Assembly: GCA_040005235.1 (NCBI GenBank)
Contig: JBDTZG010000025.1
Span: 13,485 to 77,484 of the forward strand
Reading direction: 5' to 3'
DNA from: Acidobacteriota bacterium
GTDB taxonomy: Bacteria > Acidobacteriota > Thermoanaerobaculia > Multivoradales > UBA5704
DNA length: 64,000 nt
Part shown: positions 1 through 64,000 of the stretch, in pieces
Layout: every line of letters begins with the position of its first letter
How positions within the stretch are numbered: position 1 is the first letter of the stretch
The notes under the pieces: generated by a model
What the model saw: only the letters and a program-made list of their open reading frames with translations
What the model was told of the DNA's origin: nothing
Database searches by the model: none
Translations under genes and position numbers: made by a program

Positions 1-266
1 GTCGTCTGTCGGGCGGGAGGGCGAGGGATCTCCCGTCGCGGTGAGTGTGTCGGTCACGAACATTCTCCTTGCTGGGCCAGAAGCGCGCCGTATCGGTGCG
101 CCGGAGCTTACAGGAGCGGGTGGTCCACCACCTCCCCCAGGAACCGCGGTTTGTCCCCGTCTTCGTGATTCCGTCGTCGCGACGGCCAAAGCCGGGCAGA
201 AACAACGGCGGTGCCGATTGCGTAACAGCGATCCAGAGCCGCTCGTCCGGCCGAGGAGGATTTCTG

Positions 267-1175
267 GTGCTTTCGATCCGCAATCTGTCGAAGACCTACG
301 GCAACGGCGTGCGCGCCCTGGTCGACGTTTCGCTGGAAGTCCCCGCCGGCATGTTCGGCCTGCTGGGGCCGAACGGCGCGGGCAAGTCCACGTTGATGCG
401 TACCCTCGCGACGCTCCAGGAGTCCGATTCCGGCTCGGTCCGGTTCGACGGGATCGACGTGCTGCGCGACAAACAGGCGCTGCGCCAGGTGCTCGGCTAT
501 CTGCCGCAGGATTTTGGGGTCTATCCGAAGATCAGCGCCGAGACGATGCTCGACCATTTCGCGGTGCTCAAGGGCCTTGCGAATGGCGGCGAGCGGCGCG
601 CGGTGGTGAAAGCCTTGCTCGAACGGACGAACCTCTGGGCAGTCAAGGATCGCAAGCTCGGTACCTTCTCGGGCGGCATGCGGCAGCGGTTCGGTATTGC
701 CCAGGCGCTGATCGGCGATCCGAAGCTGGTGATCGTCGACGAGCCGACCGCCGGGCTCGATCCGGAGGAGCGGAACCGCTTCTTGAACCTGCTCGCCGAA
801 ATCGGCGAAAACGTTGTGGTCATTCTCTCCACCCACATCGTCGAAGACGTCACCGACCTCTGTCCGCGCATGGCGATCCTGGCCGGCGGCGAGCTGCGGG
901 TGGCCGGCGAGCCGCGCCAGGTGATCGCGGAGCTGGTCGGGCAGATTTGGCAAAAGACGGTGACGAGAGACGAGCTGGCCCGCTACGAGGCGGAGCACGA
1001 GGTGCTGTCGCGGCGCTTGGCCGCCGGCCGGACGGTGATTCACGTCTGGAGCGAGAGCGACCCGGGGGATGGTTTCGAAGGCGTGGCCCCCGATCTCGAA
1101 GACGTCTATTTCCACGCCCTGCGCCGCGCCGAACGCCGCGCCCAAAGCGGTGTCGAGCCGGCTCTTGCGGCCTAA
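267..1175 (+). CDS. ABC transporter ATP-binding protein
   Basis: Walker A GPNGAGKST, signature FSGGM, Walker B IVDEP, H-loop STH; GTG at 267 after GAGGAGG RBS (the track ORF starts at 45). Confidence 0.93.
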   Translation: MLSIRNLSKTYGNGVRALVDVSLEVPAGMFGLLGPNGAGKSTLMRTLATLQESDSGSVRFDGIDVLRDKQALRQVLGYLPQDFGVYPKISAETMLDHFAVLKGLANGGERRAVVKALLERTNLWAVKDRKLGTFSGGMRQRFGIAQALIGDPKLVIVDEPTAGLDPEERNRFLNLLAEIGENVVVILSTHIVEDVTDLCPRMAILAGGELRVAGEPRQVIAELVGQIWQKTVTRDELARYEAEHEVLSRRLAAGRTVIHVWSESDPGDGFEGVAPDLEDVYFHALRRAERRAQSGVEPALAA

Positions 1176-1190
1176 TCTCCCGAGACGATC

Positions 1191-4100
1191 ATGTCCAAGA
1201 ACTTCCGCGAGATCTTCCGTTTCGAGCTCTACCAGACCCTCCGGTCGCCGCTGTTTTGGGGCACCGGGCTGTTTTTCGCCACCATGACGTTCGGCGCCGT
1301 GACGTCCGATTCGATCACCATCGGCGGCGGCATCGGCAACGTGCAGCGGAACGCTCCGTTCGTCATCCTCCAACTGCTTTCGGTGATGAGCGTAATCGGA
1401 GTCTTCGTCACCACCGCGTTCGTCGCGGGTGCCGCGCTGCGCGATTTCGAGCGCGGCACGCACGAGCTGTTCTTTTCGAAGCCGATGGCGAAACTCGATT
1501 ACTTGGGCGGACGGTTCGCCGGTTCGCTGGTCGCCTCGACCGGCGTGATGGTGCTCTGTTCGCTCGGGATTCTGATCGGCAGCTTCATGCCCTGGCTCGA
1601 CGCGGAGCGGATCGGGCCGACGCTCGCCGGGCCGTATCTGTTCGCGCTCGCCTTACTGGTGATCCCCAATCTGCTGCTCACCGGCGCGCTGTTCTTCGCG
1701 CTCGCCGCGGCGTCGCGCAGTTGGCTGGTCACCTACGTCGCCGTGGTGGTCTTTTTCGCCGGCTTCTTCATCGCGTCGTTGATGCTCGGAGACGTCGATC
1801 ACCAGACGCTCGGCGCGCTGCTCGATCCGTTCGGCGCCTCGGCGATCAACCTCGCCACGCGCTATTGGACGGTCGCCGACAAGAACACCGCGTTGCCGCC
1901 GCTCTCCGGCATTCTGCTGTGGAATCGGCTGATCTGGACTGGCGTCGGGCTGGCCGTACTTTCGCTGAGCTTCGCCACCTTCCGCACCTCGGCGGGGGCG
2001 CCGACCTACGGCGCGTTGGGGCGGCAGATGCGCCGGCGGAAGAAGACCGAGGCGGGCGCCGTAGAGCCGCAAGTGCGTCTCGCGCCCGTCGCGGTGCCGG
2101 CGGCCTCGCGCGATTTTTCCTCGGGCCGGAACCGCTCGCTGTTTTTCCATGCGCTGCGCCGCGAAACCGTCGGGGTATGGAAGAGCATTCCGTTCGTGGT
2201 CATGCTCGCGTTCGGCATGTTCAACCTGGCGGGCAGCTCCGTCGTGCGTTTCGAGCGCTTCGGCACGAAGGTCTATCCGGTGACCGCGTTGATGTTGGAC
2301 AACATCCAGGGGAGCTTCGTCTTCCTGCTGGTGATCATCGTCACGCTCTACGCGGGCGAGCTGGTCTGGCGCGAGCGCGAGCTCAAAGTCGCGGAAGTGA
2401 CCGACGCGCTGCCCGTGCCGAGCTGGGTGCCGCTGCTGTCAAAGATCGGTGCGCTGTGGATCGTGATCCTCACCTTTCTAACCGTCGGTGGCTTGACCGC
2501 GATCGGCATTCAACTTTCGCAAGCATACACCCACGTCGAGCCGAGCCTGTACGCCAAGGGGCTGGCGATCGATGCGGTGCGCTTTCTGCTCGCCGCGGTT
2601 CTCGCGGTGTTCTTCCAGGTGCTGTGCAATCAGAAATTCTTCGGCTATCTGGCGATGATCCTGTTCCTGATCAGCCAGACGGTGCTCGCGTCGCTCAACT
2701 TCGATCACCGGCTCTATCGCTTCGCCGATGTGCCTTCGATGACCTATTCGGACATGAACGGCTACGGCCATTTCCTTCAGGGTTTCGCCTGGTTCAATCT
2801 CTATTGGGCCTGCTTCGCGCTCCTGCTGCTGGTGGGGGCCGTCCTGTTTTGGGTGCGGGGGAGCGAGAGCGTCTGGCGGCTTCGGGCGCGCGAGGCTAAG
2901 GCCCGCTTCCGCGGCCCCTGGCGCGCGCTCGCGGCGGCGGGTCTGGTGGCTTGGGTCGCGATCGGCGGATGGATCTTCTGGAACACCAACGTGTTGAACG
3001 CCTACGTGCCGACCGATGAAAAGGAGCACCGCCAGGCGGAGTACGAAAAGCAGTACCGGAAGTACAAGGATCTCGTCGCCCCCCGGATCGTCGACGCCGA
3101 GGCGAACGTCGACATCTTTCCCGACGAGCGGCGGGTGGAGATCGCCGGCCGCTATGTCCTCAAGAACAAATCGAACCGGCCGGAGGATACGATCCACCTT
3201 CAGCTCGATCCGCAGGTGAAGGTCCGGCGACTGTCGCTCGATCCGAAGTGGCGAACCCATTTCGACGAGGTACAAGGCTATTCGATCTACAAGCTGCCGG
3301 TTCCCCTCGCGCCGGGCGCCACGATGGAACTTTCGTTCCAGCTGACGGCGGAGGAAAAGGGATTCGTCACGCAGGATTCCCAGACCTCGCTGGTCTACAA
3401 CGGAACGTTCTTCAACAACGGCCAGTTTTTCCCCGCGCTCGCCTACGACGAATCGCGCCAGCTCCAGGATCGCAACGACCGCCGGAAGTACGGCCTGCCG
3501 CCGGCCGTGCGGATGGCGAAGCTCGAAGACGCCAACGCCCGGCGCAACAACTACCTCTCCGGCGACGCCGACTGGATCGGGTTCCGCGCCACGGTTTCGA
3601 CCAGCGCGGATCAGATCGCGCTCGCGCCGGGGTATCTAAAGCGCGAGTGGAGGGAGGGGAACAGGCGCTACTTCCGCTACGAGATGGACCGGCCGATCCT
3701 CAATTTCTACTCGTTCCTCTCGGCGCGTTGGGCGGCCAAGAAAGACGTCTGGCACCCGGGGAAGGAGAACGTCGCGATCGAGATTTATTACGATCCGGCG
3801 CACGCCTACAACGTCGATCGGATGATCGATTCGGCGAAGAAGTCGCTCGACTATTTCACCGCGAAGTTCTCTCCCTACCAGCACCACCAGGTGCGGATCC
3901 TCGAATTCCCGCGCTACGCGAGCTTCGCGCAGTCGTTTCCGAACACCATTCCTTATTCGGAGAGCATCGGCTTCATCGCCGACCTTCGCGACCCGGAGAA
4001 CATCGATTACGTTTTCTACGTCACGGCCCACGAGGTCGCCCACCAATGGTGGGGTCACCAGGTGATCGGCGGCGCGGTCCAGGGCGGGACGATGCTTTCC

Positions 4101-4835
4101 GAAAGCCTCGCGCAATACTCGGCGCTGATGGTGATGAAGAAGGAGTACGGCAAGGAAAAGATGCGGCGCTTCTTGAAGTACGAGCTCGACCAGTATCTCC
4201 AGGGGCGCGGCGGCGAGCTGATCGAGGAGATGCCCCTGATGCGGGTGGAAAACCAACCGTACATCCACTATCGCAAAGGAAGCCTGGTCTTCTACGCCCT
4301 CCAGGAAGCGATCGGCGAAGAGACGGTCGATCGAGCTCTCTCGCGCTATGTCGGAGAGGTGGCGTTCCAGGAGCCGCCCTATACCTACACGCCGGATCTG
4401 ATCAAGATTCTGCGCGAGGTGACGCCTCCGGGAGATCAGGGTTTGATCACCGACCTGTTCGAGACGATCACGCTCTACGACCTGCGCGCGACGACCGCCA
4501 CCTGGACGAAGCGGGCCGACGGAAAATATCTGGTGAAGCTCGCGGTCGATGCCAAAAAGCTGCACGCCGACGGCCGGGGAGTCGAGTCGCCGCTGGCGCT
4601 CGACGATTCGATCGACATCGGGGTCTTCGGCGAGAAGGAAGCGAAGACGAAGGGCGGAAAGAAGGAAGAGACGGTGCTCTATCTCGCGAAGCACCGGCTC
4701 ACGCAACCGATCTCAACGTTCGAGCTGGTGGTGGACGCCAAGCCCATCGAGGCGGGGATCGATCCGCTCAACAAGCTGGTCGATCGCACCTCGGACGACA
4801 ACCGGATGAAGGTGACGGCGGCCGGCACTTCCTAG
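1191..4835 (+). CDS. ABC-2 permease / M1 aminopeptidase fusion protein
   Basis: N-terminal half has many TM helices in two permease-like blocks; C-terminal HEVAH...ESLA (HExxH-x18-E) and the YRKG tyrosine motif of M1 peptidases. Confidence 0.9.
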   Translation: MSKNFREIFRFELYQTLRSPLFWGTGLFFATMTFGAVTSDSITIGGGIGNVQRNAPFVILQLLSVMSVIGVFVTTAFVAGAALRDFERGTHELFFSKPMAKLDYLGGRFAGSLVASTGVMVLCSLGILIGSFMPWLDAERIGPTLAGPYLFALALLVIPNLLLTGALFFALAAASRSWLVTYVAVVVFFAGFFIASLMLGDVDHQTLGALLDPFGASAINLATRYWTVADKNTALPPLSGILLWNRLIWTGVGLAVLSLSFATFRTSAGAPTYGALGRQMRRRKKTEAGAVEPQVRLAPVAVPAASRDFSSGRNRSLFFHALRRETVGVWKSIPFVVMLAFGMFNLAGSSVVRFERFGTKVYPVTALMLDNIQGSFVFLLVIIVTLYAGELVWRERELKVAEVTDALPVPSWVPLLSKIGALWIVILTFLTVGGLTAIGIQLSQAYTHVEPSLYAKGLAIDAVRFLLAAVLAVFFQVLCNQKFFGYLAMILFLISQTVLASLNFDHRLYRFADVPSMTYSDMNGYGHFLQGFAWFNLYWACFALLLLVGAVLFWVRGSESVWRLRAREAKARFRGPWRALAAAGLVAWVAIGGWIFWNTNVLNAYVPTDEKEHRQAEYEKQYRKYKDLVAPRIVDAEANVDIFPDERRVEIAGRYVLKNKSNRPEDTIHLQLDPQVKVRRLSLDPKWRTHFDEVQGYSIYKLPVPLAPGATMELSFQLTAEEKGFVTQDSQTSLVYNGTFFNNGQFFPALAYDESRQLQDRNDRRKYGLPPAVRMAKLEDANARRNNYLSGDADWIGFRATVSTSADQIALAPGYLKREWREGNRRYFRYEMDRPILNFYSFLSARWAAKKDVWHPGKENVAIEIYYDPAHAYNVDRMIDSAKKSLDYFTAKFSPYQHHQVRILEFPRYASFAQSFPNTIPYSESIGFIADLRDPENIDYVFYVTAHEVAHQWWGHQVIGGAVQGGTMLSESLAQYSALMVMKKEYGKEKMRRFLKYELDQYLQGRGGELIEEMPLMRVENQPYIHYRKGSLVFYALQEAIGEETVDRALSRYVGEVAFQEPPYTYTPDLIKILREVTPPGDQGLITDLFETITLYDLRATTATWTKRADGKYLVKLAVDAKKLHADGRGVESPLALDDSIDIGVFGEKEAKTKGGKKEETVLYLAKHRLTQPISTFELVVDAKPIEAGIDPLNKLVDRTSDDNRMKVTAAGTS

Positions 4836-4840
4836 ACGAT

Positions 4841-4869
4841 CCGGCGTGCCTCTCGGGAGCGCACGCCGG
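4841..4869. terminator. Hairpin between convergent genes
   Basis: CCGGCGTGC...GCACGCCGG inverted repeat between the stops at 4835 and 4880. Confidence 0.5.
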
Positions 4870-4879
4870 AGACTCGACT

Positions 4880-6649
4880 TTAGACGAAGCCTTGCATCTT
4901 GACGTATAGGTCCACCCGCTTCTGACGAAGCTTGCCGGGCTGATATTTCACCAACCATTCCTCCGGCTTCTCTTTGAGGAAGAGGTTGCCGTCATCCGAG
5001 GGGTGGCCCCCATTCGTGGTCGCTTCGACCACGGAGCGGAAATAGTAATGGTTGAAGATCCGGTTGAACTCGGTGAAATAGATGTCGGCCACCCGAAGAT
5101 CGCCGCGGATGACGAGCATGTTTTCGTCGTTCGATTTGGTCGAAGCGTCGCTGAAGTTCGCCGAGCCGGTGACCACGATCGGATCGGCGCCGAGCGGGTC
5201 TCGGAGGAGGAACTTCGAGTGGACGTAGCTTACGTGATGATTGAGCCCCAGCAGGCCGGCGTTCGTCTCTTTCGTCCACTGGTAGACGGGTTCGCGAAGA
5301 AACGAGCCCCACGCCTGGTAGGCGTTGTTCGAGGCGTTGATCGCGACGAACACTTCGGCGCTCTGGGGGTTCGGGACATCCTTTTTTTCGAGCAAGAGAA
5401 AGGTGATGGGGCTGGTGGCGTCGTGCGCCAGAAGTTTTTCCTTGAACTCCTTGTTGATCCCGAATGCGAGGGTGATGCAGGCAAGGTCCGCGGCCGTGTC
5501 GACCAGCGCGAAATAGGTATCGAGAATCGCGAGCTGGGAGCGGGGGCTGAACACGGGAGTCACCCCCGGTAGGACGCCTTCGACCGACGGCGGCACGAGA
5601 CCGAGCGCCTCGACGGCGGCCAACAGCGCGGTGTTCTCGCGCCGCACGTCGGCGGTCGGCTCGCCTTTCTTTCCTCCCGGATCGGTGCTCAACAAGTGCC
5701 AATAGGCGTCGAATCTCACCGCGAGGTCGGGGTTGCGCACCCAATGCCCGACGTTGGTCTGGCCGTGGATGCCGCCGAGCGACAGGTTCGTCGATCCGGT
5801 CCAAACTTCGGTGGGCTTCCGCGTCTTGCCTTTTTCCAGCACCATGAACTTGTTGTGCTGAATATTGGACGCCCTTGCTTCGCGCCAGACGATGCGGTCT
5901 TCGGGAATCTTCGTCGCCGCGACCATCTTCTTGTTGTCCTCCCGCGGGAAGCTCGGGCTGTCGGCGGTTGCGTTGACCTTTCCGTCGAGAATCAGCCGCA
6001 CGTCGACCCCGCGGTCGATCGCCTCCTTGAGCGCCAGGGCCACCGGCTCGTAGCGGAATTCGTAGAAGCAGCCGAGCAGCCCGTCGCCCTTTTTCGCCTG
6101 GTGGATGAACTTGAGGATCGCGTCGTCGAGATCGCGGCTCAGCCAGTCGAGTGCCTCCTGGTCCTTCGGAGGAAGGAGCTGGTCGGGCGGCAGGTTCTGG
6201 AATTTCCGCGCGTACGCCTGGCTGCTCGCCACACCCCGGTTGAAGAAGACGTCGTGCTCCAGCTTGCCGAAAAGGGGCTCGGTCTTGACGTGGATCGGGA
6301 TCGGCTTGGCGCTCCGGTCGAGGTTCTTGGGCTGGCCGCGCAGAGGGTAGAAGAAATATTCGTACCGCCGGCCGGGCTTGGCGGTGAAGTCGTCCCAGAC
6401 TAGGCTTTGCACGGGATGCTCGAAGGTGCTCACTTGGGTTTCTTCGTCCGGATGGGGGATGACCGAGGGGAACACCTTGAAGCCGGGCATGAAGTAGCGC
6501 TGTTTTTCTTTCGGGTCCAGGCGCTCGACCGCGAAACCCAGAAGACCTTTCCGTGCCGCCTCGCTCGCCTGGATCGCAAACGAGATCGTGTTGATCCCCG
6601 AGACCGCGAACACCTGAAACCCGCCATGCTTGGCCGATTTGAATCGCAC
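4880..6649 (-). CDS. Phospholipase D / Nuc-like superfamily protein (two HKD motifs)
   Basis: HNKFMVLE...TGSTN and HSKFLLRD...TGSANFS...NDEN; GTG at 6649 with AAGGAAAG RBS. Confidence 0.88.
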   Translation of the reverse strand: MRFKSAKHGGFQVFAVSGINTISFAIQASEAARKGLLGFAVERLDPKEKQRYFMPGFKVFPSVIPHPDEETQVSTFEHPVQSLVWDDFTAKPGRRYEYFFYPLRGQPKNLDRSAKPIPIHVKTEPLFGKLEHDVFFNRGVASSQAYARKFQNLPPDQLLPPKDQEALDWLSRDLDDAILKFIHQAKKGDGLLGCFYEFRYEPVALALKEAIDRGVDVRLILDGKVNATADSPSFPREDNKKMVAATKIPEDRIVWREARASNIQHNKFMVLEKGKTRKPTEVWTGSTNLSLGGIHGQTNVGHWVRNPDLAVRFDAYWHLLSTDPGGKKGEPTADVRRENTALLAAVEALGLVPPSVEGVLPGVTPVFSPRSQLAILDTYFALVDTAADLACITLAFGINKEFKEKLLAHDATSPITFLLLEKKDVPNPQSAEVFVAINASNNAYQAWGSFLREPVYQWTKETNAGLLGLNHHVSYVHSKFLLRDPLGADPIVVTGSANFSDASTKSNDENMLVIRGDLRVADIYFTEFNRIFNHYYFRSVVEATTNGGHPSDDGNLFLKEKPEEWLVKYQPGKLRQKRVDLYVKMQGFV

Positions 6650-6778
6650 AGTCCGCCCCCTTTCCTTACGTCGCGTCGTTCTCGACCGAAATTCAGTCTC
6701 TCGTAAAGGTCGCGATCTAAGAGTAGGACTGCGCCTCGGCATCCGTCAAGCGGGCTGGCTCCGCGTAGAATCCCCTTC

Positions 6779-9481
6779 GTGGAGCTGCTTTCGACACACG
6801 TCGGCGCCGATTTCGACGCTCTGGCCTCGGTGCTGGTCGCCCGGCGCCTGCACCCGAACGCCGAGATCTTCTTTCCCGGCTCGCGGGAGGCGTCGGTGCG
6901 CCGGCTGCTCGCTTCCGGGTCCGTAGAATTCGCCGAGCTGCGCCAGCGGCAGATCGATCCGGCGAAGATCGACAAGGTGATCCTCTGCGACGTCCGCCAG
7001 CGTGACCGGATCGGCAAGCTGGGGGAGTGGTTGGAGGAACGGCCGGAGATCGAAGTTTGGGCGTACGACCACCACGCGGACGGGGACCTGGAAATCTCCG
7101 GCGGCCGGGTCGATCCCGCTGTTGGCTCGACCTCGACGATCCTCGCCGAGCTGTTCGCCGAGCGGGATCTTGCGCCGACGGCGACTGAGGCGACGCTCCT
7201 CCTGCTCGGGATCTACGAGGACACGGGGGCACTCACCTATGCCACGACCCATTCGCGCGACCTGGAGGCGGCGGCCCGGCTGCTGCGCCAGGGAGGAGAC
7301 CTCGCGATCGTCCGCCGCTTTGCGAGCGCGGCGCTCGACCCGGAGCGGCTCGACCTTCTGCACCAGATCGCCCGCTCGCTCGAAGTCCACCGCATCCATG
7401 GCCACCGCGTCGGTTTGGCCGAGATTGATCTCCCGAACTATGTCGAAGAGCTGGCGCCGCTCGTTTCCAAAAGCCTCGATCTGTTCGGTCTGCCGACGAT
7501 GTTCGTCCTGTTCGCCTTCGAGGAGCGCGTCCTGGTGGTCGGCCGGGGCGACGCGGCGGGAGTCGATCTTGGCCGGATTCTCGGCGGTTTGGGAGGGGGA
7601 GGGCACTCCACCGCGGCCTCCGTGCGCCTTCTCGGTTCGCTGGTCGAGGTGCGAGAAAGGCTGCTCCTAGAGCTGGAGCGGCGCCTTCCCCCGGCAGCCC
7701 GGGCGCGCGACCTGATGGTGTCGGCAAGCGTGTCGCTCCATCCCGGCTCGACCATCGATCAAGCCAAGGAGAGGCTCCGGATCGGCGGCGTGAACGCCGC
7801 TCCGGTGCTCGACGGCGAGGGCCGGGCGATCGGCGCCGTTACCCGTCAACTGCTCGACGCGGCGCTCCAGCACGGGTTGGGGGACCGCTCGATCGAGACG
7901 GCGATGACGAAAGACCTCGCCTGGGTGCCCGCCGACGCGCCGGCCGACGACGTGGGGCGGCAGATGCTCGCGCTCCAGCCGCGCTTCGTTCTGGTGGGGG
8001 ATGCGAGCGACGGACGACCGCTGGGTCTCGTCACCCGCATGCAGCTGCTCCACTATCTGGGCGCGCGGCTCGATCTCGAAAACGAACCAGGAAGTCCGTC
8101 GGGCGCCGGGGGAGCGCTCCGCGTGGCAGGAGCGCGCGAGGGCCATCCCGAGCGGCACCGCGCCGCGCAGCGCGAAGCGGCGGAGCTGCTCTCCCGCTCG
8201 ATCGACCCGGTCACCCGAGAAACCATCGATCGGATCGCCGCCGTCGCTCGCGCCGAGCAGACCCCCGTTTATCTGGTCGGCGGCTTCGTCCGCGACTTGG
8301 CTCTCGGCCAAGAGAATCGCGATCTCGATCTGGTGGTCGAGGGAGACGGCCCGGCGTTCGCTCAAAGCTTGGGCCGCGCGCTTGATGCCCCCGTCCGAGT
8401 CCACGAGGCTTTCCTGACCGCGGTGGTCCGGATGCCGGGTGGCGAGATCGATGTGGCGACCGCGCGCAGCGAGTTCTACCGTGCCCCGGCGGCGCTGCCC
8501 GAAGTGGCCAGCTCCGCCCTACGCCAAGATCTTTACCGCCGCGACTTCACGGTGAACACTCTGGCGATCCGGCTGGGGCCGGAAAGCGCTCCCGAGCTGA
8601 TCGACCCCTTCGGCGGCCGGCGCGATCTGGAGGCCGGTGTCCTCCGCGTCCTTCACAGCCTTTCCTTCCTCGACGATCCCACCCGCGCGCTGCGAGCCGT
8701 CCGTCTGGAACGCCGGCTCGGCCTCCACCTCGTGCCCGAGACCGAGCGGCTGATCGGCATTGCGCTCAAAGAAGGGGCGTTCGACCGCCTCTCCGGAGCC
8801 CGCCTCCGCGCGGAGCTGGATCTCCTCCTCGCCGAACCGGCGATTGCGCTGCCCGGGCTCGAACGCCTCGCCGCATTGGGGGTCCTCGGAGCGATCGAGC
8901 CCCGGCTGGTTCACGATCGAACCCTGGCCCCCGAAGCGGCAGCCCGCCTCCGCGCCGCCCTCGCCGCCTGGGATTGGTACCGCCTGGAAGGGCACGACGA
9001 CCGGCCAGTCGATCTCGCCGAGCTGCTGGGCCTCGCGCTCAGCATCGATCTTCCCCTCGACGCCCGAAGACGCCTGGCCGATCGGCTGGCTCAGAACGGA
9101 CCGATCCGCGCAAGGCGCCTCGGAGCGGCGGAGGTCGTCCAAGGCGCGCTCGGAGCACTCGAAGAAAACGCCCGTCCGAGTCACGTCTCGACCGCGCTTT
9201 CGAACCTTCCCGGCGAAGAGCTGTTGCTCGCTTTCGCCGCAACCGACGAAACCGGCCGCGCCTGGATTCGCCGCGACCTCGCCGAGCTGCACAACCTCGA
9301 ACCCTCGATCCGCGGCGCCGACCTGATCGCGGCCGGAGTCCCAGAAGGCCCCGCCCTCGGCTCGGCGCTCCGGGCGGTCAAAAGCGCGTTGCAGGATGGA
9401 GAATTGGCGACCGGATGGGAGACGGAAATGGCGTTCGCGTTGGGAACGATACCTGTAGCCACCGTGGAGGAGTCGCTGTGA
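6779..9481 (+). CDS. DHH-DHHA1-CBS domain tRNA nucleotidyltransferase (CCA/A-adding type)
   Basis: DFDA, DHH, DTG and GGGH motifs; two CBS domains; class II NTase motifs LVGGFVRD, DLD, RRDFTVN, DDPTR. Confidence 0.88.
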   Translation: MELLSTHVGADFDALASVLVARRLHPNAEIFFPGSREASVRRLLASGSVEFAELRQRQIDPAKIDKVILCDVRQRDRIGKLGEWLEERPEIEVWAYDHHADGDLEISGGRVDPAVGSTSTILAELFAERDLAPTATEATLLLLGIYEDTGALTYATTHSRDLEAAARLLRQGGDLAIVRRFASAALDPERLDLLHQIARSLEVHRIHGHRVGLAEIDLPNYVEELAPLVSKSLDLFGLPTMFVLFAFEERVLVVGRGDAAGVDLGRILGGLGGGGHSTAASVRLLGSLVEVRERLLLELERRLPPAARARDLMVSASVSLHPGSTIDQAKERLRIGGVNAAPVLDGEGRAIGAVTRQLLDAALQHGLGDRSIETAMTKDLAWVPADAPADDVGRQMLALQPRFVLVGDASDGRPLGLVTRMQLLHYLGARLDLENEPGSPSGAGGALRVAGAREGHPERHRAAQREAAELLSRSIDPVTRETIDRIAAVARAEQTPVYLVGGFVRDLALGQENRDLDLVVEGDGPAFAQSLGRALDAPVRVHEAFLTAVVRMPGGEIDVATARSEFYRAPAALPEVASSALRQDLYRRDFTVNTLAIRLGPESAPELIDPFGGRRDLEAGVLRVLHSLSFLDDPTRALRAVRLERRLGLHLVPETERLIGIALKEGAFDRLSGARLRAELDLLLAEPAIALPGLERLAALGVLGAIEPRLVHDRTLAPEAAARLRAALAAWDWYRLEGHDDRPVDLAELLGLALSIDLPLDARRRLADRLAQNGPIRARRLGAAEVVQGALGALEENARPSHVSTALSNLPGEELLLAFAATDETGRAWIRRDLAELHNLEPSIRGADLIAAGVPEGPALGSALRAVKSALQDGELATGWETEMAFALGTIPVATVEESL

Positions 9482-10251
9482 ACCGCCTTCACCCCTGGCC
9501 CCTCTTTCTGTTTTCCTTTCTGACGCTTTTGCCTTTTTCCGTCGTTCTGGCTCAATCCATCGAGCCCCAAGTTGCCGTTCCGGTCGAACCCATCCGCACG
9601 GAACCGGCGGACGCTCCCGCCCAAGCGACGGAACACGCCCCGGCCCCGATCGTCAACGGCGACCCGCGCGAAGTTCAAATCTTCCGTTACGACTGCGAAA
9701 GCGATCTCGAACGGCGCGAAGTCACCCTCTTCGCGAGCGGCACGGTCCGCCTTCGCTTAGGCCCTCCCGGCCACGAGCGAATGGGCCTCGCGGAGCTGGG
9801 TCCCGACGGCCTCGCCGGGGCGATCCATCGTCTCGAAGAAGAAGACCTCTCCCAAATCGGCGATCTACCGCAGACCCTTACCGGAGCTTGGATTCCCCAC
9901 TGCGCCTTGCGCCTCGCGATCTCCGGCCGGCCGATCCAAGAGCTGCGCTTCGGCAAAGAAGACGCCCTGCCGCTCGCCCTATCGCGCGTCGTCGCGGTGA
10001 CCGACAGCGTGGCCGCCGAAGTGACCCTGATCGAAGGGGACCAACGCCTGCCGGAAGGCTACGAGCCGGCGCGCTTCGATCGCCTCCGCCGCGCCGACGG
10101 CGTCCTGTTCGAAATCCAAAGCCTGACCGACGACGGCAAAGGGGTCGAGCTGCGAGCGGTCGACCAACCGCTCGCCATGTACATCGCGATAGATCAGCTG
10201 CGCCAACTGTTCGTCCAGCTCGAACCCCGCTTCGGAAGCCGCACCCCTTGA
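9478..10251 (+). CDS. Exported hypothetical protein
   Basis: GTGA overlap with the upstream stop, GGAGG RBS, hydrophobic signal peptide ending VLA-Q. Confidence 0.7.
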   Translation: MNRLHPWPLFLFSFLTLLPFSVVLAQSIEPQVAVPVEPIRTEPADAPAQATEHAPAPIVNGDPREVQIFRYDCESDLERREVTLFASGTVRLRLGPPGHERMGLAELGPDGLAGAIHRLEEEDLSQIGDLPQTLTGAWIPHCALRLAISGRPIQELRFGKEDALPLALSRVVAVTDSVAAEVTLIEGDQRLPEGYEPARFDRLRRADGVLFEIQSLTDDGKGVELRAVDQPLAMYIAIDQLRQLFVQLEPRFGSRTP

Positions 10252-10814
10252 AGCCGTCGCGCCCCTCGGGAGTCCGCCTCTCCGGAGGCGAATTCCGCGG
10301 CCGCGTCCTGGCGGTGCCGAAAGGAGCCCGCCCGAGCGAGGGCCGAGTCCGCGAAGCGCTCTTTTCCATCTGGGGCCAGCGCCTCGAAGGAGCCCGCCTC
10401 CTCGATCTGTTCGCCGGAAGCGGAGCGGTGGCGCTCGAAAGCATGGGGCGCGGAGCGATGAGTGCCGTGGCGGTCGAAGGAAACCCGCAGGCCCTGGAGA
10501 CGATCGAAGCCAACGCCAACAAGCTCGGCAAAGGGCTGATCGAAATTCGCAATATGATTCTACCCGCCGGACTGGCGAGGCTGGCCGAAACCGGCGAGCG
10601 CTTCGATCTTGTGTTCGCCGATCCCCCGTACGCTTTCAACGCCTACACAGGATTGCTGGAGGGCATTGCGCCGCTGCTCGCCGAGGAAGGGGAGGTGGTG
10701 ATCGAGCACTCGGCGAGAGTCCACCTCGCCACGGAAGCAGGGGGGCTCGTGCAGATCGAAGAGCGGCGGTATGGAGAGACCGCACTGTCGTTCTATCGAA
10801 GCGGAGCGGGATAG
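10248..10814 (+). CDS. rsmD: 16S rRNA (guanine966-N2)-methyltransferase RsmD
   Basis: RLSGGEFRGR, RPS..RVREALF, DLFAGSG, FADPPY, RRYGET motifs; TTGA overlap start is approximate. Confidence 0.92.
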   Translation: MKPSRPSGVRLSGGEFRGRVLAVPKGARPSEGRVREALFSIWGQRLEGARLLDLFAGSGAVALESMGRGAMSAVAVEGNPQALETIEANANKLGKGLIEIRNMILPAGLARLAETGERFDLVFADPPYAFNAYTGLLEGIAPLLAEEGEVVIEHSARVHLATEAGGLVQIEERRYGETALSFYRSGAG

Positions 10815-10835
10815 CAACTCGGCGAAGAGAGCTTC

Positions 10836-10918
10836 TCCCGGGAACGCCGAGCACCAGCTCGGCATCGCAGCGGCGACGGCGCAAAAACGGCCCAGCTGGT
10901 GCCCGGCAGCCCCGGGAA
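10836..10918. repeat. REP-like palindromic doublet, copy 1
   Basis: TCCCGGGAACGCCGAGCACCAGCTCGGCA followed by a degenerate inverted arm ending CCCGGGAA. Confidence 0.75.
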
Positions 10919-10977
10919 TGGTTCAAGATCCTTGACCTGTAAGGTATACAGTGAGCGCCGAGAGAGAGGAACCTCAA

Positions 10978-11265
10978 ATGCCCCGTGCAACGTCCCGTAC
11001 CGCGCGAATTGAGGCACGAATTGCCCCCGCGGAGCTCGCCGTGTTCCGGCGTGCCGCTGAAATTCAGGGCCGCACCCTCAGTGACTTTGTCATCGCCGCC
11101 GCTCGAGAGGCTGCGAATCGGACGATTGAAGAGGCCCACCTCATCCGCCTATCGATCGAGGATCAGCAACGGTTCGTGGACCTGCTGCTCAATCCTCCCG
11201 CGATCGCTCCGGCTCTCAATCGCGCGAAGAGCGCCCACGCTCGGCTGTTTCGCGAAGCGCGGTGA
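10978..11265 (+). CDS. DUF1778 / TacA-family RHH antitoxin
   Basis: ARIEARI...RRAAEIQGRTLSDFVIAAAREAA...IRLSIEDQQRFVDLLLNPP. Confidence 0.9.
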   Translation: MPRATSRTARIEARIAPAELAVFRRAAEIQGRTLSDFVIAAAREAANRTIEEAHLIRLSIEDQQRFVDLLLNPPAIAPALNRAKSAHARLFREAR

Positions 11266-11360
11266 TCGCCCCGTATCTCATTGAGATCCTCAGCCCATCC
11301 CATGCAAGGGCCGAGTTCTCGAGCGGGGTAGAAGCTCTCGACCGCTATTTCCGAACCAAC
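11262..11360 (+). pseudogene. N-terminal fragment of a GNAT (TacT/AtaT-like) toxin
   Basis: GTGA-coupled start; IEILSPSHARAEFSSGVEALDRYF matches the toxin N-terminus, then similarity is lost after about 32 codons. Confidence 0.8.
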
Positions 11361-11408
11361 TCATCCTGCCGCTCGCCAAGCTCGCTGCCCGCGAAGGATG
11401 AAGCGCAG

Positions 11409-11490
11409 TTCCCGGGAACGCCGAGCACCAGCTCGGCACCGCGGCGAGAGCGCAGAAAACTGCCGGGCTGGTGCTCGGCGTTCCCGGGAA
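11409..11490. repeat. REP-like palindromic doublet, copy 2
   Basis: TTCCCGGGAACGCCGAGCACCAGCTCGGCA...TGCCGGGCTGGTGCTCGGCGTTCCCGGGAA (30-bp arms, one mismatch). Confidence 0.8.
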
Positions 11491-11513
11491 CCGCAGAAGC
11501 GCGTTTCCGACCC

Positions 11514-13490
11514 CTACCGATCCCGCCGGCCGGTGATCGTCAACTGCAACAACTCCTCCGCGGAAAGCTTTCCGTAGCGGCCGACCGCCTGGCGGACGAA
11601 ATCGCCCGTCACGCCTTGAATTCGGAGTTGGACGAGCTCCTCCGCCGAAAGGCCTGGGTAGCCGGCGTTGGCCAGCTCGCGCACCCAAGGGGCGGAAACG
11701 CCTTGAATCTTCAGCTGCACCAGCTGGTCGGCGGTGAGGTCGCGATAGCCGGCAGCGGTGAGCCCGTTGGCCCATTCGGCGGAAACGCCTTGGATCTTGA
11801 GTTGTACGAGTTGATCCGACGAAAGGTCGCGATAGCCAGCGGTGTTGAGACCGCGGATCCAATTGGGCGAGACACCCTGAATCTTGAGCTGCACCAGCTG
11901 GTCGGCGGATAGATCTTTGATCCCGAGGCCGTCGAGGGCGCGAGCATAGTCGGCCGTCACGCCCTGAATTCGCATTTGCATCAGCTGGTCGAGCGTGGTG
12001 TCACGCAAGCCCAGCGATTGAATCTCGCGGGCGAAGGTGACCGAGACGTCCTGCATTGCCAGCTCGATCTGTTGCTCCGGATCGACCTTGTAGCCGATGG
12101 CGGCCATCGCCTTGGGGTAGGCGGGATCGGGGGCGAAGGTGAAGCTTCCGGAACCTTTCGCTCCGTCGAAGCGTCCTTCGAACAGGAAGCTCCCCGCTTC
12201 GCGCCGCAGCTCGAAATGCACGTCGGGGCCGGCGGTCAGCCCCACGAAATCTTTCGTCGGATAGGTCTCTCCAACATGCCAGCGGTGGCTGCCGCCGACC
12301 GATTCCCAGCTCATCGTGGATTCGAGATCGATCCGGTCGCCGTGGCGGTTCGCGGTCCAGCTGCCTCGGCGCGCGTTCGATGCCGCCACCTGGCTGGAAC
12401 CTCCGGCGCCGTTGGACGCTGCACGGACGCCACCGCCCCATTGGAGAGTCAATCCGAACGGCAGGATCGAGAGCGCGAGCAACCCGGCGATCCACGAACG
12501 CCCGGCCGGCCGGGGCGGCACTCCCGCCAGACGGCGGACGCGGTCGAGCAGAGAGCCGCCGTTGGCCGCCAGCACCCAGCGCGGCAGGGGAGCGCGCAGC
12601 CCTTCGAGATCGGCGAGCGCCCGGGCGTAGTTCAACGGGTTGCCGCAGAGGCCGACCGCGAGATCGTCGCAGCAGTGCTCCCGTTCGACGCGCACTTGGG
12701 TAGAGACCCACCAGACCGCGGGATGGAAGAAGAGCAGCGTTTCGACCGCAGCCTGGAGCAGGTTCGCGAGCGCGTCGTTCCGCCGAACGTGGGCCAGCTC
12801 GTGCGCCAGCACCGCTTCGATCTGCCAAGGCGCCAAGCCGACCAGGGTGCTGGCCGGCACGAGGATCACCGGCCGTAGCCAGCCGATCACCACGGGCACC
12901 GAAACGGCGGCCGATTCCACCAGACCCACCGCGCGGGAGACGCCCAGAAGGCGGCCGAGCTCGGCCACCCGCGCCGCCAGCTCGGCGCTCACCGGCCGAC
13001 CGGTCCCGGCCAGGCGTCGCACCTGCCGCCAGCCGCCGAGGTGGTAGATCGCGAGCAGGCCGACGCCGACGAACCAAAGGCCGAAAATCGAAGGGAGAGC
13101 CGGGGAGAGCGCGGCGCGGAAAGACGAGAGACGGAAAGCGGCCGCCGGGCTGGCCGCAGAAGCGGAAAGAGCGGAACCGGCGAGCGGGCCGACGTTCGCG
13201 GCGATCCCCTGCACCTGATTGAAGCCCGGCGATTCGATCGCGAGCCGCTCCGCCTGCTCCGTCGTCGCTGTGGCGGCGATTCGGATCGCGGTCACGACCG
13301 GTAGAAGCAACATAACGAGCAGCGCGCCGACCGCGGTGACGTAGCGGGCGGAGGCCGAACGCGATCTCAATCCGTGCAAGGCCGCAGCGGCGACGAGCCC
13401 CACGAGCGCGCCCTGCCAGAGAAAATGCACCAGCGCCCAGGCGATCGCCTGAACCGTGGGGGTTGCTGCCAGCGTGGCGATTCCGTTCAT
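11514..13490 (-). CDS. BlaR1/M56 family metallopeptidase sensor with C-terminal 29-aa repeats
   Basis: HFLWQG, HELAHVRRND, FFHPAVWW, EHCCD motifs; ATGA-coupled to blaI. Confidence 0.92.
   Translation of the reverse strand: MNGIATLAATPTVQAIAWALVHFLWQGALVGLVAAAALHGLRSRSASARYVTAVGALLVMLLLPVVTAIRIAATATTEQAERLAIESPGFNQVQGIAANVGPLAGSALSASAASPAAAFRLSSFRAALSPALPSIFGLWFVGVGLLAIYHLGGWRQVRRLAGTGRPVSAELAARVAELGRLLGVSRAVGLVESAAVSVPVVIGWLRPVILVPASTLVGLAPWQIEAVLAHELAHVRRNDALANLLQAAVETLLFFHPAVWWVSTQVRVEREHCCDDLAVGLCGNPLNYARALADLEGLRAPLPRWVLAANGGSLLDRVRRLAGVPPRPAGRSWIAGLLALSILPFGLTLQWGGGVRAASNGAGGSSQVAASNARRGSWTANRHGDRIDLESTMSWESVGGSHRWHVGETYPTKDFVGLTAGPDVHFELRREAGSFLFEGRFDGAKGSGSFTFAPDPAYPKAMAAIGYKVDPEQQIELAMQDVSVTFAREIQSLGLRDTTLDQLMQMRIQGVTADYARALDGLGIKDLSADQLVQLKIQGVSPNWIRGLNTAGYRDLSSDQLVQLKIQGVSAEWANGLTAAGYRDLTADQLVQLKIQGVSAPWVRELANAGYPGLSAEELVQLRIQGVTGDFVRQAVGRYGKLSAEELLQLTITGRRDR
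11530..12085 (-). repeat. 87-bp / 29-aa tandem coding repeats (LSADQLVQLKIQGVS)
   Basis: About 6 copies in the translation; DNA copies at 11705 and 11879 are 174 bp apart. Confidence 0.85.
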
Positions 13491-13870
13491 CGTGTATCCC
13501 CTTCGAGTCGGTCCAGCAACTCCCGAATTTCGGCCAGCTCCTCCGCCGACGACGGCCGAGAAGAAAGCGCTCTCAAGACGAGCCGGCTGGCCGAGCCGGC
13601 GAACGCGCGATCGAGCAGATCCCCCACCAGTTGGCTCTGCGTCTGCTCTTCCTTGAGCCGCGGGGTGTAGAGGTGCGCCCGCTGCGCTTCGTCGCGGGTC
13701 ACCAACCCCTTGTCGGTCATGATCTGCAGCTGCTTGAGCGTCGTGGTGTAGCCGGTGGGCGACAGCGAAGAAAGCTCGTCGTTCACCTCTTTGACCGTGC
13801 TCGCGCCGCGGCGCCAGAGCACTCGCAGGATCGCCAGCTCGGCATCGGTAGGACGGGGGATCTCGGCCAT
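13487..13870 (-). CDS. BlaI/MecI/CopY family transcriptional repressor
   Basis: PTDAELAILRVLW, YTTTLKQLQIMTDKGLV, FAGSASRLV. Confidence 0.93.
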   Translation of the reverse strand: MAEIPRPTDAELAILRVLWRRGASTVKEVNDELSSLSPTGYTTTLKQLQIMTDKGLVTRDEAQRAHLYTPRLKEEQTQSQLVGDLLDRAFAGSASRLVLRALSSRPSSAEELAEIRELLDRLEGDTR

Positions 13871-13876
13871 GGAGAG

Positions 13877-13919
13877 ACGATATACGACGATCTTCGTACT
13901 GTCAACGAAGAGTTTCGTA
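13877..13919 (-). promoter_or_regulatory. Sigma70 promoter of blaI (TTGACA-17-TATCGT) with two BlaI-type operator palindromes
   Basis: -35 at 13905-13900, -10 at 13882-13877; TACGA-N6-TCGTA at 13883-13898 and AACGA-N6-TCGTA at 13904-13919. Confidence 0.8.
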
Positions 13920-13954
13920 CTTCGCCGGACCGCGGGCGTTCTATACTCCCGTCC

Positions 13955-14962
13955 ATGTCCATCACACTCGGAATCTTCTTCGGCTTCTTTGCCTGGTTTG
14001 TCGTCCGTTACCTGCTGGCGGGGCTGTTCACCGTGGGGCAGAACGAGCGGGCGGTCAAGACCGTTCTCGGGCGCGCGCAGCGTTTGCCCGGACAGAGCAC
14101 GTTGCAGGACCCGATCGCGCAGTCGCTGCGGCCGGACGAGCGGGAGCGGTACAACTATCCGCAGTTGCGGGTGATTCCGCCGGGCGGGCCGTATTTCCGC
14201 TGGCCGTGGGAGCGGGTGCATAAGGTGTCGATTGCCACCAGCACGCTCAACATGGCGTTCGACCCGGAAAATCCGAGCGCGAATGCGGGCGGCAAGACCC
14301 TGGAGGCGGTTACCAAGGACCAGCTCAACACGGGGCTTACGGGGCAGATCCGCTACCGGGTTTCGGAGCGAAACATGTATGCCTATTTCTTTGGGGTGAA
14401 GAATCCGATCGCCCACATCATGGGCTACTTCGTTTCGATCCTGCGCGAGCGGATCGCGAACTTCGAAGCGCCGCATCCCGCGCCGTTGGCTCCGGGAAGC
14501 TTGGCGCCGGAGAGCCAGCCGCCCGATTCGACCGAGGTCTCCGGGATCTCGATCAACGACTTGCGGAAAAACCTGCGCGATCTGAACGACCACATGGACC
14601 GCGAGTCGCAGTCCTCGGCGGCGCGCTACGGCATCACGCTCGACGCCTCGTTGATCACCGAGATCGATCCGCCGGCCGAGGTCGAATCGGCGCTCGCGGC
14701 GATCAACACCGCGCACAACCACGTTTCGTCCGACATCAGCCTGGCGCACGCGGCGGCCGATCAGAAGATCGTCCAGTCCAAGCGGGCGGTCGAGATCGAG
14801 ACGCTCAAAGCGCAGGGAGAGGTCGAGCCGCTCGCGCGTTTGGCCGAACAGCTGAACGACTTGAAGAGGCAGGGGCCGCACGCGCTCTCCGCCTATCTGC
14901 GCAACGTGCGCCTCGGCCTGTTCGGCAAGGCGCAGGACGCGTTCGTCGAGGTGAAGCGATGA
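13955..14962 (+). CDS. SPFH/band 7 domain membrane protein
   Basis: N-terminal TM, FTVGQNERAV..LG, GPYFRWPWE, C-terminal AxA/coiled-coil region; ATG 7 nt after TATACT. Confidence 0.85.
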   Translation: MSITLGIFFGFFAWFVVRYLLAGLFTVGQNERAVKTVLGRAQRLPGQSTLQDPIAQSLRPDERERYNYPQLRVIPPGGPYFRWPWERVHKVSIATSTLNMAFDPENPSANAGGKTLEAVTKDQLNTGLTGQIRYRVSERNMYAYFFGVKNPIAHIMGYFVSILRERIANFEAPHPAPLAPGSLAPESQPPDSTEVSGISINDLRKNLRDLNDHMDRESQSSAARYGITLDASLITEIDPPAEVESALAAINTAHNHVSSDISLAHAAADQKIVQSKRAVEIETLKAQGEVEPLARLAEQLNDLKRQGPHALSAYLRNVRLGLFGKAQDAFVEVKR

Positions 14963-15852
14963 ACTTCCTGCTAGCCGCGTTCATCACCTTCCTGGTCATG
15001 CTGTTCCTGGTGCCCGCCTTCTTGTTCTTGGTGCGCATTCTCGGGCTCTACGCCATCGTCTACGAGCGCACCTGCCGGGTCTACGTGCTGTTCGGCAAGG
15101 TGATCGGTATCCTCGACGAACCGGGGCTGCACATCCTGCTCTTCAAGCTCGGACCGTCCGCCTTCCTGGTCAACTGGATGGGCCAGTGCCACGTGCTCGA
15201 CATGCGGCTCGACCAGGACTATCTGCGGAGCCAGCCGGTGAACTCCGAAGAAGGTGCGCCGATGGGCATCGGCGTCTGGTACGAGATGTTCATCAGCGAC
15301 CCGGTCGCCTACCTGTTCAAGAACACCGACCCGCGCGGTTCGCTCCGCGCCAACGTCAGCAACGCGACCGTTCGCTGCCTTTCCAACATGAAGCTCGCCG
15401 ACATGCTGGAGACTCGCCATCAGATGAGCGCCACGGTGCGCTCGGAGGTCTCGGAAAAATCGCACGAGTGGGGATACAAGCTCGGCTCGATCTACATCCG
15501 CAAAGTGCATTTCCGCGACGGCGGCATGATCCGCCAGATCGAGGAGAAGGTGGTAAACCGCCTGCGCCAGGTCACTTCTGCGATCAAGCAGGACGGCGCG
15601 AATCAGGTGAGCATCATCACCAGCACCGCAGAGCGCCAGGCGGCGATCGAATTCGCCAAAGCGAGCGCGATGCGGCCGCAGATCGTCGGCGCGGCGTTGA
15701 ATTCGATCTCTGAGGACCCTGAGATCGAAGCCGCGCTGTTCGAGATCCTGGAGACGCAGCGGATCGTCGAAGGAGCCGCAAGGGTGACACTGCTGCCCCA
15801 GGCGGGCGAGCTGCTCGCGAACCTGTTGGCCGGGGGCGCGAAGCGCGGGTGA
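14959..15852 (+). CDS. SPFH/band 7 domain membrane protein
   Basis: N-terminal TM, FGKVIGILDEPGLH, WGYKLGSIYI; ATGA overlap. Confidence 0.85.
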   Translation: MNFLLAAFITFLVMLFLVPAFLFLVRILGLYAIVYERTCRVYVLFGKVIGILDEPGLHILLFKLGPSAFLVNWMGQCHVLDMRLDQDYLRSQPVNSEEGAPMGIGVWYEMFISDPVAYLFKNTDPRGSLRANVSNATVRCLSNMKLADMLETRHQMSATVRSEVSEKSHEWGYKLGSIYIRKVHFRDGGMIRQIEEKVVNRLRQVTSAIKQDGANQVSIITSTAERQAAIEFAKASAMRPQIVGAALNSISEDPEIEAALFEILETQRIVEGAARVTLLPQAGELLANLLAGGAKRG

Positions 15853-18581
15853 CGAGAAGAGGTCCCACCCCGCCTGCCGGCGAGCGCCCGTGGTCTGTTT
15901 GCGACCACGCGCTGCTGGCTCTCTTCGCCGTCGCCCTCCCGGCCGCGGCGGAGTCGTCCTTTTCTGTCGAGCCGGTGGCCGACCTCGGTCTTTCGCCGAC
16001 GGTCGCGCTTCATACTGTGCCGCACGGCGAGGTACGGATCGGCGACCGGGTCGTCTTCTTTGCCTCCGACGAGGTCTCCAGCACTGAGCTTTGGGCGACG
16101 GACGGAACGCAGGCCGGTACACGGCGGGTGTTGGATGTCTCGCCCTCAGGAGGAAATCCGGCGCTCGGCGGCGGGTTCGGCCTGGTGGCGGCGCGCGACC
16201 GGGCCTTCTTTGAGACCGCCGATCCCCTGGCCGGAGGTCGCCTCTGGGTGACCGACGGCTCGCGAGAGGGGACAGTGCCGTTCTTTAACCTCGGTCTTTA
16301 CGACGAGCTGGCCGGACCTCCACCGGCGATCCAGACCGCGGTGCTCGGCCGCGATCTCCTTTTCGTGCGCGCAGGAGAAGGGGACGCCCCGGAACTCTGG
16401 CGTAGCAACGGCACGGCGGCCGGCACCCGGCGCCTGGCGTCACTCCCTGCGGATTCCTATTTCGGCGTCAAAGGGGTCGGGATGATCCCGGCGGTCGGCC
16501 GCGTCTATCTCAGTTTCCTCTCCACGGACCGCCGAGGGCAAGAGTTTTGGGTGAGCGACGGAACGGAGACGGGAACACTCCGGCTCGCCCGGTTTCCCTT
16601 CGCTGCCAACCCGAGCCCGCCGCCGCCTCTGGCCGTCGGGTCGCGGCTCTTTTTCGTCGGGTTCGACGCGGACCATGGTTTCGAGATGTGGACCTCGGAT
16701 GGCACGTCGGAGGGGACGAGGATTCTCCGTGACGTGGTCCCCGGGCGAAGGGGGCCGTTTTTCGGGTTGTTTCTGGCGGGACGACGAAATTTCTATTTCA
16801 CCTTGAGCACCCAGGTCGCAAGGGAGCTCTGGCAGAGCGACGGCACCGAAGCGGGCACCCTCAAGCTGCCGACGTTCGACGGCTCCTTCGTGCAGCCGGA
16901 GGGCGAGGTGGAGGGCTCCCTCCTGTTCTTCGAGGCCGGGGGGTTCTGGCGCACGCGAAAGGGGGCGGCACCGAGGCCCCTGGCGCCGAAACTCGACGGA
17001 TGCGGGGGGGAAGCGGCGGCGGTTCCCTTCGGCGGCAAGCTCTACCTCTTCGCCAAAGACGGTCAGAACAGCTGCCGGCTCTGGCGGACCGACGGAACCC
17101 CCGAGGGAACCCAGCTCGCGCCCGATCTCGGCGGGGACTTCAGGCTGCGCCCGCTCGGGAGCCGGCTGCTGCTCTTCTCCTCCGGCATCCCAGAGATAAG
17201 GGTCGTTGAAAACGATCGCGTTTCGGCGCTCCGCCGCCCGCGGGCCGAGCTTCGATCGGGCGCTCCGTCAAACCTGGTGCCGTGGGCGGACGGTCTTGCC
17301 TTTGCGGCGACCGGCATGGCGCGGCGCGCCATCTTCCGGTCGGACGGCACGGCGGCGGGGACTCTGCCGATCGCCTCGGGTCCGTTGTGGTCGCCGTACT
17401 ACACCGAGCTGCCGCGCGACCTCATCCCGCTCGGCGAGAACCTCGTCTACTGGTCGCCGGGCGGAATCGAGTCCTCGAACGCCTCTCTCCCCGGGGCGAA
17501 CCCGATCCATCTCGGCGAGCATCCCGTGGGCAGGTCGCTCGAAGGCCAAGCGCTTTTTTCTTATAGCGGGCGAGCCTTCTGGCTCACCCTTTCGAGCGGC
17601 GGCCACGATGTCGACCTGCATGGGACCGATGGCACGACGGCGGGGACGGGCCGGGTCGGTCGCTTATTTCCCGCGCCGGTCTCTCCGTTCGGCGGCGTGA
17701 CCTACGTGCCCGACTTCTTCGTCGTGCGGACGGAAGGCTATCTCGCGTTCTTCTTTCCCTTCGATTCGAACGAAATCTGGACCACCGATGGCACGGCGGC
17801 TGGAACGCGCCGTCTCTTCGACCTGGATGAGGCCGACGACGAAACCGGCACGCGGTTTCTTCTCGAAGGCGTCCCTTTCGACGACGGGATGTTATTTACG
17901 ACCTGGGGGCCGCAGTCGGGAATTCAATTCTGGCGAACCGACGATTCTCCGGCGGGCGTGAGCGCGATCGATCGGGTGACCACCATTTCCCCGCCGCATC
18001 GGCTGACCCGGGTGGGCTCCCTTGTCTATTTCACGGCCGACGGCCCCGGAGGGACGGAGCTCTGGGTGACCGACGGCACCCTCTTCGCGGTGCATCGGGT
18101 TCGGGACATCGTGCCCGGGCCGCAAGGCTCGTTTCCTCGGGATCTCACCGCCGTGGGGGACCGGTTGTTTTTTACCGCCGACGACGCAACGTCCGGTCGC
18201 GAGATCTGGTCGAGCGATGGCACGACCGCGGGGACGGCGCGTGTGGCGGATCTCGCTCCCGGCCCCGAGGGTTCTTTTCCGCAGCGCCTCGCCGCGGTCT
18301 CGCTCGACGGTGCGCCTCCCTTTCTCGCCTTCGCGGCAAACGACGGCGTTCACGGCCTGGAGCCCTGGTTGGGGGAAGCGGACGCAACGGGCGTCCGGCT
18401 CCTGGCGGACGTGGCCCCCGGTCGCACCTCGTCGAGCCCGGGGGAATTCCTTGCCGTAGGCTCGCGGATCTTCTTCGCCGCGACGACCCGAAGCGCCGGG
18501 CGCGAGCTGTGGGTCGCAACGCTCGAAAAGGCTGGAGCTCCTCTGCTTTCCTGTGCCTACGAGAGCCTCCGGAGGCCTTGA
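15849..18581 (+). CDS. ELWxxDGT repeat (beta-propeller) exported protein
   Basis: More than 10 copies of ELW/LW-x-(S/T)DGT-x-x-GT; signal peptide. Confidence 0.88.
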   Translation: MTRRGPTPPAGERPWSVCDHALLALFAVALPAAAESSFSVEPVADLGLSPTVALHTVPHGEVRIGDRVVFFASDEVSSTELWATDGTQAGTRRVLDVSPSGGNPALGGGFGLVAARDRAFFETADPLAGGRLWVTDGSREGTVPFFNLGLYDELAGPPPAIQTAVLGRDLLFVRAGEGDAPELWRSNGTAAGTRRLASLPADSYFGVKGVGMIPAVGRVYLSFLSTDRRGQEFWVSDGTETGTLRLARFPFAANPSPPPPLAVGSRLFFVGFDADHGFEMWTSDGTSEGTRILRDVVPGRRGPFFGLFLAGRRNFYFTLSTQVARELWQSDGTEAGTLKLPTFDGSFVQPEGEVEGSLLFFEAGGFWRTRKGAAPRPLAPKLDGCGGEAAAVPFGGKLYLFAKDGQNSCRLWRTDGTPEGTQLAPDLGGDFRLRPLGSRLLLFSSGIPEIRVVENDRVSALRRPRAELRSGAPSNLVPWADGLAFAATGMARRAIFRSDGTAAGTLPIASGPLWSPYYTELPRDLIPLGENLVYWSPGGIESSNASLPGANPIHLGEHPVGRSLEGQALFSYSGRAFWLTLSSGGHDVDLHGTDGTTAGTGRVGRLFPAPVSPFGGVTYVPDFFVVRTEGYLAFFFPFDSNEIWTTDGTAAGTRRLFDLDEADDETGTRFLLEGVPFDDGMLFTTWGPQSGIQFWRTDDSPAGVSAIDRVTTISPPHRLTRVGSLVYFTADGPGGTELWVTDGTLFAVHRVRDIVPGPQGSFPRDLTAVGDRLFFTADDATSGREIWSSDGTTAGTARVADLAPGPEGSFPQRLAAVSLDGAPPFLAFAANDGVHGLEPWLGEADATGVRLLADVAPGRTSSSPGEFLAVGSRIFFAATTRSAGRELWVATLEKAGAPLLSCAYESLRRP

Positions 18582-18602
18582 GTGAGCGGTGCGCTTTCGC
18601 GG

Positions 18603-18618
18603 TGGCACGCAGCCTGCA
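18603..18618 (+). promoter_or_regulatory. Putative sigma54 (-24/-12) promoter
   Basis: TGGCAC-GCAGC-CTGCA with the GG and GC dinucleotides correctly spaced, upstream of the 18741 gene. Confidence 0.55.
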
Positions 18619-18740
18619 ATCACCGGAAAGCGGAACCGGTCGCCCAGAGACCGGTCATGAATCCCAACGAAGTACCGCGGCTCTCTCGATTGCACCCCTG
18701 AAGTACCCGCGAGCCGCGGTCGAAGGAAAGGAGACATGGC

Positions 18741-19142
18741 ATGCGTACCCACAACAACTTCCTGCTCGCTCTCGGCACCACGGCGCTTTTGGCGCTTCCC
18801 ATTCAGGCGGCAAGTCCTGCCAATCCTCCGGCGAAGCCGATGAACGCCCCGATGGCGGCCAAGGCCGACGTAGAGACTTTTACCGGTTGGATCACCGATA
18901 ACTGTGACGGAGTCCACGGAGCGTCGACGGAGAATACGAAGGCGAAGGTCCAGGGCTGCAAGGAGCGTGGTGGTCGCGTGGTGTTCTACAACGTCGCCAC
19001 CAAGAAGTTCTACGACCTAGACAAGATCGACCTCGCGCTCGACAACGTGGGCCATCCGGTGACTGTGACCGGCGTCCGCGATTGGAACCTGATCAAGGTC
19101 GAGTCGATCGTCCCGCAGGACGGCGTTCAGAATCCCAGCTAA
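18741..19142 (+). CDS. Small exported protein (TFTGWITDxC...C, OB-fold-like)
   Basis: AAGGAG RBS, signal peptide, two Cys, VTVTG strand. Confidence 0.75.
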   Translation: MRTHNNFLLALGTTALLALPIQAASPANPPAKPMNAPMAAKADVETFTGWITDNCDGVHGASTENTKAKVQGCKERGGRVVFYNVATKKFYDLDKIDLALDNVGHPVTVTGVRDWNLIKVESIVPQDGVQNPS

Positions 19143-19230
19143 CCCCTCCTAGCCGATTCGCTCGGCTATCGTGGAAGTCCCCGCGCGGTGCCATGTCGGC
19201 ACCGCGCTTTCCGTTTAGGTGGGTCAAGCT

Positions 19231-19710
19231 TCAGCGACGGGCAGATGAGCGCAAACTGAGGAGCGCCGCGGTCGCCAGAAGGAGCGCGAGGGGGGCGAGC
19301 TCGGGTCCGCCGAGCGCCGGCACATCGAGGACTCCCACGCCCCGTTTCACCAGGTCGGTCGGGTTGAGTCCGGGGAGGATGCGCAGGCCGCGCACGGCGA
19401 TCTGCGGTCCGGGTACGTTCGGCCGGAGGTCCAGCGTGCAATTGCGGCCGATACCGCCGCACGCCCCGGAACCTTGCAGAGCGGGCGAGAATCCCGGTCC
19501 CGCTTCGAGAACGACCGATTGGGTCACCGTCACCGTCTCGACGAACGTCGCGTTGCTTAAAACGATCACCGTGCCGCCGGGAGTGCCCTGCGCCGCGAGC
19601 ACCGCCCCCTGGATCGTCGGTTGATCGGTGGGGACGATTACGGTCGTGGCGAAAGAAGGAACGGCGAGAAGGAAGGCGCCGAAAACGACAGCATGACCTC
19701 GATGTGCCAG
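19231..19710 (-). CDS. Short exported protein with IPTL-CTERM-like sorting signal (possibly an internally deleted remnant)
   Basis: Signal peptide; VIVPTDQPTIQGAV beta-helix cap motif; C-terminus VPALGGPELAPLALLLATAALLSLRSSARR; start codon uncertain. Confidence 0.6.
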   Translation of the reverse strand: MAHRGHAVVFGAFLLAVPSFATTVIVPTDQPTIQGAVLAAQGTPGGTVIVLSNATFVETVTVTQSVVLEAGPGFSPALQGSGACGGIGRNCTLDLRPNVPGPQIAVRGLRILPGLNPTDLVKRGVGVLDVPALGGPELAPLALLLATAALLSLRSSARR

Positions 19711-19867
19711 GGGGACCTCTTTGAAGGCAGCGCTCTCTCTGCTGCGATGGTATCGCAAGCGAGGTGGTATTCTGTCCGGAACTTTTCCACCGGTGGCGTT
19801 CTTCAATTCGTCGTCCTCCTCTGCGCGCCAAGGCGCGACGCGAGGCGGAGATTTTGGGAGGTCCGCG

Positions 19868-22800
19868 ATGCCGTCTCCTCGAGCCCTTGGGTCGTTGTTC
19901 TTACCGCTCTGGATCGCCTTCGCGGTGCCGGCGTTCGGGCCGGTATCGAAGGTTGGCGCGCAGCCGGCGGATTCCGGGGTGGACGAGTGCTCGGCGGCGC
20001 TGCCGCTGCCCAGCGCCTTTCCGTTCAACAAGTCGGAGTACGAGCGGATCTTTGGCCGCTTCTTGCGGGCGGAGTGCTACAAGAAGCTCGGCTGGCCGCA
20101 TGACAAGCAGCTCCGTCCCACCGGTCCTACCGTAGCCGCTTTGGTCCCCGGGACCGATCCGCATATCCCCAAGTGGGTCCGGACGACGCTCGGCACCCAC
20201 CAAACGGTCGTCATCTACTACTCGCCCGACGTCTATCGTTGGATGTGCGAGAGGGACGCGGCGCACGAGAAGCAGTTCGTCGCCGAGTGCAAAAAGAGCT
20301 GCCCCACCTGCCGGCTCGACGGCAAAGAGCCTGCGCCGATTTCCGACGGCTCGATGATCTTGAAGCTGATGTACGGTGCCACCAACGCCACAGACCTGGA
20401 GAACCCGTCGATCCCCACGGGCGAGGCGAACATTTTCGCCACCATGGTCAAGGATGCGAAGGCGTCCAAAGACGGCTGGTTCTGGGGCAACTGGGAACCG
20501 CCCATGCAGGCGACGGAACTTTCGCAGCTCGACTGGCCGCCGCCGGTGAACCTGCCCTACCCGTGGATGGGATTTGGCTTCTACTGCGTGAACTGCCACG
20601 CCTCGGCCAAATCCGAGTCCACGTTTTCGGACCTGAACAACGTGCTCGGCAACCCCGACACCTTCACCAAGTTTTACTTCCAGGACCAGCCGCCGATCGC
20701 GATGGCCGCGGGCCACTCTCCGACAGAGAGTTTGGAGACGATCTCGGAGCACGAGAAGTTCGAGGTGGGGCAGGATCTCAAAGCCGTGGCCGGCTTGGTG
20801 CCGTGGAATAAGGTCCCCTGGCCAAACCCGAAGGTCAACCGGGTGAGCCAGCCCGGCACCGACTACTCCGCGGCGTTCCTCCAGACGTTCCAGGCGAAGC
20901 GGATCGTGCCGCCCGATTCGAAAACAATCACCGACCTTTACATGCCGCCGGAAGTCTACGACCACCGGCTCTCCGGACCGGAGGGGCCGCCGCCGTTCTT
21001 GACCTCCGACCAGTGCGTCGGCTGCCACGCCGCGGGCTCGACCGGCATCCATTTCGACATGACGGTGCAGAAGCCCGATCAGCCGGCGTTCACCAACCTG
21101 GTGAACATCGCCGAGTACGGCGAATGGCGCGGCTCGCCGATGGGGCTCGCCGGGCGCGATCCGATCTTCTTCTCGCAGCTCGAAACCGAGCAGGAGGCGC
21201 ACCCTTCGCTCGCCAAACTCGCGCCCGATATCTGCCTGCATTGCCACGGCGTGATGGGGCAGCGGCAGTTCTGCCTCGACCAGTTTCCGGACGACCCGAA
21301 GAAGGCGAACGAGGTCTGCAACAACAGCAACCTTCTGGGGCTGAACGAAAACTCGCAGCCGATCGTGCCGCGCCGTCTGTTCACCCGCGACCAGGTGAAC
21401 GCGATTCCGTTCCGGGCGACGACCGACGATGAGAAAAAGAACGCGAAATTCGGCGGTCTGGCGCGCGACGGTGTTTCGTGCACCACCTGCCACCACATCG
21501 AGATCGACGAGAAGACCCCCATCGGCCACACCTTCACGGGAGATTTTCGGACCGGCGCCAACGACGCCCTTCACGGGCCGTTCGACAAGCCGCAGCAGGT
21601 GCCGATGGATCACTCGTTGGGCGCCAAGCCGATCGAGTATCCGCTGGTGCGCTCATCGAAGGTCTGCGGCAGCTGCCACAGCGTCGTGCTGCCGGTATTC
21701 GACGGAGACAAGCCGTGGATTCGGCCGGGGACGAAGAAGCCCGAGATCATCATCGAGCAGGCGACTTACCCGGAGTGGGTATTCAGCGACTTCCGCGACG
21801 GCGGGCCGACCCCGAGGTCGTGCCAGAACTGCCACATGGCCTCGTCGTACCCGGGCCTCGGTTCGCCGCTAACGACCAAGATCGCCTCGATCCAAGAGGC
21901 GAGCAATATGCCGCAGACAGAGGAACGGCTGCCGCTGTCGGACATCGACCTTCAGCCGCGGACTCCCTATGGGCGCCACACACTCGTGGGCTTGAACGTC
22001 TTCTTCAACCTGTTCGCCCAGCAGTTCCCGGATATCCTTGGCATCCGAATTCAAGACCCAATGCTAGGCGGCACGGGAATCGCCCCGCTCACGACCACCT
22101 ACAACTCGATGATCCAACAGGCGGACACGGGTACCGCGACCGCGTCGGTGACCGGAGTGAGAACCACGGCGGATTCGCTCGTCGCCGAAGTAAGGGTCGA
22201 GAACATGGCGGGGCACAAATTCCCCTCGGGCGTCGGCTTCCGGCGCGCGTTCCTGACCTTCGAGGTGCTGGACGCTGCGGGCAAAGACCTCTGGGTCTCC
22301 GGCCGCACCACGGACACGGGGGTTCTGGTTGGGCCGAACGGTGCGCCGATCGACGGCGAGCTCATGTGGGGCAACGACTGCACGCCGATCCCGGGGGACC
22401 AGCAAAAGATCCAGCCGCATTACCAGACCATCACGCGCCAGGATCAGGTCCAGATCTACCAAGAGCTAGTGCGCGACCCGCGCGGCCGGCTGACCACCAG
22501 TTTCCTCTCGCTCGCAAACGAATCGAAAGACAACCGGCTCCTGCCGCGCGGCTGGACGCCGAGCCTGGAGCTGGGCGAAAAAACCGGCCTGGGTAGCCCG
22601 AAGCTCTCCGTCGCGGATTTGATCCACCGCATCCTGCCCGATCTGCCGGACGGCAAGGGCGGAACGGTGAACGACCCCTGGTACAAGCCGGTCTCCGAAG
22701 GAGGCAGAGGCGGGGGAGGGGACGAGCTGACCTACGCCGTGCCGCTTAAAGGATTGAAAGGCACGCCGGCCTCCGTGCGGGTGACCCTCTACTACCAGTC

Positions 22801-23020
22801 GATCCCGCCGTTCTATCTCCAGGATCGGTTCTGTTCAACCCCCAACCGGCCGGACACCTCGCGCCTCTTCTTCCTCGCCGGCCACACCGACTTCACCGGC
22901 ACCCGGGCGGAGGGGTGGAAGTTGTCGGTGGTGTCGTCTGGGAAGGTGGCTGTGGAGGCGAAAGTGGCGGGGGTGGAACGTCCGAAGGATGCGGTGCGGG
23001 CTGGGGGCGGGAAGAGGTAA
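19868..23020 (+). CDS. Multiheme c-type cytochrome with N-terminal cytochrome P460-like domain
   Basis: Six CxxCH (CVNCH, CVGCH, CLHCH, CTTCH, CGSCH, CQNCH); DGSMILK...MVKD...DGWFW; GHKFPSG; signal peptide, GGGAGG RBS. Confidence 0.85.
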   Translation: MPSPRALGSLFLPLWIAFAVPAFGPVSKVGAQPADSGVDECSAALPLPSAFPFNKSEYERIFGRFLRAECYKKLGWPHDKQLRPTGPTVAALVPGTDPHIPKWVRTTLGTHQTVVIYYSPDVYRWMCERDAAHEKQFVAECKKSCPTCRLDGKEPAPISDGSMILKLMYGATNATDLENPSIPTGEANIFATMVKDAKASKDGWFWGNWEPPMQATELSQLDWPPPVNLPYPWMGFGFYCVNCHASAKSESTFSDLNNVLGNPDTFTKFYFQDQPPIAMAAGHSPTESLETISEHEKFEVGQDLKAVAGLVPWNKVPWPNPKVNRVSQPGTDYSAAFLQTFQAKRIVPPDSKTITDLYMPPEVYDHRLSGPEGPPPFLTSDQCVGCHAAGSTGIHFDMTVQKPDQPAFTNLVNIAEYGEWRGSPMGLAGRDPIFFSQLETEQEAHPSLAKLAPDICLHCHGVMGQRQFCLDQFPDDPKKANEVCNNSNLLGLNENSQPIVPRRLFTRDQVNAIPFRATTDDEKKNAKFGGLARDGVSCTTCHHIEIDEKTPIGHTFTGDFRTGANDALHGPFDKPQQVPMDHSLGAKPIEYPLVRSSKVCGSCHSVVLPVFDGDKPWIRPGTKKPEIIIEQATYPEWVFSDFRDGGPTPRSCQNCHMASSYPGLGSPLTTKIASIQEASNMPQTEERLPLSDIDLQPRTPYGRHTLVGLNVFFNLFAQQFPDILGIRIQDPMLGGTGIAPLTTTYNSMIQQADTGTATASVTGVRTTADSLVAEVRVENMAGHKFPSGVGFRRAFLTFEVLDAAGKDLWVSGRTTDTGVLVGPNGAPIDGELMWGNDCTPIPGDQQKIQPHYQTITRQDQVQIYQELVRDPRGRLTTSFLSLANESKDNRLLPRGWTPSLELGEKTGLGSPKLSVADLIHRILPDLPDGKGGTVNDPWYKPVSEGGRGGGGDELTYAVPLKGLKGTPASVRVTLYYQSIPPFYLQDRFCSTPNRPDTSRLFFLAGHTDFTGTRAEGWKLSVVSSGKVAVEAKVAGVERPKDAVRAGGGKR

Positions 23021-23073
23021 GGCAGGCGCCGAGGCGCCACGGAGTCCAAAGCGGGCGTGCTATCTTGTGTGCC

Positions 23074-23316
23074 ATGAAAGCGGTCACCTTGCGCGCTCAT
23101 TTCGACGGAGAGAGCCTCCGTTTGGACGAACCTTGCGAGCTGGACCGGGGCGCTCCTTTGACGGTCACCATCCGGCCCCAAAGCGAAGAGGCGGAGGAAC
23201 GAGAGTCGTGGTTCCTTTTGGCGGCTTCCTCCCTCGCGAGAGCCTATGGGGAAGACGAGCCCGACTATTCCTTGGACCTGATCAAAGAGCCCAACCCTGA
23301 CTATGAGGGAAGGTAA
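23074..23316 (+). CDS. Antitoxin (DUF104/AF2212-like N-terminus)
   Basis: LRAHFDGESLRLDEP...LTVTI; acidic tail LARAYGEDEPDY; overlaps the toxin gene. Confidence 0.75.
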   Translation: MKAVTLRAHFDGESLRLDEPCELDRGAPLTVTIRPQSEEAEERESWFLLAASSLARAYGEDEPDYSLDLIKEPNPDYEGR

Positions 23317-23653
23317 CGTCGCGATCGCGGCCCTCCCTCAGGTCGATGGCGAGAAGAAAAACCGCCCTATCCTGCTCCTGCGGGAGATGCCTCGCCATCA
23401 GGACTTCCTCGTTTGCGGGATCAGCTCTCGGCTTCTAAGACGCATTCCCGGGTTCGACGAGCTGATCGTGCCTGCCGATGCTGATTTCCGCTCGAGCGGT
23501 CTCCTCTCCCCCTCGCTCTTCCGGCTCGATTTTCTCAATGTCCTTCATCGGACGAAGATCATCGGCTCCATCGGATCGGTCTCCACCGAACGCCACCGCC
23601 GGATCTTGAGCGCCCTGAGCAGCTATTTGCTCGGTGACCTTTCGATTCCTTAG
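23303..23653 (+). CDS. PemK/MazF family toxin
   Basis: GNVAIAALPQVDGEKKNRPILLL, CGISS, SGLLSPS. Confidence 0.85.
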   Translation: MREGNVAIAALPQVDGEKKNRPILLLREMPRHQDFLVCGISSRLLRRIPGFDELIVPADADFRSSGLLSPSLFRLDFLNVLHRTKIIGSIGSVSTERHRRILSALSSYLLGDLSIP

Positions 23654-23663
23654 TCTGCCGGGC

Positions 23664-23700
23664 CCTTTGGACGCAGGGTTCCTTCCCCGAGGGAAGGGGA
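23664..23700. repeat. REP-like element, left arm
   Basis: CCTTTGGACGCAGGGTTCCTTCCCCGAGGGAAGGGGA; imperfect inverted copy at 24431-24466. Confidence 0.65.
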
Positions 23701-23790
23701 GGGTTGGAGCCGGGAGAAGGACAGGATGGGGGTCGCCGTGATCCCGCGCAAACCGCCCCGCCGCGCTACAATCGACGCTCAATCAAGCCC

Positions 23791-24501
23791 ATGGCGTCAA
23801 AGAAACCCCCGCTGACCGGTTCGAAGCATCCACTACCGTTTGGGGCGCTCGGTCCCGAGCAGTTCGAGCGCCTCTGCCTCTGGCTTGTCAGGCGAGAGAA
23901 GTTCGAGCGAGTCGAACACCTTGGCGAAGCGGGGAGTGAAGGCGGTCGCGATGTCGTGGGTTGGAAGGCGGAGCGCCGCTGGGTCTTCCAATGCAAGCGG
24001 GTTCGGGTGTTTTCCCTGTCGCACGCCAAAAAGGAGATCACAAAGCTCCGCGCACTGCCGCGAGATCAACAGCCCGATAATCTGGTGTTCGTGGTATCGC
24101 GAGCAGTTAGCGCCGAAACGCGCGAGGCCATCCGGACGCTGTGGGGCGACGAGGCGACCTGCCACTTCTGGAGCGGTAACGAGCTGGACGAGAGAGTGAA
24201 GTGCCATCCGGCTTTGGTCGCCGAGTTCTTCGAGCTTCCGCCGGACACCTCGCGGTTGGGCCGCCTGATCAGCCTTCCGTACGCTTCCCTCGGTGAGCTT
24301 TTCCAAGGCCGAGAAGAGGTGCTCGCCTCCCTCCACCAGAAGCTCACGGATGGAAAAAGCGGGAAGGCGACCGCCATCGCAGGAAAAGCCGTCCACGGTC
24401 TCGGTGGAGTGGGGAAGACTCGCCTCGCGATCCCCCTCCCCGGGGGAAGGAACCCTTCGCCAAAGGATTTCTTGGACTCGACCGGCTTCGAACACCGGTG
24501 A
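23791..24501 (+). pseudogene. Truncated Mrr-like restriction endonuclease + NB-ARC (STAND) protein
   Basis: FERLC...GGRDV...FQCKR PD-(D/E)xK domain, then FQGRE...VHGLGGVGKTRLA Walker A; similarity breaks immediately at the repeat. Confidence 0.8.
24431..24466. repeat. REP-like element, right arm
   Basis: TCCCCCTCCCCGGGGGAAGGAACCCTTCGCCAAAGG, approximate reverse complement of 23664-23700. Confidence 0.65.
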
Positions 24502-24535
24502 TCGCTCGCACGCAAGGCCGTCGCGGGCGTCCCGT

Positions 24536-24962
24536 CGTGCAAAGTTGAGCGCCGTTAGTACGAAGCAAACGCCGGCAACCGGTGCCCCGCGTCCGAGCAC
24601 TGGTGCTCAGCGGCTGCGATGTGCAACATTGCGTCCGCTGTGTGCGTATCCGAGGCTCGCGCGGGGTGCTCGGCCGCTACGATGTGTTAGGCGGCGATGG
24701 GTTTGTACATTTGGGCCGCCCGGAAGCGCCTCCGAGAAGCGCCGCCGTCCTTCGTGGTTTCCGCGGACCGGTTCGCGGCGGTCTGTTTGTGCGTCCGCGA
24801 AGATATTTTGTGGGTCCCGACGAGATCCGACCAGCTCCCGCCGGCTGCGAAGCGGTGCCCGCGTGCAAGGCTGCACATCGAAACGTCAGCGCTGTACAAC
24901 GAAGCTCTGCGGAACTGAGTCCGGCTCGTGGGGATGTACAGCCGTCTCGCCGCGCTGTACAT
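24536..24962. repeat. 21-bp-phased array of TGTRCA-like motifs
   Basis: Motifs at 24536, 24557, 24620, 24641, 24683, 24704, 24788, 24809, 24872, 24893, 24935, 24956, all congruent mod 21. Confidence 0.7.
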
Positions 24963-24998
24963 CCGGAAGCCTCCGAAGCGCCTCCCGCAGCCCGCGGA

Positions 24999-25120
24999 CT
25001 ACCCCGTACACGGCACGGAGAGGCAGGTGAGGCCTCCCTCCGCCTTCTGAAGCTCCGAGAGGTCGTTCGTTTGGACATCGCACCCGCGCCCGGCGAGGAG
25101 ATCGCGGGTACGGGGGATAG
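24999..25120 (-). pseudogene. Duplicated 3' fragment of dimethylarginine dimethylaminohydrolase
   Basis: PRTRDLLAGRGCDVQTNDLSELQKAEGGLTCLSVP versus PRTRDLLARRGHEVVTIDVSELQKAEGSLTCLSVP of the intact gene. Confidence 0.85.
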
Positions 25121-25173
25121 ACCGCGAGGAGACGGCGACTTCGAAAGGGCGAAGCCTGGCTACGGGCGCCGCC

Positions 25174-25560
25174 CTATTCGCCGGCCGGGGGCTCCCAGAG
25201 TTCCACCTTGTTGCCATCCGGATCGATGACCCAGGCGAACTTGCCGTACTCCGACTCGTCGATCTTGTCGAGCACGTTGCAGCCTTCGGTCCTCAAGGCA
25301 TCGACCAGCGCGTGCAGGTCCGCGACCCGGTAGTTGACCATGAAGGGGGCGGTGCTCGGAGCGAAATAGGTGCTGGTTGCGGGATTGACGTTCCAGACGG
25401 TCGTTCCCGCCGTCGGATTTCCTTCCGAATCGGTCCAGCGAAACGACGCTCCGCCCCAATCCTGCACGTCGATACCGAGATGCTCCTTGTACCAGGCCCG
25501 GAGCGTGACGGGCTCAGGTGATTGGAAGAAGATGCCGCCGATACCCGTGACTCGCTTCAT
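25174..25560 (-). CDS. VOC/glyoxalase family protein
   Basis: MKRVTGIGGIFF, WYKEHLG, YGKFAWVIDPDGNKVELWEP. Confidence 0.92.
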   Translation of the reverse strand: MKRVTGIGGIFFQSPEPVTLRAWYKEHLGIDVQDWGGASFRWTDSEGNPTAGTTVWNVNPATSTYFAPSTAPFMVNYRVADLHALVDALRTEGCNVLDKIDESEYGKFAWVIDPDGNKVELWEPPAGE

Positions 25561-25612
25561 GTCGGTCTCCTGTTTGGATGGGGTGGAGGGTTCCCCGGTG
25601 CTCGATCCCGGC

Positions 25613-26383
25613 TCAACCCTCGAAAGGTACGCTTAGACAGGTGAGGCTCCCTTCCGCCTTCTGAAGTTCCGAGACGTCGATTGTCACCACCTCGTGCCCG
25701 CGTCTGGCGAGTAAATCTCGGGTGCGGGGAAAGCCCGCGGGGAGAAGGATCACTCCATCGACGGTGAGCGTATTCGCCGCCCAGGGCTCCTCCGCCGGTA
25801 GCGGGACGATTTCGACTCCTTGGAGCGCGGAGATGTCCACCCAGGCGGGATTGGCGAGGAAGCAGTCGTTTCCTGCGTAGGTCACGCCGGTTTTGAGGTG
25901 CAGGCAGTCCGTGAGGCCGACCGGCACCACCAGGTAGCCGAACGGACGGAGAATCTCGGCCAGCGCTTCGTGCGCCGCGGCGTTCGTTCGGGCGGAGCGG
26001 CCGACGTAGAGCGTCTTGCCGACGAGCATCACGTCGCCCCCTTCGAGCCGGGCTTTGGGGGGGAGCTGGACCAGCGGCCGGTAGCGGCCGACCGCTTCGG
26101 CGACGCTTTCGACTTCGCCCTCTCGGCTTGCCGCTCCGGGCCGGCCGACGATCGCGATTTCGTCGAGAACGACGATCGGATCTTCGACGAAGACCGCGTC
26201 CGGTTGGTCGGGCAATTCGGGCAGCCATTCGACGGTGAGCCCCGCTGCTTCGAGCGCTGTGGCGTAGGCACGGTGCTGCTCGGCGGCTTTCGGGAGATCG
26301 ATTGGCTCCCGGTCGCGGAACGAGAGCTCGCAATGGGCGAGCGACCGGCTGACCGGACGGACTAGGCCTCGTGGAATCGCCAT
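25613..26383 (-). CDS. N(G),N(G)-dimethylarginine dimethylaminohydrolase (amidinotransferase family)
   Basis: PDAVFVED, LEGGD, HLK, LTCLS catalytic motifs. Confidence 0.9.
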   Translation of the reverse strand: MAIPRGLVRPVSRSLAHCELSFRDREPIDLPKAAEQHRAYATALEAAGLTVEWLPELPDQPDAVFVEDPIVVLDEIAIVGRPGAASREGEVESVAEAVGRYRPLVQLPPKARLEGGDVMLVGKTLYVGRSARTNAAAHEALAEILRPFGYLVVPVGLTDCLHLKTGVTYAGNDCFLANPAWVDISALQGVEIVPLPAEEPWAANTLTVDGVILLPAGFPRTRDLLARRGHEVVTIDVSELQKAEGSLTCLSVPFEG

Positions 26384-26388
26384 AGGGT

Positions 26389-27051
26389 TCAACGGGCTTT
26401 CTTCCGGCCGCGCGGCAGGGAGGCGGAGCGCGGCGGTGCGGCGACGACGGGTTCGACCCGGTCGCCGCGCAGGTCGCCGAGGTAGAAGCCGGCCCAGAGG
26501 AGGAACGGCAGGCCGAGCTTGAACGGTAGGTCCATCAGGTGTTTCGAGAGACCGTAGACGTTCTGCGCGAACGAGCCGTAGTGGGCGGCGCTCCAGGGGC
26601 CGAGCCCCGTGGCGTAGGTGGATTTGACGATGAAGAAGACCAGCAGCACGTCGAAGAAGACGGTGATCCCGACCGCCCAGGCGAGGTTCTCCAGCCGGCG
26701 GCGCCAGGGGATGCCCGGAACGGCGAGAAACAGGGTGACCACGAGGATCAGGTGAAAATGGACATCGGTCAGCTGGAACCCATGCACCAGGCTTTTCGAC
26801 GGTGGAAAGTCGCGCCGCTGGATGAAAGCCGACTGGCTGTCGCGCGGCAGCAGGTTCGTGGCGTCCGGGCTCTCGGTCCAGTGGAGGAGGGTCTGCGCGC
26901 CTCCGAGCAACAGGCGATTGTAGAGGGGCGTCACGAGATACCAGACGACCGCGACCGGCACGATCAGGAGCAGCAGGTTCCGCACCAGACCGCGCATTCG
27001 CGGTGCGGACGGGGGGGAGACTTCGGCCTGCGGCTCGATCGGCTCTTTCAT
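26389..27051 (-). CDS. Exosortase H-associated membrane protein
   Basis: Several TM helices; immediately downstream of xrtH; ATG at 27051. Confidence 0.65.
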   Translation of the reverse strand: MKEPIEPQAEVSPPSAPRMRGLVRNLLLLIVPVAVVWYLVTPLYNRLLLGGAQTLLHWTESPDATNLLPRDSQSAFIQRRDFPPSKSLVHGFQLTDVHFHLILVVTLFLAVPGIPWRRRLENLAWAVGITVFFDVLLVFFIVKSTYATGLGPWSAAHYGSFAQNVYGLSKHLMDLPFKLGLPFLLWAGFYLGDLRGDRVEPVVAAPPRSASLPRGRKKAR

Positions 27052-27080
27052 GGGTGGCGACGCTCGGAGGAGCGGGTTCC

Positions 27081-27641
27081 CTATGCCGCCGTCTCGGTCG
27101 CCGGAGCGGGCCGGGGCAATCGGTTTGCCCAATAGATCCAGAGCAGGACGCTCGCCAGAATCACGATGGTCTGCCAGATCACGGTGTGCGAGGCGTTGAA
27201 GATCTTGGGAAAGTAGACGCCGGTCAAATAGAGGGCGACCACGCGGATCAGGTTGATCAATTGGATCGCCACGATGCCGAGCGCCAGGCCGGCGAATTTG
27301 GATTTCCAGGGGGCGGGGAAGGCGAGCACGGCGGCGAGGAAGATCAGCATCGCCTCCACCCCGTTGCAGCCGTTCTTGATGTTGACCGCGAAACGCGGCC
27401 CTTGAATCAGCGTGCCCTGCTGGTGGACCTTTTGCCCGAGCAAGTTGAGCGCCGCGGTGCTCGCCGAGGCGACCCCGCCGGTGAACGGCTCGATCACGTG
27501 GTCGTTTACCCAGTTGACCGAGATCAGCGCGAAGCTTGCGCCCAGGATCAAGGCGAACAGGACGAGGAACTGGATCTCCCGCCGGTTGGTCCTGAAAAAG
27601 CGGCCGATCCCAGAGGTCGGCTCCGAGGCTGGTGTGGTCAT
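27081..27641 (-). CDS. xrtH: Exosortase H (IPTL-CTERM specific)
   Basis: Catalytic triad contexts GCNGVEA, INLIRV, HTVIWQ; [10 protein letters not shown]. Confidence 0.85.
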
Positions 27642-27772
27642 TGGCTGGGCATCTCCGAGAAAGACGAGCCGGATCGCAGGTGAAGCGAGGATTGTACCGC
27701 CAGAAGCCGGGCGCCAGAAGCCGTTTGACCTGCCGGCCCTCGGCGCCATATCCTCCGCCGGGTCCCGGACAC

Positions 27773-28332
27773 ATGCAGAGCAAGCTCACGCCGAAAGCGA
27801 CGATCCTCGAAGCGCCCGAAATGGCGCGGATCGTCCGTCGGATGGCGGGGGAGATCGCCGAGCGCAATCGGGGGATCAAAGACCTCCTCCTGATCGGCAT
27901 TCGCACCCGCGGCGTACCGCTCGCCGAGGCGCTGGCCGCCGAGATCGGCCGGATGGAAGGGCATCCGGTGCCGATCGGCATCCTCGACATCACCCTCTAC
28001 CGCGACGACCTTTCGACCATCGGCCAGCACCCGCTGGTCAAAGAAACCCACCTGCCGCCGATCGACGGGGCGGTCGTCGTCCTCTGCGACGACGTCCTCT
28101 ACACCGGGCGGACCGTGCGCGCCGCGCTCGATCACCTGGTCGATTACGGCCGGCCGCGCGCGGTGCAGCTCGCCGTGCTGATCGACCGCGGCCACCGCGA
28201 GCTGCCGATCCAGGCCGACTTCGTCGGCCGCACGGTCCACACCTCGGCCGAGGAATCGGTCGAGGTCCTGTTCCCCTCGACCGACGGCGGCGCCGAACAG
28301 GTCCGAATCCTTGAACGGACGCCTGCCGCCTG

Positions 28333-28333
<1 letters not shown>
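27773..28333 (+). CDS. pyrR: Bifunctional pyr regulator / uracil phosphoribosyltransferase
   Basis: [33 protein letters not shown]. Confidence 0.96.
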
Positions 28334-29291
<958 letters not shown>

Positions 29292-29295
<4 letters not shown>

Positions 29296-30578
29296 GTTCG
29301 ATATTGATTCACGGCGGCCGGCTGATCGATCCGAGCCAGGGGCTCGACGGACAATTCGACCTGCGGATCGAAGACGGAGTGGTGGCCGAGATCGCGGAGC
29401 GGATCGAGACCTCTGGGAATGGCACGGACACGATCGACGCGACCGGCCTGATCGTCTGCCCGGGTCTGATCGACATTCACGTCCACCTGCGCGAGCCGGG
29501 CTTCGAATACAAAGAGACGGTCCAGACGGGCACCCGCGCGGCGGCGGCGGGAGGGTTCACCTCCGTCGCCTGCATGGCCAATACCGACCCGGTCCACGAC
29601 AACCGCTCGGTCACCGGCCACATCATGAGCGAAGCGGCGCGCTGGGGCTACGCGCGGGTGTATCCGATCGGCGCGATCAGCAAAGGCTTGCTGGGCCAGG
29701 AGCTGGCGGAGATCGGCGAGATGGTCGGGGCCGGAGCGGTCGCGGTCTCGGACGACGGCAAACCGGTGATGAACGCCGAGCTGATGCGCCGCGCGCTGCT
29801 CTACGCCCAGCACTTCGGCATCCCGGTGATCCAGCATGCGGAAGACCTGAGTCTCTCCGGCAAGGGCGTGATGCACGAGGGGGAGTGGTCGACCCGTCTC
29901 GGCCTCGAAGGCATTCCCGGATCGGCCGAGGACGTGATGGTCGCAAGAGACCTGATCCTGCTCGACGACACGGGCGGCCGCTACCACGTCGCGCATCTGT
30001 CGACCGCGCGCAGCTTGGAGCTGGTTCGCCAGGCGAAGAAGAAGGGGATTCCGGTCACCTGCGAGGTCACGCCCCATCATCTGGTTCTGACCGACGAAGA
30101 GGTCGCACGCAGCTCTTTTTCGACCCAAACCAAAATGAAGCCGCCGCTGCGCTCCGAGGCGGACCGCCTGGCGCTGATCGAGGGCCTCCAAGACGGCACG
30201 GTCGACGCCATCGCCTCGGACCACGCGCCGCATCACGCGGACGAAAAAGACGTCGAATATAACTGTGCTCCGTTCGGCATCCTGGGGCTCGAAACCACGC
30301 TGCCGCTCTGCATGGAGCGCCTGGTCCACGCCGGGCTGATCTCGATGTCGCGCTTCATCGAGCTGCTGACGATCGGCCCGGCCCGCGCGCTGAACCTCCC
30401 AGTGGGCACGCTGGCCCCCGGCAAACCGGCCGACGTGACGATCTTCGACCCCGACCGCGAAGTGACCATCGATCCCGAAGCGTTTTGCAGCAAGGGGCGC
30501 AACACCCCGTTCGGCGGCTGGAAGCTGCGCGGCGCGGCGGTGGCTACGGTGGTGGGCGGTCGGCGGGTGGTGGTGTAG
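29292..30578 (+). CDS. pyrC: Dihydroorotase
   Basis: [30 protein letters not shown]; ATGA overlap. Confidence 0.95.
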
Positions 30579-30614
30579 GGGCGGCCCTGCCGTCCCCAGC
30601 GCCTTCGATTTGGG

Positions 30615-32186
30615 TCATTCGATTCGCGGTAGGCGCACCTCGATCGTTGCTCCTCCCAACCGCCCCTCCGCCGCTCGGACGTTGCCGCCGTAGCCTTCGA
30701 CGATCGCTCTAACGATCGCCAGGCCCAGGCCGGCGTGGGGGCTTGCAGCGCGGCTTTCGGAGCGGGAAGTGAAAAACCTTTCGAACACGCGCTCGCGATC
30801 GGCGGCCGGAATGCCCGGTCCTTGATCGGAGATCTCGACGCCCACCTGGGTGTCGGTCGAGCGGAGGCGCAGCGCGATCCGGCCGTCAGGCGGCGAGAAA
30901 CTCGCGGCGTTGTCGAGAAGGTTTTCGAACGCTTGGGCGAGCCGATCGGGGCTCGCGCGGGTCCAGAGTTTTTCTTCGGGAGCATCGAGCTCGAAACGGA
31001 GCGTGGGGTGGAGGAGCTTGAAGCCCTCGACGAGCTTTGTGACCAGATCGCGGAGTGCCACGCGCTCCGTCGGTTCGGCTTCCAACCGTGCGTCGATCGC
31101 GGTGATCTCGCCGACGCTTCCCAGCAGACGTTCGAGGCGGGAAATCTCGGCGAGGGCGAGATCGGAGAGGCGGCGGTGCTCTTCGGCCGTGCTTTCTCCG
31201 TCGAGCAGCTCGATCGCATTGCGAATCGCCGCGAGCGGATTTTTGAATTCGTGGGCCACGTCGGCGGCGAACGATTCGATGAAACCTAGGTGACCTTCGA
31301 GCCGTGCGGTGAGCGCTTCGAGCGCGCGGGCCAGCTCGCCGATCTCGTCCCGGCGTTTCAGGCCGCGAAAGCGGCCTCTTAAACGGCCTCGCCGGTCGAC
31401 CAGGTCGGCGGCCTGGGCGGAGAGGCGTGCGAGCGGCCGGCTGATCGTGGTCGCGAATAGGAGCGAGAGGAGGAATGCGGCGCCGATCGAGGCGAGCAGG
31501 ATTTCGAAGATCCGGAGGCGCACGGCGTAGAGCGAGCGGAGCACCCGAACGGTCGATTGGGTGACGACCACGGCGCCGATGATTTCGCCACTGCCGCCGA
31601 TTCCCCGCACCGGGATCGCGCTGTGGAGCGTGAGCGACCGCTGGCCGGGAGAGCGCTCAATACCGCCGCCGTAGCGGCCGGAAAGAGCGGCGGACAGCGC
31701 CGTCCGGAGGCCGCTATCCCGCGGACCTCTCCGTGCGTTCCCTGCCGATTCGTCACGCGATTCGAGCAGGGGCTCGAAGAAGCGAAACAGCGCGGCGCCG
31801 AGCCGGTAGATTGGGTTGCGGCGCTCGGGCGAGGCGCGGGCCGCCTCGCTTCCCGGGTCGGACGAATAACTTCGACCGGCGTCGGGTGGCGGTGGTGGTG
31901 GAGTCCCTCGGCTTGAATCCGCGAGCGGCAGGCCCGTCGCGCCATAGATCCGCAGGCGGCTTTCGGTCCGCGCTTCAAGCCGAGCGATCAGCGCCGCAGC
32001 GTCCTCGGCGGTCAAGGATTCGCGACCTCCGAGTGCCGCGGCGAGCAGGCGCCCCTGCTGGACCATTCCTTTCTCTTGTTGGGTGAGCAGCTCGCGCTCG
32101 TAGACGTCGAGGTAGAGCAATCCGGAGACCGGCAGGAAGACGAGCAGCAGGTTGAACAGCAGGAGCCGGGTCGAAAGGCGGAACAT
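30615..32186 (-). CDS. Sensor histidine kinase (ChvG/CreC-like, HAMP)
   Basis: Two TMs, DEIGELA, VAHEFKNPL, NLLDNA, DQGPGI, GLGLAI. Confidence 0.92.
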   Translation of the reverse strand: MFRLSTRLLLFNLLLVFLPVSGLLYLDVYERELLTQQEKGMVQQGRLLAAALGGRESLTAEDAAALIARLEARTESRLRIYGATGLPLADSSRGTPPPPPPDAGRSYSSDPGSEAARASPERRNPIYRLGAALFRFFEPLLESRDESAGNARRGPRDSGLRTALSAALSGRYGGGIERSPGQRSLTLHSAIPVRGIGGSGEIIGAVVVTQSTVRVLRSLYAVRLRIFEILLASIGAAFLLSLLFATTISRPLARLSAQAADLVDRRGRLRGRFRGLKRRDEIGELARALEALTARLEGHLGFIESFAADVAHEFKNPLAAIRNAIELLDGESTAEEHRRLSDLALAEISRLERLLGSVGEITAIDARLEAEPTERVALRDLVTKLVEGFKLLHPTLRFELDAPEEKLWTRASPDRLAQAFENLLDNAASFSPPDGRIALRLRSTDTQVGVEISDQGPGIPAADRERVFERFFTSRSESRAASPHAGLGLAIVRAIVEGYGGNVRAAEGRLGGATIEVRLPRIE

Positions 32187-32899
32187 CACTCCGGCTCCCG
32201 CAGGCGATAGCCGAGGCCGTAGACGGTCTCGATCGCCTCGGCTCCGCCGGGATCGGCTTCGGCGAGTTTCTTCCTCAGGCGCTTGATGTGGCTGTCGATC
32301 GTCCGTTCGCTCACGTAAGCGTCGTACGGATAGCCGTCTTGCATCAGTTGGGCACGGGTCTTCACGTGACCGGGATGGCGGGCGAGCGCCTGAAGGAGGG
32401 TGAACTCGGTGACCGTGAGATCGAGCGAAGTGCCTGCCGAGCGGGCGCGGTAGCGCTTCGGATCGAGAGTGAGGGCACCCACGTGGAGCAGCAGCTCGGG
32501 CTCTTCGGGCTCTGCGGCGAGGGCGGCGCGGCGGAGCAGGACTTTCACTCGGGCGGCCAGCTCGCGGATCGAAAACGGTTTGCACAGATAGTCGTCGGCA
32601 CCCAGCTCGAGCCCCAACACCCGGTCGAACTCCTCGTCGCGCGAGGTGACGAATAGGATCGGCAGCCGCTCCGAGAGAGCGCGCAGGCGCCGGCAGAGCT
32701 CGCGACCGTCCAGTCCGGGGAGCAGAATGTCGAGGATCGCGAGATCGGGAAGTCCGCGTTCGAACGACTGCCAGGCGGCGAGGCCGTCGGCGTACGGCTC
32801 CACCCGGTAACCCTCGCGGGCGAGCGCCGTGCGCATCGTTTCGCGCACGCCCTCTTCGTCCTCGACTAGGGCGACCCGTGCTCCCGTCTGCGGCGTCAT
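32186..32899 (-). CDS. OmpR-family response regulator (ChvI-like)
   Basis: VEDE, ILDI, GADDYLCKPF, RTIDSHIKRLRKK, ETVYGLGY. Confidence 0.93.
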   Translation of the reverse strand: MTPQTGARVALVEDEEGVRETMRTALAREGYRVEPYADGLAAWQSFERGLPDLAILDILLPGLDGRELCRRLRALSERLPILFVTSRDEEFDRVLGLELGADDYLCKPFSIRELAARVKVLLRRAALAAEPEEPELLLHVGALTLDPKRYRARSAGTSLDLTVTEFTLLQALARHPGHVKTRAQLMQDGYPYDAYVSERTIDSHIKRLRKKLAEADPGGAEAIETVYGLGYRLREPE

Positions 32900-32939
32900 G
32901 GCGGGCACTTTAGCCCAGCGGCCGGAGGATTCGCCGCTC

Positions 32940-32956
32940 GCCACATTTCCGCCACG
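32940..32956 (+). promoter_or_regulatory. Candidate OmpR-type direct-repeat site upstream of creD
   Basis: GCCAC-N6-GCCAC (11-bp period) between the divergent response regulator and creD. Confidence 0.45.
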
Positions 32957-33072
32957 ATCTTCCTTGCTCTCTCCTTGTCGCTGCCGCTCCCGCTCCCCGG
33001 CGATGCGATCGAATCGCTTTCGAACTTGGAGCCCGGCACTCCGCCGGGCTGAATTCTTGGGGAGATGAAGCG

Positions 33073-34491
33073 ATGTTCGAAACGGAAAGGCCGCGGAGGT
33101 GGCGCGACTCGAAGCTGTTGAAGGTTTTTGGGGTGAGCATCCTGGTTCTGCTGCTGTTGATTCCGCTCGGCATGGTCCACAGTTTGGTTCTCGAACGGCA
33201 ACAGCGACAGCTGTCGGTCCAGCAGGAGGTCGCAGGGATCTGGGGCTCCACGCAAACGCTCGCCGGACCGGTGTTGTCGATTCCCTACGAATCACTCTGT
33301 CCTATGGAGGAAACGTCAAAGAACGGGACTCAGGTCTTCGTCCCGCGCCCGTGCGAAAAGCTCGCGAACTTCCTTCCCGAAACGCTCTCCGTCAAGGGTC
33401 CTATCTCTCCAGAGATTCGCTCGCGCGGGATTTTCAACGTCGTGGTCTATCGGGCGGATCTGCGGCTCGAGGGAGCCTTCGCGGTGCCGAGCTTCGACGA
33501 GCTGGTGCGTGACTCGGCTGCCGATGCGGGACCGGTCAGCAAGGTCTATTGGTCGCGGGCGTCGTTGAGCCTCGGCATCCCCGACCTGCGCGGCATCCGG
33601 GGACGGATCGACCTCGATTGGCAAGGCCGGCGGATACCGTTTGCCCCGGGCGTCGTCGATTCGGGCCTTTGGAGCGCGGGGCTCCGCGCGCCGCTCCGGC
33701 TTGGCGACGACGGCAAGTTGCCCGCCGTGGGGGAGCGGTTTCCGTTCTCTTTGAGCCTGAATCTTGCGGGTTCCGGCGGCCTGCGCCTGATGCCGTTCGG
33801 TCGCCAGACCCATATGGCGCTGCGTTCCTCGTGGCCCAGCCCGAGCTTCGTCGGTGCATTTCTGCCGGAAACGCGGGCGATCCGCAAGGATGGTTTTCAG
33901 GCGGCTTGGAACGTTTCATATTACGGCCGGAGCTTCCCGCAACATTGGACCTCGGGAGAGACCGCGGCCCTTTCGGAGACGATCAACGGGTCTTCCTTCG
34001 GAGTCGACTTCGTCCAGCCGGTCGACATCTATCAGCAGACCGAGCGGTCGGTGAAATATGGCGCGCTGTTTCTGGTGCTCACGTTCGTGACGTTCTTCCT
34101 CTTCGAGCTGTTTCAGCCGATCCGGGTCCATCCGGTCCAATATCTGATGGTGGGATCGGCGCTCTGCCTGTTCTACGTGCTGCTGCTGTCGATCGCGGAG
34201 CAGCTCTCTTTCGGGAGAGCGTATCTCGTGGCTGCGGGAGCGACGGTCGCCCTCTTGGGCGCCTACGCCGCCGCCGTATTGCGGAGCTTAAGAAGGGCCG
34301 CTGTTTTTGCCGGAGTGCTCGGCCTTCTCTATGCCTACTTGTATGTCCTTCTCCAGGCCGAGGACTACGCGCTGCTGCTCGGCTCGATCGGACTGTTCCT
34401 GATTCTTGCGCTGGTGATGCTGATCACCCGGCGGGTGGATTGGTACGGATCGACGGCGGTGCCTGCTCAAGCCGCGGTCGCAGGGCCCTGA
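33073..34491 (+). CDS. creD: Inner membrane protein CreD
   Basis: GPVLSIPY, WPSPSFVGAFLP, RSVKYG, HPVQYLMVG, EDYALLLGS. Confidence 0.93.
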   Translation: MFETERPRRWRDSKLLKVFGVSILVLLLLIPLGMVHSLVLERQQRQLSVQQEVAGIWGSTQTLAGPVLSIPYESLCPMEETSKNGTQVFVPRPCEKLANFLPETLSVKGPISPEIRSRGIFNVVVYRADLRLEGAFAVPSFDELVRDSAADAGPVSKVYWSRASLSLGIPDLRGIRGRIDLDWQGRRIPFAPGVVDSGLWSAGLRAPLRLGDDGKLPAVGERFPFSLSLNLAGSGGLRLMPFGRQTHMALRSSWPSPSFVGAFLPETRAIRKDGFQAAWNVSYYGRSFPQHWTSGETAALSETINGSSFGVDFVQPVDIYQQTERSVKYGALFLVLTFVTFFLFELFQPIRVHPVQYLMVGSALCLFYVLLLSIAEQLSFGRAYLVAAGATVALLGAYAAAVLRSLRRAAVFAGVLGLLYAYLYVLLQAEDYALLLGSIGLFLILALVMLITRRVDWYGSTAVPAQAAVAGP

Positions 34492-34500
34492 CGAATCGAA

Positions 34501-34536
34501 ACCGGACGGAGACGCGTAGAATGTTCTCCGTCCGGT
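34501..34536. promoter_or_regulatory. 12-bp perfect inverted repeat enclosing TAGAAT (operator or terminator)
   Basis: ACCGGACGGAGA-N12-TCTCCGTCCGGT. Confidence 0.5.
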
Positions 34537-34592
34537 CCTTCCTCCTAGGGGAACGCCGCCGGAGGTGCGATCTCGGGGAAGGAAAGGCGCTC

Positions 34593-35360
34593 ATGCTCGG
34601 CATCGACGATTGGCTGGTGGGACAACACGCATCGGGAACTATGGCGTTGCTGGTCGCGCTGCTGCTCGGCCTGCGGCATGCGACCGATCCGGATCACCTG
34701 ACAGCGGTCTCGACGCTGGTCCTGTCCGACCGGCGGCAGGGCACCCGCCGCGCGAGCTGGCTCGGTCTTTCTTGGGGCCTTGGGCACGCGACGACGCTAT
34801 TCGTCTTCGGCCTGCCGGTGATTCTCTTTCGCAGCTATCTTCCCGAGGCGGTCCAGGCGGGTGCCGAGATCGTGATCGGCATCGTGATCGTGGCTCTCGC
34901 GGTGCGGCTCCTGGTGCGCTGGCGCCGTGGCGCGTTTCATGCCCATCCGCACGAGCACGAAGGGCAATCGCACGCCCACCCCCACGCCCACGAGCTGCGC
35001 GCTGCGGAGGACCACGCTTCGAAGCAGGCCCACGGTCACCGGCATGCCGAGACCCTCGGCCGCTCGCCGCTCGCCGCATTCGGCATCGGCATGCTGCACG
35101 GCGTCGGGGGGTCGGCGGCGGTCGGGGTGCTGCTGGTCGGAGCCGTCGCCAGCCGCGGTGAAGGCGTTATCGCGCTGTTTCTTTTCGCCGCCGCCACGGC
35201 GGTCTCGATGGCGCTCGTCTCGTCGGCCTTCGGCTACGCCCTAGCGCGCGGGCCGCTCTCGCGGCTGCTTTTGCGCTGGGTGCCGATCTTCGGAGCGTCG
35301 GGGATTCTGTTCGGCCTCTGGTACGCGCTCGACGCTCTGCGCGGCCTCACCGCCGGCTAG
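34593..35360 (+). CDS. Nickel/cobalt transporter (NiCoT/UreH-like, His-rich loop)
   Basis: LGLRHATDPDH, WGLGHAT, HAHPHEH...HAHPHAH, GMLHGVGGSAA. Confidence 0.85.
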   Translation: MLGIDDWLVGQHASGTMALLVALLLGLRHATDPDHLTAVSTLVLSDRRQGTRRASWLGLSWGLGHATTLFVFGLPVILFRSYLPEAVQAGAEIVIGIVIVALAVRLLVRWRRGAFHAHPHEHEGQSHAHPHAHELRAAEDHASKQAHGHRHAETLGRSPLAAFGIGMLHGVGGSAAVGVLLVGAVASRGEGVIALFLFAAATAVSMALVSSAFGYALARGPLSRLLLRWVPIFGASGILFGLWYALDALRGLTAG

Positions 35361-35371
35361 CCACAAGCCCT

Positions 35372-35408
35372 AAAAACAAACCGGCGCCCGAGGAGATCGG
35401 GGCGCCGG
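35372..35408 (-). terminator. Rho-independent terminator
   Basis: CCGGCGCCC/GGGCGCCGG stem followed on the minus strand by TTTGTTTTT. Confidence 0.6.
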
Positions 35409-35448
35409 GGAAGATCTTTTGGCGCTGGAAGCGCCCCTTCGGAGGAAT

Positions 35449-35814
35449 CTACTCGTCGCCCGATTCCGCCTGGCAATTGACCAGCTCTTTGCTGGTGATC
35501 GTCCAGGTTCCCTTGCCGCCGCAGATGTCGACCGCTTCCACGACGCACTCGTCGCCGTCTTCGTCGACCAGCTTGACGTCGTAGGTGTCGCACGGAATGT
35601 TGGTGAGCTTGAACGACTCGCCCTTGCCGATGACGTTCTCGTCAAGCTGGTCCGCGCCCCATTTGTCGGTTTCAGAGGGCGCCAGGAAGAACTGGTGGAT
35701 TTCCCACTCGCTCTGGTTTGCGACGGTCACGGTGGCACTGGCTGCGGAAGCGACGGTGGGAAGGGTGAAAGCGAGAGCGCACAAGGCGCCCACGAACAGC
35801 GCTGACTTCTTCAA
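35449..35814 (-). CDS. Small exported acidic protein
   Basis: AAGGAGA RBS, signal peptide ASA, WGADQL...CDTYDVKLVDEDGDEC. Confidence 0.8.
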   Translation of the reverse strand: MKKSALFVGALCALAFTLPTVASAASATVTVANQSEWEIHQFFLAPSETDKWGADQLDENVIGKGESFKLTNIPCDTYDVKLVDEDGDECVVEAVDICGGKGTWTITSKELVNCQAESGDE

Positions 35815-35875
35815 TGGATTCTCCTTTCAGGGTAGGACATGAGAATACCACGGCGGCGCGGTAGAATTCATCGCG

Positions 35876-38644
35876 ATGTGGCCTTCCCTCCGTAGTTTTT
35901 CCATCTCTTTTCTGCTTGCCGCCCCGGTCCTTTCGCAGGCCCAATCCGTACCCTCGGCCCATTTTGCCGTGCCCATCGACGTCGTCGATGGCAAAGGCCG
36001 TCCGGTCGAAGACCTAACCCTCGGGGACCTGGAGCTGACGGTCGGCGGGGCTCCGCAGAGGACCGCGGACCTCGGCGCCCCCTCTAAGACTTCAACCTGG
36101 CGGATCGTGCTCTATTTCGACCGGGTGACGACCGGCACGCGCTCTCTGCGCGCCGCGGCCGATGCGCTGATCGAGCAGCTTCCGGCGCTGGTGGCGCTCG
36201 GCGAGGTCGAGCTGGTGGTGGCCGAGCCGGAACCGCGCGAGCTGGTTCCGCCGACCCGCGCGGTAGCGCCGCTCGAAGAGGCGCTCGCCCAGCTGTTCGT
36301 GACGGCCGAAGGGCGCGACGATCTACGCCAGGCCCGCGCCCGGTTCGCCGCTCGGGAACCGGCGCCGGGCGATCTTCCGGGGGCCGATGCCAAAGACGCT
36401 CTCGGCACCGAAGAGCGGATTGCGCTGCGTCAACAGGATCGTTGGCTGGAGCTTCTGGCCCGGCCGTCTGCGGAGCCGATCGAGGGGGCCGGGTTCTCTT
36501 CGAGCCGAAGACCGCGCGCGATCTTTTGGGTGAGCGATGGCTACGACGTCGATCCGGCGCCTGCTTACGGCGTTTTAAGAACGGGCGCACCGCCGCTCGA
36601 CCGGGCTTCGCGGGCGACGGCGGAAGCCGCCGCCGAGCTGGGATGGACCGTCTTCGCGCTCCGGCTCGGGGACGAGAAACTGCCCGACACCCGGCGCTGG
36701 GGGCTGGCGCCGATGCAAGGCGGCCTCGGCGGTCGCGTGAGCCTGCCGGTGCCGATTCGCCCGATCGAGCCGACCGTGCCGCTTCCTTCGCTCGCCGACC
36801 CGGAACGGTCGTTGCGCCGGATCGCCGAGGTAACCGGGGGAGGGTTTGCCGCGACCCGGGCGGAGGTGGGCGCCCTCGTCGCTTCGTTCGGCCGGCGCCG
36901 CCAGCTTTCGTGGGACGGCCCGGTGCTGCCGGCCGGAGGCTCGGCGACGATCGAGGTGCGGGCGAAAAAAAGCGCAAGGATCGTCCGCGCCCCTTTCCGG
37001 ATCGGAGCGGGAATACCGGCCGAGGTGGCGGCGGCGCGCGGCAGAGCGTTGCTCGCGGGCGAGGATTTGGACGTCGAATTCGACCTGCGCGCCGAGGAGA
37101 TCCCGGGGGTCCCCGCGGAAGTTTCCGCGACGCCCGGGACATCCTCCACCAGCGGGACGGCGACCCCGGCGCGGATCGAAGCGCGGATCGAGGCGGTCCC
37201 AGGTGCTCCGGCTCTTCGCTACACGCGGCTCGTCGATTTGTTCGCGGCGCCCGAAGCGCTCGCACCGCCGGTAAATGTGCCTCCCGCCGGGACTTCCGGC
37301 GAGGCTTCCGGCGTTCGGGTGGAGAGCTGGCCGCTGGCACCCGGCGACGCGGGGGGCGGCGTGCTGATCGTCGACGATCCGGCCACCGGCCTGTTGGGCG
37401 CCTCGTTGATCGAACGATCGGAGATCCCGGGTGCGCCCACCCGAGAGGACATCGCCGAAGTCGACGCCACCGCGCCGGGAACCGGTGCGGCCCCGACCGC
37501 CCGGCGGCCGAAGAACGGTCTCTCGGTCAGGATCCTCCGGCCGCTGCCGGGCAAGGCCGAAGGTCCGGTCGAGGTCGAAGCGGAGGTCCGCATGGCGCCC
37601 GACGCGCGGCTCGATCGAGTCGAGTTCTTCTGGAACGACGAGCTGGCGGCGACCGCCTATATAGCGCCGTTCAAGCGGGCGGTACCGGTTCCGCGGGGCG
37701 GTCCGGTGGGATTCCTACGCGTCGCGGCGCGCTTGGCCGACGGCACCGTGGTCGACGACGCGGTGCTGATGAACGCGGGCGCCTCCGGAGAGCGGGTGGA
37801 CGTCCGGCTGGTCGAGGTGCCGGTGGTGGTCACCGATCGTGCCGGCCACCCGGTGCGCGGCCTGGTGCGCGAGGATTTCCGGTTGAAGAGGAACGGTACC
37901 GCGCAGGAGATCGCGGGCTTCGCGGATGCCGGCGATTTGCCGCTCACCTTGGCGCTCGCGGTCGATTCCTCTGCCAGCATGTTCTTGAAATTGCCGCGGG
38001 TGGAGCGGGCGGCGCGCTCGCTGCTGACCTCTTCGCTCGCGTCGCGCGACCGCGCGCTGCTGATCGATTTCGACAGTACGCCGCGCCTGCTCGCGCGCCC
38101 GACCCGCGATTTTCTCGGCGTGGCCGAGGCGCTCTCTTCGCTCCACGCCGACGGCGGCACGGCGCTTTGGAGCGCGGTGACCTTCAGCCTCCGCGAGCTG
38201 GCGGGCGTCGCCGGCAGAAAGGCGCTGGTCGTCTATTCCGACGGCGTCGGCGAGGAGGACCCGACCTCATATGGCGACTGCCTGCGCGCGGCGCGTGCGA
38301 GCGGCATCCCGGTCTATCTGATCCTTTCCTCCTCGATCTCGGCGCGGAAAGCCGGCTCGCTGCTGCGCGAGCCGTTGGGCGAAAAGCTGGAACGGCTGGC
38401 CCACGCGACCGGCGGCGACGCGATCTTTCTCGACGCGAGCCTGGGCGCCGATCCGGGGCCGACCGACGATCTGTCCTCGGTCTACCGCCGGATTCTGGCC
38501 GAGCTGCGCAGCCAATACGTGTTGACGTTTTATCCGCCGGAAGGTAGCAGCGAGGCTTGGCAGAACCTTTCGGTCGAGGTCAAGAAACCGGGCCTCTCGG
38601 CCCGCGCCTTGGAGGGGTACGTCCCGCGCCGGTCAGCGCAGTAA
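35876..38644 (+). CDS. VWA domain protein (Acidobacterial type; degenerate VWA + Ig-like + VWA)
   Basis: Signal peptide; DSSASM MIDAS, GGTAL, YSDG, ELRSQYVLTF. Confidence 0.85.
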   Translation: MWPSLRSFSISFLLAAPVLSQAQSVPSAHFAVPIDVVDGKGRPVEDLTLGDLELTVGGAPQRTADLGAPSKTSTWRIVLYFDRVTTGTRSLRAAADALIEQLPALVALGEVELVVAEPEPRELVPPTRAVAPLEEALAQLFVTAEGRDDLRQARARFAAREPAPGDLPGADAKDALGTEERIALRQQDRWLELLARPSAEPIEGAGFSSSRRPRAIFWVSDGYDVDPAPAYGVLRTGAPPLDRASRATAEAAAELGWTVFALRLGDEKLPDTRRWGLAPMQGGLGGRVSLPVPIRPIEPTVPLPSLADPERSLRRIAEVTGGGFAATRAEVGALVASFGRRRQLSWDGPVLPAGGSATIEVRAKKSARIVRAPFRIGAGIPAEVAAARGRALLAGEDLDVEFDLRAEEIPGVPAEVSATPGTSSTSGTATPARIEARIEAVPGAPALRYTRLVDLFAAPEALAPPVNVPPAGTSGEASGVRVESWPLAPGDAGGGVLIVDDPATGLLGASLIERSEIPGAPTREDIAEVDATAPGTGAAPTARRPKNGLSVRILRPLPGKAEGPVEVEAEVRMAPDARLDRVEFFWNDELAATAYIAPFKRAVPVPRGGPVGFLRVAARLADGTVVDDAVLMNAGASGERVDVRLVEVPVVVTDRAGHPVRGLVREDFRLKRNGTAQEIAGFADAGDLPLTLALAVDSSASMFLKLPRVERAARSLLTSSLASRDRALLIDFDSTPRLLARPTRDFLGVAEALSSLHADGGTALWSAVTFSLRELAGVAGRKALVVYSDGVGEEDPTSYGDCLRAARASGIPVYLILSSSISARKAGSLLREPLGEKLERLAHATGGDAIFLDASLGADPGPTDDLSSVYRRILAELRSQYVLTFYPPEGSSEAWQNLSVEVKKPGLSARALEGYVPRRSAQ

Positions 38645-38656
38645 ATTAAGGTTGCG

Positions 38657-40690
38657 TCACCAGATCCAGCAGCGCTGTTCCGGCGGTCTCACCATCGCCG
38701 ATCCGGCCTTGCAGGCGAAGGCTTGTTGGAACTCCGGCGCATTGGACAGCGGCCCGATCACCCGGTACTTGGCGGTCGGGTGCGCGTCCGTCTTCACCAT
38801 TTGACGCTCCAGCTCCAAGCTCTCGGCGCCGCCGCGGAACTGGCCCCAGGCGAGGAAGAACTGCTGTTCGGGGGAAAAGCCGTCGATCTCCGGCAGCGGG
38901 TGGTCCTGCATCGATCGCCGAAGGGCGCGATACGCGATGCGCATGCCGGCTAGATCTCCGAGCGCCTCGCCGAGAACCTGCTTGCCTGCCAGGTGAACGC
39001 CGGGCTCGATCGCATAACCGTCGTATTGATCGACGGTGCATTGGCCGATCCGTTCGAACGCGTCGAGGTCGGCCTTCGTCCACCAGTTGCCCGGATGCCC
39101 GGTCGAGTTGAATTCTCTGCCCAGTTCGTCGATCGCGTGCGTCAGGTCGTGTGCGATCCCGATGCCGATCGCGCCGTAGTTCACGGCGTCCGAAGCGGCG
39201 AGGTCGAACGCCGGCTCTTGCAGAAAGCCGGCCGGCAATCCCATCACGTTGAGCTGGATATCGATGTACGCACCGGGCGACGACGGCGGCAGTTGCCAGA
39301 AAGCGCGGCTTGTGTGCTGTCCCACGCGCTTGCGCTGGGCCTCGACGCCGAAGCGTCGAGCCGCGGCCACGTCGACCCAGAACGCGTCCCGCCGAATGAC
39401 GAGCGCCGAGGTGTCGGTCCACGCGTCGGGATAGCCCACCATCACCTCGAAGGTGGCAATCTTCGCGAGGGCCTGCTGTTTGGCCGTGTCGGACATCCAT
39501 TTCATCTCGCCGAGGTCGTCTTTCAAAACCGCGAGCAGGTTGGCGACCATCTCCTGGACCTTCGCCTTGGCCGCGGGAGGGAAGTAGCGCTCGGCGTACA
39601 CGCGGCCGAGGGGCTCGCCGAGCAAGGCCTCCGTCAATTCGAGACAGGCCGTCGCGCGGGATTCACTCGCGACGGCTCCGGACTCATCGGCGAACGGCTT
39701 CGAGAGCCACGGTGCCGCGGAATCGAGCAGGTGCCAGGTCAGGTAGGCCTTCCACGTCTCCACCGGCGTTGCCTGAAGCTCTCGGTCCACTCGTTCGAGA
39801 AACGCCGGCTCTGCGACGTTGACGTCGATCCGCGGGAGCGAGGCCTCGGCGAAGTAGGTTTTCCAGTCGAAATTCTTCGCGAGTTGCGAGAGCTGGGCGA
39901 AGGTGAATTTGTGCGCCGTCGCCGCAGGATCGGCGGCTGCATCGGGCGCCAGGCTGGCCTCGGCCAGGTGGGTTTCGAGCGCCAGGATCTCGTCTGCTGC
40001 CTTCTCCGCCGCCAGGGCCTTCATTCCAGAGAGGGCAAGAACCTTGGCCACGTGCGCCCGATATTTCGCGCGAACTTCCACAAATGGCCGCTCGGGCTTC
40101 AAGTAGTCGTCACGGCCGGGCAACCCCAGACCTCCGGCCGCGATGTTTGCGACGACGCTTTGGGGATCGTGGAAGTCGGAGGCGGCGGTGAACGAGAATG
40201 GGGAGGGGATGGCGATCTCGTGCAGCCGGCGGATCATGCGCTGGACGCCTTGGGTATTCTGGACGCCGGCGATCTCGGCGAGCCATGGAGCGAGCGGGGC
40301 AACGCCCAAGGCGTCGATCGCCGGCTCGTTCATGCACGCCGCGAAGGAGTCGCCGAGCTGCTGCTCGACGCTGCCACGGGGCCGATCCGCCTTCGCGGCC
40401 AGTTCTTCCAGAAGGGCCGTCAACTGCCGCCGGTTCGTCTCGCGCCCCGCCGTCCGTCGGCTCCAGCGCTGTTCCCCTTTCGGGATGGGGTTTTTCGCGC
40501 GCCACGAGCCGTTGGCGAACGCATAGAAGTCGGTGCACGGGTCCGCGGCACGATCCAGGTCGCCGACCTCGATGCCTTTCGGCGCGGATACCGGAGCGGC
40601 GGAGATCGGCGCGACTTCCGCGGCCCCTGCAATCCCTCCAAACACCGCGATCGTCGCGACGACGATCCACGCGTTGCGGGTGGTGCTCAT
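38657..40690 (-). CDS. M13 (neprilysin/PepO) family protein with HDxxH variant site
   Basis: DPCTDFYAFANGSW, VGYPD, NYGAIG.GIAHDLTH, EALGD, RVIGPLSN, C-terminal CWIW; signal peptide. Confidence 0.88.
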   Translation of the reverse strand: MSTTRNAWIVVATIAVFGGIAGAAEVAPISAAPVSAPKGIEVGDLDRAADPCTDFYAFANGSWRAKNPIPKGEQRWSRRTAGRETNRRQLTALLEELAAKADRPRGSVEQQLGDSFAACMNEPAIDALGVAPLAPWLAEIAGVQNTQGVQRMIRRLHEIAIPSPFSFTAASDFHDPQSVVANIAAGGLGLPGRDDYLKPERPFVEVRAKYRAHVAKVLALSGMKALAAEKAADEILALETHLAEASLAPDAAADPAATAHKFTFAQLSQLAKNFDWKTYFAEASLPRIDVNVAEPAFLERVDRELQATPVETWKAYLTWHLLDSAAPWLSKPFADESGAVASESRATACLELTEALLGEPLGRVYAERYFPPAAKAKVQEMVANLLAVLKDDLGEMKWMSDTAKQQALAKIATFEVMVGYPDAWTDTSALVIRRDAFWVDVAAARRFGVEAQRKRVGQHTSRAFWQLPPSSPGAYIDIQLNVMGLPAGFLQEPAFDLAASDAVNYGAIGIGIAHDLTHAIDELGREFNSTGHPGNWWTKADLDAFERIGQCTVDQYDGYAIEPGVHLAGKQVLGEALGDLAGMRIAYRALRRSMQDHPLPEIDGFSPEQQFFLAWGQFRGGAESLELERQMVKTDAHPTAKYRVIGPLSNAPEFQQAFACKAGSAMVRPPEQRCWIW

Positions 40691-41298
40691 GCCGCTCTCC
40701 TTAGAAGAGGAACCTGTAAAGCGGCGATCACCGCCGCGGTGTCGACGACCGTGGCGAACTCGCCATGAAGGTCCGCCAGAGCGATCGCGTGAATCTGCTC
40801 CGCCGGGTGCTCGACGCCATCGGGCCCGACGCGATCGAAGGTTGCCGTGGCATCGGAGACGACCCAGGTCGCAAATCCCAGGTTGCCGGCCATCCGCGCG
40901 GTGGTCGAGATGCAGTGATTCGTGGTGAGCCCGACGATCACCAGGCCGCGACACCCGGCGTGCCGCAGATCGTCCTCCAGCGACGTGCCGATGAAGGCGC
41001 TGTTGACCCGCTTTTCGATCACCGCCTCGCCCGCGACCGGAGCCGTCTCGGGTTTGAATTCATTGCCGCGCTGACCGGGCCGCAGCGGTGACCAGGGATC
41101 GGTGGAAATGTGCTTGACGTGGATAACCGGCCGGCCGGCCGCGCGCCAAGCGCGCAGCAGCTCAAAAGCACGCGGCTCCAGAGACGGATTGTTGCGCCGG
41201 CCCCAGCGCGGCTCGTCGAAGCCGAGCTGAAGATCGACGACCAGAAGGGTGGTGCCCTGCGGTTGGTTGGAAAGCATGGGCTCACGGTACGGGTTCAT
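40687..41298 (-). CDS. Isochorismatase-family cysteine hydrolase
   Basis: VVDLQ, EKRVNSAF, GLTTNHCISTTAR (D-K-C triad). Confidence 0.9.
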   Translation of the reverse strand: MNPYREPMLSNQPQGTTLLVVDLQLGFDEPRWGRRNNPSLEPRAFELLRAWRAAGRPVIHVKHISTDPWSPLRPGQRGNEFKPETAPVAGEAVIEKRVNSAFIGTSLEDDLRHAGCRGLVIVGLTTNHCISTTARMAGNLGFATWVVSDATATFDRVGPDGVEHPAEQIHAIALADLHGEFATVVDTAAVIAALQVPLLRRAA

Positions 41299-41328
41299 CG
41301 CCCGCTCACCCAAACGCCGATGCCGCCG

Positions 41329-41343
41329 ATCGGTAATGCCGAT
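41329..41343. promoter_or_regulatory. LysR binding box
   Basis: ATCGG-TAATG-CCGAT palindrome (T-N11-A) between the divergent LysR and hydrolase genes. Confidence 0.65.
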
Positions 41344-41357
41344 GATAGGTTCGCGCG

Positions 41358-42365
41358 GTGAAGAGCGAGCTGGAGCTGCGGCATCTGCGCGTCTTTGCGG
41401 CTGTGGTGGAGGCCGGAACCCACGCCCGCGCGGCCCGAGCGCTCGGTCTGTCGCAATCGACGGTCTCCGAGACCCTCAGTTCTCTGGAGCGCACTCTGGG
41501 TGTCGAGCTGTTCCGCAAGTCGGGGAAGGGCGCATCGGCACTCTCGCCCTCCGGCGAAGTCCTGCTCGGGTACGCTCGCCGGATGTCCGCGCTGAGCAGC
41601 GAGCTGGTCGGGGCGATCGCCGACGCGTCGCCCGGCGTCAAGGCAACGCTGGGGATTTCGGCCGTCGAGTCGATCGGCGCCTACGTGCTTCCCAACCGGC
41701 TGGCTGCCCTTCGCGCGCGCTGGCCTTCGGTGCGGGTGGAGGTGCAGACCGGCAGTTGCGGCGAGATCCGCGAGCGGGTTGCAGCGGGCGAGTGCGACCT
41801 CGGCCTGGTGCTCGAACCGGAGAACGGTCCTGAGCCCGGCGCGTTCCTCGCGAAGGCACGCCTGCTGATTCTCGGTGCCCCTGGTCATCCGTTGGTGCGC
41901 GGCACGGCTGGGGTGGGCGGGGCGACCGGAGTGGGCGCGGTGGCCGCCGTGGACCTGCTTCGGCGCTGCGACTTCTACATGTGCGATGCGGGGGGTAACT
42001 ACCATCAGACGCTGCGCCAGCACTTCGAGGCGGCCGGTGTACCAGCTCCCCGGATGCAGGCGATGGGCACCATCGAGGGAGTGAAGCGCGGAATTCTGAC
42101 CGGCGGATCGGCGCTCGGCCTGTTGCCCGAGCACGCCGTCGAGTCGGAGCTGAGAGACAACGTGCTCGCCGAGGTGCGCGTGAATCCGGCATTGCCCTCC
42201 GTGGTGCTGCGAGCCGTGCTGGCGCCCGGCGCGCGCTCGCCGGTGGCGGACGACCTGATCGAGGCTTTGCGCGGCTCGCCGCAGAGCGGTCTGCTGCTCA
42301 CGGCCGCCGCGGCCGCCGCGACGATCGAGGGCGAAACGGCCCGCACCCGGCCGCGCCCGCGATAA
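41358..42365 (+). CDS. LysR family transcriptional regulator
   Basis: LRHLRVFAAVVEAG..ARAARALGLSQSTVS...LERTLGVELFRK. Confidence 0.92.
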   Translation: MKSELELRHLRVFAAVVEAGTHARAARALGLSQSTVSETLSSLERTLGVELFRKSGKGASALSPSGEVLLGYARRMSALSSELVGAIADASPGVKATLGISAVESIGAYVLPNRLAALRARWPSVRVEVQTGSCGEIRERVAAGECDLGLVLEPENGPEPGAFLAKARLLILGAPGHPLVRGTAGVGGATGVGAVAAVDLLRRCDFYMCDAGGNYHQTLRQHFEAAGVPAPRMQAMGTIEGVKRGILTGGSALGLLPEHAVESELRDNVLAEVRVNPALPSVVLRAVLAPGARSPVADDLIEALRGSPQSGLLLTAAAAAATIEGETARTRPRPR

Positions 42366-42475
42366 CTTGCGGCCGGCTCCGCCGATTTGCCACAATGCGG
42401 TTTCGAGCGCGAGATGTTTCTCCCGCGCCTCCAGCTCTCCCGGGTCTTCAATCCTCCGGAAAACGAGGGAACCCC

Positions 42476-43594
42476 ATGTCCGAAAAGATCCAGTTCTTCC
42501 TGCCCGGCCCGACCTACGTCCTCGACGCGGTCCGGCAGGCGATGACCCAGCCGATGGTCGGCCATCGTTCCGCGGGCTTCAAGACGTTCTACGTCAATCT
42601 TTCGGCGAAGCTGCCGAAGTTGCTCCGCACCGCGGGCGACGTGATGGTCGCCTCCGGCAGCTCGACGCTGGTGATGGAGGCGGCGGTCGTCTCGTGCGTT
42701 GCCACCTCGGTGCTCAACCTGACCTGCGGCGCGTTTTCCGAGCGCTGGCACAAAATCAGTAAATCGGTCGGCAAAGACGCCGACAAGCTCGCGTTCCCCT
42801 GGGGCCAGCCGGTCGATCCGGATCTCGTCAAGAAGGCGCTCGAACGGAAGCGCTACGACGCGATCACGGTCGTCCACAACGAGACCTCGACCGGCGTGAT
42901 GAGCCCGATCGCCGAGATCGCCAAGGTCGTTCGCGAGTCGAGCGACGCCCTGGTGATCGTAGATGCGGTTTCCTCGCTGGGCGGCGCGCCAGTCGAAACC
43001 GACGCCTGGGGGATCGATATCTCGCTGGCCGGAACCCAGAAGGCGATCGCGGTGCCGCCCGGTCTCACCGTCTTTACGCTCTCCGACCGCGCCGCCGAAC
43101 AGGCGGCCAAAGTGCCGTTCCGCGGGTTCTACACCGACCTGCTCAACTATCGCGACAAGCACCGCGAGGGGGGCTTCATCACCACCCCCGCGATCCCGTT
43201 GCTCTATGCCCTCGACCGCCAGATGGACGTGATTCTCGAAGAGGGGATGGAGGCGCGCTGGGAGCGCCACGCGCAGCTGCAAAAGCAGACCGCCGATTGG
43301 GCGGCGGCGCGCGGCATCGCCTACGCCTCGGCCGAGGGGTGCCGCTCGCACACCGTGAGCTGCTTTCTTGCGCCCGATGGGCTCGATCCGCAGGCGCTGG
43401 TCAAAGCGCTCACTGCGCGGGGAACGACGATCGGCGGCGGCTACGGCGATTGGAAGCCGACGACTTTCCGAATCGGCCACATGGGCGAAGTGCGCGAGAC
43501 CGATCTGACCGCACTTCTGGCTCAAATCGACGAAGAGATGGCACGGCTCATGGCTCCGCTGGCTCCAATGACTCCCGCCGCGGTCGGAGCTTAA
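42476..43594 (+). CDS. Class V PLP aminotransferase (serine-pyruvate / phosphoserine aminotransferase-like)
   Basis: FLPGPT, GHRS, HNETSTGV, DAVSS, GTQKA (PLP lysine), FRIGHMG. Confidence 0.9.
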   Translation: MSEKIQFFLPGPTYVLDAVRQAMTQPMVGHRSAGFKTFYVNLSAKLPKLLRTAGDVMVASGSSTLVMEAAVVSCVATSVLNLTCGAFSERWHKISKSVGKDADKLAFPWGQPVDPDLVKKALERKRYDAITVVHNETSTGVMSPIAEIAKVVRESSDALVIVDAVSSLGGAPVETDAWGIDISLAGTQKAIAVPPGLTVFTLSDRAAEQAAKVPFRGFYTDLLNYRDKHREGGFITTPAIPLLYALDRQMDVILEEGMEARWERHAQLQKQTADWAAARGIAYASAEGCRSHTVSCFLAPDGLDPQALVKALTARGTTIGGGYGDWKPTTFRIGHMGEVRETDLTALLAQIDEEMARLMAPLAPMTPAAVGA

Positions 43595-43601
43595 AGTCCA
43601 G

Positions 43602-45638
43602 ATGCCGAAGATCCTGATTGCCGACCAGCTCGATCCGTACGGTCTCGACCTCCTCGCCAAGGCGGGCGCGGAGATCCGCGTGGTCCGAGACGACGAGCGC
43701 GGCCGGCTGGCCGAGCTGATCGCCGACGTCGACGCGCTGGTCGTCCGGAGCGCCACCAAGGTCACCGCGGATCTCCTGCGCGCGGGTAAGAAACTCAAGG
43801 TGGTCGGCCGGGCGGGCGTGGGCGTCGACAACGTGGACGTTCCCGCGGCGACCGAGCTGGGCATCCAGGTGGTGAACGCACCGACCGCGAACCTCACCTC
43901 GGCGACCGAGCACAGCCTGGCGCTGCTGCTCGCGCTCGCCCGGCAGATTCCGGCGGCGGACGCCTCGATGAAGCGGGGGGAGTGGGACCGGAAGACCTTC
44001 CTCGGTGTCGAGCTGGAAGGGAAGACCTTAGGCGTCGTCGGCTTCGGCCGGATCGGCCAGAAAGTGGCGGAGCGGGCCAAGGCGTTCGGAATGAAGATCA
44101 TCGCCTCCGATCCGTTCCCCAACGCGGACGCCGCCCGGCGGTTGGGGGTCGAGCTGGTGTCGATGGACGAGCTGATTGCCCGAGCAGACGCCTTGACGCT
44201 CCACACCCCGTTCACCGCGGAAACCAGGAACGTCATCTCGCGCGAGCGGATCTTCGCCATGAAGCCGGGGGCGCTGTTGGTCAACTGCGCTCGCGGCGGC
44301 CTGATCGACGAGGAGGCGCTGCTCGAAGCGCTCGACGCCGGGCGGATTTGCGGCGCGGCATTCGACGTCTACATCGAAGAGCCGCCCAAAGATCGGCGGC
44401 TGGCTCACCATCCCAAAGTGGTCGCCACCCCGCACATCGGCGCCCAGACCAGCGAAGCGCAAAAGCGGATCTCGGAGGAGACCGCCCAAAGGCTGCTCGC
44501 GGTGCTCGGAATGTCAATGCCCGCGGCGGCCGTGGCCGCGGGGGTTCCCTCGGACGGTGCCAAGAGAGTCCGGGTCGGAGTGATCTTCGGCGGCCGGAGC
44601 GTCGAACATCAGGTCTCGCTCCGCTCCGCGCGCACGGTGTTGCAGGGCCTCGAAGCAGCCGGGTACGAACCGGTGCCGCTGGCGGTCGCCGAGGACGGCT
44701 GCTGGCTGTCGCCGGAGGAATCGGCGGCGATCCTCAAGAGCGACGCGGCGGCCGTGCCAAAGGTCGGCAAACCGGTCGCATCCACCTTGGGCGCTCTCAC
44801 CGGCGCGAGGGTCGAGGCGCTCTTTCCGATCGTCCACGGCACCTGGGGAGAAGACGGCACGCTCCAGGGCCTGTGCGAGATGCTCGACCTGCCCTACGTC
44901 GGTCCGGGGGTCGCGACCAGCGCGCTCGCGATGGACAAGCTGCTCGCCAAGCGCCAACTGCGCGCGGCGGGCGTGCCGGTGGTGGACGACGAGCCGGTCA
45001 CGCGCGCCGGATTCGAAAGCGACCCCGGCGATATCCTCCGCCGCGCCGCGCGCTTTGCCTATCCGCTGTTCGTCAAGCCGAGCGTCGGCGGATCGAGCGT
45101 CGGCGTGGCGAAAGTCGACCGGCCCGAGGATCTGGCCGAAGCCGTGGCGTTCGCGCTGCGGTTCGACGAAAGCGTCCTGGTCGAGCGCGGGGTCGCCGGG
45201 CGCGAGCTGGAATGCGCGGTCTTGGGGGGAGCCGGTCGGCTCGAAGCCTCGGCGGTGGGGGAGATCGTCCCCGGCAACGCGTTTTACGACTACGCGGACA
45301 AGTACCTGCAAGACACCGCGCGCCTGATCGCGCCGGCCGAGATTCCGAAGGAGATCGAAGACCGCCTCCGCGCGCTGGCGGTCGCCGCCTTCGGAGCGCT
45401 CGGCGGCTCGGGGATGGCGCGGGTCGATTTCTTCCTCGAAGGCGAGAATCTCTACGTCAACGAGATCAACACCCTTCCCGGCTTCACCAGCATCTCGATG
45501 TACCCCCGCCTCTGGGGACTCTCGGGCCTCACGTTGCCGCAGCTCGTCGGCCGCCTGGTGGAGATCTCGATCGAACGCCATGCCGAGCGCCACCGGCTGG
45601 ACGCCGGAATCAAGCAGTTCCTCTCCGAACTGGCTTGA
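43602..45638 (+). CDS. ddl: D-3-phosphoglycerate dehydrogenase-like (SerA) :: D-alanine-D-alanine ligase fusion
   Basis: RAGVGVDNVD, GFGRIG, NCARGG, TPHIGAQT, then GGRSVEH, HGTWGEDG, GSSVG, FYDYADKY, NEINTLPGFT in a single ORF. Confidence 0.9.
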   Translation: MPKILIADQLDPYGLDLLAKAGAEIRVVRDDERGRLAELIADVDALVVRSATKVTADLLRAGKKLKVVGRAGVGVDNVDVPAATELGIQVVNAPTANLTSATEHSLALLLALARQIPAADASMKRGEWDRKTFLGVELEGKTLGVVGFGRIGQKVAERAKAFGMKIIASDPFPNADAARRLGVELVSMDELIARADALTLHTPFTAETRNVISRERIFAMKPGALLVNCARGGLIDEEALLEALDAGRICGAAFDVYIEEPPKDRRLAHHPKVVATPHIGAQTSEAQKRISEETAQRLLAVLGMSMPAAAVAAGVPSDGAKRVRVGVIFGGRSVEHQVSLRSARTVLQGLEAAGYEPVPLAVAEDGCWLSPEESAAILKSDAAAVPKVGKPVASTLGALTGARVEALFPIVHGTWGEDGTLQGLCEMLDLPYVGPGVATSALAMDKLLAKRQLRAAGVPVVDDEPVTRAGFESDPGDILRRAARFAYPLFVKPSVGGSSVGVAKVDRPEDLAEAVAFALRFDESVLVERGVAGRELECAVLGGAGRLEASAVGEIVPGNAFYDYADKYLQDTARLIAPAEIPKEIEDRLRALAVAAFGALGGSGMARVDFFLEGENLYVNEINTLPGFTSISMYPRLWGLSGLTLPQLVGRLVEISIERHAERHRLDAGIKQFLSELA

Positions 45639-45656
45639 AACCCTTAGGATTGCGCC

Positions 45657-46550
45657 GTGCATTTCGCCCATTTCTCCGACCTGGTCCTCGCCCGCGCCCG
45701 CCAAGCCTCCCCGCTCGTCCTCGGGTTAGATCCCGATTTCGCCTTGATGCCGCCGGAGCTCCGGCCGGCCGAGGGCGCGGGCGGCGAGGAGATCGTGCGC
45801 CGCCTCGTCGCGTTTACCGAGCAGGTTCTCGAAGCGGCGGCGCCGTTTTGCTGCGCGGCCAAGCCCCAGAGCGCATTTTTTGAGCAGCACGGGAGCGCAG
45901 GCGTCGCGGCGCTCGCCCGGTGCCTGGCGAAGATCCGCGCCGCGGGGCTGCCGATTCTGCTCGACGTCAAACGGGGCGACATCGGCTCGACCGCCACGGC
46001 GTACGCCCGCGCGTATCTTGGCGAAACGGATCTTGCCGCCGATGCGATCACGGTGAATCCGTTTCTGGGTGGCGACTCCCTCGCGCCGTTTTTCACCGCG
46101 TCGAAAAGCTCCGGCAAGGGAGTCTTCGTGCTGGTGAAGACCTCGAACCCCGGCTCGCGCGACCTGATGGATCTGGAGATCGCCGAAGGCACCGTCTCCG
46201 CGCGCCTCGCGCGACAGGTGGAGGAGGAGGCGGCCAAGTCGATAGGCGAAAGCGGCTACGGCCTGGTGGGCGCCGTCGTCGGCTCGACTTATCCCGCCCA
46301 GGCGGCGGCGCTGCGCCAATTGATGCCCCACGCGCCGATTTTGGTACCCGGTCTGGGGGCGCAGGGCGGTTCGCTCGATGCGGTTCGCGCGGTTGCGGAC
46401 GCCAAAGGCGGGGGAGTGCTGGTGCCCGTCTCGCGCGGACTCACCTACCCGGGCGTCGAAGAGATCGCGGCGGCGGGCGGGTACGTTGCCGCAGTGCGGG
46501 CGAACGCCGAGCGCTATGCTGCCGAGTTGAACGGGGCGCTCGCTGCTTAG
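45657..46550 (+). CDS. pyrF: Orotidine-5'-phosphate decarboxylase (subfamily 2)
   Basis: GLDP, KPQSAFFE, DVKRGDIGST, KTSNPGS, LVPGLGAQGG. Confidence 0.94.
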   Translation: MHFAHFSDLVLARARQASPLVLGLDPDFALMPPELRPAEGAGGEEIVRRLVAFTEQVLEAAAPFCCAAKPQSAFFEQHGSAGVAALARCLAKIRAAGLPILLDVKRGDIGSTATAYARAYLGETDLAADAITVNPFLGGDSLAPFFTASKSSGKGVFVLVKTSNPGSRDLMDLEIAEGTVSARLARQVEEEAAKSIGESGYGLVGAVVGSTYPAQAAALRQLMPHAPILVPGLGAQGGSLDAVRAVADAKGGGVLVPVSRGLTYPGVEEIAAAGGYVAAVRANAERYAAELNGALAA

Positions 46551-47143
46551 GCGAGGCGGGTCGAAAGCGCCTCGTACTCCTCCGCCGTATCCACGTCCGA
46601 CACCGCCCCTGCGTCGTCCACCGCGATCGTGATTGTCCGCGCGGCGAACCGCTCGCGGAGCTGTTTCAAACCGATCGACGGATCGAGCGTCGGGATCTCC
46701 GCCACCGCCTCCGGAGCGATAGCGAGCGGGTGGCCGTTTTGGCCCCGATAGGTAGGCCAAGCGAGCGCGCTACCCGAAGCGTCGAGAGAGGCGAGCGTCG
46801 CGCGGATCGTTTCCGCCTGGAGTGCCGGCAGGTCGGCGGGGGAGATCAGCAGCGGCTCGCGCCAACCTTCCGGGCCGCCCACCGCCGCGAGGCCGGTTAC
46901 GATCGACGAGAGCATCCCCCGTTCGGGATCGGGGTTGATCGCGAGGATCAGCCCGGACCGGCGCACCCAATCCTGAAGCGGCAGATCGGCGGGGGAGGCA
47001 ACGACGACGATCCGTTCCACCCCTGCGGCTCGGAAGCTCGCGACCAGCGAGCCGATCACCGTGCTGGCTCCAAACGGAAGCAGCAGTTTCGGCTGGCCCA
47101 TCCGGCGGGAGGCTCCGGCTGCGGGGAGGAGGGCGATCGCCAT
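46547..47143 (-). CDS. MocA/MobA-like nucleotidyltransferase
   Basis: AAGASRRMGQPKLLL, GMLSS, PADLP, GHP, DVDT. Confidence 0.88.
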   Translation of the reverse strand: MAIALLPAAGASRRMGQPKLLLPFGASTVIGSLVASFRAAGVERIVVVASPADLPLQDWVRRSGLILAINPDPERGMLSSIVTGLAAVGGPEGWREPLLISPADLPALQAETIRATLASLDASGSALAWPTYRGQNGHPLAIAPEAVAEIPTLDPSIGLKQLRERFAARTITIAVDDAGAVSDVDTAEEYEALSTRLA

Positions 47144-47220
47144 GTTGGAGAGTCTACGGCGAGAAGAGATACGGCCCGCCTCTCCGGTCGTAGTGCCGGA
47201 GAGGCGGGCGGGGGGAGCCG

Positions 47221-49698
47221 CTACTTCTTGTACGTCAAGCTCAGCAGCGAGCGCCGGGCGATCAGGTCGCCGCCGAAGGACTGGTAGGCCTCTTCGTCGA
47301 ACAGGTTCGAGACCGAGAGGCCGAGCGTGAGGGTGGCGGAGAGGTCGTAGTTGGCGTTCACGTCGACCGAGGTGTAGGCCTTCACGTCGCCCTGGAAGGG
47401 GCCGGTGACCCAGCGGAACTTGTCGGTGAAGCGGAAGCTCGTCTCCGCGTTCCAGCGGTCGGCGAGGTAGCCGAGGCCTAAGGCTCCTTTGTTTTTCGGG
47501 CTGTTCGGCAACAGCAGGCGGTCGAGGCCCGGCTGGCTGTTCTGGATGTCGAAGTCGAACCAGGAGTAGGCGGCGTTGACGTTCCAGTGGCTGTTGACCG
47601 ACCAGTTGAGACCGAGGTCGACGCCTTGGGTGTCGACGGCGCCGAAGTTGGTGTAGGAGACCGCGCCCAGGATCGGCGTGCCGTCGAGGTTGTTGCTGAG
47701 GACGAAGAAGTTGTTGCCGAGCGCGGCCCGGAGGCGGCTGAGCAGCAGCGCAGCCACCGGAGCCGGGAGCCCGGCGGGCGCCTGGTAGAGGCCGAAGTTG
47801 GGGTTCAGCCGGCCGAGCGGCGTGCCGAAGTTCGGCAGCAGGTCGGTGATGAAGTTCTCATTCTTGCTCTTGTAGTACTCGGCCGTGAGCACCGCCTGGT
47901 TGCCCAGGATGCCGGTGTAGCCGAGCTCATAGGTCTTCACCTCTTCGAGGCTGAGATCCTTGTTGCCGAGCGCGAGCACCCGCGTGTTCGCCGTGGCCAC
48001 GTTGTTGTCCGGATCGAAGCCGCAGGAGACGCCGGCCGAGCGGCAGATCGCCTCGAACGGCGACAGGTTGATCGGCGCCGCCACGTCGGCCTGGAGGAAG
48101 AACTCCGAGTAGTTGGCGACCTGGAAGCCCTCGTTGTACGAGGCGCGGAGCGTATGGTTCGGGCGCACCGCCCAGACCAGCGAGCCCTTCGGCGAGAAAC
48201 GCGCCTTGTGCAGGTCGCTGTCGTCGTAGCGGCCGGCGACCACCAGCTTCAGAGCGTCGGTCAAGTTCCAATCGACCTGGCCGTAGCCGGCGTACGATTT
48301 CGCGCTGACCGGGTTGAAGATCAGCGTCTGGCGCCCGGTGCGCGGGTCGCGGCTGTCGATGTTCTCGTCCTGGTAGCTGCCGCCGAGGACGATGCGCGCC
48401 TTGTCGTTGGCGACGCCCCAGTAGGTCTGCCCTTCGAGGTTGAAGTTGTCGTCGTCGAGCGAGACGTTGTTGCCGGCGGAAAGGGCGGTCTGCCGCTCGG
48501 CGTTCCTCTTGTTGTAGGAGGTGAGGAAGTTGAAATGGTCGCGCGAGTAGTCGAGCCGCGCGAAATCGCGCTTGACGTCGACCAGCTGGACGCGGCCGAT
48601 GCCGGTCTGGAACACCGGTCCCGAGATGTCGGCGCGGCCGATCTCGGCGGTCAAGAGCGCTCCGCCCCCCTCGAAATAGCGGTCGATTCTTGCCTCGCCG
48701 AACTTGATGTCGTCATCGTCTTCGGGGTTCAACTTCACCCGCTCCTGCGGCAGGCAGTCGGTCTGGGCCGAGGTGGTGCAGGGCCGCGAGTACTCGGCCT
48801 TGCCGTTTCGCGAGACGGTGAAGTCGCCGCTCTGGCGCAGGCCGGCGAGAACCTTGAAGTAGGTCGCGTCGTTGATCGCCCCGGCGTAGCGGCCGTCGAG
48901 GTTCAGGGTGGAGAGCTCCCCGCCGGTCGCGCGCAGCAGCAGTCCGCGGCTGTCCTTCGGCCGGCGGGTGATCAGGTTGAGCACGCCCGAGGAGGCGTTG
49001 GCGCCATAGAGCGCGGCGGAGGGGCCGCGCACCAGCTCGGCCTGCGCCAGGTCGTCGAGCGGGAAGGAAACCGCCGCCCACTCCTGCGCGCCGAGGAACG
49101 GCACCGACGGATCACGGCCGTCGATCAGGGTCGCGACGCGCCGGTTGAGCGAGCTGTTGAAGCCGCGGGTGTTGAAGTTGAAGTCGTAGACGCCACTCTG
49201 CGTGACTTCCGCGCCCGGGGTGAATTCGAGCAGCTTCGGCAGCTGGGCGTGGGTCGCTTCGCGGGCGATCTGCTCTTCCGAGACGATGGTCACCGCGGCG
49301 GGCGCCTCGGTGATCTTCTCGTTCTGCCGCGAGGCGGAAAAGACGGTGATCGTGTCGACGAACGAGACGTCCCAGTCGACGCTCTTGTCTACCGTCTTGG
49401 TCTTTCCCGCGGCGACCTCGACGCCCGAGGCGCTGTCGGTCGAATCGCCCGCGGTAAAGCTCAGCTCATAGCTGCCGGCCGGCACGCTGGAGAAGGAGTA
49501 GCGGCCGTTGGAGTCGGTGAGCGTCGCCTGCGAGGTCGACTGGATCACCACGGTGACCCCGCCGATGCCCGTGCCGTCCTTACGGGTCAGGCGCCCTTCG
49601 ATTCGCCCATTGCCTTGTGCGAGAAGGGCCTGGGTGCAGAGCCCGGCGATGAAGGCGAACAGCAACGCGGTGAGCGAACGTCTCGATAGGTAGATCAT
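47221..49698 (-). CDS. TonB-dependent receptor with N-terminal carboxypeptidase-regulatory-like domain
   Basis: Signal peptide, TDSNGRYSF, plug LIDGR...ELVRGPSAALYGANA, NLFDE barrel end. Confidence 0.92.
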   Translation of the reverse strand: MIYLSRRSLTALLFAFIAGLCTQALLAQGNGRIEGRLTRKDGTGIGGVTVVIQSTSQATLTDSNGRYSFSSVPAGSYELSFTAGDSTDSASGVEVAAGKTKTVDKSVDWDVSFVDTITVFSASRQNEKITEAPAAVTIVSEEQIAREATHAQLPKLLEFTPGAEVTQSGVYDFNFNTRGFNSSLNRRVATLIDGRDPSVPFLGAQEWAAVSFPLDDLAQAELVRGPSAALYGANASSGVLNLITRRPKDSRGLLLRATGGELSTLNLDGRYAGAINDATYFKVLAGLRQSGDFTVSRNGKAEYSRPCTTSAQTDCLPQERVKLNPEDDDDIKFGEARIDRYFEGGGALLTAEIGRADISGPVFQTGIGRVQLVDVKRDFARLDYSRDHFNFLTSYNKRNAERQTALSAGNNVSLDDDNFNLEGQTYWGVANDKARIVLGGSYQDENIDSRDPRTGRQTLIFNPVSAKSYAGYGQVDWNLTDALKLVVAGRYDDSDLHKARFSPKGSLVWAVRPNHTLRASYNEGFQVANYSEFFLQADVAAPINLSPFEAICRSAGVSCGFDPDNNVATANTRVLALGNKDLSLEEVKTYELGYTGILGNQAVLTAEYYKSKNENFITDLLPNFGTPLGRLNPNFGLYQAPAGLPAPVAALLLSRLRAALGNNFFVLSNNLDGTPILGAVSYTNFGAVDTQGVDLGLNWSVNSHWNVNAAYSWFDFDIQNSQPGLDRLLLPNSPKNKGALGLGYLADRWNAETSFRFTDKFRWVTGPFQGDVKAYTSVDVNANYDLSATLTLGLSVSNLFDEEAYQSFGGDLIARRSLLSLTYKK

Positions 49699-49959
49699 CT
49701 GTCGATTCCCCTTGAAGATATGGATCGAGCCTGCGGCCACGTGGGAGGCCGCCGCTAGATCCGAATCCGACTCTAAAGCCCGAGAGCTGGCCTGCAATGG
49801 TAGCGCGGCCAGGGCCGGCGTCAAGGGGCGGTGCGGAGAGGTCGGCGTCCGACCGACCTTTCCCTCGTGCGCGCTCCCTCCGCCGGGGGCGGTTTGACGA
49901 AACCGCTTACAGCGTTCAAAGTTCCGCCCGATTTCGTTCAAGAAGAGGAGATCGGGAAC

Positions 49960-50742
49960 ATGTCGGGAGATTCTCCGCGGCTGGCGGCTGGGCGCAAGCG
50001 AGCGCTTTTTCGGATCCTGCCTGCGGCCCTTGCCGGTCTGCTCGGTTCGGGGTTGGCATGCTCTGGAAATTTAGCGCGGAGCGCACCGGCCGGCCGGCGG
50101 GCGGCGGCCGTCAATTGCGCCGAGGGGGCGGGACTCGCCGTCGTGCCGCTGCCGTTACCCCACGGTTGGCGCCGTTCGCGGTTGACGCGAGACTACGTGC
50201 GCGGGCGGTATGACGCCCAAGCGACGTCGCTACGTTTCGTGCCCAGGATGATCGTCCTGCACTGGACCGAGCTGCCCGACCTCGCGGCGCTCTGGAACGC
50301 GTTCCGTCCCGCGACGATTCCGCCCTCGCGCCCGGAGCTGTTGTCCGCGGGGCGCGTCAACGTCGCGTCTCAGTTCGTGGTCGATCGCGACGGCGCGATC
50401 TACCGGCTGCTGCCCGAGACCGCGATCGCCCGCCACACGATCGGCCTCAACCGAGCGGCGATCGGGATCGAAAACGTCGGCGGCAGCGAGGCGCCGCTGA
50501 CCGAATGCCAGGTGCGCGCGGACGCCAAGCTGGTGACGGACCTCGCGGCGCGACATCCGACGATCCGCTATCTGATCGGCCACCACGAATACGGCCGCTT
50601 TCGCGGCACGCCGCTTTGGGAGGAGCGCGATCCGACCTACTTCACGAGCAAGGTCGATCCGGGGGACGAGTTCATGTCGGCGGTCCGGGCGCGGGTCGCG
50701 CCGCTTCGTCTGGGTGCCGAGTACGCAACGGTTCCGCCCTGA
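49960..50742 (+). CDS. N-acetylmuramoyl-L-alanine amidase (Amidase_2)
   Basis: IVLHWT, ARHTIGLN, IGIENVG, LIGHHE, KVDPG; possible lipobox LAC. Confidence 0.85.
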   Translation: MSGDSPRLAAGRKRALFRILPAALAGLLGSGLACSGNLARSAPAGRRAAAVNCAEGAGLAVVPLPLPHGWRRSRLTRDYVRGRYDAQATSLRFVPRMIVLHWTELPDLAALWNAFRPATIPPSRPELLSAGRVNVASQFVVDRDGAIYRLLPETAIARHTIGLNRAAIGIENVGGSEAPLTECQVRADAKLVTDLAARHPTIRYLIGHHEYGRFRGTPLWEERDPTYFTSKVDPGDEFMSAVRARVAPLRLGAEYATVPP

Positions 50743-50828
50743 CGCCTCACCCATTTCCCCGATGATCCCTCCCTCGGGCCGCACATTTCGTGCGGTCGAG
50801 TCGATAAATCTAAAGAGGAGACGAATAT

Positions 50829-51134
50829 ATGTCCGCTTCCACTCCGAGATTTCGCCCGGCCCACCTTCTGTTGATCGGTTGGATCGGTCTTCTCACCGCC
50901 GCCGCGGGGAGCGCCCCGGCGTCGGCGCAGCCGTTCGATTTCGGGATTTCCGCCCGGACCGTTTCGACCTGGATCGACGACTTCAGTCGTTGGTTCGACC
51001 TGACGGGAAAGCCGACGCCGCCGGAGAGCGGCACCTGTATCGATCCCAACGGCAAGCCGAGACCCTGTGACTCGGGCGAGGTCGCTCCCCCCGGGGCGAA
51101 GCGCGAGCCGGATCGCGCCTCCCCTCGAGGCTGA
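50829..51134 (+). CDS. Small secreted peptide precursor (GTCIDPNG motif)
   Basis: GAGGAG RBS, Sec signal ending ASA, amphipathic WIDDFSRWF, CIDPNGKPRPC. Confidence 0.7.
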   Translation: MSASTPRFRPAHLLLIGWIGLLTAAAGSAPASAQPFDFGISARTVSTWIDDFSRWFDLTGKPTPPESGTCIDPNGKPRPCDSGEVAPPGAKREPDRASPRG

Positions 51135-51145
51135 TGGGCGAGTTG

Positions 51146-51180
51146 TCCACCCCCGCCCAGGGTCGCAGGGGCGGGGGTGG
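51146..51180 (+). terminator. GC-rich hairpin after the peptide gene
   Basis: CCACCCCCGCCC...GGGCGGGGGTGG 12-bp stem. Confidence 0.55.
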
Positions 51181-51265
51181 GAACATTGGTTCTATTTGAC
51201 CGCTTCTCGCAGGAACGCGCGCATGCGAGAATACCGGCGCCGTCGATTCTCCCGGAGACCTACAC

Positions 51266-52594
51266 ATGACCGATCACCCTCCATCCGAGAGTTTTTCCGC
51301 GTTCATTGCGGGGAGTCTCGACCGGAGCGAGCGCAAACGGGTGATCCGTCATCTGATCGCCGGCTGCATGGACTGCGGGGATGCCGCGGCGTCGGCGTTT
51401 CAGGCGCTCGAAGGTCGGCGGTTCGGCACCGCACGACGCTACCGGCCCGAATGTTATGAATTTCCGGTTCGCTACGCCCTGCGCTCCGCACGCGCGACGT
51501 TCGCCCGCCTGGAGCGCGAAAGGGACGTGGCCGCGGGGGAGGTGGCGAAGGCGCTCGACAGCGATCTCGGACGGCTCCCCGCGCTGTCGCCGAGGGAGGC
51601 GGCCGGCCTGCCCGGCTGGGCTCGGGTTGAGGCATTGCTGGAATCCGGCGAACGCGTTCGCACGGAATGCCCGGCTCGCGCCTTGGAGGTGGCCCGGCTC
51701 GCGGTCGATGGGGCCGCGCGGCTCGATGTGGAAGTCCATCCGGCCGGCCACGTAGCCGATCTTCGGTGTCGAGCTCATGGGGAGCTGGCCAACGCATTCC
51801 GGTTGATCGGCGACCTCGTTGCCGCCGAGCGGTCGATGGCCGTCGCGCTGGAGCAGTGCGAGGAGGGGACCGGCGCCCCGGGTCTCGCCGCCGATCTGAT
51901 CGATCTCGGCGCTTCCCTGCGGATCGACCAGAGGCGGTTCGCCGAGGCGGAGGAAATGCTCGAACGGTTGATTGCGCTCCGCCGCGCCGAGGGACTACCG
52001 AGACAGGTGGGCAAGGCGTTGGTGCTCCAGGGCATCGCCGCGGTCTACGGCGAAGATCCGGCGGTGGCGCGCCTGCGCTTCCAGGCCGCTCTCGACCAGC
52101 TCGATCCGGTCGCCGACGGCCGGTTGGTGTTGATCGCCCTCCACAACCTGGTCGACTGCGAAATCGAGCTCGATCGATTCGAGGAAGCGCGCCGGGCGCA
52201 AAGAACCCTGGCGCCGCTCTACGAGCGTCATGCGGGGGAGATGGACCTGCTCAAACGCCGCGGCCAGGAGGGCAAGATCGCCGCCGGCTTGGGGGACTTG
52301 GGTGCTGCCGAAACGATCTTCCGCGAGACCCGGGCCGCCTACGAGATCCACGGAATGCCGGTCTACGTGGCGCACGCCGACCTCGATCTCGCGGCGGTCT
52401 GGATCCGTCAGGGGCGCTTTGCGGAGGTTTATGAAGCGGCCGACCATTTGGTCGCCTCATTTTCTGCGCTCGGCATCGGCCGCGAGGCGCTCGCCTCGTT
52501 CCTGCTACTCAAGGAAGCCGCGGGAAACGAAGAAGCGACGATCGCCCTGATCCGTTCGATCGGCGCGCAGTTGGGGCGGCCCGTTCGGTTCTGA
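51266..52594 (+). CDS. Cytoplasmic TPR-like protein with N-terminal zinc-finger (H..HxxxxCxxC)
   Basis: MTDHP...RHLIAGCMDC followed by alanine/leucine helical repeats (ELANAFRLIGDLVAAE, DQRRFAEAEEML). Confidence 0.75.
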   Translation: MTDHPPSESFSAFIAGSLDRSERKRVIRHLIAGCMDCGDAAASAFQALEGRRFGTARRYRPECYEFPVRYALRSARATFARLERERDVAAGEVAKALDSDLGRLPALSPREAAGLPGWARVEALLESGERVRTECPARALEVARLAVDGAARLDVEVHPAGHVADLRCRAHGELANAFRLIGDLVAAERSMAVALEQCEEGTGAPGLAADLIDLGASLRIDQRRFAEAEEMLERLIALRRAEGLPRQVGKALVLQGIAAVYGEDPAVARLRFQAALDQLDPVADGRLVLIALHNLVDCEIELDRFEEARRAQRTLAPLYERHAGEMDLLKRRGQEGKIAAGLGDLGAAETIFRETRAAYEIHGMPVYVAHADLDLAAVWIRQGRFAEVYEAADHLVASFSALGIGREALASFLLLKEAAGNEEATIALIRSIGAQLGRPVRF

Positions 52595-52759
52595 GGTTTG
52601 ACCCGAACCCCGGTTCGGCGGGCACCGGCGGCCCGTCTCCGGATCGCCCCCTCAAGGACCCTGTGCTACCATTTTCCGACCCGCACGGGGTCGCCCTCGC
52701 GATCCGACGTTCTCTCCCACGAGCCCAGGTTCGAAACCCCTCCAGAGAGGCTTCCCTCC

Positions 52760-53644
52760 ATGTCTACCAACGGCTCCCAGGTCCCCGGGCACCGCCCAGG
52801 TCTCTTGATCGCCATCGGCGGCGCCGAGGACAAGACGCGCGAGCGCAAAATTTTGCGCCGCTTCGTCGAGGCGGCGGGCGGCAGCAAGTCGAAGATCGCG
52901 ATCCTCGCGACCGCCTCGGCCTTGCCCGACACCGGCGAGAAGTACCGCGAGGTGTTTTCGGCGCTCGACGTGGCCGAGATCGTGGTCTTGAACGTGCCGG
53001 ACCGCGCGGCGGCGCTCGAAGTCGGCTCGCCGGTGCTCGAAGCGCTCGAAGGGGCCAGCGGGTTCTTCATGACCGGCGGGGGTCAGCTGCGGGTCACCTC
53101 GGCGCTCGGCGGCACGCCGATCGCTGCGACGATCCGGCGGCGTCACGCGGCGGGTATGGTGATCGCGGGCACCAGCGCCGGAGCGTCGCTGCTTTCCGAG
53201 CACATGATCGCGTTCGGCGAAGGGGGCGGCACGCCGCGCCAGCGCCAGGTGCAGATGGCCAAGGGGCTCGGCCTTGCCCCCGGCCTGATTATCGACCAAC
53301 ATTTCCGTCGCCGCGACCGGCTCGGCCGGCTGCTCACCGCGCTGTCGTACAACCCCGACCCGATCGGCCTCGGAATCGACGAGGACACCGCGGCGGTGAT
53401 CGATCCCGAGGGGATGCTCAGCGTGCTCGGCAGCGGTACCGTGACGATCGTCGAAGCGGCAGGGCTCACCTATACCGACACCCACCACGCCCTGCCGGGC
53501 AAGCCGCTCACCCTGCTCGGTCTGCGCCTCGACGTCCTCTCCGACGGCGCCCGCTACGACCTGAACGCCCGCCGCGGCCTGCCGCCGCTCGAAGCGCCGG
53601 TACCGGTTCCCGACCCCGAAGAGGTCGCGTACAGCGAAAGGTAG
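52760..53644 (+). CDS. cphB: Cyanophycinase
   Basis: IGGAEDK, TGGGQ, GTSAGA, IDQHF..RDRLGRL, GIDEDTA. Confidence 0.92.
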   Translation: MSTNGSQVPGHRPGLLIAIGGAEDKTRERKILRRFVEAAGGSKSKIAILATASALPDTGEKYREVFSALDVAEIVVLNVPDRAAALEVGSPVLEALEGASGFFMTGGGQLRVTSALGGTPIAATIRRRHAAGMVIAGTSAGASLLSEHMIAFGEGGGTPRQRQVQMAKGLGLAPGLIIDQHFRRRDRLGRLLTALSYNPDPIGLGIDEDTAAVIDPEGMLSVLGSGTVTIVEAAGLTYTDTHHALPGKPLTLLGLRLDVLSDGARYDLNARRGLPPLEAPVPVPDPEEVAYSER

Positions 53645-53664
53645 GCCCGGGTTCGCGGGCCTAC
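53641..53664. other. Intercistronic hairpin between cphB and cphA
   Basis: GTAGGCCCG-ggttcg-CGGGCCTAC. Confidence 0.45.
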
Positions 53665-53780
53665 CGCCCCGGATCAACCTCACCCCCCGGCCCCGGCCTG
53701 CAAGTCTTCCGGCTTGCCGTCCCCCCCACCCGGCATGCTAGAAAGCAGTCGCCTTGAATTTCTCGCGAGCGGAGCGTGGC

Positions 53781-56558
53781 ATGAAGATTCTGGAGACGCG
53801 GGTCTACCGTGGGCCCAACCTGTATGCCCTTCGGCCGGTGATCCGGCTGAAGGTGGACCTCGAAGAGTTGGAGCAGTACCCCACCCAGAAGCTGCCGGGA
53901 TTCGTCGAGCGTCTGATCGCGGTGATGCCCTCGCTCGGGGAGCACACCTGCTCTTACGATCAGCCGGGCGGTTTCATCCGCCGGATGACCGAGGACGATG
54001 GGACCTGGATGGGCCACGTCATGGAGCACGTGGCGCTCGAATTTCAATGCCTCGCGGGAACTCCCGTCACCTACGGCAAGACCCGGTCGCGCGGCTTGCC
54101 CCTGGGGCAATACCACGTCATCTACAGCTACATGGAAGAGAGCGTCGGCGTGCGCGCGGGCGAGCTGGCGTTCCAGCTGCTGCGCACCCTTCTGCCGCCG
54201 GATCGCGAAGCGTACGACCCCGATCCGTTCGACTACGCCCATCACCTGGAGCGACTGGTCCGCCTGGCGCAGCGCCGGGCGTTCGGGCCGTCGACCGCAG
54301 CGCTGGTCAAAGCGGCGGAGGAGCGCGACATCCCGTGGATTCGGCTCAACAACCGATCGCTCGTGCAGCTCGGCCATGGCAAGTTCCAGCGCCGCATCCA
54401 GGCGACGGTGACCAGCGAAACCCGCCACATCGCGGTCGAGATCGCTTCGGACAAGGAGCTGACCAACCGCATCCTCCACGATCTCGGCCTCCCCGTGCCG
54501 CGCCAACAGCTGGCCTACGACGCCGAAGAGGCGGTAGCGGCGGCACAGAAGCTCGGCTTTCCGGTGGTGGTCAAGCCGCTCGACGGCAACCACGGCCGGG
54601 GGGTGTCGATCAACCTCGCGACCCCCGAGCAGGTGGAGACCGCGTTCGGCAAGGCCGAGGAACGTTCCGGGACGGTGATCGTCGAAACCTTCCAGCCGGG
54701 CAACGACTACCGGATCCTGGTGGTCGCGGGCAAAGTGCTCGCGGTGGCGGAGCGGGTGCCGGGCCATGTCGTGGGCGACGGCGTCCAGACCGTCGAGCAG
54801 CTGATCGAACAGGTCAATCTCGATCCGCGGCGCGGCGTCGGCCACGAGAAGGTGCTGACCCGTCTGGAGGTCGATCACCAGGCGATGCGCCTGTTGGAGA
54901 GCGTCTTCCTCACGCTCGAATCGGTGCCGGAGGAGGGCCGGATCGTCTATCTCCGCTCGACCGGCAATCTGTCCACCGGCGGCACCTCGATCGACCGTAC
55001 CGCCGCGATCCATTACGACAACCGGGTGATGGCCGAGCGGGCGGTCCGCGCGGTGGGCTTGGACGTGGGTGGCGTCGATTACATCTCGCCCGACATCTCG
55101 CGCAGCTATAAAGAGGTCGGCGGCGCGATCGTCGAAATCAACGCGGCGCCCGGTTTCCGCATGCACACCAGCCCGACCGAAGGGACGCCGCGCGACGTCG
55201 CCGGCCCGGTGATCGATCTTCTCTTCCCGCCCGGCACGCCCTGTCGCATTCCGATCGCGGCGATCAGCGGCACCAACGGCAAGACCACGACCACCCGGAT
55301 GGTCGGCCACATCCTGAAGCTCGCCGGCTGTACGGTAGGCATGGCGACCTCGGACGGCGTCTATATCGATGGCCAGCTCACCGTGCGCGGGGACCTCACC
55401 GGCCCCTGGGCGAGCCACCTGGTGCTGCGCGACCCGACGGTCGACGCCGCGGTGCTCGAATCGGCGCGCGGCGGCATCGTCCGTTCAGGCCTCGGCTGGC
55501 GCAAATGCAAAGTCGGCGCGGTGCTGAACGTCGCCTCTGACCATCTGGGGCTCGGCGGAGTGGACGACCTGGACGACCTGGCGGAGATCAAACAGGTGGT
55601 GGTCGAGGTGGCGCAGGACTATTGCGTCTTGAACGCCGACGACCCGCGCGTCGCGCGCATGGCCGCCGAAAGCCCGGGCCAGCCGATCTACGTAACGATG
55701 GAGCCGACCAACGACCTGGTGCGCCGCCACGTGCGCGAAAAAGGGCGCGCGATAGCGCTCGAAGAGAGCTTGAACGGCCGGCTGATCGCGCTCTACGACG
55801 GCGAGGAGCACGTGCCCGTCCTCTGGGCCCACCAGATCCCGGCGACGGTCGACGGCCACGCGCTCCACAACGTGCAGAACGCCATGTTCGCCGCCGGTAT
55901 CGCCCTCGGAATGGGCGTCAGCCTGGAGAACGTCCGCCTCGGCCTGCGCACCTTCTCGACCGATTTCTTCCAGGCCCCCGGCCGGCTCAACTTCTACAAC
56001 GAGCTGCCGTTCCGCGTGATCCTCGACTACGCGCACAACGCCCACGGCATGGCGGCGGTGGCGAAAACCATCCTCGCCCTCACCGTCCGCGGCCGGCGCA
56101 TCGGCGTGATCTCCGCCCCCGGCGACCGCCGCGACGAGGACATCCTGGAGCTGGCCCGCGAAGCGGCGCCCGCCTTCGATCTGATCATCCTCCGCGAAGA
56201 CGAAAACAAGCGCGGCCGAAAAATCGGAGAAGTGGGCGAAATCCTCCGCCGCGGCCTGATCGAAGCCGGCCTCGTGGCCGAACGAATCGTCGCCGGCGTC
56301 TACGAGGAGCAAGAAGCGATCGAACGCTCGCTCGCCACCGCCGAGCCGGGAGACCTGCTGGTCATCTTCGGCGACAACCTCCAGCGCGCCTGGCAGCTGA
56401 TCACCGGCTTCGGCAAACAGGGAACCGGCGAAACCGCTCCGGCATTTGAATCGGCCGCGGGAATCGCCGCGGAGCCGGGCCGGACCGAACGGCGCGAGGT
56501 GCCGGCGCGACGTCCGGCGGCGGCTCAGCCGGCCGAGGTGGGGGAGGCGGGGGACTAG
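53781..56558 (+). CDS. cphA: Cyanophycin synthetase
   Basis: GPNLY, HVMEHVALE, FGPST, KPLDGNHGRG, NLSTGG, EINAAPGFRMH, GTNGKTTT, DYAHN. Confidence 0.96.
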   Translation: MKILETRVYRGPNLYALRPVIRLKVDLEELEQYPTQKLPGFVERLIAVMPSLGEHTCSYDQPGGFIRRMTEDDGTWMGHVMEHVALEFQCLAGTPVTYGKTRSRGLPLGQYHVIYSYMEESVGVRAGELAFQLLRTLLPPDREAYDPDPFDYAHHLERLVRLAQRRAFGPSTAALVKAAEERDIPWIRLNNRSLVQLGHGKFQRRIQATVTSETRHIAVEIASDKELTNRILHDLGLPVPRQQLAYDAEEAVAAAQKLGFPVVVKPLDGNHGRGVSINLATPEQVETAFGKAEERSGTVIVETFQPGNDYRILVVAGKVLAVAERVPGHVVGDGVQTVEQLIEQVNLDPRRGVGHEKVLTRLEVDHQAMRLLESVFLTLESVPEEGRIVYLRSTGNLSTGGTSIDRTAAIHYDNRVMAERAVRAVGLDVGGVDYISPDISRSYKEVGGAIVEINAAPGFRMHTSPTEGTPRDVAGPVIDLLFPPGTPCRIPIAAISGTNGKTTTTRMVGHILKLAGCTVGMATSDGVYIDGQLTVRGDLTGPWASHLVLRDPTVDAAVLESARGGIVRSGLGWRKCKVGAVLNVASDHLGLGGVDDLDDLAEIKQVVVEVAQDYCVLNADDPRVARMAAESPGQPIYVTMEPTNDLVRRHVREKGRAIALEESLNGRLIALYDGEEHVPVLWAHQIPATVDGHALHNVQNAMFAAGIALGMGVSLENVRLGLRTFSTDFFQAPGRLNFYNELPFRVILDYAHNAHGMAAVAKTILALTVRGRRIGVISAPGDRRDEDILELAREAAPAFDLIILREDENKRGRKIGEVGEILRRGLIEAGLVAERIVAGVYEEQEAIERSLATAEPGDLLVIFGDNLQRAWQLITGFGKQGTGETAPAFESAAGIAAEPGRTERREVPARRPAAAQPAEVGEAGD

Positions 56559-56644
56559 TTCACAGGAGGCCGCTCATGAGGACGCTGCCGCCGCCGCGAA
56601 CGCGGATCAGGAGAACCTGCGGCGCCACGGGGCGCTGAGCTCGC

Positions 56645-57247
56645 CTAATCGTTCTCTTCCTCGCTATCAGAGATCTGCAGCAGGAGCCGCATCATCGGCT
56701 TGGAGCCTTCAGCGAACCACGAGCCAAACTCTTCGGACGATACCCACCACTCAGCTCGAGGCGATTTCGACGAAGATGCCCACATCGCGCCCAAGCGGGC
56801 GGCTGCGTTGTCATCTGAACCGATCGTCAGATCCTCCCACTGCTTGGTTAGCTTCACCTCGCCGTTTACCAGGACCTGCACCGTTAGGTTGACGTCTTGC
56901 CGAAACCACCCCGTTGAGAGGCGAGGCGTAGCGACGAGTAAGACCTTGTTTCGTTTCTCCTTCTCCTTGACGGCAGAGAAGGATACGAAGTGGGCCTTGT
57001 CGCACACGAAATCGGCAACGCCCTTCGCAAACCACGGGCTGCCGACCGGAAGCTCAGCCAAAGAGCGGTGGGTTGGCGTCCTGGCGAGTTCGATGTCGAG
57101 TTGGAGAGGGCAGAGTTCGTTGGGCGCAGGGGCCTTGCCCTGAGTGGCGCGCACCTCATCCGGGGTCGGCTTGCTGCCAGTGACTTGTGCGACGGCAAGG
57201 GAAACGATGAGCAATTGAAGGCAGGCGAGGGATGCGTGTTTCAACAT
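56645..57247 (-). CDS. Exported hypothetical protein (atypical codon usage)
   Basis: AGGAGA RBS, signal peptide AVA-Q, AT-richer than flanks. Confidence 0.7.
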   Translation of the reverse strand: MLKHASLACLQLLIVSLAVAQVTGSKPTPDEVRATQGKAPAPNELCPLQLDIELARTPTHRSLAELPVGSPWFAKGVADFVCDKAHFVSFSAVKEKEKRNKVLLVATPRLSTGWFRQDVNLTVQVLVNGEVKLTKQWEDLTIGSDDNAAARLGAMWASSSKSPRAEWWVSSEEFGSWFAEGSKPMMRLLLQISDSEEEND

Positions 57248-57459
57248 TAAGTTCTCCTAAAAAGAATTAGTTGGGACCAGGGCGCTCCTCATTCCTCCGG
57301 TATGCCCAAGGTCCGGCAAGCTCTCGACGATCTTCACGGTTTCGACGCTCACAATTCCCGCATCGGCGCCCTGGTCCAGCTCGGATTGTAGACACGGACC
57401 GACTTGTCGGTCGCTTTGACGGCGGGGGAGTCTCGGGTCACGGAGGATAGGGTAGCAGA

Positions 57460-57706
57460 GGGTGGGCGGTGGGAAAGCGCCCGCCTGATTCGGCGCTCCC
57501 TAGAGCGCTTTTCATGCAAGCCGAAGGCCCGTGTGTTCGCCGCCTAAAGGGCGCACCCGCAAAAAGAAGGACACAACGGCGGCGAAGAGCAAAGGGGAGA
57601 AGGGTACGGCTCAGGTTGACATCGCAGTGGCCTGATCCCCAATCCTTGACGTAGCAGGCTCGACGGGCGGCTGGACCCCGCCCGTCTTTTTTTGCCTTCG
57701 CCGCCG
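57460..57706 (+). ncRNA. Candidate structured small RNA ending in an intrinsic terminator
   Basis: Multiple stems; GACGGGCGG/CCGCCCGTC plus T7 at 57662-57693 on + although both neighbours are on -. Confidence 0.4.
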
Positions 57707-57751
57707 CTCGACAAGGTACCCGGTAAGGTCGTTCGGTGCAAGGGGAGGCGC

Positions 57752-57784
57752 AGGGGCCTAAAGGACGACGTCCTCTAGGCCCCT
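57752..57784 (-). terminator. Hairpin terminator for the 57811 gene
   Basis: AGGGGCCTAAAGGAC-gac-GTCCTCTAGGCCCCT. Confidence 0.55.
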
Positions 57785-57810
57785 ACCCCCGGTACTGCGG
57801 GAAGGAATCC

Positions 57811-58614
57811 TTACTCGACCGAGAAACCCGTCAACTCGACGGGGGTGGTCGGCGGAGCGTTGCCGTTCAGCGCGACGCTCACGGACCGGGTACCGCTGGG
57901 CGGAATGGTCAGGTCCCACTGGAAGGCGCCGGTGAAATCGAAGTTGGTGGTCGGCAACGTCGTGTTGTCGAAGTTCGAGACCGCCGCGTCCCCAAGCACA
58001 CCGAACACGTCGGTCGCCGTGGCGAAAGGCCTCACCAGGAAGGCATTCGCCGGTGGGTTGAAGGCCTTGTACTCGGCGGCGCCCGCGGTCGTGTCGGTGA
58101 TGCGGATGTAGTTGTTCGCGTTCAGCAGGGTCGCGTTGTCCGTTCCGGCGCTGCCGTTCACGTCGAAGTCTGCGCCATGGAACACGCTGATCACGAGCGG
58201 GTTGACCGAACTCAGGTTCGTGATCGACATCGTCAAGATCAGCTCGCCCATACCGGCGCCCGGACTCGTCAGGGCCAGCGCGTTGGAAGCGCTGAACAAA
58301 CCGCGGGTATTGACGTCCGTCCAGGTGATGGTTCCCACCGCGCCGGCGCAGGTCGTCGTGGACGGGGCCGGGAAGAAAGACTCCGCGGTGTCGCCCGAGA
58401 CCCGAAACCACCAGCCGTCTTCGAAGATGTAATCCCCGGTGCCGATCCCGGTGAGGTTCGAGGTCTGCGTGCCGTCATAGTGAGAGGTCGCCGGAATCAA
58501 GTACGTGGCGCCCCCCGCCGTGAGCGTACAAACTTGGGCGTTGGCCAATGCAGGGGCCAGCGCTGCCACCGCGAGCATGCCGGACAGAGCTAAGATCGAT
58601 CGACGATTGAGCAT
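57811..58614 (-). CDS. Secreted beta-rich protein with terminal PVELxxFxVE motif
   Basis: AGGAGA RBS, signal peptide ANA-Q, T/G/N-rich, ends TTPVELTGFSVE*. Confidence 0.8.
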   Translation of the reverse strand: MLNRRSILALSGMLAVAALAPALANAQVCTLTAGGATYLIPATSHYDGTQTSNLTGIGTGDYIFEDGWWFRVSGDTAESFFPAPSTTTCAGAVGTITWTDVNTRGLFSASNALALTSPGAGMGELILTMSITNLSSVNPLVISVFHGADFDVNGSAGTDNATLLNANNYIRITDTTAGAAEYKAFNPPANAFLVRPFATATDVFGVLGDAAVSNFDNTTLPTTNFDFTGAFQWDLTIPPSGTRSVSVALNGNAPPTTPVELTGFSVE

Positions 58615-58879
58615 TTTCAGTCTCCTTGTAGGAGTGCGCGGTTTCGAGCCATCGTTCCGAAGGCGCGCGCACTTCGGCCCTAGGTCTTTCCCCAAGTTGT
58701 TTCCCAAATCCGGGACCTATTGCGACCATCTTGCAGCAATTTTCGGGAGGTATCAAGCCTAAGTTCTTGCCTTTCCTGGAAATCTCGTCCCGCCGCCCCG
58801 AGCCGCCCCCCGAGAACCGCTAAGATAGTCCTCACGAGGAGCCTTCTCTTTGCGGGTCGAGGGATCGGAGCGCCGGCGG

Positions 58880-61093
58880 GTGATCAAAGGGCGAAGGGTA
58901 GGAGTATGGGCGGCCTGTTTGGCGGCTGGGATGGGTATCCCTTCGTTCGCTCAGGCCCCCGCCGCCGCGCCGAGGCCGCGGATCGGCTTGGTGCTCTCGG
59001 GCGGTGGGGCGCGGGGGATTGCGCACATCGGCGTACTGCAAGCGCTCGAAGAGATGCGGGTGCCGATCGATGCGATCGCGGGCACCAGCATGGGAGCGGT
59101 GGTGGGGGGCCTGTACGCCTCGGGACTAACGCCCGCCGAGATTCAGAAGGCGGTCGTCGACCTCGATTGGGGCGCCGCGTTCGACGACTCGACATCGCGC
59201 GAAAAGCTGTCGTTTCGGCGGAAGCAGGACGACCAGGGGCTGCTGTTCAATTTTCAGGTCGGCGTGCGGGACAGGCAACTTCGCGTACCGCGGGGGTTGG
59301 TCCAAGGGCAGAAGTTCAATCTGATCCTCCGCGCCCTCACCCTTGAGACGGCGACGATCCGCGACTTCGACGCGCTGCCGATCCCCTTCCGCGCCGTGGC
59401 GGCCGATCTCGGCACGGGAGACGAAGTCGTCATGGGCTCCGGCGACCTGATCCTCGCGCTTCGGGCGAGCATGGCGGTGCCAGGGGCGTTTTCGCCGGTC
59501 GAGCGCGAGGGGCGCCAGCTGATCGACGGCAGCGTCGCGGACAACCTGCCGATCGACGTCGCGCGGACCATGAGGGTCGATCGGCTGATCGTGGTCGACA
59601 TCAGCGAGCCGCTGGGCGACCCGTCTACCCTCGATTCGCCGGTCTCGATCACCAACCAGGTGTTCACGATCTTGGTCCGGAAGACGACCGAGGAGCGGAA
59701 GAAATCGCTCGGGCCGGACGACGTTCTGATGATGCCGCAGATGGACGTCGGCTCCGCCCAGTTCGATCGGGTCGACCTCGCGATCGCCGGGGGACGGCAG
59801 GCGGCCGAGGCGCTCGCCCCGCGGCTCGCCGCGCTTTCGGTCTCTGCCGAGGAGTACACGCGATGGGCGGCCCGGCACGACGAGCCGCGCGGGTCGGATC
59901 AGGACGCGATTCGCAACGGCGGGCCGCGCATCGCGAAGATCGAAGTCCGTTCGGATGGCAAAGTCTCTCCCGAGGTCATCCGCCGCCGGATGGCGACGCG
60001 AGTAGGGGAGCGGCTGAAGATCGAGACGCTCCGCTCCGACTTAAATCGGCTCTACGGCATGGGCCTGTTCGATCAGATCGGCTTCGAGCTGGAAGAAAAA
60101 GACGGGAAGACCCTGCTCGTGATCGACGCCAAGGCGAAGAGCTGGGGGCCGAATTTCCTCCGGCTGGGACTCAACCTGCGCGACGATTTTCGCGGTTCGA
60201 CCGGTTTCGATCTCGGGTTTCGTTATACCGCGACCGGAATTGACCGGCTGGGCGCCGAGTGGCGCACCGACGCCCGGTTGGGCGAGAACCAATTGATCGA
60301 GACCGAGCTGTACCAGCCGTTCGGTCCGGGCCGCTGGTTCGTGGCGCCGCGGGTTTCATATCGCCGAAAGAACCTCGCGATCGCCGAAGGGGAGAAGGTG
60401 CTCGGCTCGTTCCGGGTGGCGAGCGCGGTCGCCGGCCTCGACGTCGGGCGCGAAATCTCGGACTGGGGCGAGTTGCGCTTCGGGGTCGAGTTTGAGCGGC
60501 TGCGAGCCGAGCCGCGGGTGGGCGGCGATCTCCCGCGGATCAAGGCGCAGGACGGCCGGGGGTTCGCGCGGCTCGCGGTCGATCGGCTCGACGACTCGAG
60601 CTTTCCGCGTCACGGCTACGCGGGGTCGTTCCAGCTGGAACGGTCCTTCCCAGAGCTCGGCGCGGATTCAGGAGCGAGCATTGCCTCATTCGACGCGGAG
60701 GATGCTCTCTCGTTCGGCGGCAACACGATCGTCGGCAGCGTCTTGGCCGGCTATTCGTTCGAGGAGGGACGGGTGTTTCCCCCCTTCGCGCTCGGCGGAC
60801 TGTTCTCGCTCTCCGGCTACCGGCCCGGCGAGTTCACTGGAGACCACCTGGTTTGCGCGCGCGTCCAGGCCTATCGTCGAGCGGAAACGTTCGGACAGAA
60901 GCTCTATCTCGGCTTCTCGCTCGAAACCGGCAAGATCTGGTCCGAGCGCAGCGACCTCGGCACCGGCCCGTTACGCTTGAGCGGCAGCCTGTTCGCCGGA
61001 GCCCGCACCTACATCGGCCCGATCTATCTAGCCTACGGCCTCGGCGAGCGCGGGCGGCACAACTACTATTTCTTCTTGGGCCGGACGTTTTGA
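58880..61093 (+). CDS. Patatin-POTRA-Omp85 barrel protein (PlpD-like, type Vd)
   Basis: LSGGGARG, GTSMG, IDGS patatin motifs; POTRA; barrel ending FLGRTF; start approximate. Confidence 0.9.
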   Translation: MIKGRRVGVWAACLAAGMGIPSFAQAPAAAPRPRIGLVLSGGGARGIAHIGVLQALEEMRVPIDAIAGTSMGAVVGGLYASGLTPAEIQKAVVDLDWGAAFDDSTSREKLSFRRKQDDQGLLFNFQVGVRDRQLRVPRGLVQGQKFNLILRALTLETATIRDFDALPIPFRAVAADLGTGDEVVMGSGDLILALRASMAVPGAFSPVEREGRQLIDGSVADNLPIDVARTMRVDRLIVVDISEPLGDPSTLDSPVSITNQVFTILVRKTTEERKKSLGPDDVLMMPQMDVGSAQFDRVDLAIAGGRQAAEALAPRLAALSVSAEEYTRWAARHDEPRGSDQDAIRNGGPRIAKIEVRSDGKVSPEVIRRRMATRVGERLKIETLRSDLNRLYGMGLFDQIGFELEEKDGKTLLVIDAKAKSWGPNFLRLGLNLRDDFRGSTGFDLGFRYTATGIDRLGAEWRTDARLGENQLIETELYQPFGPGRWFVAPRVSYRRKNLAIAEGEKVLGSFRVASAVAGLDVGREISDWGELRFGVEFERLRAEPRVGGDLPRIKAQDGRGFARLAVDRLDDSSFPRHGYAGSFQLERSFPELGADSGASIASFDAEDALSFGGNTIVGSVLAGYSFEEGRVFPPFALGGLFSLSGYRPGEFTGDHLVCARVQAYRRAETFGQKLYLGFSLETGKIWSERSDLGTGPLRLSGSLFAGARTYIGPIYLAYGLGERGRHNYYFFLGRTF

Positions 61094-61106
61094 CTCGAAG
61101 CGCGAC

Positions 61107-61316
61107 TCAGCGGGATCGTTTGCCATTGCGAAGCGCCAGCACGCCTTGCGCCCAACTCTCGGCGATCGCCAGGCGTTCGCCGGGCGTGTGGGACAGCAGC
61201 CAATGGATTAGCTCGATGTCGTGGGGATCGTTTGACTCATAAGGAAGATCATCGGGGACCCGCTCCTCGGGCAAGAGGTCTTCTTCGATCTCCCAACCGT
61301 CTTCGATCTCGTTCAT
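61107..61316 (-). CDS. Small acidic protein resembling partners of nucleotidyltransferase TA modules
   Basis: DIELIHWLLSHTPGERL motif. Confidence 0.55.
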   Translation of the reverse strand: MNEIEDGWEIEEDLLPEERVPDDLPYESNDPHDIELIHWLLSHTPGERLAIAESWAQGVLALRNGKRSR

Positions 61317-61332
61317 CGGACGATCTTATCCG

Positions 61333-62271
61333 CTACTTGAGCAGCAGCGCGGCCGCGACGGCGATGGCGACCACGAGGACCACGACGACGATCCAGATCA
61401 GCTTTTTGCTGCCGCCTTGGGCGGGCAGGTGCATGGTCTGGAAATCGCGGATCTCGGAGAGCAGGCGGAGGCGGAGGTCCTCTTCGAGGCCGCCGAGCTC
61501 GGTGAGCAGGGCGGTGACGGTCGGCGGGCGTTCGTCGGGATTGCGGGAGACGCAGCGCAGGACCAGCATGTCGAGCGAGGAGGGGACCTCGCTGTTGACG
61601 CCGCTCGGCAGGCCGAAGTGGTTGCTCGGCGCGCGGCCGGTGAGCATCTCGTGGAAGATCGCGCCGGCCGAATAGAGGTCGGAGCGCACGTCCGCCTTCG
61701 CTCGTTCTTCCACCGCTTCCGGCGCCTGGTAATAGAGGGCCGAGAAGGTGATCTCGCTGGTGGCGATCGTGCCCGTGAGCGTTCCCGCCTCGGTCCGGCC
61801 GAGCCCGAAGTCGGCGATCTTCACCGTCTGCAGGTCTTCCGAGACGAATACGTTCCTCGGCGTAAGATCGCGGTGCAGCACTCCCCGCGAGTGGGCGTGC
61901 TGAAGGCCGCGGCAGATCCCTTTGAAGACGTTGATCGCCTCTTGAAGCGACAGCCGCCGCTCTTTGAGCAGGGCTTCGAGCGTCCGGCCGTTGACGAAAT
62001 CGAACGCGAGGTAGAACGTGTCTCCCTCGCGCCCGGCGCGGTAGAGCGTGAGCACGTTCGGGTGGGAAAGCGCGGCGATGGCCGCCGATTCGCGTTCGAA
62101 GCGCTCGGGATCGGCGGCGGCCGCGGCTCGCGGCGGCAGGACCTTGAGCATCACGAGCCCCGAGCCGCCGGCTCCCACGCCGGAAAACCAACGCGGTGCG
62201 CTCGCCGGTCCGGCCGGGCCGATCGCTTCGAGGACCCGGTAGGGGCCGAGGGTGCGGGGAACTTCGGTCAT
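61333..62271 (-). CDS. Membrane-anchored Ser/Thr protein kinase
   Basis: VMLK, RFERE, HPNV, HRDLTPRN, DFG, QAPE, DLYSAG; C-terminal TM. Confidence 0.9.
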   Translation of the reverse strand: MTEVPRTLGPYRVLEAIGPAGPASAPRWFSGVGAGGSGLVMLKVLPPRAAAAADPERFERESAAIAALSHPNVLTLYRAGREGDTFYLAFDFVNGRTLEALLKERRLSLQEAINVFKGICRGLQHAHSRGVLHRDLTPRNVFVSEDLQTVKIADFGLGRTEAGTLTGTIATSEITFSALYYQAPEAVEERAKADVRSDLYSAGAIFHEMLTGRAPSNHFGLPSGVNSEVPSSLDMLVLRCVSRNPDERPPTVTALLTELGGLEEDLRLRLLSEIRDFQTMHLPAQGGSKKLIWIVVVVLVVAIAVAAALLLK

Positions 62272-62290
62272 GTTCGATTCTCGGAAAAGG

Positions 62291-63577
62291 TCAGGCGCGA
62301 TCGATCTCAAAGACCAACACGGTCTCGCCGATCGCGATGCGGTCGAAAGGGCGAAGCTCGGCGGTCGAAGCGGCGCGGCCGTTGACCTTGGTGCCAAAGC
62401 TGCTGCCGAGGTCGGTGAGCAGGTAGCCGTTGTCGGTCCACTCGATCCGCAGGTGTTCCTTGCTGGCGTTCACCTCGGCGAGCGAAAGAGTGCAGGAGCG
62501 CGAACGCCCGACGGTCGCGGCTTCGGAACCCAAGGAGATCGACTTGCCGCGATCGGCGCCGTCGGCGACGAACAGCCGGGCGGGAGGCGGTCCGGGGGGC
62601 TCGTCTCCGGTATCTGTGCGCCGCGCCCGGGGAGCCAGGTGGATCATCCGCATCGGGTAGGGGATCTCGATTCCCTCGCGGCGCAGCTCCTCCCAGATCC
62701 GGAACCGCAGCTCGCTCTGAATGCGCGGTCCCTGGGCCACGTCGTCGACGAAAGTGCGGACCTCGTAGAGGATCGCTGAGTCGGCGAAATCGAGCAGGTA
62801 GATCTCGGGCGCCGGATTTTCGAGCACACCGCGGGTGCCATGCGCCGCTTCGAGCAGGGTCCGCCGCACCCGGTAGGGGGGCGCGTCGTAGTGGGCGCCG
62901 ATCACCGTCCGCACCATATGCATGGTGTGCGGGTAGTAGTAGTTCAGGATTCTTTCGTCCGCCATTCGGCCGTTCGGCAGGACGATGTCGTCGTTGTTGC
63001 GGGTGCGCAGATGGGTGGTGCGCCAGTTGATCGCGACCACCCGGCCCTCGTCGTCGCCGACCTTGATCCAGTCGTTGATCCGGTAGGGCCGCTCGGCGCT
63101 AATCACCAGGCCGGCAAAGAAATTGCCGAGAATCGGCTGGAGGGCCAAGCCGAGCACCAGCGAAGTGACCGCGCTGGTCGCGAGCAGCGGCGCGATGTCG
63201 AGCTTGGGGAACGTGATTCGCAGGGTGATCAACGCCGCGATCACGTAGACGAGCAGCATGGTCACGGCGGGCAGCATGTTCGGCAGCCGCAACCCCCGGC
63301 GCGCCGGCAGGTGGACGTCGAACAGGTAAAGACCGAGCAGCCGCAGGACTATCGCAATGAGCAGGAACGCGAGCAGCCAGTTGCGCAGCGGAACCACGGA
63401 GGGCGAAGGGGTCTGAACGATCCACAGATAGGCCTGGAGCGCCGCGACGCCCGCCCCGACGATCAGGGGAAAGGCGACCGTGCGGACCAGGAATACCTTG
63501 CGCGAGACCGCGGCGATCCCCACCACGAGGAGCGCGAACAGAGCGACGCCGCCGAACAGAGCGAGAAAGGGAAGCAT
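62291..63577 (-). CDS. Mechanosensitive channel MscS with C-terminal FHA domain
   Basis: LGLALQPILGNFFAG, INWRTT, IEIPYP, then VGRSRSC...SKEH...DLGSSFGTKVNG. Confidence 0.9.
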   Translation of the reverse strand: MLPFLALFGGVALFALLVVGIAAVSRKVFLVRTVAFPLIVGAGVAALQAYLWIVQTPSPSVVPLRNWLLAFLLIAIVLRLLGLYLFDVHLPARRGLRLPNMLPAVTMLLVYVIAALITLRITFPKLDIAPLLATSAVTSLVLGLALQPILGNFFAGLVISAERPYRINDWIKVGDDEGRVVAINWRTTHLRTRNNDDIVLPNGRMADERILNYYYPHTMHMVRTVIGAHYDAPPYRVRRTLLEAAHGTRGVLENPAPEIYLLDFADSAILYEVRTFVDDVAQGPRIQSELRFRIWEELRREGIEIPYPMRMIHLAPRARRTDTGDEPPGPPPARLFVADGADRGKSISLGSEAATVGRSRSCTLSLAEVNASKEHLRIEWTDNGYLLTDLGSSFGTKVNGRAASTAELRPFDRIAIGETVLVFEIDRA

Positions 63578-63647
63578 GGTCGGGGGAGATTCTAGCGTGA
63601 AGCGGGGCCGCGGGCCGCTGTGCCTCACCCAGACCGATGGCCCGGTC

Positions 63648-64000
63648 CTACGCGCTCCGCGCCACCTCCGACCGCCGGAAGCATGAGAGCAGGTGGTCGT
63701 TCACTACCCCCACGGCCTGAAGGTAGGCGTAGATGATCGTCGGGCCGACGAAGCGGAAGCCGCGGCGCTTGAGATCTTTGGAGATCTGCTCGGCGAGGAG
63801 GGTCTGGGCGGGCACGTCTTTGAGAGTCTCGCGCGTGCTCTGGACCGGTTTGCCGTCCACGAAGCTCCAGAGGTAGGCGGCGAATGACCCCTTTTCCTTC
63901 TGCACCGCGAGAAACGCCCGGGCGTTGTCGATCGTCGATTCGACCTTCAGCCGGTTGCGCACGATCCCGGGATCGGCCAAAAGACGCTCCACGTCCTCCG
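63648..64000 (-). CDS. tag: DNA-3-methyladenine glycosylase I (5' end outside window)
   Basis: GIVRNRLK, NARA, SKDLKRRGFRFVGPTIIYAYLQAVGVVNDH. Confidence 0.92.
   Translation of the reverse strand, partial: EDVERLLADPGIVRNRLKVESTIDNARAFLAVQKEKGSFAAYLWSFVDGKPVQSTRETLKDVPAQTLLAEQISKDLKRRGFRFVGPTIIYAYLQAVGVVNDHLLSCFRRSEVARSA

Follow-up and report, generated by a model that had tools for sequence, protein, structure and literature searches.

Two adjacent genes on the plus strand of a 64-kb stretch of Acidobacteriota DNA (the window, in whose numbering all coordinates are given) encode a predicted exported peptide and a cytoplasmic TPR protein, with 131 nt between them. The features of the locus are as follows.

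50779..50795, plus strand: inverted repeat CCGCAC-ATTTC-GTGCGG, 5' of the peptide gene
50816..50820, plus strand: Shine-Dalgarno sequence AGGAG, 8 nt 5' of the peptide ATG
50829..51134, plus strand: gene of the predicted exported pre-pro-peptide (ATG start, 101 aa, stop codon included)
50829..50927, plus strand: signal-peptide-like region, residues 1–33, with putative cleavage between ASA and QP (hydropathy and small-x-small rule)
50958..50999, plus strand: Trp/Phe-rich amphipathic segment TVSTWIDDFSRWFD, residues 44–57
51030..51071, plus strand: core motif GTCIDPNGKPRPCD, residues 68–81, with the DPNG turn within the C70...C80 loop
51147..51180, plus strand: GC-rich hairpin with a 12-bp stem, 3' of the peptide stop codon
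51204..51231, plus strand: palindrome TTCTCGCA-N12-TGCGAGAA, 35 nt 5' of the TPR start codon
51266..52594, plus strand: gene of the cytoplasmic TPR protein (ATG start, 442 aa, stop codon included)
51266..51421, plus strand: zinc-finger-like three-helix domain, residues 1–52, with putative ligands H4, H29, C34, and C37
51608..52573, plus strand: TPR superhelix, residues 115–436, with 16 helices forming approximately 8 repeat pairs (AlphaFold2 model)

An earlier reading of this DNA (the original prediction) had proposed a peptide gene with a strong ribosome-binding site, a signal-like N-terminus, a W/F helix, and a compact motif, and all of these lie where it had placed them. The AGGAGA upstream of the gene is kept in six out of six aligned orthologues. 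The N-terminus of the peptide has two Arg followed by a hydrophobic stretch, scoring 2.25 at residues 13–25 by the rule of thumb of a 13-residue Kyte-Doolittle window, and then by the ASA/QP site; further on, the translated frame contains TVSTWIDDFSRWFD and ESGTCIDPNGKPRPC. Three observations speak against a chance origin of this frame. The GC content at the third codon position is 0.775, compared to 0.60 at the first and 0.66 at the second; eight homologues besides the window peptide itself have been identified, with identity of 46–69%; and variation in the 14-codon core is mostly synonymous, as ten third, one first, and two second positions vary among the window and six orthologues. At the protein level, R78K is the sole change in the core GTCIDPNGKPRPCD in nine homologues, while the remaining peptide varies. 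Orthologues of the TPR protein are 62–83% identical. Both genes are real and under purifying selection. The window peptide matched no Pfam or NCBIfam family, its ESM Atlas model is poor (pLDDT 0.53), and its ESM Atlas matches come solely from Acidobacteriota clusters.

The consensus CCGC.C.....G.GCGG of the first inverted repeat is kept in six out of six aligned class A orthologues, and this element may serve as an operator or form a hairpin in the 5'-UTR. The predicted 12-bp hairpin between the genes was confirmed: a 74-nt stretch has a folding energy of –39.1 kcal/mol (z = –2.96), and none of the 200 shuffled sequences is as stable. Moreover, a GC-rich stem of 7–15 bp is found at this position in all seven orthologues, formed by differing sequences, and at two loci (L002, L004) the intergenic stem is followed by a U-tail. 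The hairpin is probably a terminator or attenuator between the peptide and TPR genes, and its window copy was not flagged by a simple terminator scan. Around the palindrome upstream of the TPR gene, roughly 30 nt show little or no variation in seven out of seven orthologues, the flanks being poorly conserved; the palindrome could be an operator or a piece of the TPR gene's own promoter. It has a single match in the window with up to three mismatches allowed, so no regulon can be inferred from it, and exact copies are present at 3 out of 79 loci, all of them in class A. A promoter scan of positions 50600–52800 found no sigma-70-type promoter. Taken together, the intergenic hairpin and the conserved palindrome suggest that the peptide and TPR genes are expressed separately.

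Linkage of the peptide and TPR genes

Seventy-nine loci from Thermoanaerobaculia and Holophagales were gathered with an alignment of 17 TPR proteins; 74 of them, having at least 400 nt upstream of the TPR gene, could be tested for linkage. To be counted, an ORF had to lie on the strand of the TPR gene and stop immediately upstream of it, encoding a signal-like N-terminus and DP.G among the 45 C-terminal residues. At 69 of the 74 loci, the TPR gene directly follows a small ORF that encodes a putative signal peptide, a Trp helix, and one to three motif copies, while elsewhere in the loci just 2 out of 6707 frames of at least 50 aa pass the test, and one of these two (L048, 7977–8459) itself precedes a second TPR gene. 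Of the five loci missed by the script, two (L052, L054) carry such a peptide ORF when read by eye. The statement in the original prediction that xDPxG peptides recur beside TPR genes in this lineage is thus borne out.

The pair is found in at least five unrelated neighborhoods, motif flavors map one-to-one onto orthogroups, and 21 out of 57 assemblies have two or three pairs of differing flavors; at L048 whole pairs are duplicated in tandem. The peptide and TPR genes are therefore linked almost without exception across paralogous classes and unrelated neighborhoods. The zinc-finger-like N-terminal domain is absent from the 20-locus class E and from several class D loci, all of which retain the peptide, and so the link is to the TPR part of the protein.

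Homologous peptides are 68–129 aa long, largely of low complexity, acidic to neutral, with linkers rich in S, T, P, and G. All 70 family peptides have a signal-like N-terminus by a crude rule (a hydrophobic core scoring 2.0 or more, preceded by one or more K or R and followed by a small-x-small site), and in 69 of them Trp is found within 45 residues after the hydrophobic core. The family-wide core is G-x-x-[ILMVF]-D-P-x-G, in which the positions corresponding to G68, D72, P73, and G75 of the window peptide are invariant or nearly so, although at some loci SDPNG stands in place of hydrophobic-DP.G. The motif occurs once in 38 peptides, twice in 29, and three times in three; the last copy lies at most four residues from the C-terminus in 35 peptides and exactly at it in 11. 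The conserved element of the peptide is DPxG near the C-terminus, and the TPR protein with which it is paired is soluble and has an H/H/C/C site that does not vary. The signal-like region, the repetition of the motif, and its position near the C-terminus fit the anatomy of a pro-peptide.

The Cys loop, by which the original prediction had named the peptide, holds for the window's orthogroup and a few others, while the family-wide core has no Cys. The strict pattern C.{0,4}DP.G.{1,10}C is present at 9 out of 79 loci, and the loop was therefore dropped as a defining feature; Cys pairs are seen in two classes. A profile search yielded at least 157 clusters of the peptide family, and all 70 peptides, when searched against Pfam and NCBIfam, gave just scattered matches at chance level. 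Orthologues differ less in the peptide core than in the receptor, and within a class we observe no pherotype-like diversification, a pattern that counts against peptide signaling.

The TPR protein and its N-terminal domain

The 442-aa protein proved to be an all-helical TPR protein, as had been predicted: it matches Pfam TPR_12 (E = 8.3e-9), and its AlphaFold2 model has a mean pLDDT of 89.3, with 21 helices and no strands. Pfam identified no catalytic domain in it. In the Foldseek search, the TPR domain matches TPR domains of LGN/Pins, Rap, and KLC1 with E from 1.5e-5 to 6e-4. The matches include TPR solenoids that bind peptides, among them the Rap structures 8rtc, 3ulq, 4i1a, 3q15, and 4gyo; LGN and designed TPR proteins score equally to or better than Rap, and the similarity of the modeled fold to the RRNPP receptors is what any long TPR solenoid yields.

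The N-terminal domain carries the motif H4...H29-LIAG-C34-MD-C37, that is, H-x4-C-x2-C. The resemblance to ZAS (zf-HC2) anti-sigma fingers noted in the original prediction stands as far as the putative ligands are concerned: H4, H29, C34, and C37, together with G33, are invariant in 50 N-termini. It falls short at the level of family recognition, as zf-HC2 scores 15.8 bits, below the cut-off of 22.2 (E = 0.015). Other comparisons point in the same direction with sub-significant scores. A PDB profile search gave RslA (E = 0.061) and DdvA (E = 0.89), and hhalign, inserting a gap of one residue, lines up the H, C, and C with a canonical zf-HC2 protein (P = 0.0084). When a model of residues 1–110 (pLDDT 82.8) was submitted to Foldseek, nine of the ten best rows were chains of ECF anti-sigma factors, all with E of at least 0.38, and most rows just below the best ten were ECF anti-sigma factors, too; RslA, ChrR, RskA, RsiW, and MucA are among the top rows. 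An XRE HTH N-terminus was seen solely in three distant tail matches of the TPR protein search (P0099, P0104, P0105).

The domain thus shares with ZAS proteins (RsrA, ChrR, RslA, RsiW) a helical N-terminal region of about 50 residues, an upstream His, and an H-x(n)-C-x2-C element about 25 residues later, and ECF anti-sigma factors account for all of its best structural and profile matches, weak as these are. ChrR likewise has 25 residues from His to His. The differences are the spacing, H-x4-C-x2-C here versus H-x3-C-x2-C in ZAS, with the canonical variant in two members (P0056, P0060) of a 28-sequence alignment, the absence of a co-encoded sigma gene among the scanned neighbors, and the fusion to a TPR sensor that is long and soluble. 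No such architecture is mentioned in the available text of PMC7826278 and PMC8999054. Ten ECF groups with soluble anti-sigma factors are covered in the accessible part of PMC7826278, where a ZAS-TPR type is not described. Overall, the anti-sigma reading of the N-domain is weak.

The genes around the pair vary: a TonB receptor with an amidase, ABC-2 with an M1 peptidase, an ABC1 kinase, XRE proteins, cytochromes, and an M19 dipeptidase are observed, and small XRE genes flank the pair at 15 class D loci. The scan for sigma factors covered representatives of neighbor clusters and ORFs of 100–400 aa. No sigma-70-region gene was found among the 36 ORFs scanned in the window, and Sigma70_r2 was identified in a single neighbor cluster, at 2 out of 79 loci (L046, L049), 1.4–2.5 kb downstream and never adjacent, and in none of 66 further flanking ORFs. 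Gene context therefore gives no support to output through a sigma factor, which the original prediction had suggested. No oligopeptide permease gene was found either among the 36 window ORFs or among the neighbor clusters and singletons scanned, an observation that counts against re-import of the peptide.

Possible functions of the pair

The overall plan of the pair, a propeptide plus a cytoplasmic all-TPR protein, is that of the RRNPP systems (Rap-Phr, NprR-NprX, PlcR-PapR, PrgX, Rgg-SHP, AimR-AimP). In excerpts of PMC10075063, the RRNPP signature comprises a small propeptide of 10–100 aa, a Sec-type signal, a receptor of 250–500 aa, TPRs, and direct adjacency. The pair fits the five points, the Sec-type signal being a putative one assigned by the crude rule: the window peptide (101 aa) and its family are at or slightly above the 100-aa limit, the 442-aa receptor lies within the range, and its gene adjoins the peptide gene. 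The conserved element near the C-terminus, sometimes tandemly repeated, recalls the tandem duplication of the mature peptide reported for RRNPP propeptides (PMC10075063, in part), and the approximately 8–9 TPRs agree with the nine-TPR receptor type of Rap, NprR, and AimR outlined in the available part of PMC12700828.

The likeness to RRNPP systems claimed by the original prediction holds for this plan and does not extend to sequence homology. The best Rap match in the PDB profile search, RapF, is not significant (E = 0.054), and no RRNPP family appeared in the Pfam and NCBIfam results for the pair. The N-domain is H/H/C/C zinc-finger-like or absent, in contrast to the HTH or the three-helix bundle of Rap, and the propeptides are longer and have a conserved Trp helix. 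The host differs as well, being a diderm from Acidobacteriota, while RRNPP(A) are described as systems of Bacillota and mobile elements in the consulted parts of PMC10075063 and PMC12700828. No description of the peptide/TPR pair was found in literature outside subscription-only papers; so far, this type of module is seen only in Acidobacteriota (Thermoanaerobaculia and Holophagales).

With a probability of roughly 0.4, we consider the pair to be a new, self-contained RRNPP-like module of a peptide and its receptor in a diderm phylum, with putative binding between the two. The first gene would encode a pre-pro-peptide that is exported via Sec and loses its signal peptide. Periplasmic or extracellular peptidases would then release one to three short peptides ending in or containing hydrophobic-Asp-Pro-x-Gly; in the window subfamily, the DPxG turn would be held by a nine-residue putative disulfide loop. 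The peptide or its fragment might re-enter the cytoplasm and bind in the concave groove of the TPR superhelix, and this putative binding would alter what the zinc-binding N-domain holds, be it a sigma factor, an XRE-type DNA-binding protein, or another partner. A changed hold on the partner would change transcription. Among the neighbors scanned, sigma genes are not co-located with the pair, which counts against the putative output through the N-domain.

Several facts count against this module. In a diderm host, export and return would each take the peptide across the outer membrane. The near-universal Trp helix is not needed in a simple pro-peptide spacer. In the window class, 20 residues follow the C70–C80 Cys-loop core and 26 follow DPNG, requiring extra C-terminal processing. 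Prediction of the complex between the whole TPR protein and peptide residues 36–101 yielded scores of 0.01 and 0.00, the mark being 0.32; made without controls, this prediction by the rule of the tool weighs on neither side as to the putative binding.

The first alternative is that the TPR protein, via its zinc domain or an XRE partner, controls the adjacent gene, and that the exported protein is an envelope or extracellular effector that does not bind back. For example, the amphipathic Trp helix could hold the protein at the membrane surface and present the DPxG turns to a protein or the cell wall. The Trp helix in almost all peptides and the linkers rich in S, T, P, and G, which look like tethered display, speak for such an effector, as do the common adjacency of regulators and their targets and the lack of a permease gene among the scanned neighbors. 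The peptide gene also has dedicated regulated promoters, with a sigma-54-type element before it at all 20 loci of class E and, in classes A to C, elements upstream that are conserved, and the small XRE genes of class D flank the pair. Still, a TPR protein without a DNA-binding domain would be an odd dedicated regulator, and the near-absolute one-to-one pairing and the tandem duplication of the pair are more typical of a ligand with its receptor or a toxin with its immunity. The repeated motif, often at the very C-terminus, suggests released peptides rather than a folded effector, and the ESM Atlas model of the peptide is poor. We regard the effector explanation as somewhat doubtful.

It is less likely that the TPR protein is a canonical ZAS anti-sigma factor, with its cognate ECF sigma factor encoded elsewhere and the peptide gene merely a member of the regulon. 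The invariant ligands agree with this possibility, and so do the concordant, if sub-significant, matches to zf-HC2, RslA, and DdvA, the predominance of anti-sigma chains in the Foldseek rows, and the hhalign correspondence of H, C, and C. The H-x4-C spacing does not, nor does the scarcity of sigma-70-region genes, present within approximately 2.5 kb of the pair at the two loci mentioned above and never next to it. Class E, moreover, lacks the domain altogether, and no ZAS-TPR type is described among the ECF groups in the accessible part of PMC7826278. A partial parallel is ECF42, whose C-terminal TPR extension has been proposed, in the available text of PMC7826278 and PMC8999054, to control sigma activity via protein-protein contacts; there, too, a TPR sensor domain is the proposed controller. 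The TPR of ECF42 is, however, fused to the sigma factor itself, with no secreted peptide partner described in those portions, whereas here its fusion partner is an anti-sigma-like domain, and a peptide gene always accompanies it.

A bacteriocin-like pair, in which the Trp-rich helix is the active part and the TPR protein protects the producer or keeps the precursor inactive before export, seems improbable. Immunity proteins of class IIa bacteriocins are cytoplasmic and helical, and the putative Sec signal with a Trp-rich amphipathic helix, the putative disulfide loop around a Gly-rich turn in some classes, the strict one-to-one pairing, and the several diverged pairs per genome could be accommodated. 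On the other hand, a TPR solenoid of 390–450 aa that has a zinc site does not resemble known immunity proteins, the peptides are mostly of low complexity and not cationic but acidic to neutral, conservation is highest in DPxG and not in the helix, and no dedicated exporter or processing gene was found to accompany the pair in all classes. The weakest explanation is the RiPP-like precursor with modified DPxG cores, offered as an alternative by the original prediction: a core repeated one to three times and invariant within a class, with Cys pairs in two classes, would suit it, but it is very improbable, since no modifying enzyme common to the five neighborhoods was found to travel with the pair, the TPR protein has no catalytic domain, and the N-terminus looks like a Sec-type signal and not like a RiPP leader.

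Returning to the peptide/receptor module, a wider and more speculative proposal, which we think is rather unlikely to hold in full, is that Thermoanaerobaculia and Holophagales have a family of genetically encoded, short peptide signals with hydrophobic-Asp-Pro-x-Gly at their ends, one to three per Sec-exported precursor, each with an intracellular cognate TPR receptor. Such a family would be a counterpart of RRNPP, either independently evolved or very anciently related, with a zinc-finger anti-sigma-like output, several orthogonal channels per genome, and putative binding throughout.

Acidobacteriota are an abundant and poorly cultured soil phylum, and the module, if true, would be the first candidate peptide communication system for them. 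It would also provide an outgroup for the evolution of RRNPP or a case of convergence; according to the available part of PMC12700828, a remote outgroup would help to root the RRNPP family. The combination of a zinc-finger anti-sigma-like domain with a TPR sensor would, moreover, represent a new output architecture. Even if the signaling interpretation is wrong, two uncharacterised protein families have been defined, together with a rule linking them.

The peptide and TPR genes of the window

The two genes of the pair lie on the same strand and are followed by cyanophycin genes:

50829-51134, + strand, peptide gene, ORF of 101 aa
51147-51180, GC stem of 12 bp, 3' of the peptide stop codon
51204-51231, palindrome TTCTCGCA-N12-TGCGAGAA, 3' of the hairpin and 5' of the TPR start codon
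51266-52594, + strand, TPR protein gene, ORF of 442 aa
52598-53644, cyanophycinase (TIGR02069, E = 1.8e-79), directly downstream of the TPR gene
53754-56558, cyanophycin synthetase, after the cyanophycinase

Every element described in the original prediction was found (the ORFs, the signal, the motif text, the hairpin, the TPR protein and its N-terminal H/C/C). The ATG of the peptide gene is preceded, 8 nt upstream, by AGGAG. The protein starts with MSASTPRFRPAHLLLIGWIGLLTAAAGSAPASA followed by QP: basic residues come first, then a core of hydrophobic ones (Kyte-Doolittle 2.25 across residues 13–25) and finally a small-x-small site. TVSTWIDDFSRWFD and ESGTCIDPNGKPRPCD come next. The G+C content of the window is 66%, and therefore spurious ORFs are common; GC3 of the peptide frame is nevertheless 0.775, the corresponding values for first and second codon positions being 0.60 and 0.66. 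The peptide has eight homologues besides itself (identity 46–69%), sharing the invariant block G-T-C-I-D-P-N-G-K-P-[RK]-P-C-D, while the remaining residues vary. Comparison of the 14 codons of this core in the window with those in six orthologous loci shows variation at 10 third, one first and two second positions, and this predominance of third positions shows that the frame is under purifying selection.

The TPR gene, whose start is preceded by GGAG, encodes a protein matching TPR_12 of Pfam (E = 8.3e-9), with TPR_MalT and zf-HC2 below the threshold; no NCBIfam model matched. Its named relatives among 108 found in databases come from Thermoanaerobaculia/Acidobacteriota, except for a weak tail. 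The AlphaFold2 model (58 input sequences, mean pLDDT 89.3) has 21 helices, and in structure searches the whole model matches LGN/Pins (E ~1.5e-5), KLC1 and the Rap entries 8rtc, 3ulq, 4i1a, 3q15 and 4gyo (E 6e-5 to 6e-4, TM 0.43–0.64). As designed consensus TPR proteins score similarly to Rap proteins, these matches of a predicted structure show a long TPR solenoid rather than Rap family membership; in the PDB profile search with the TPR protein, RapF reached only E = 0.054.

At the N-terminus, H4, H29, G33, C34 and C37 are invariant in all 50 full-length TPR members, with the spacing H-x4-C-x2-C, including the extra residue proposed originally. The proposed likeness to zinc-binding anti-sigma (ZAS, zf-HC2) domains is consistent, but at no point significant. 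Anti-sigma factors recur among the matches: for a separate model of the N-terminal 110 residues (pLDDT 82.8) Foldseek ranked nearly exclusively ECF anti-sigma factors first (RslA, ChrR, RskA, RsiW, MucA; best E 0.38), with nothing at E <= 0.001, and the PDB profile search with the TPR protein also listed RslA (E = 0.061) and DdvA (E = 0.89), matching over residues 9–48. The Pfam zf-HC2 match scores 15.8 bits against the cut-off of 22.2 (E = 0.015), and hhalign places H, C and C on those of a canonical zf-HC2 protein encoded at locus L058, leaving a gap of one residue (P = 0.0084, probability 4.8%).

Linkage across genomes and the peptide family

Scanning of one genome per species yielded 79 loci with related TPR genes in 57 assemblies, all from Thermoanaerobaculia, Holophagales or unclassified Acidobacteriota MAGs, the top locus having 96% identity to the TPR protein of the window. 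Candidate peptide frames were required to lie on the same strand, and their ends had to fall in the interval from 500 nt 5' of the inferred TPR start to 60 nt beyond the position where the tblastn match begins. They also needed a start codon and DP.G within the last 45 residues, preceded by a hydropathy window (13 residues) scoring 2.0 or more. Upstream DNA of 400 nt or more is available for 74 loci (in five more the contig end is too near), and by this rule the peptide ORF is present in 69 of them, compared to 2 of 6707 background frames of at least 50 aa elsewhere in the loci, bearing out the original suggestion that DPxG peptides recur beside such TPR genes. One of the two background passes (L048, 7977-8459) is itself a second peptide gene before a second TPR gene, and the only one of 672 window frames to pass is the reported ORF. 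Among the misses, L052 carries an ORF of 95 aa, truncated at the contig end, in which three motifs are present, and in L054 the peptide is present (...CGDAGPGIDPIG); no peptide ORF was found upstream of the TPR gene in L033, L034 and L045.

We distinguish five classes of the pair, A (the orthogroup of the window) to E, and two or three pairs, belonging to different classes, coexist in 21 of the 57 assemblies. In L048 (5509-~10400) duplicated pairs stand in tandem in the order peptide-TPR-XRE-peptide-TPR, and in L051 (~3200-7500) one peptide gene lies between two divergent TPR genes.

All 70 peptides have a signal-like N-terminus by our crude rule, and 69 have Trp within 45 residues after the hydrophobic core, in segments such as LDRLASFWGAV, FFSMVWNLLAN or WDWLGRLWSG, followed by a Ser/Thr/Pro/Gly-rich linker. 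After the linker the motif occurs once in 38 peptides, twice in 29 and three times in 3. Of 105 copies, 99 have I/L/M/F/V immediately before Asp and 102 have Gly 2–4 residues ahead of Asp, while position x of DPxG holds Asn in 55 copies and Ser in 24. The final copy ends at most four residues from the C-terminus in half of the peptides (35/70), and exactly there in 11. The Cys loop of the original prediction is present in the window's orthogroup (C-IDPNGKPRP-C) and is not family-wide: as flanking Cys residues occur elsewhere only in a few class D members, the loop is an elaboration of local extent. With a profile built from the 70 peptides, 157 database clusters were retrieved (E <= 0.001), each of them annotated as "hypothetical" and none with a Pfam domain, while Pfam and NCBIfam scans of the 70 peptides gave chance-level matches only.

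Class E TPR proteins (~390 aa) start approximately 60 residues later and have no H/C/C motif, but the peptide gene is still directly upstream, and the same pattern is seen in L039, L056 and L060. Therefore it is the TPR solenoid, and not the zinc domain, that constantly accompanies the peptide.

Gene neighbourhoods and regulatory DNA

The pair occupies at least five unrelated gene neighbourhoods, and as its two genes are the sole constant across them, it appears to be a self-contained module.

Gene neighbourhoods of the pair
Class A; window, L001-L006; TonB receptor, Amidase_2, pair, cyanophycinase, cyanophycin synthetase
Class B; ~24 loci; ABC-2 permease-Peptidase_M1 fusion, pair, then PRC, CDF or PALP genes
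Class C; 8 loci; GNAT, ABC1 kinase, one unknown gene, pair, GH57 or amylase
Class D; 15 loci with XRE; pair, then small convergent XRE HTH gene (e.g., L035:4346-4807, - strand)
Class E; 20 loci; ferredoxin-domain protein, multihaem cytochrome, pair, Peptidase_M19

The order cyanophycinase-cyanophycin synthetase downstream of the TPR gene is kept in L001-L005; peptidase genes flank the pair also in classes B (M1) and E (M19). The class D XRE gene (loci including L026, L034, L035, L039, L041, L044, L046, L048-L051, L053 and L054) lies 15–163 nt past the TPR stop in 12 of 15 loci, and in four loci a second, divergent XRE gene is located upstream of the peptide gene; the XRE proteins could be a DNA-binding partner of the TPR protein.

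An ABC ATPase gene followed by a 1200–1600 aa ABC-2 permease/Peptidase_M1 fusion is found in about 24 class B loci and in the window:

45-1172, ABC ATPase gene
1191-4832, ABC-2 permease-Peptidase_M1 fusion

In class B the fusion is on the same strand immediately 5' of the peptide gene (e.g., L008, L011, L017). As M1 aminopeptidases stall ahead of Pro, the fusion might have a role in peptide export or trimming, but the two genes may also be neighbours through inherited synteny alone. Elsewhere in the window, a D-2-hydroxyacid dehydrogenase and a D-Ala-D-Ala ligase are joined in one 678-aa ORF (43602-45635), a domain combination reminiscent of VanH plus VanA, and a PemK/MazF-like toxin ORF (23303-23650) adjoins an ORF with an Mrr-type restriction endonuclease domain (23704-24498).

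The window hairpin has a predicted energy of –39.1 kcal/mol (z = –2.96, equalled by none of 200 shuffles). GC-rich hairpins follow the peptide stop in all seven class A orthologues, with a different sequence in each, and have U-tails in L002 and L004. The palindrome, with no second site in the window, sits in a ~30-nt block with little or no variation among the seven orthologues, the surrounding spacer being poorly conserved; it could be an operator or a promoter part. Its conservation between the hairpin and the TPR start points to separate and regulated expression of the TPR gene.

In class E (L057-L078) all 20 loci have a sigma-54-type –24/–12 element, TGGC-N8-TGC[TA], 5' of the peptide gene. 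Its distance to the chosen ATG is 89–115 nt in 18 loci, and 19 and 35 nt in the remaining two. Outside class E the element is seen at 2 of 49 loci, and the background rate is 0.0165 per 200 nt. The class E peptide genes are therefore putatively controlled by an enhancer-binding protein. Classes B and C have a conserved element (~GGCAC-N10-TAGA behind a T-rich block, ~100–160 nt upstream of the peptide start) fitting neither the sigma-70 nor the sigma-54 consensus.

Possible roles of the pair

The computational RRNPP signature, as set out in PMC10075063, comprises a small propeptide, a Sec signal, a 250–500 aa receptor, TPRs and adjacency, and the same paper records tandem duplication within propeptides. 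The pair shows all five points, the Sec signal as predicted by our crude rule, and its one to three motif copies resemble that duplication; for these reasons an RRNPP-like signal/receptor module ranks first, with a probability of roughly 40%. The peptide would be exported, processed, re-imported into the cell and bound in the TPR groove, and the TPR protein would then mediate an output step. Against this reading stand the diderm host, the Trp helix, conserved although unnecessary for a spacer, the 20 residues after the Cys-loop core in class A, the absence of pherotype-like diversification within a class, and the lack of an importer gene nearby among the genes scanned. The main rival, a regulator beside a regulated envelope or extracellular effector, is possible, if less probable.

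A canonical anti-sigma role of the N-domain seems unlikely. Gene context does not help it: no sigma-70 domain occurs in the 36 scanned window ORFs, and in the neighbour scan (cluster representatives and ORFs of 100–400 aa) Sigma70_r2 was found in one cluster, from two loci, 1.4–2.5 kb from the pair, and in none of 66 other flanking ORFs. This role concerns the output step, and is compatible with the RRNPP-like model rather than competing with it. A bacteriocin with its immunity protein fits less well and is improbable, and a RiPP precursor, the originally suggested alternative, also fits less well and is the least credible.

In the literature searched, subscription journals excluded, we found neither this pair nor DPxG peptides described, and no report of RRNPP-type systems beyond Bacillota. 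If functional, the pair would mean a new phylum, a new receptor architecture and a new peptide family for RRNPP-type systems.
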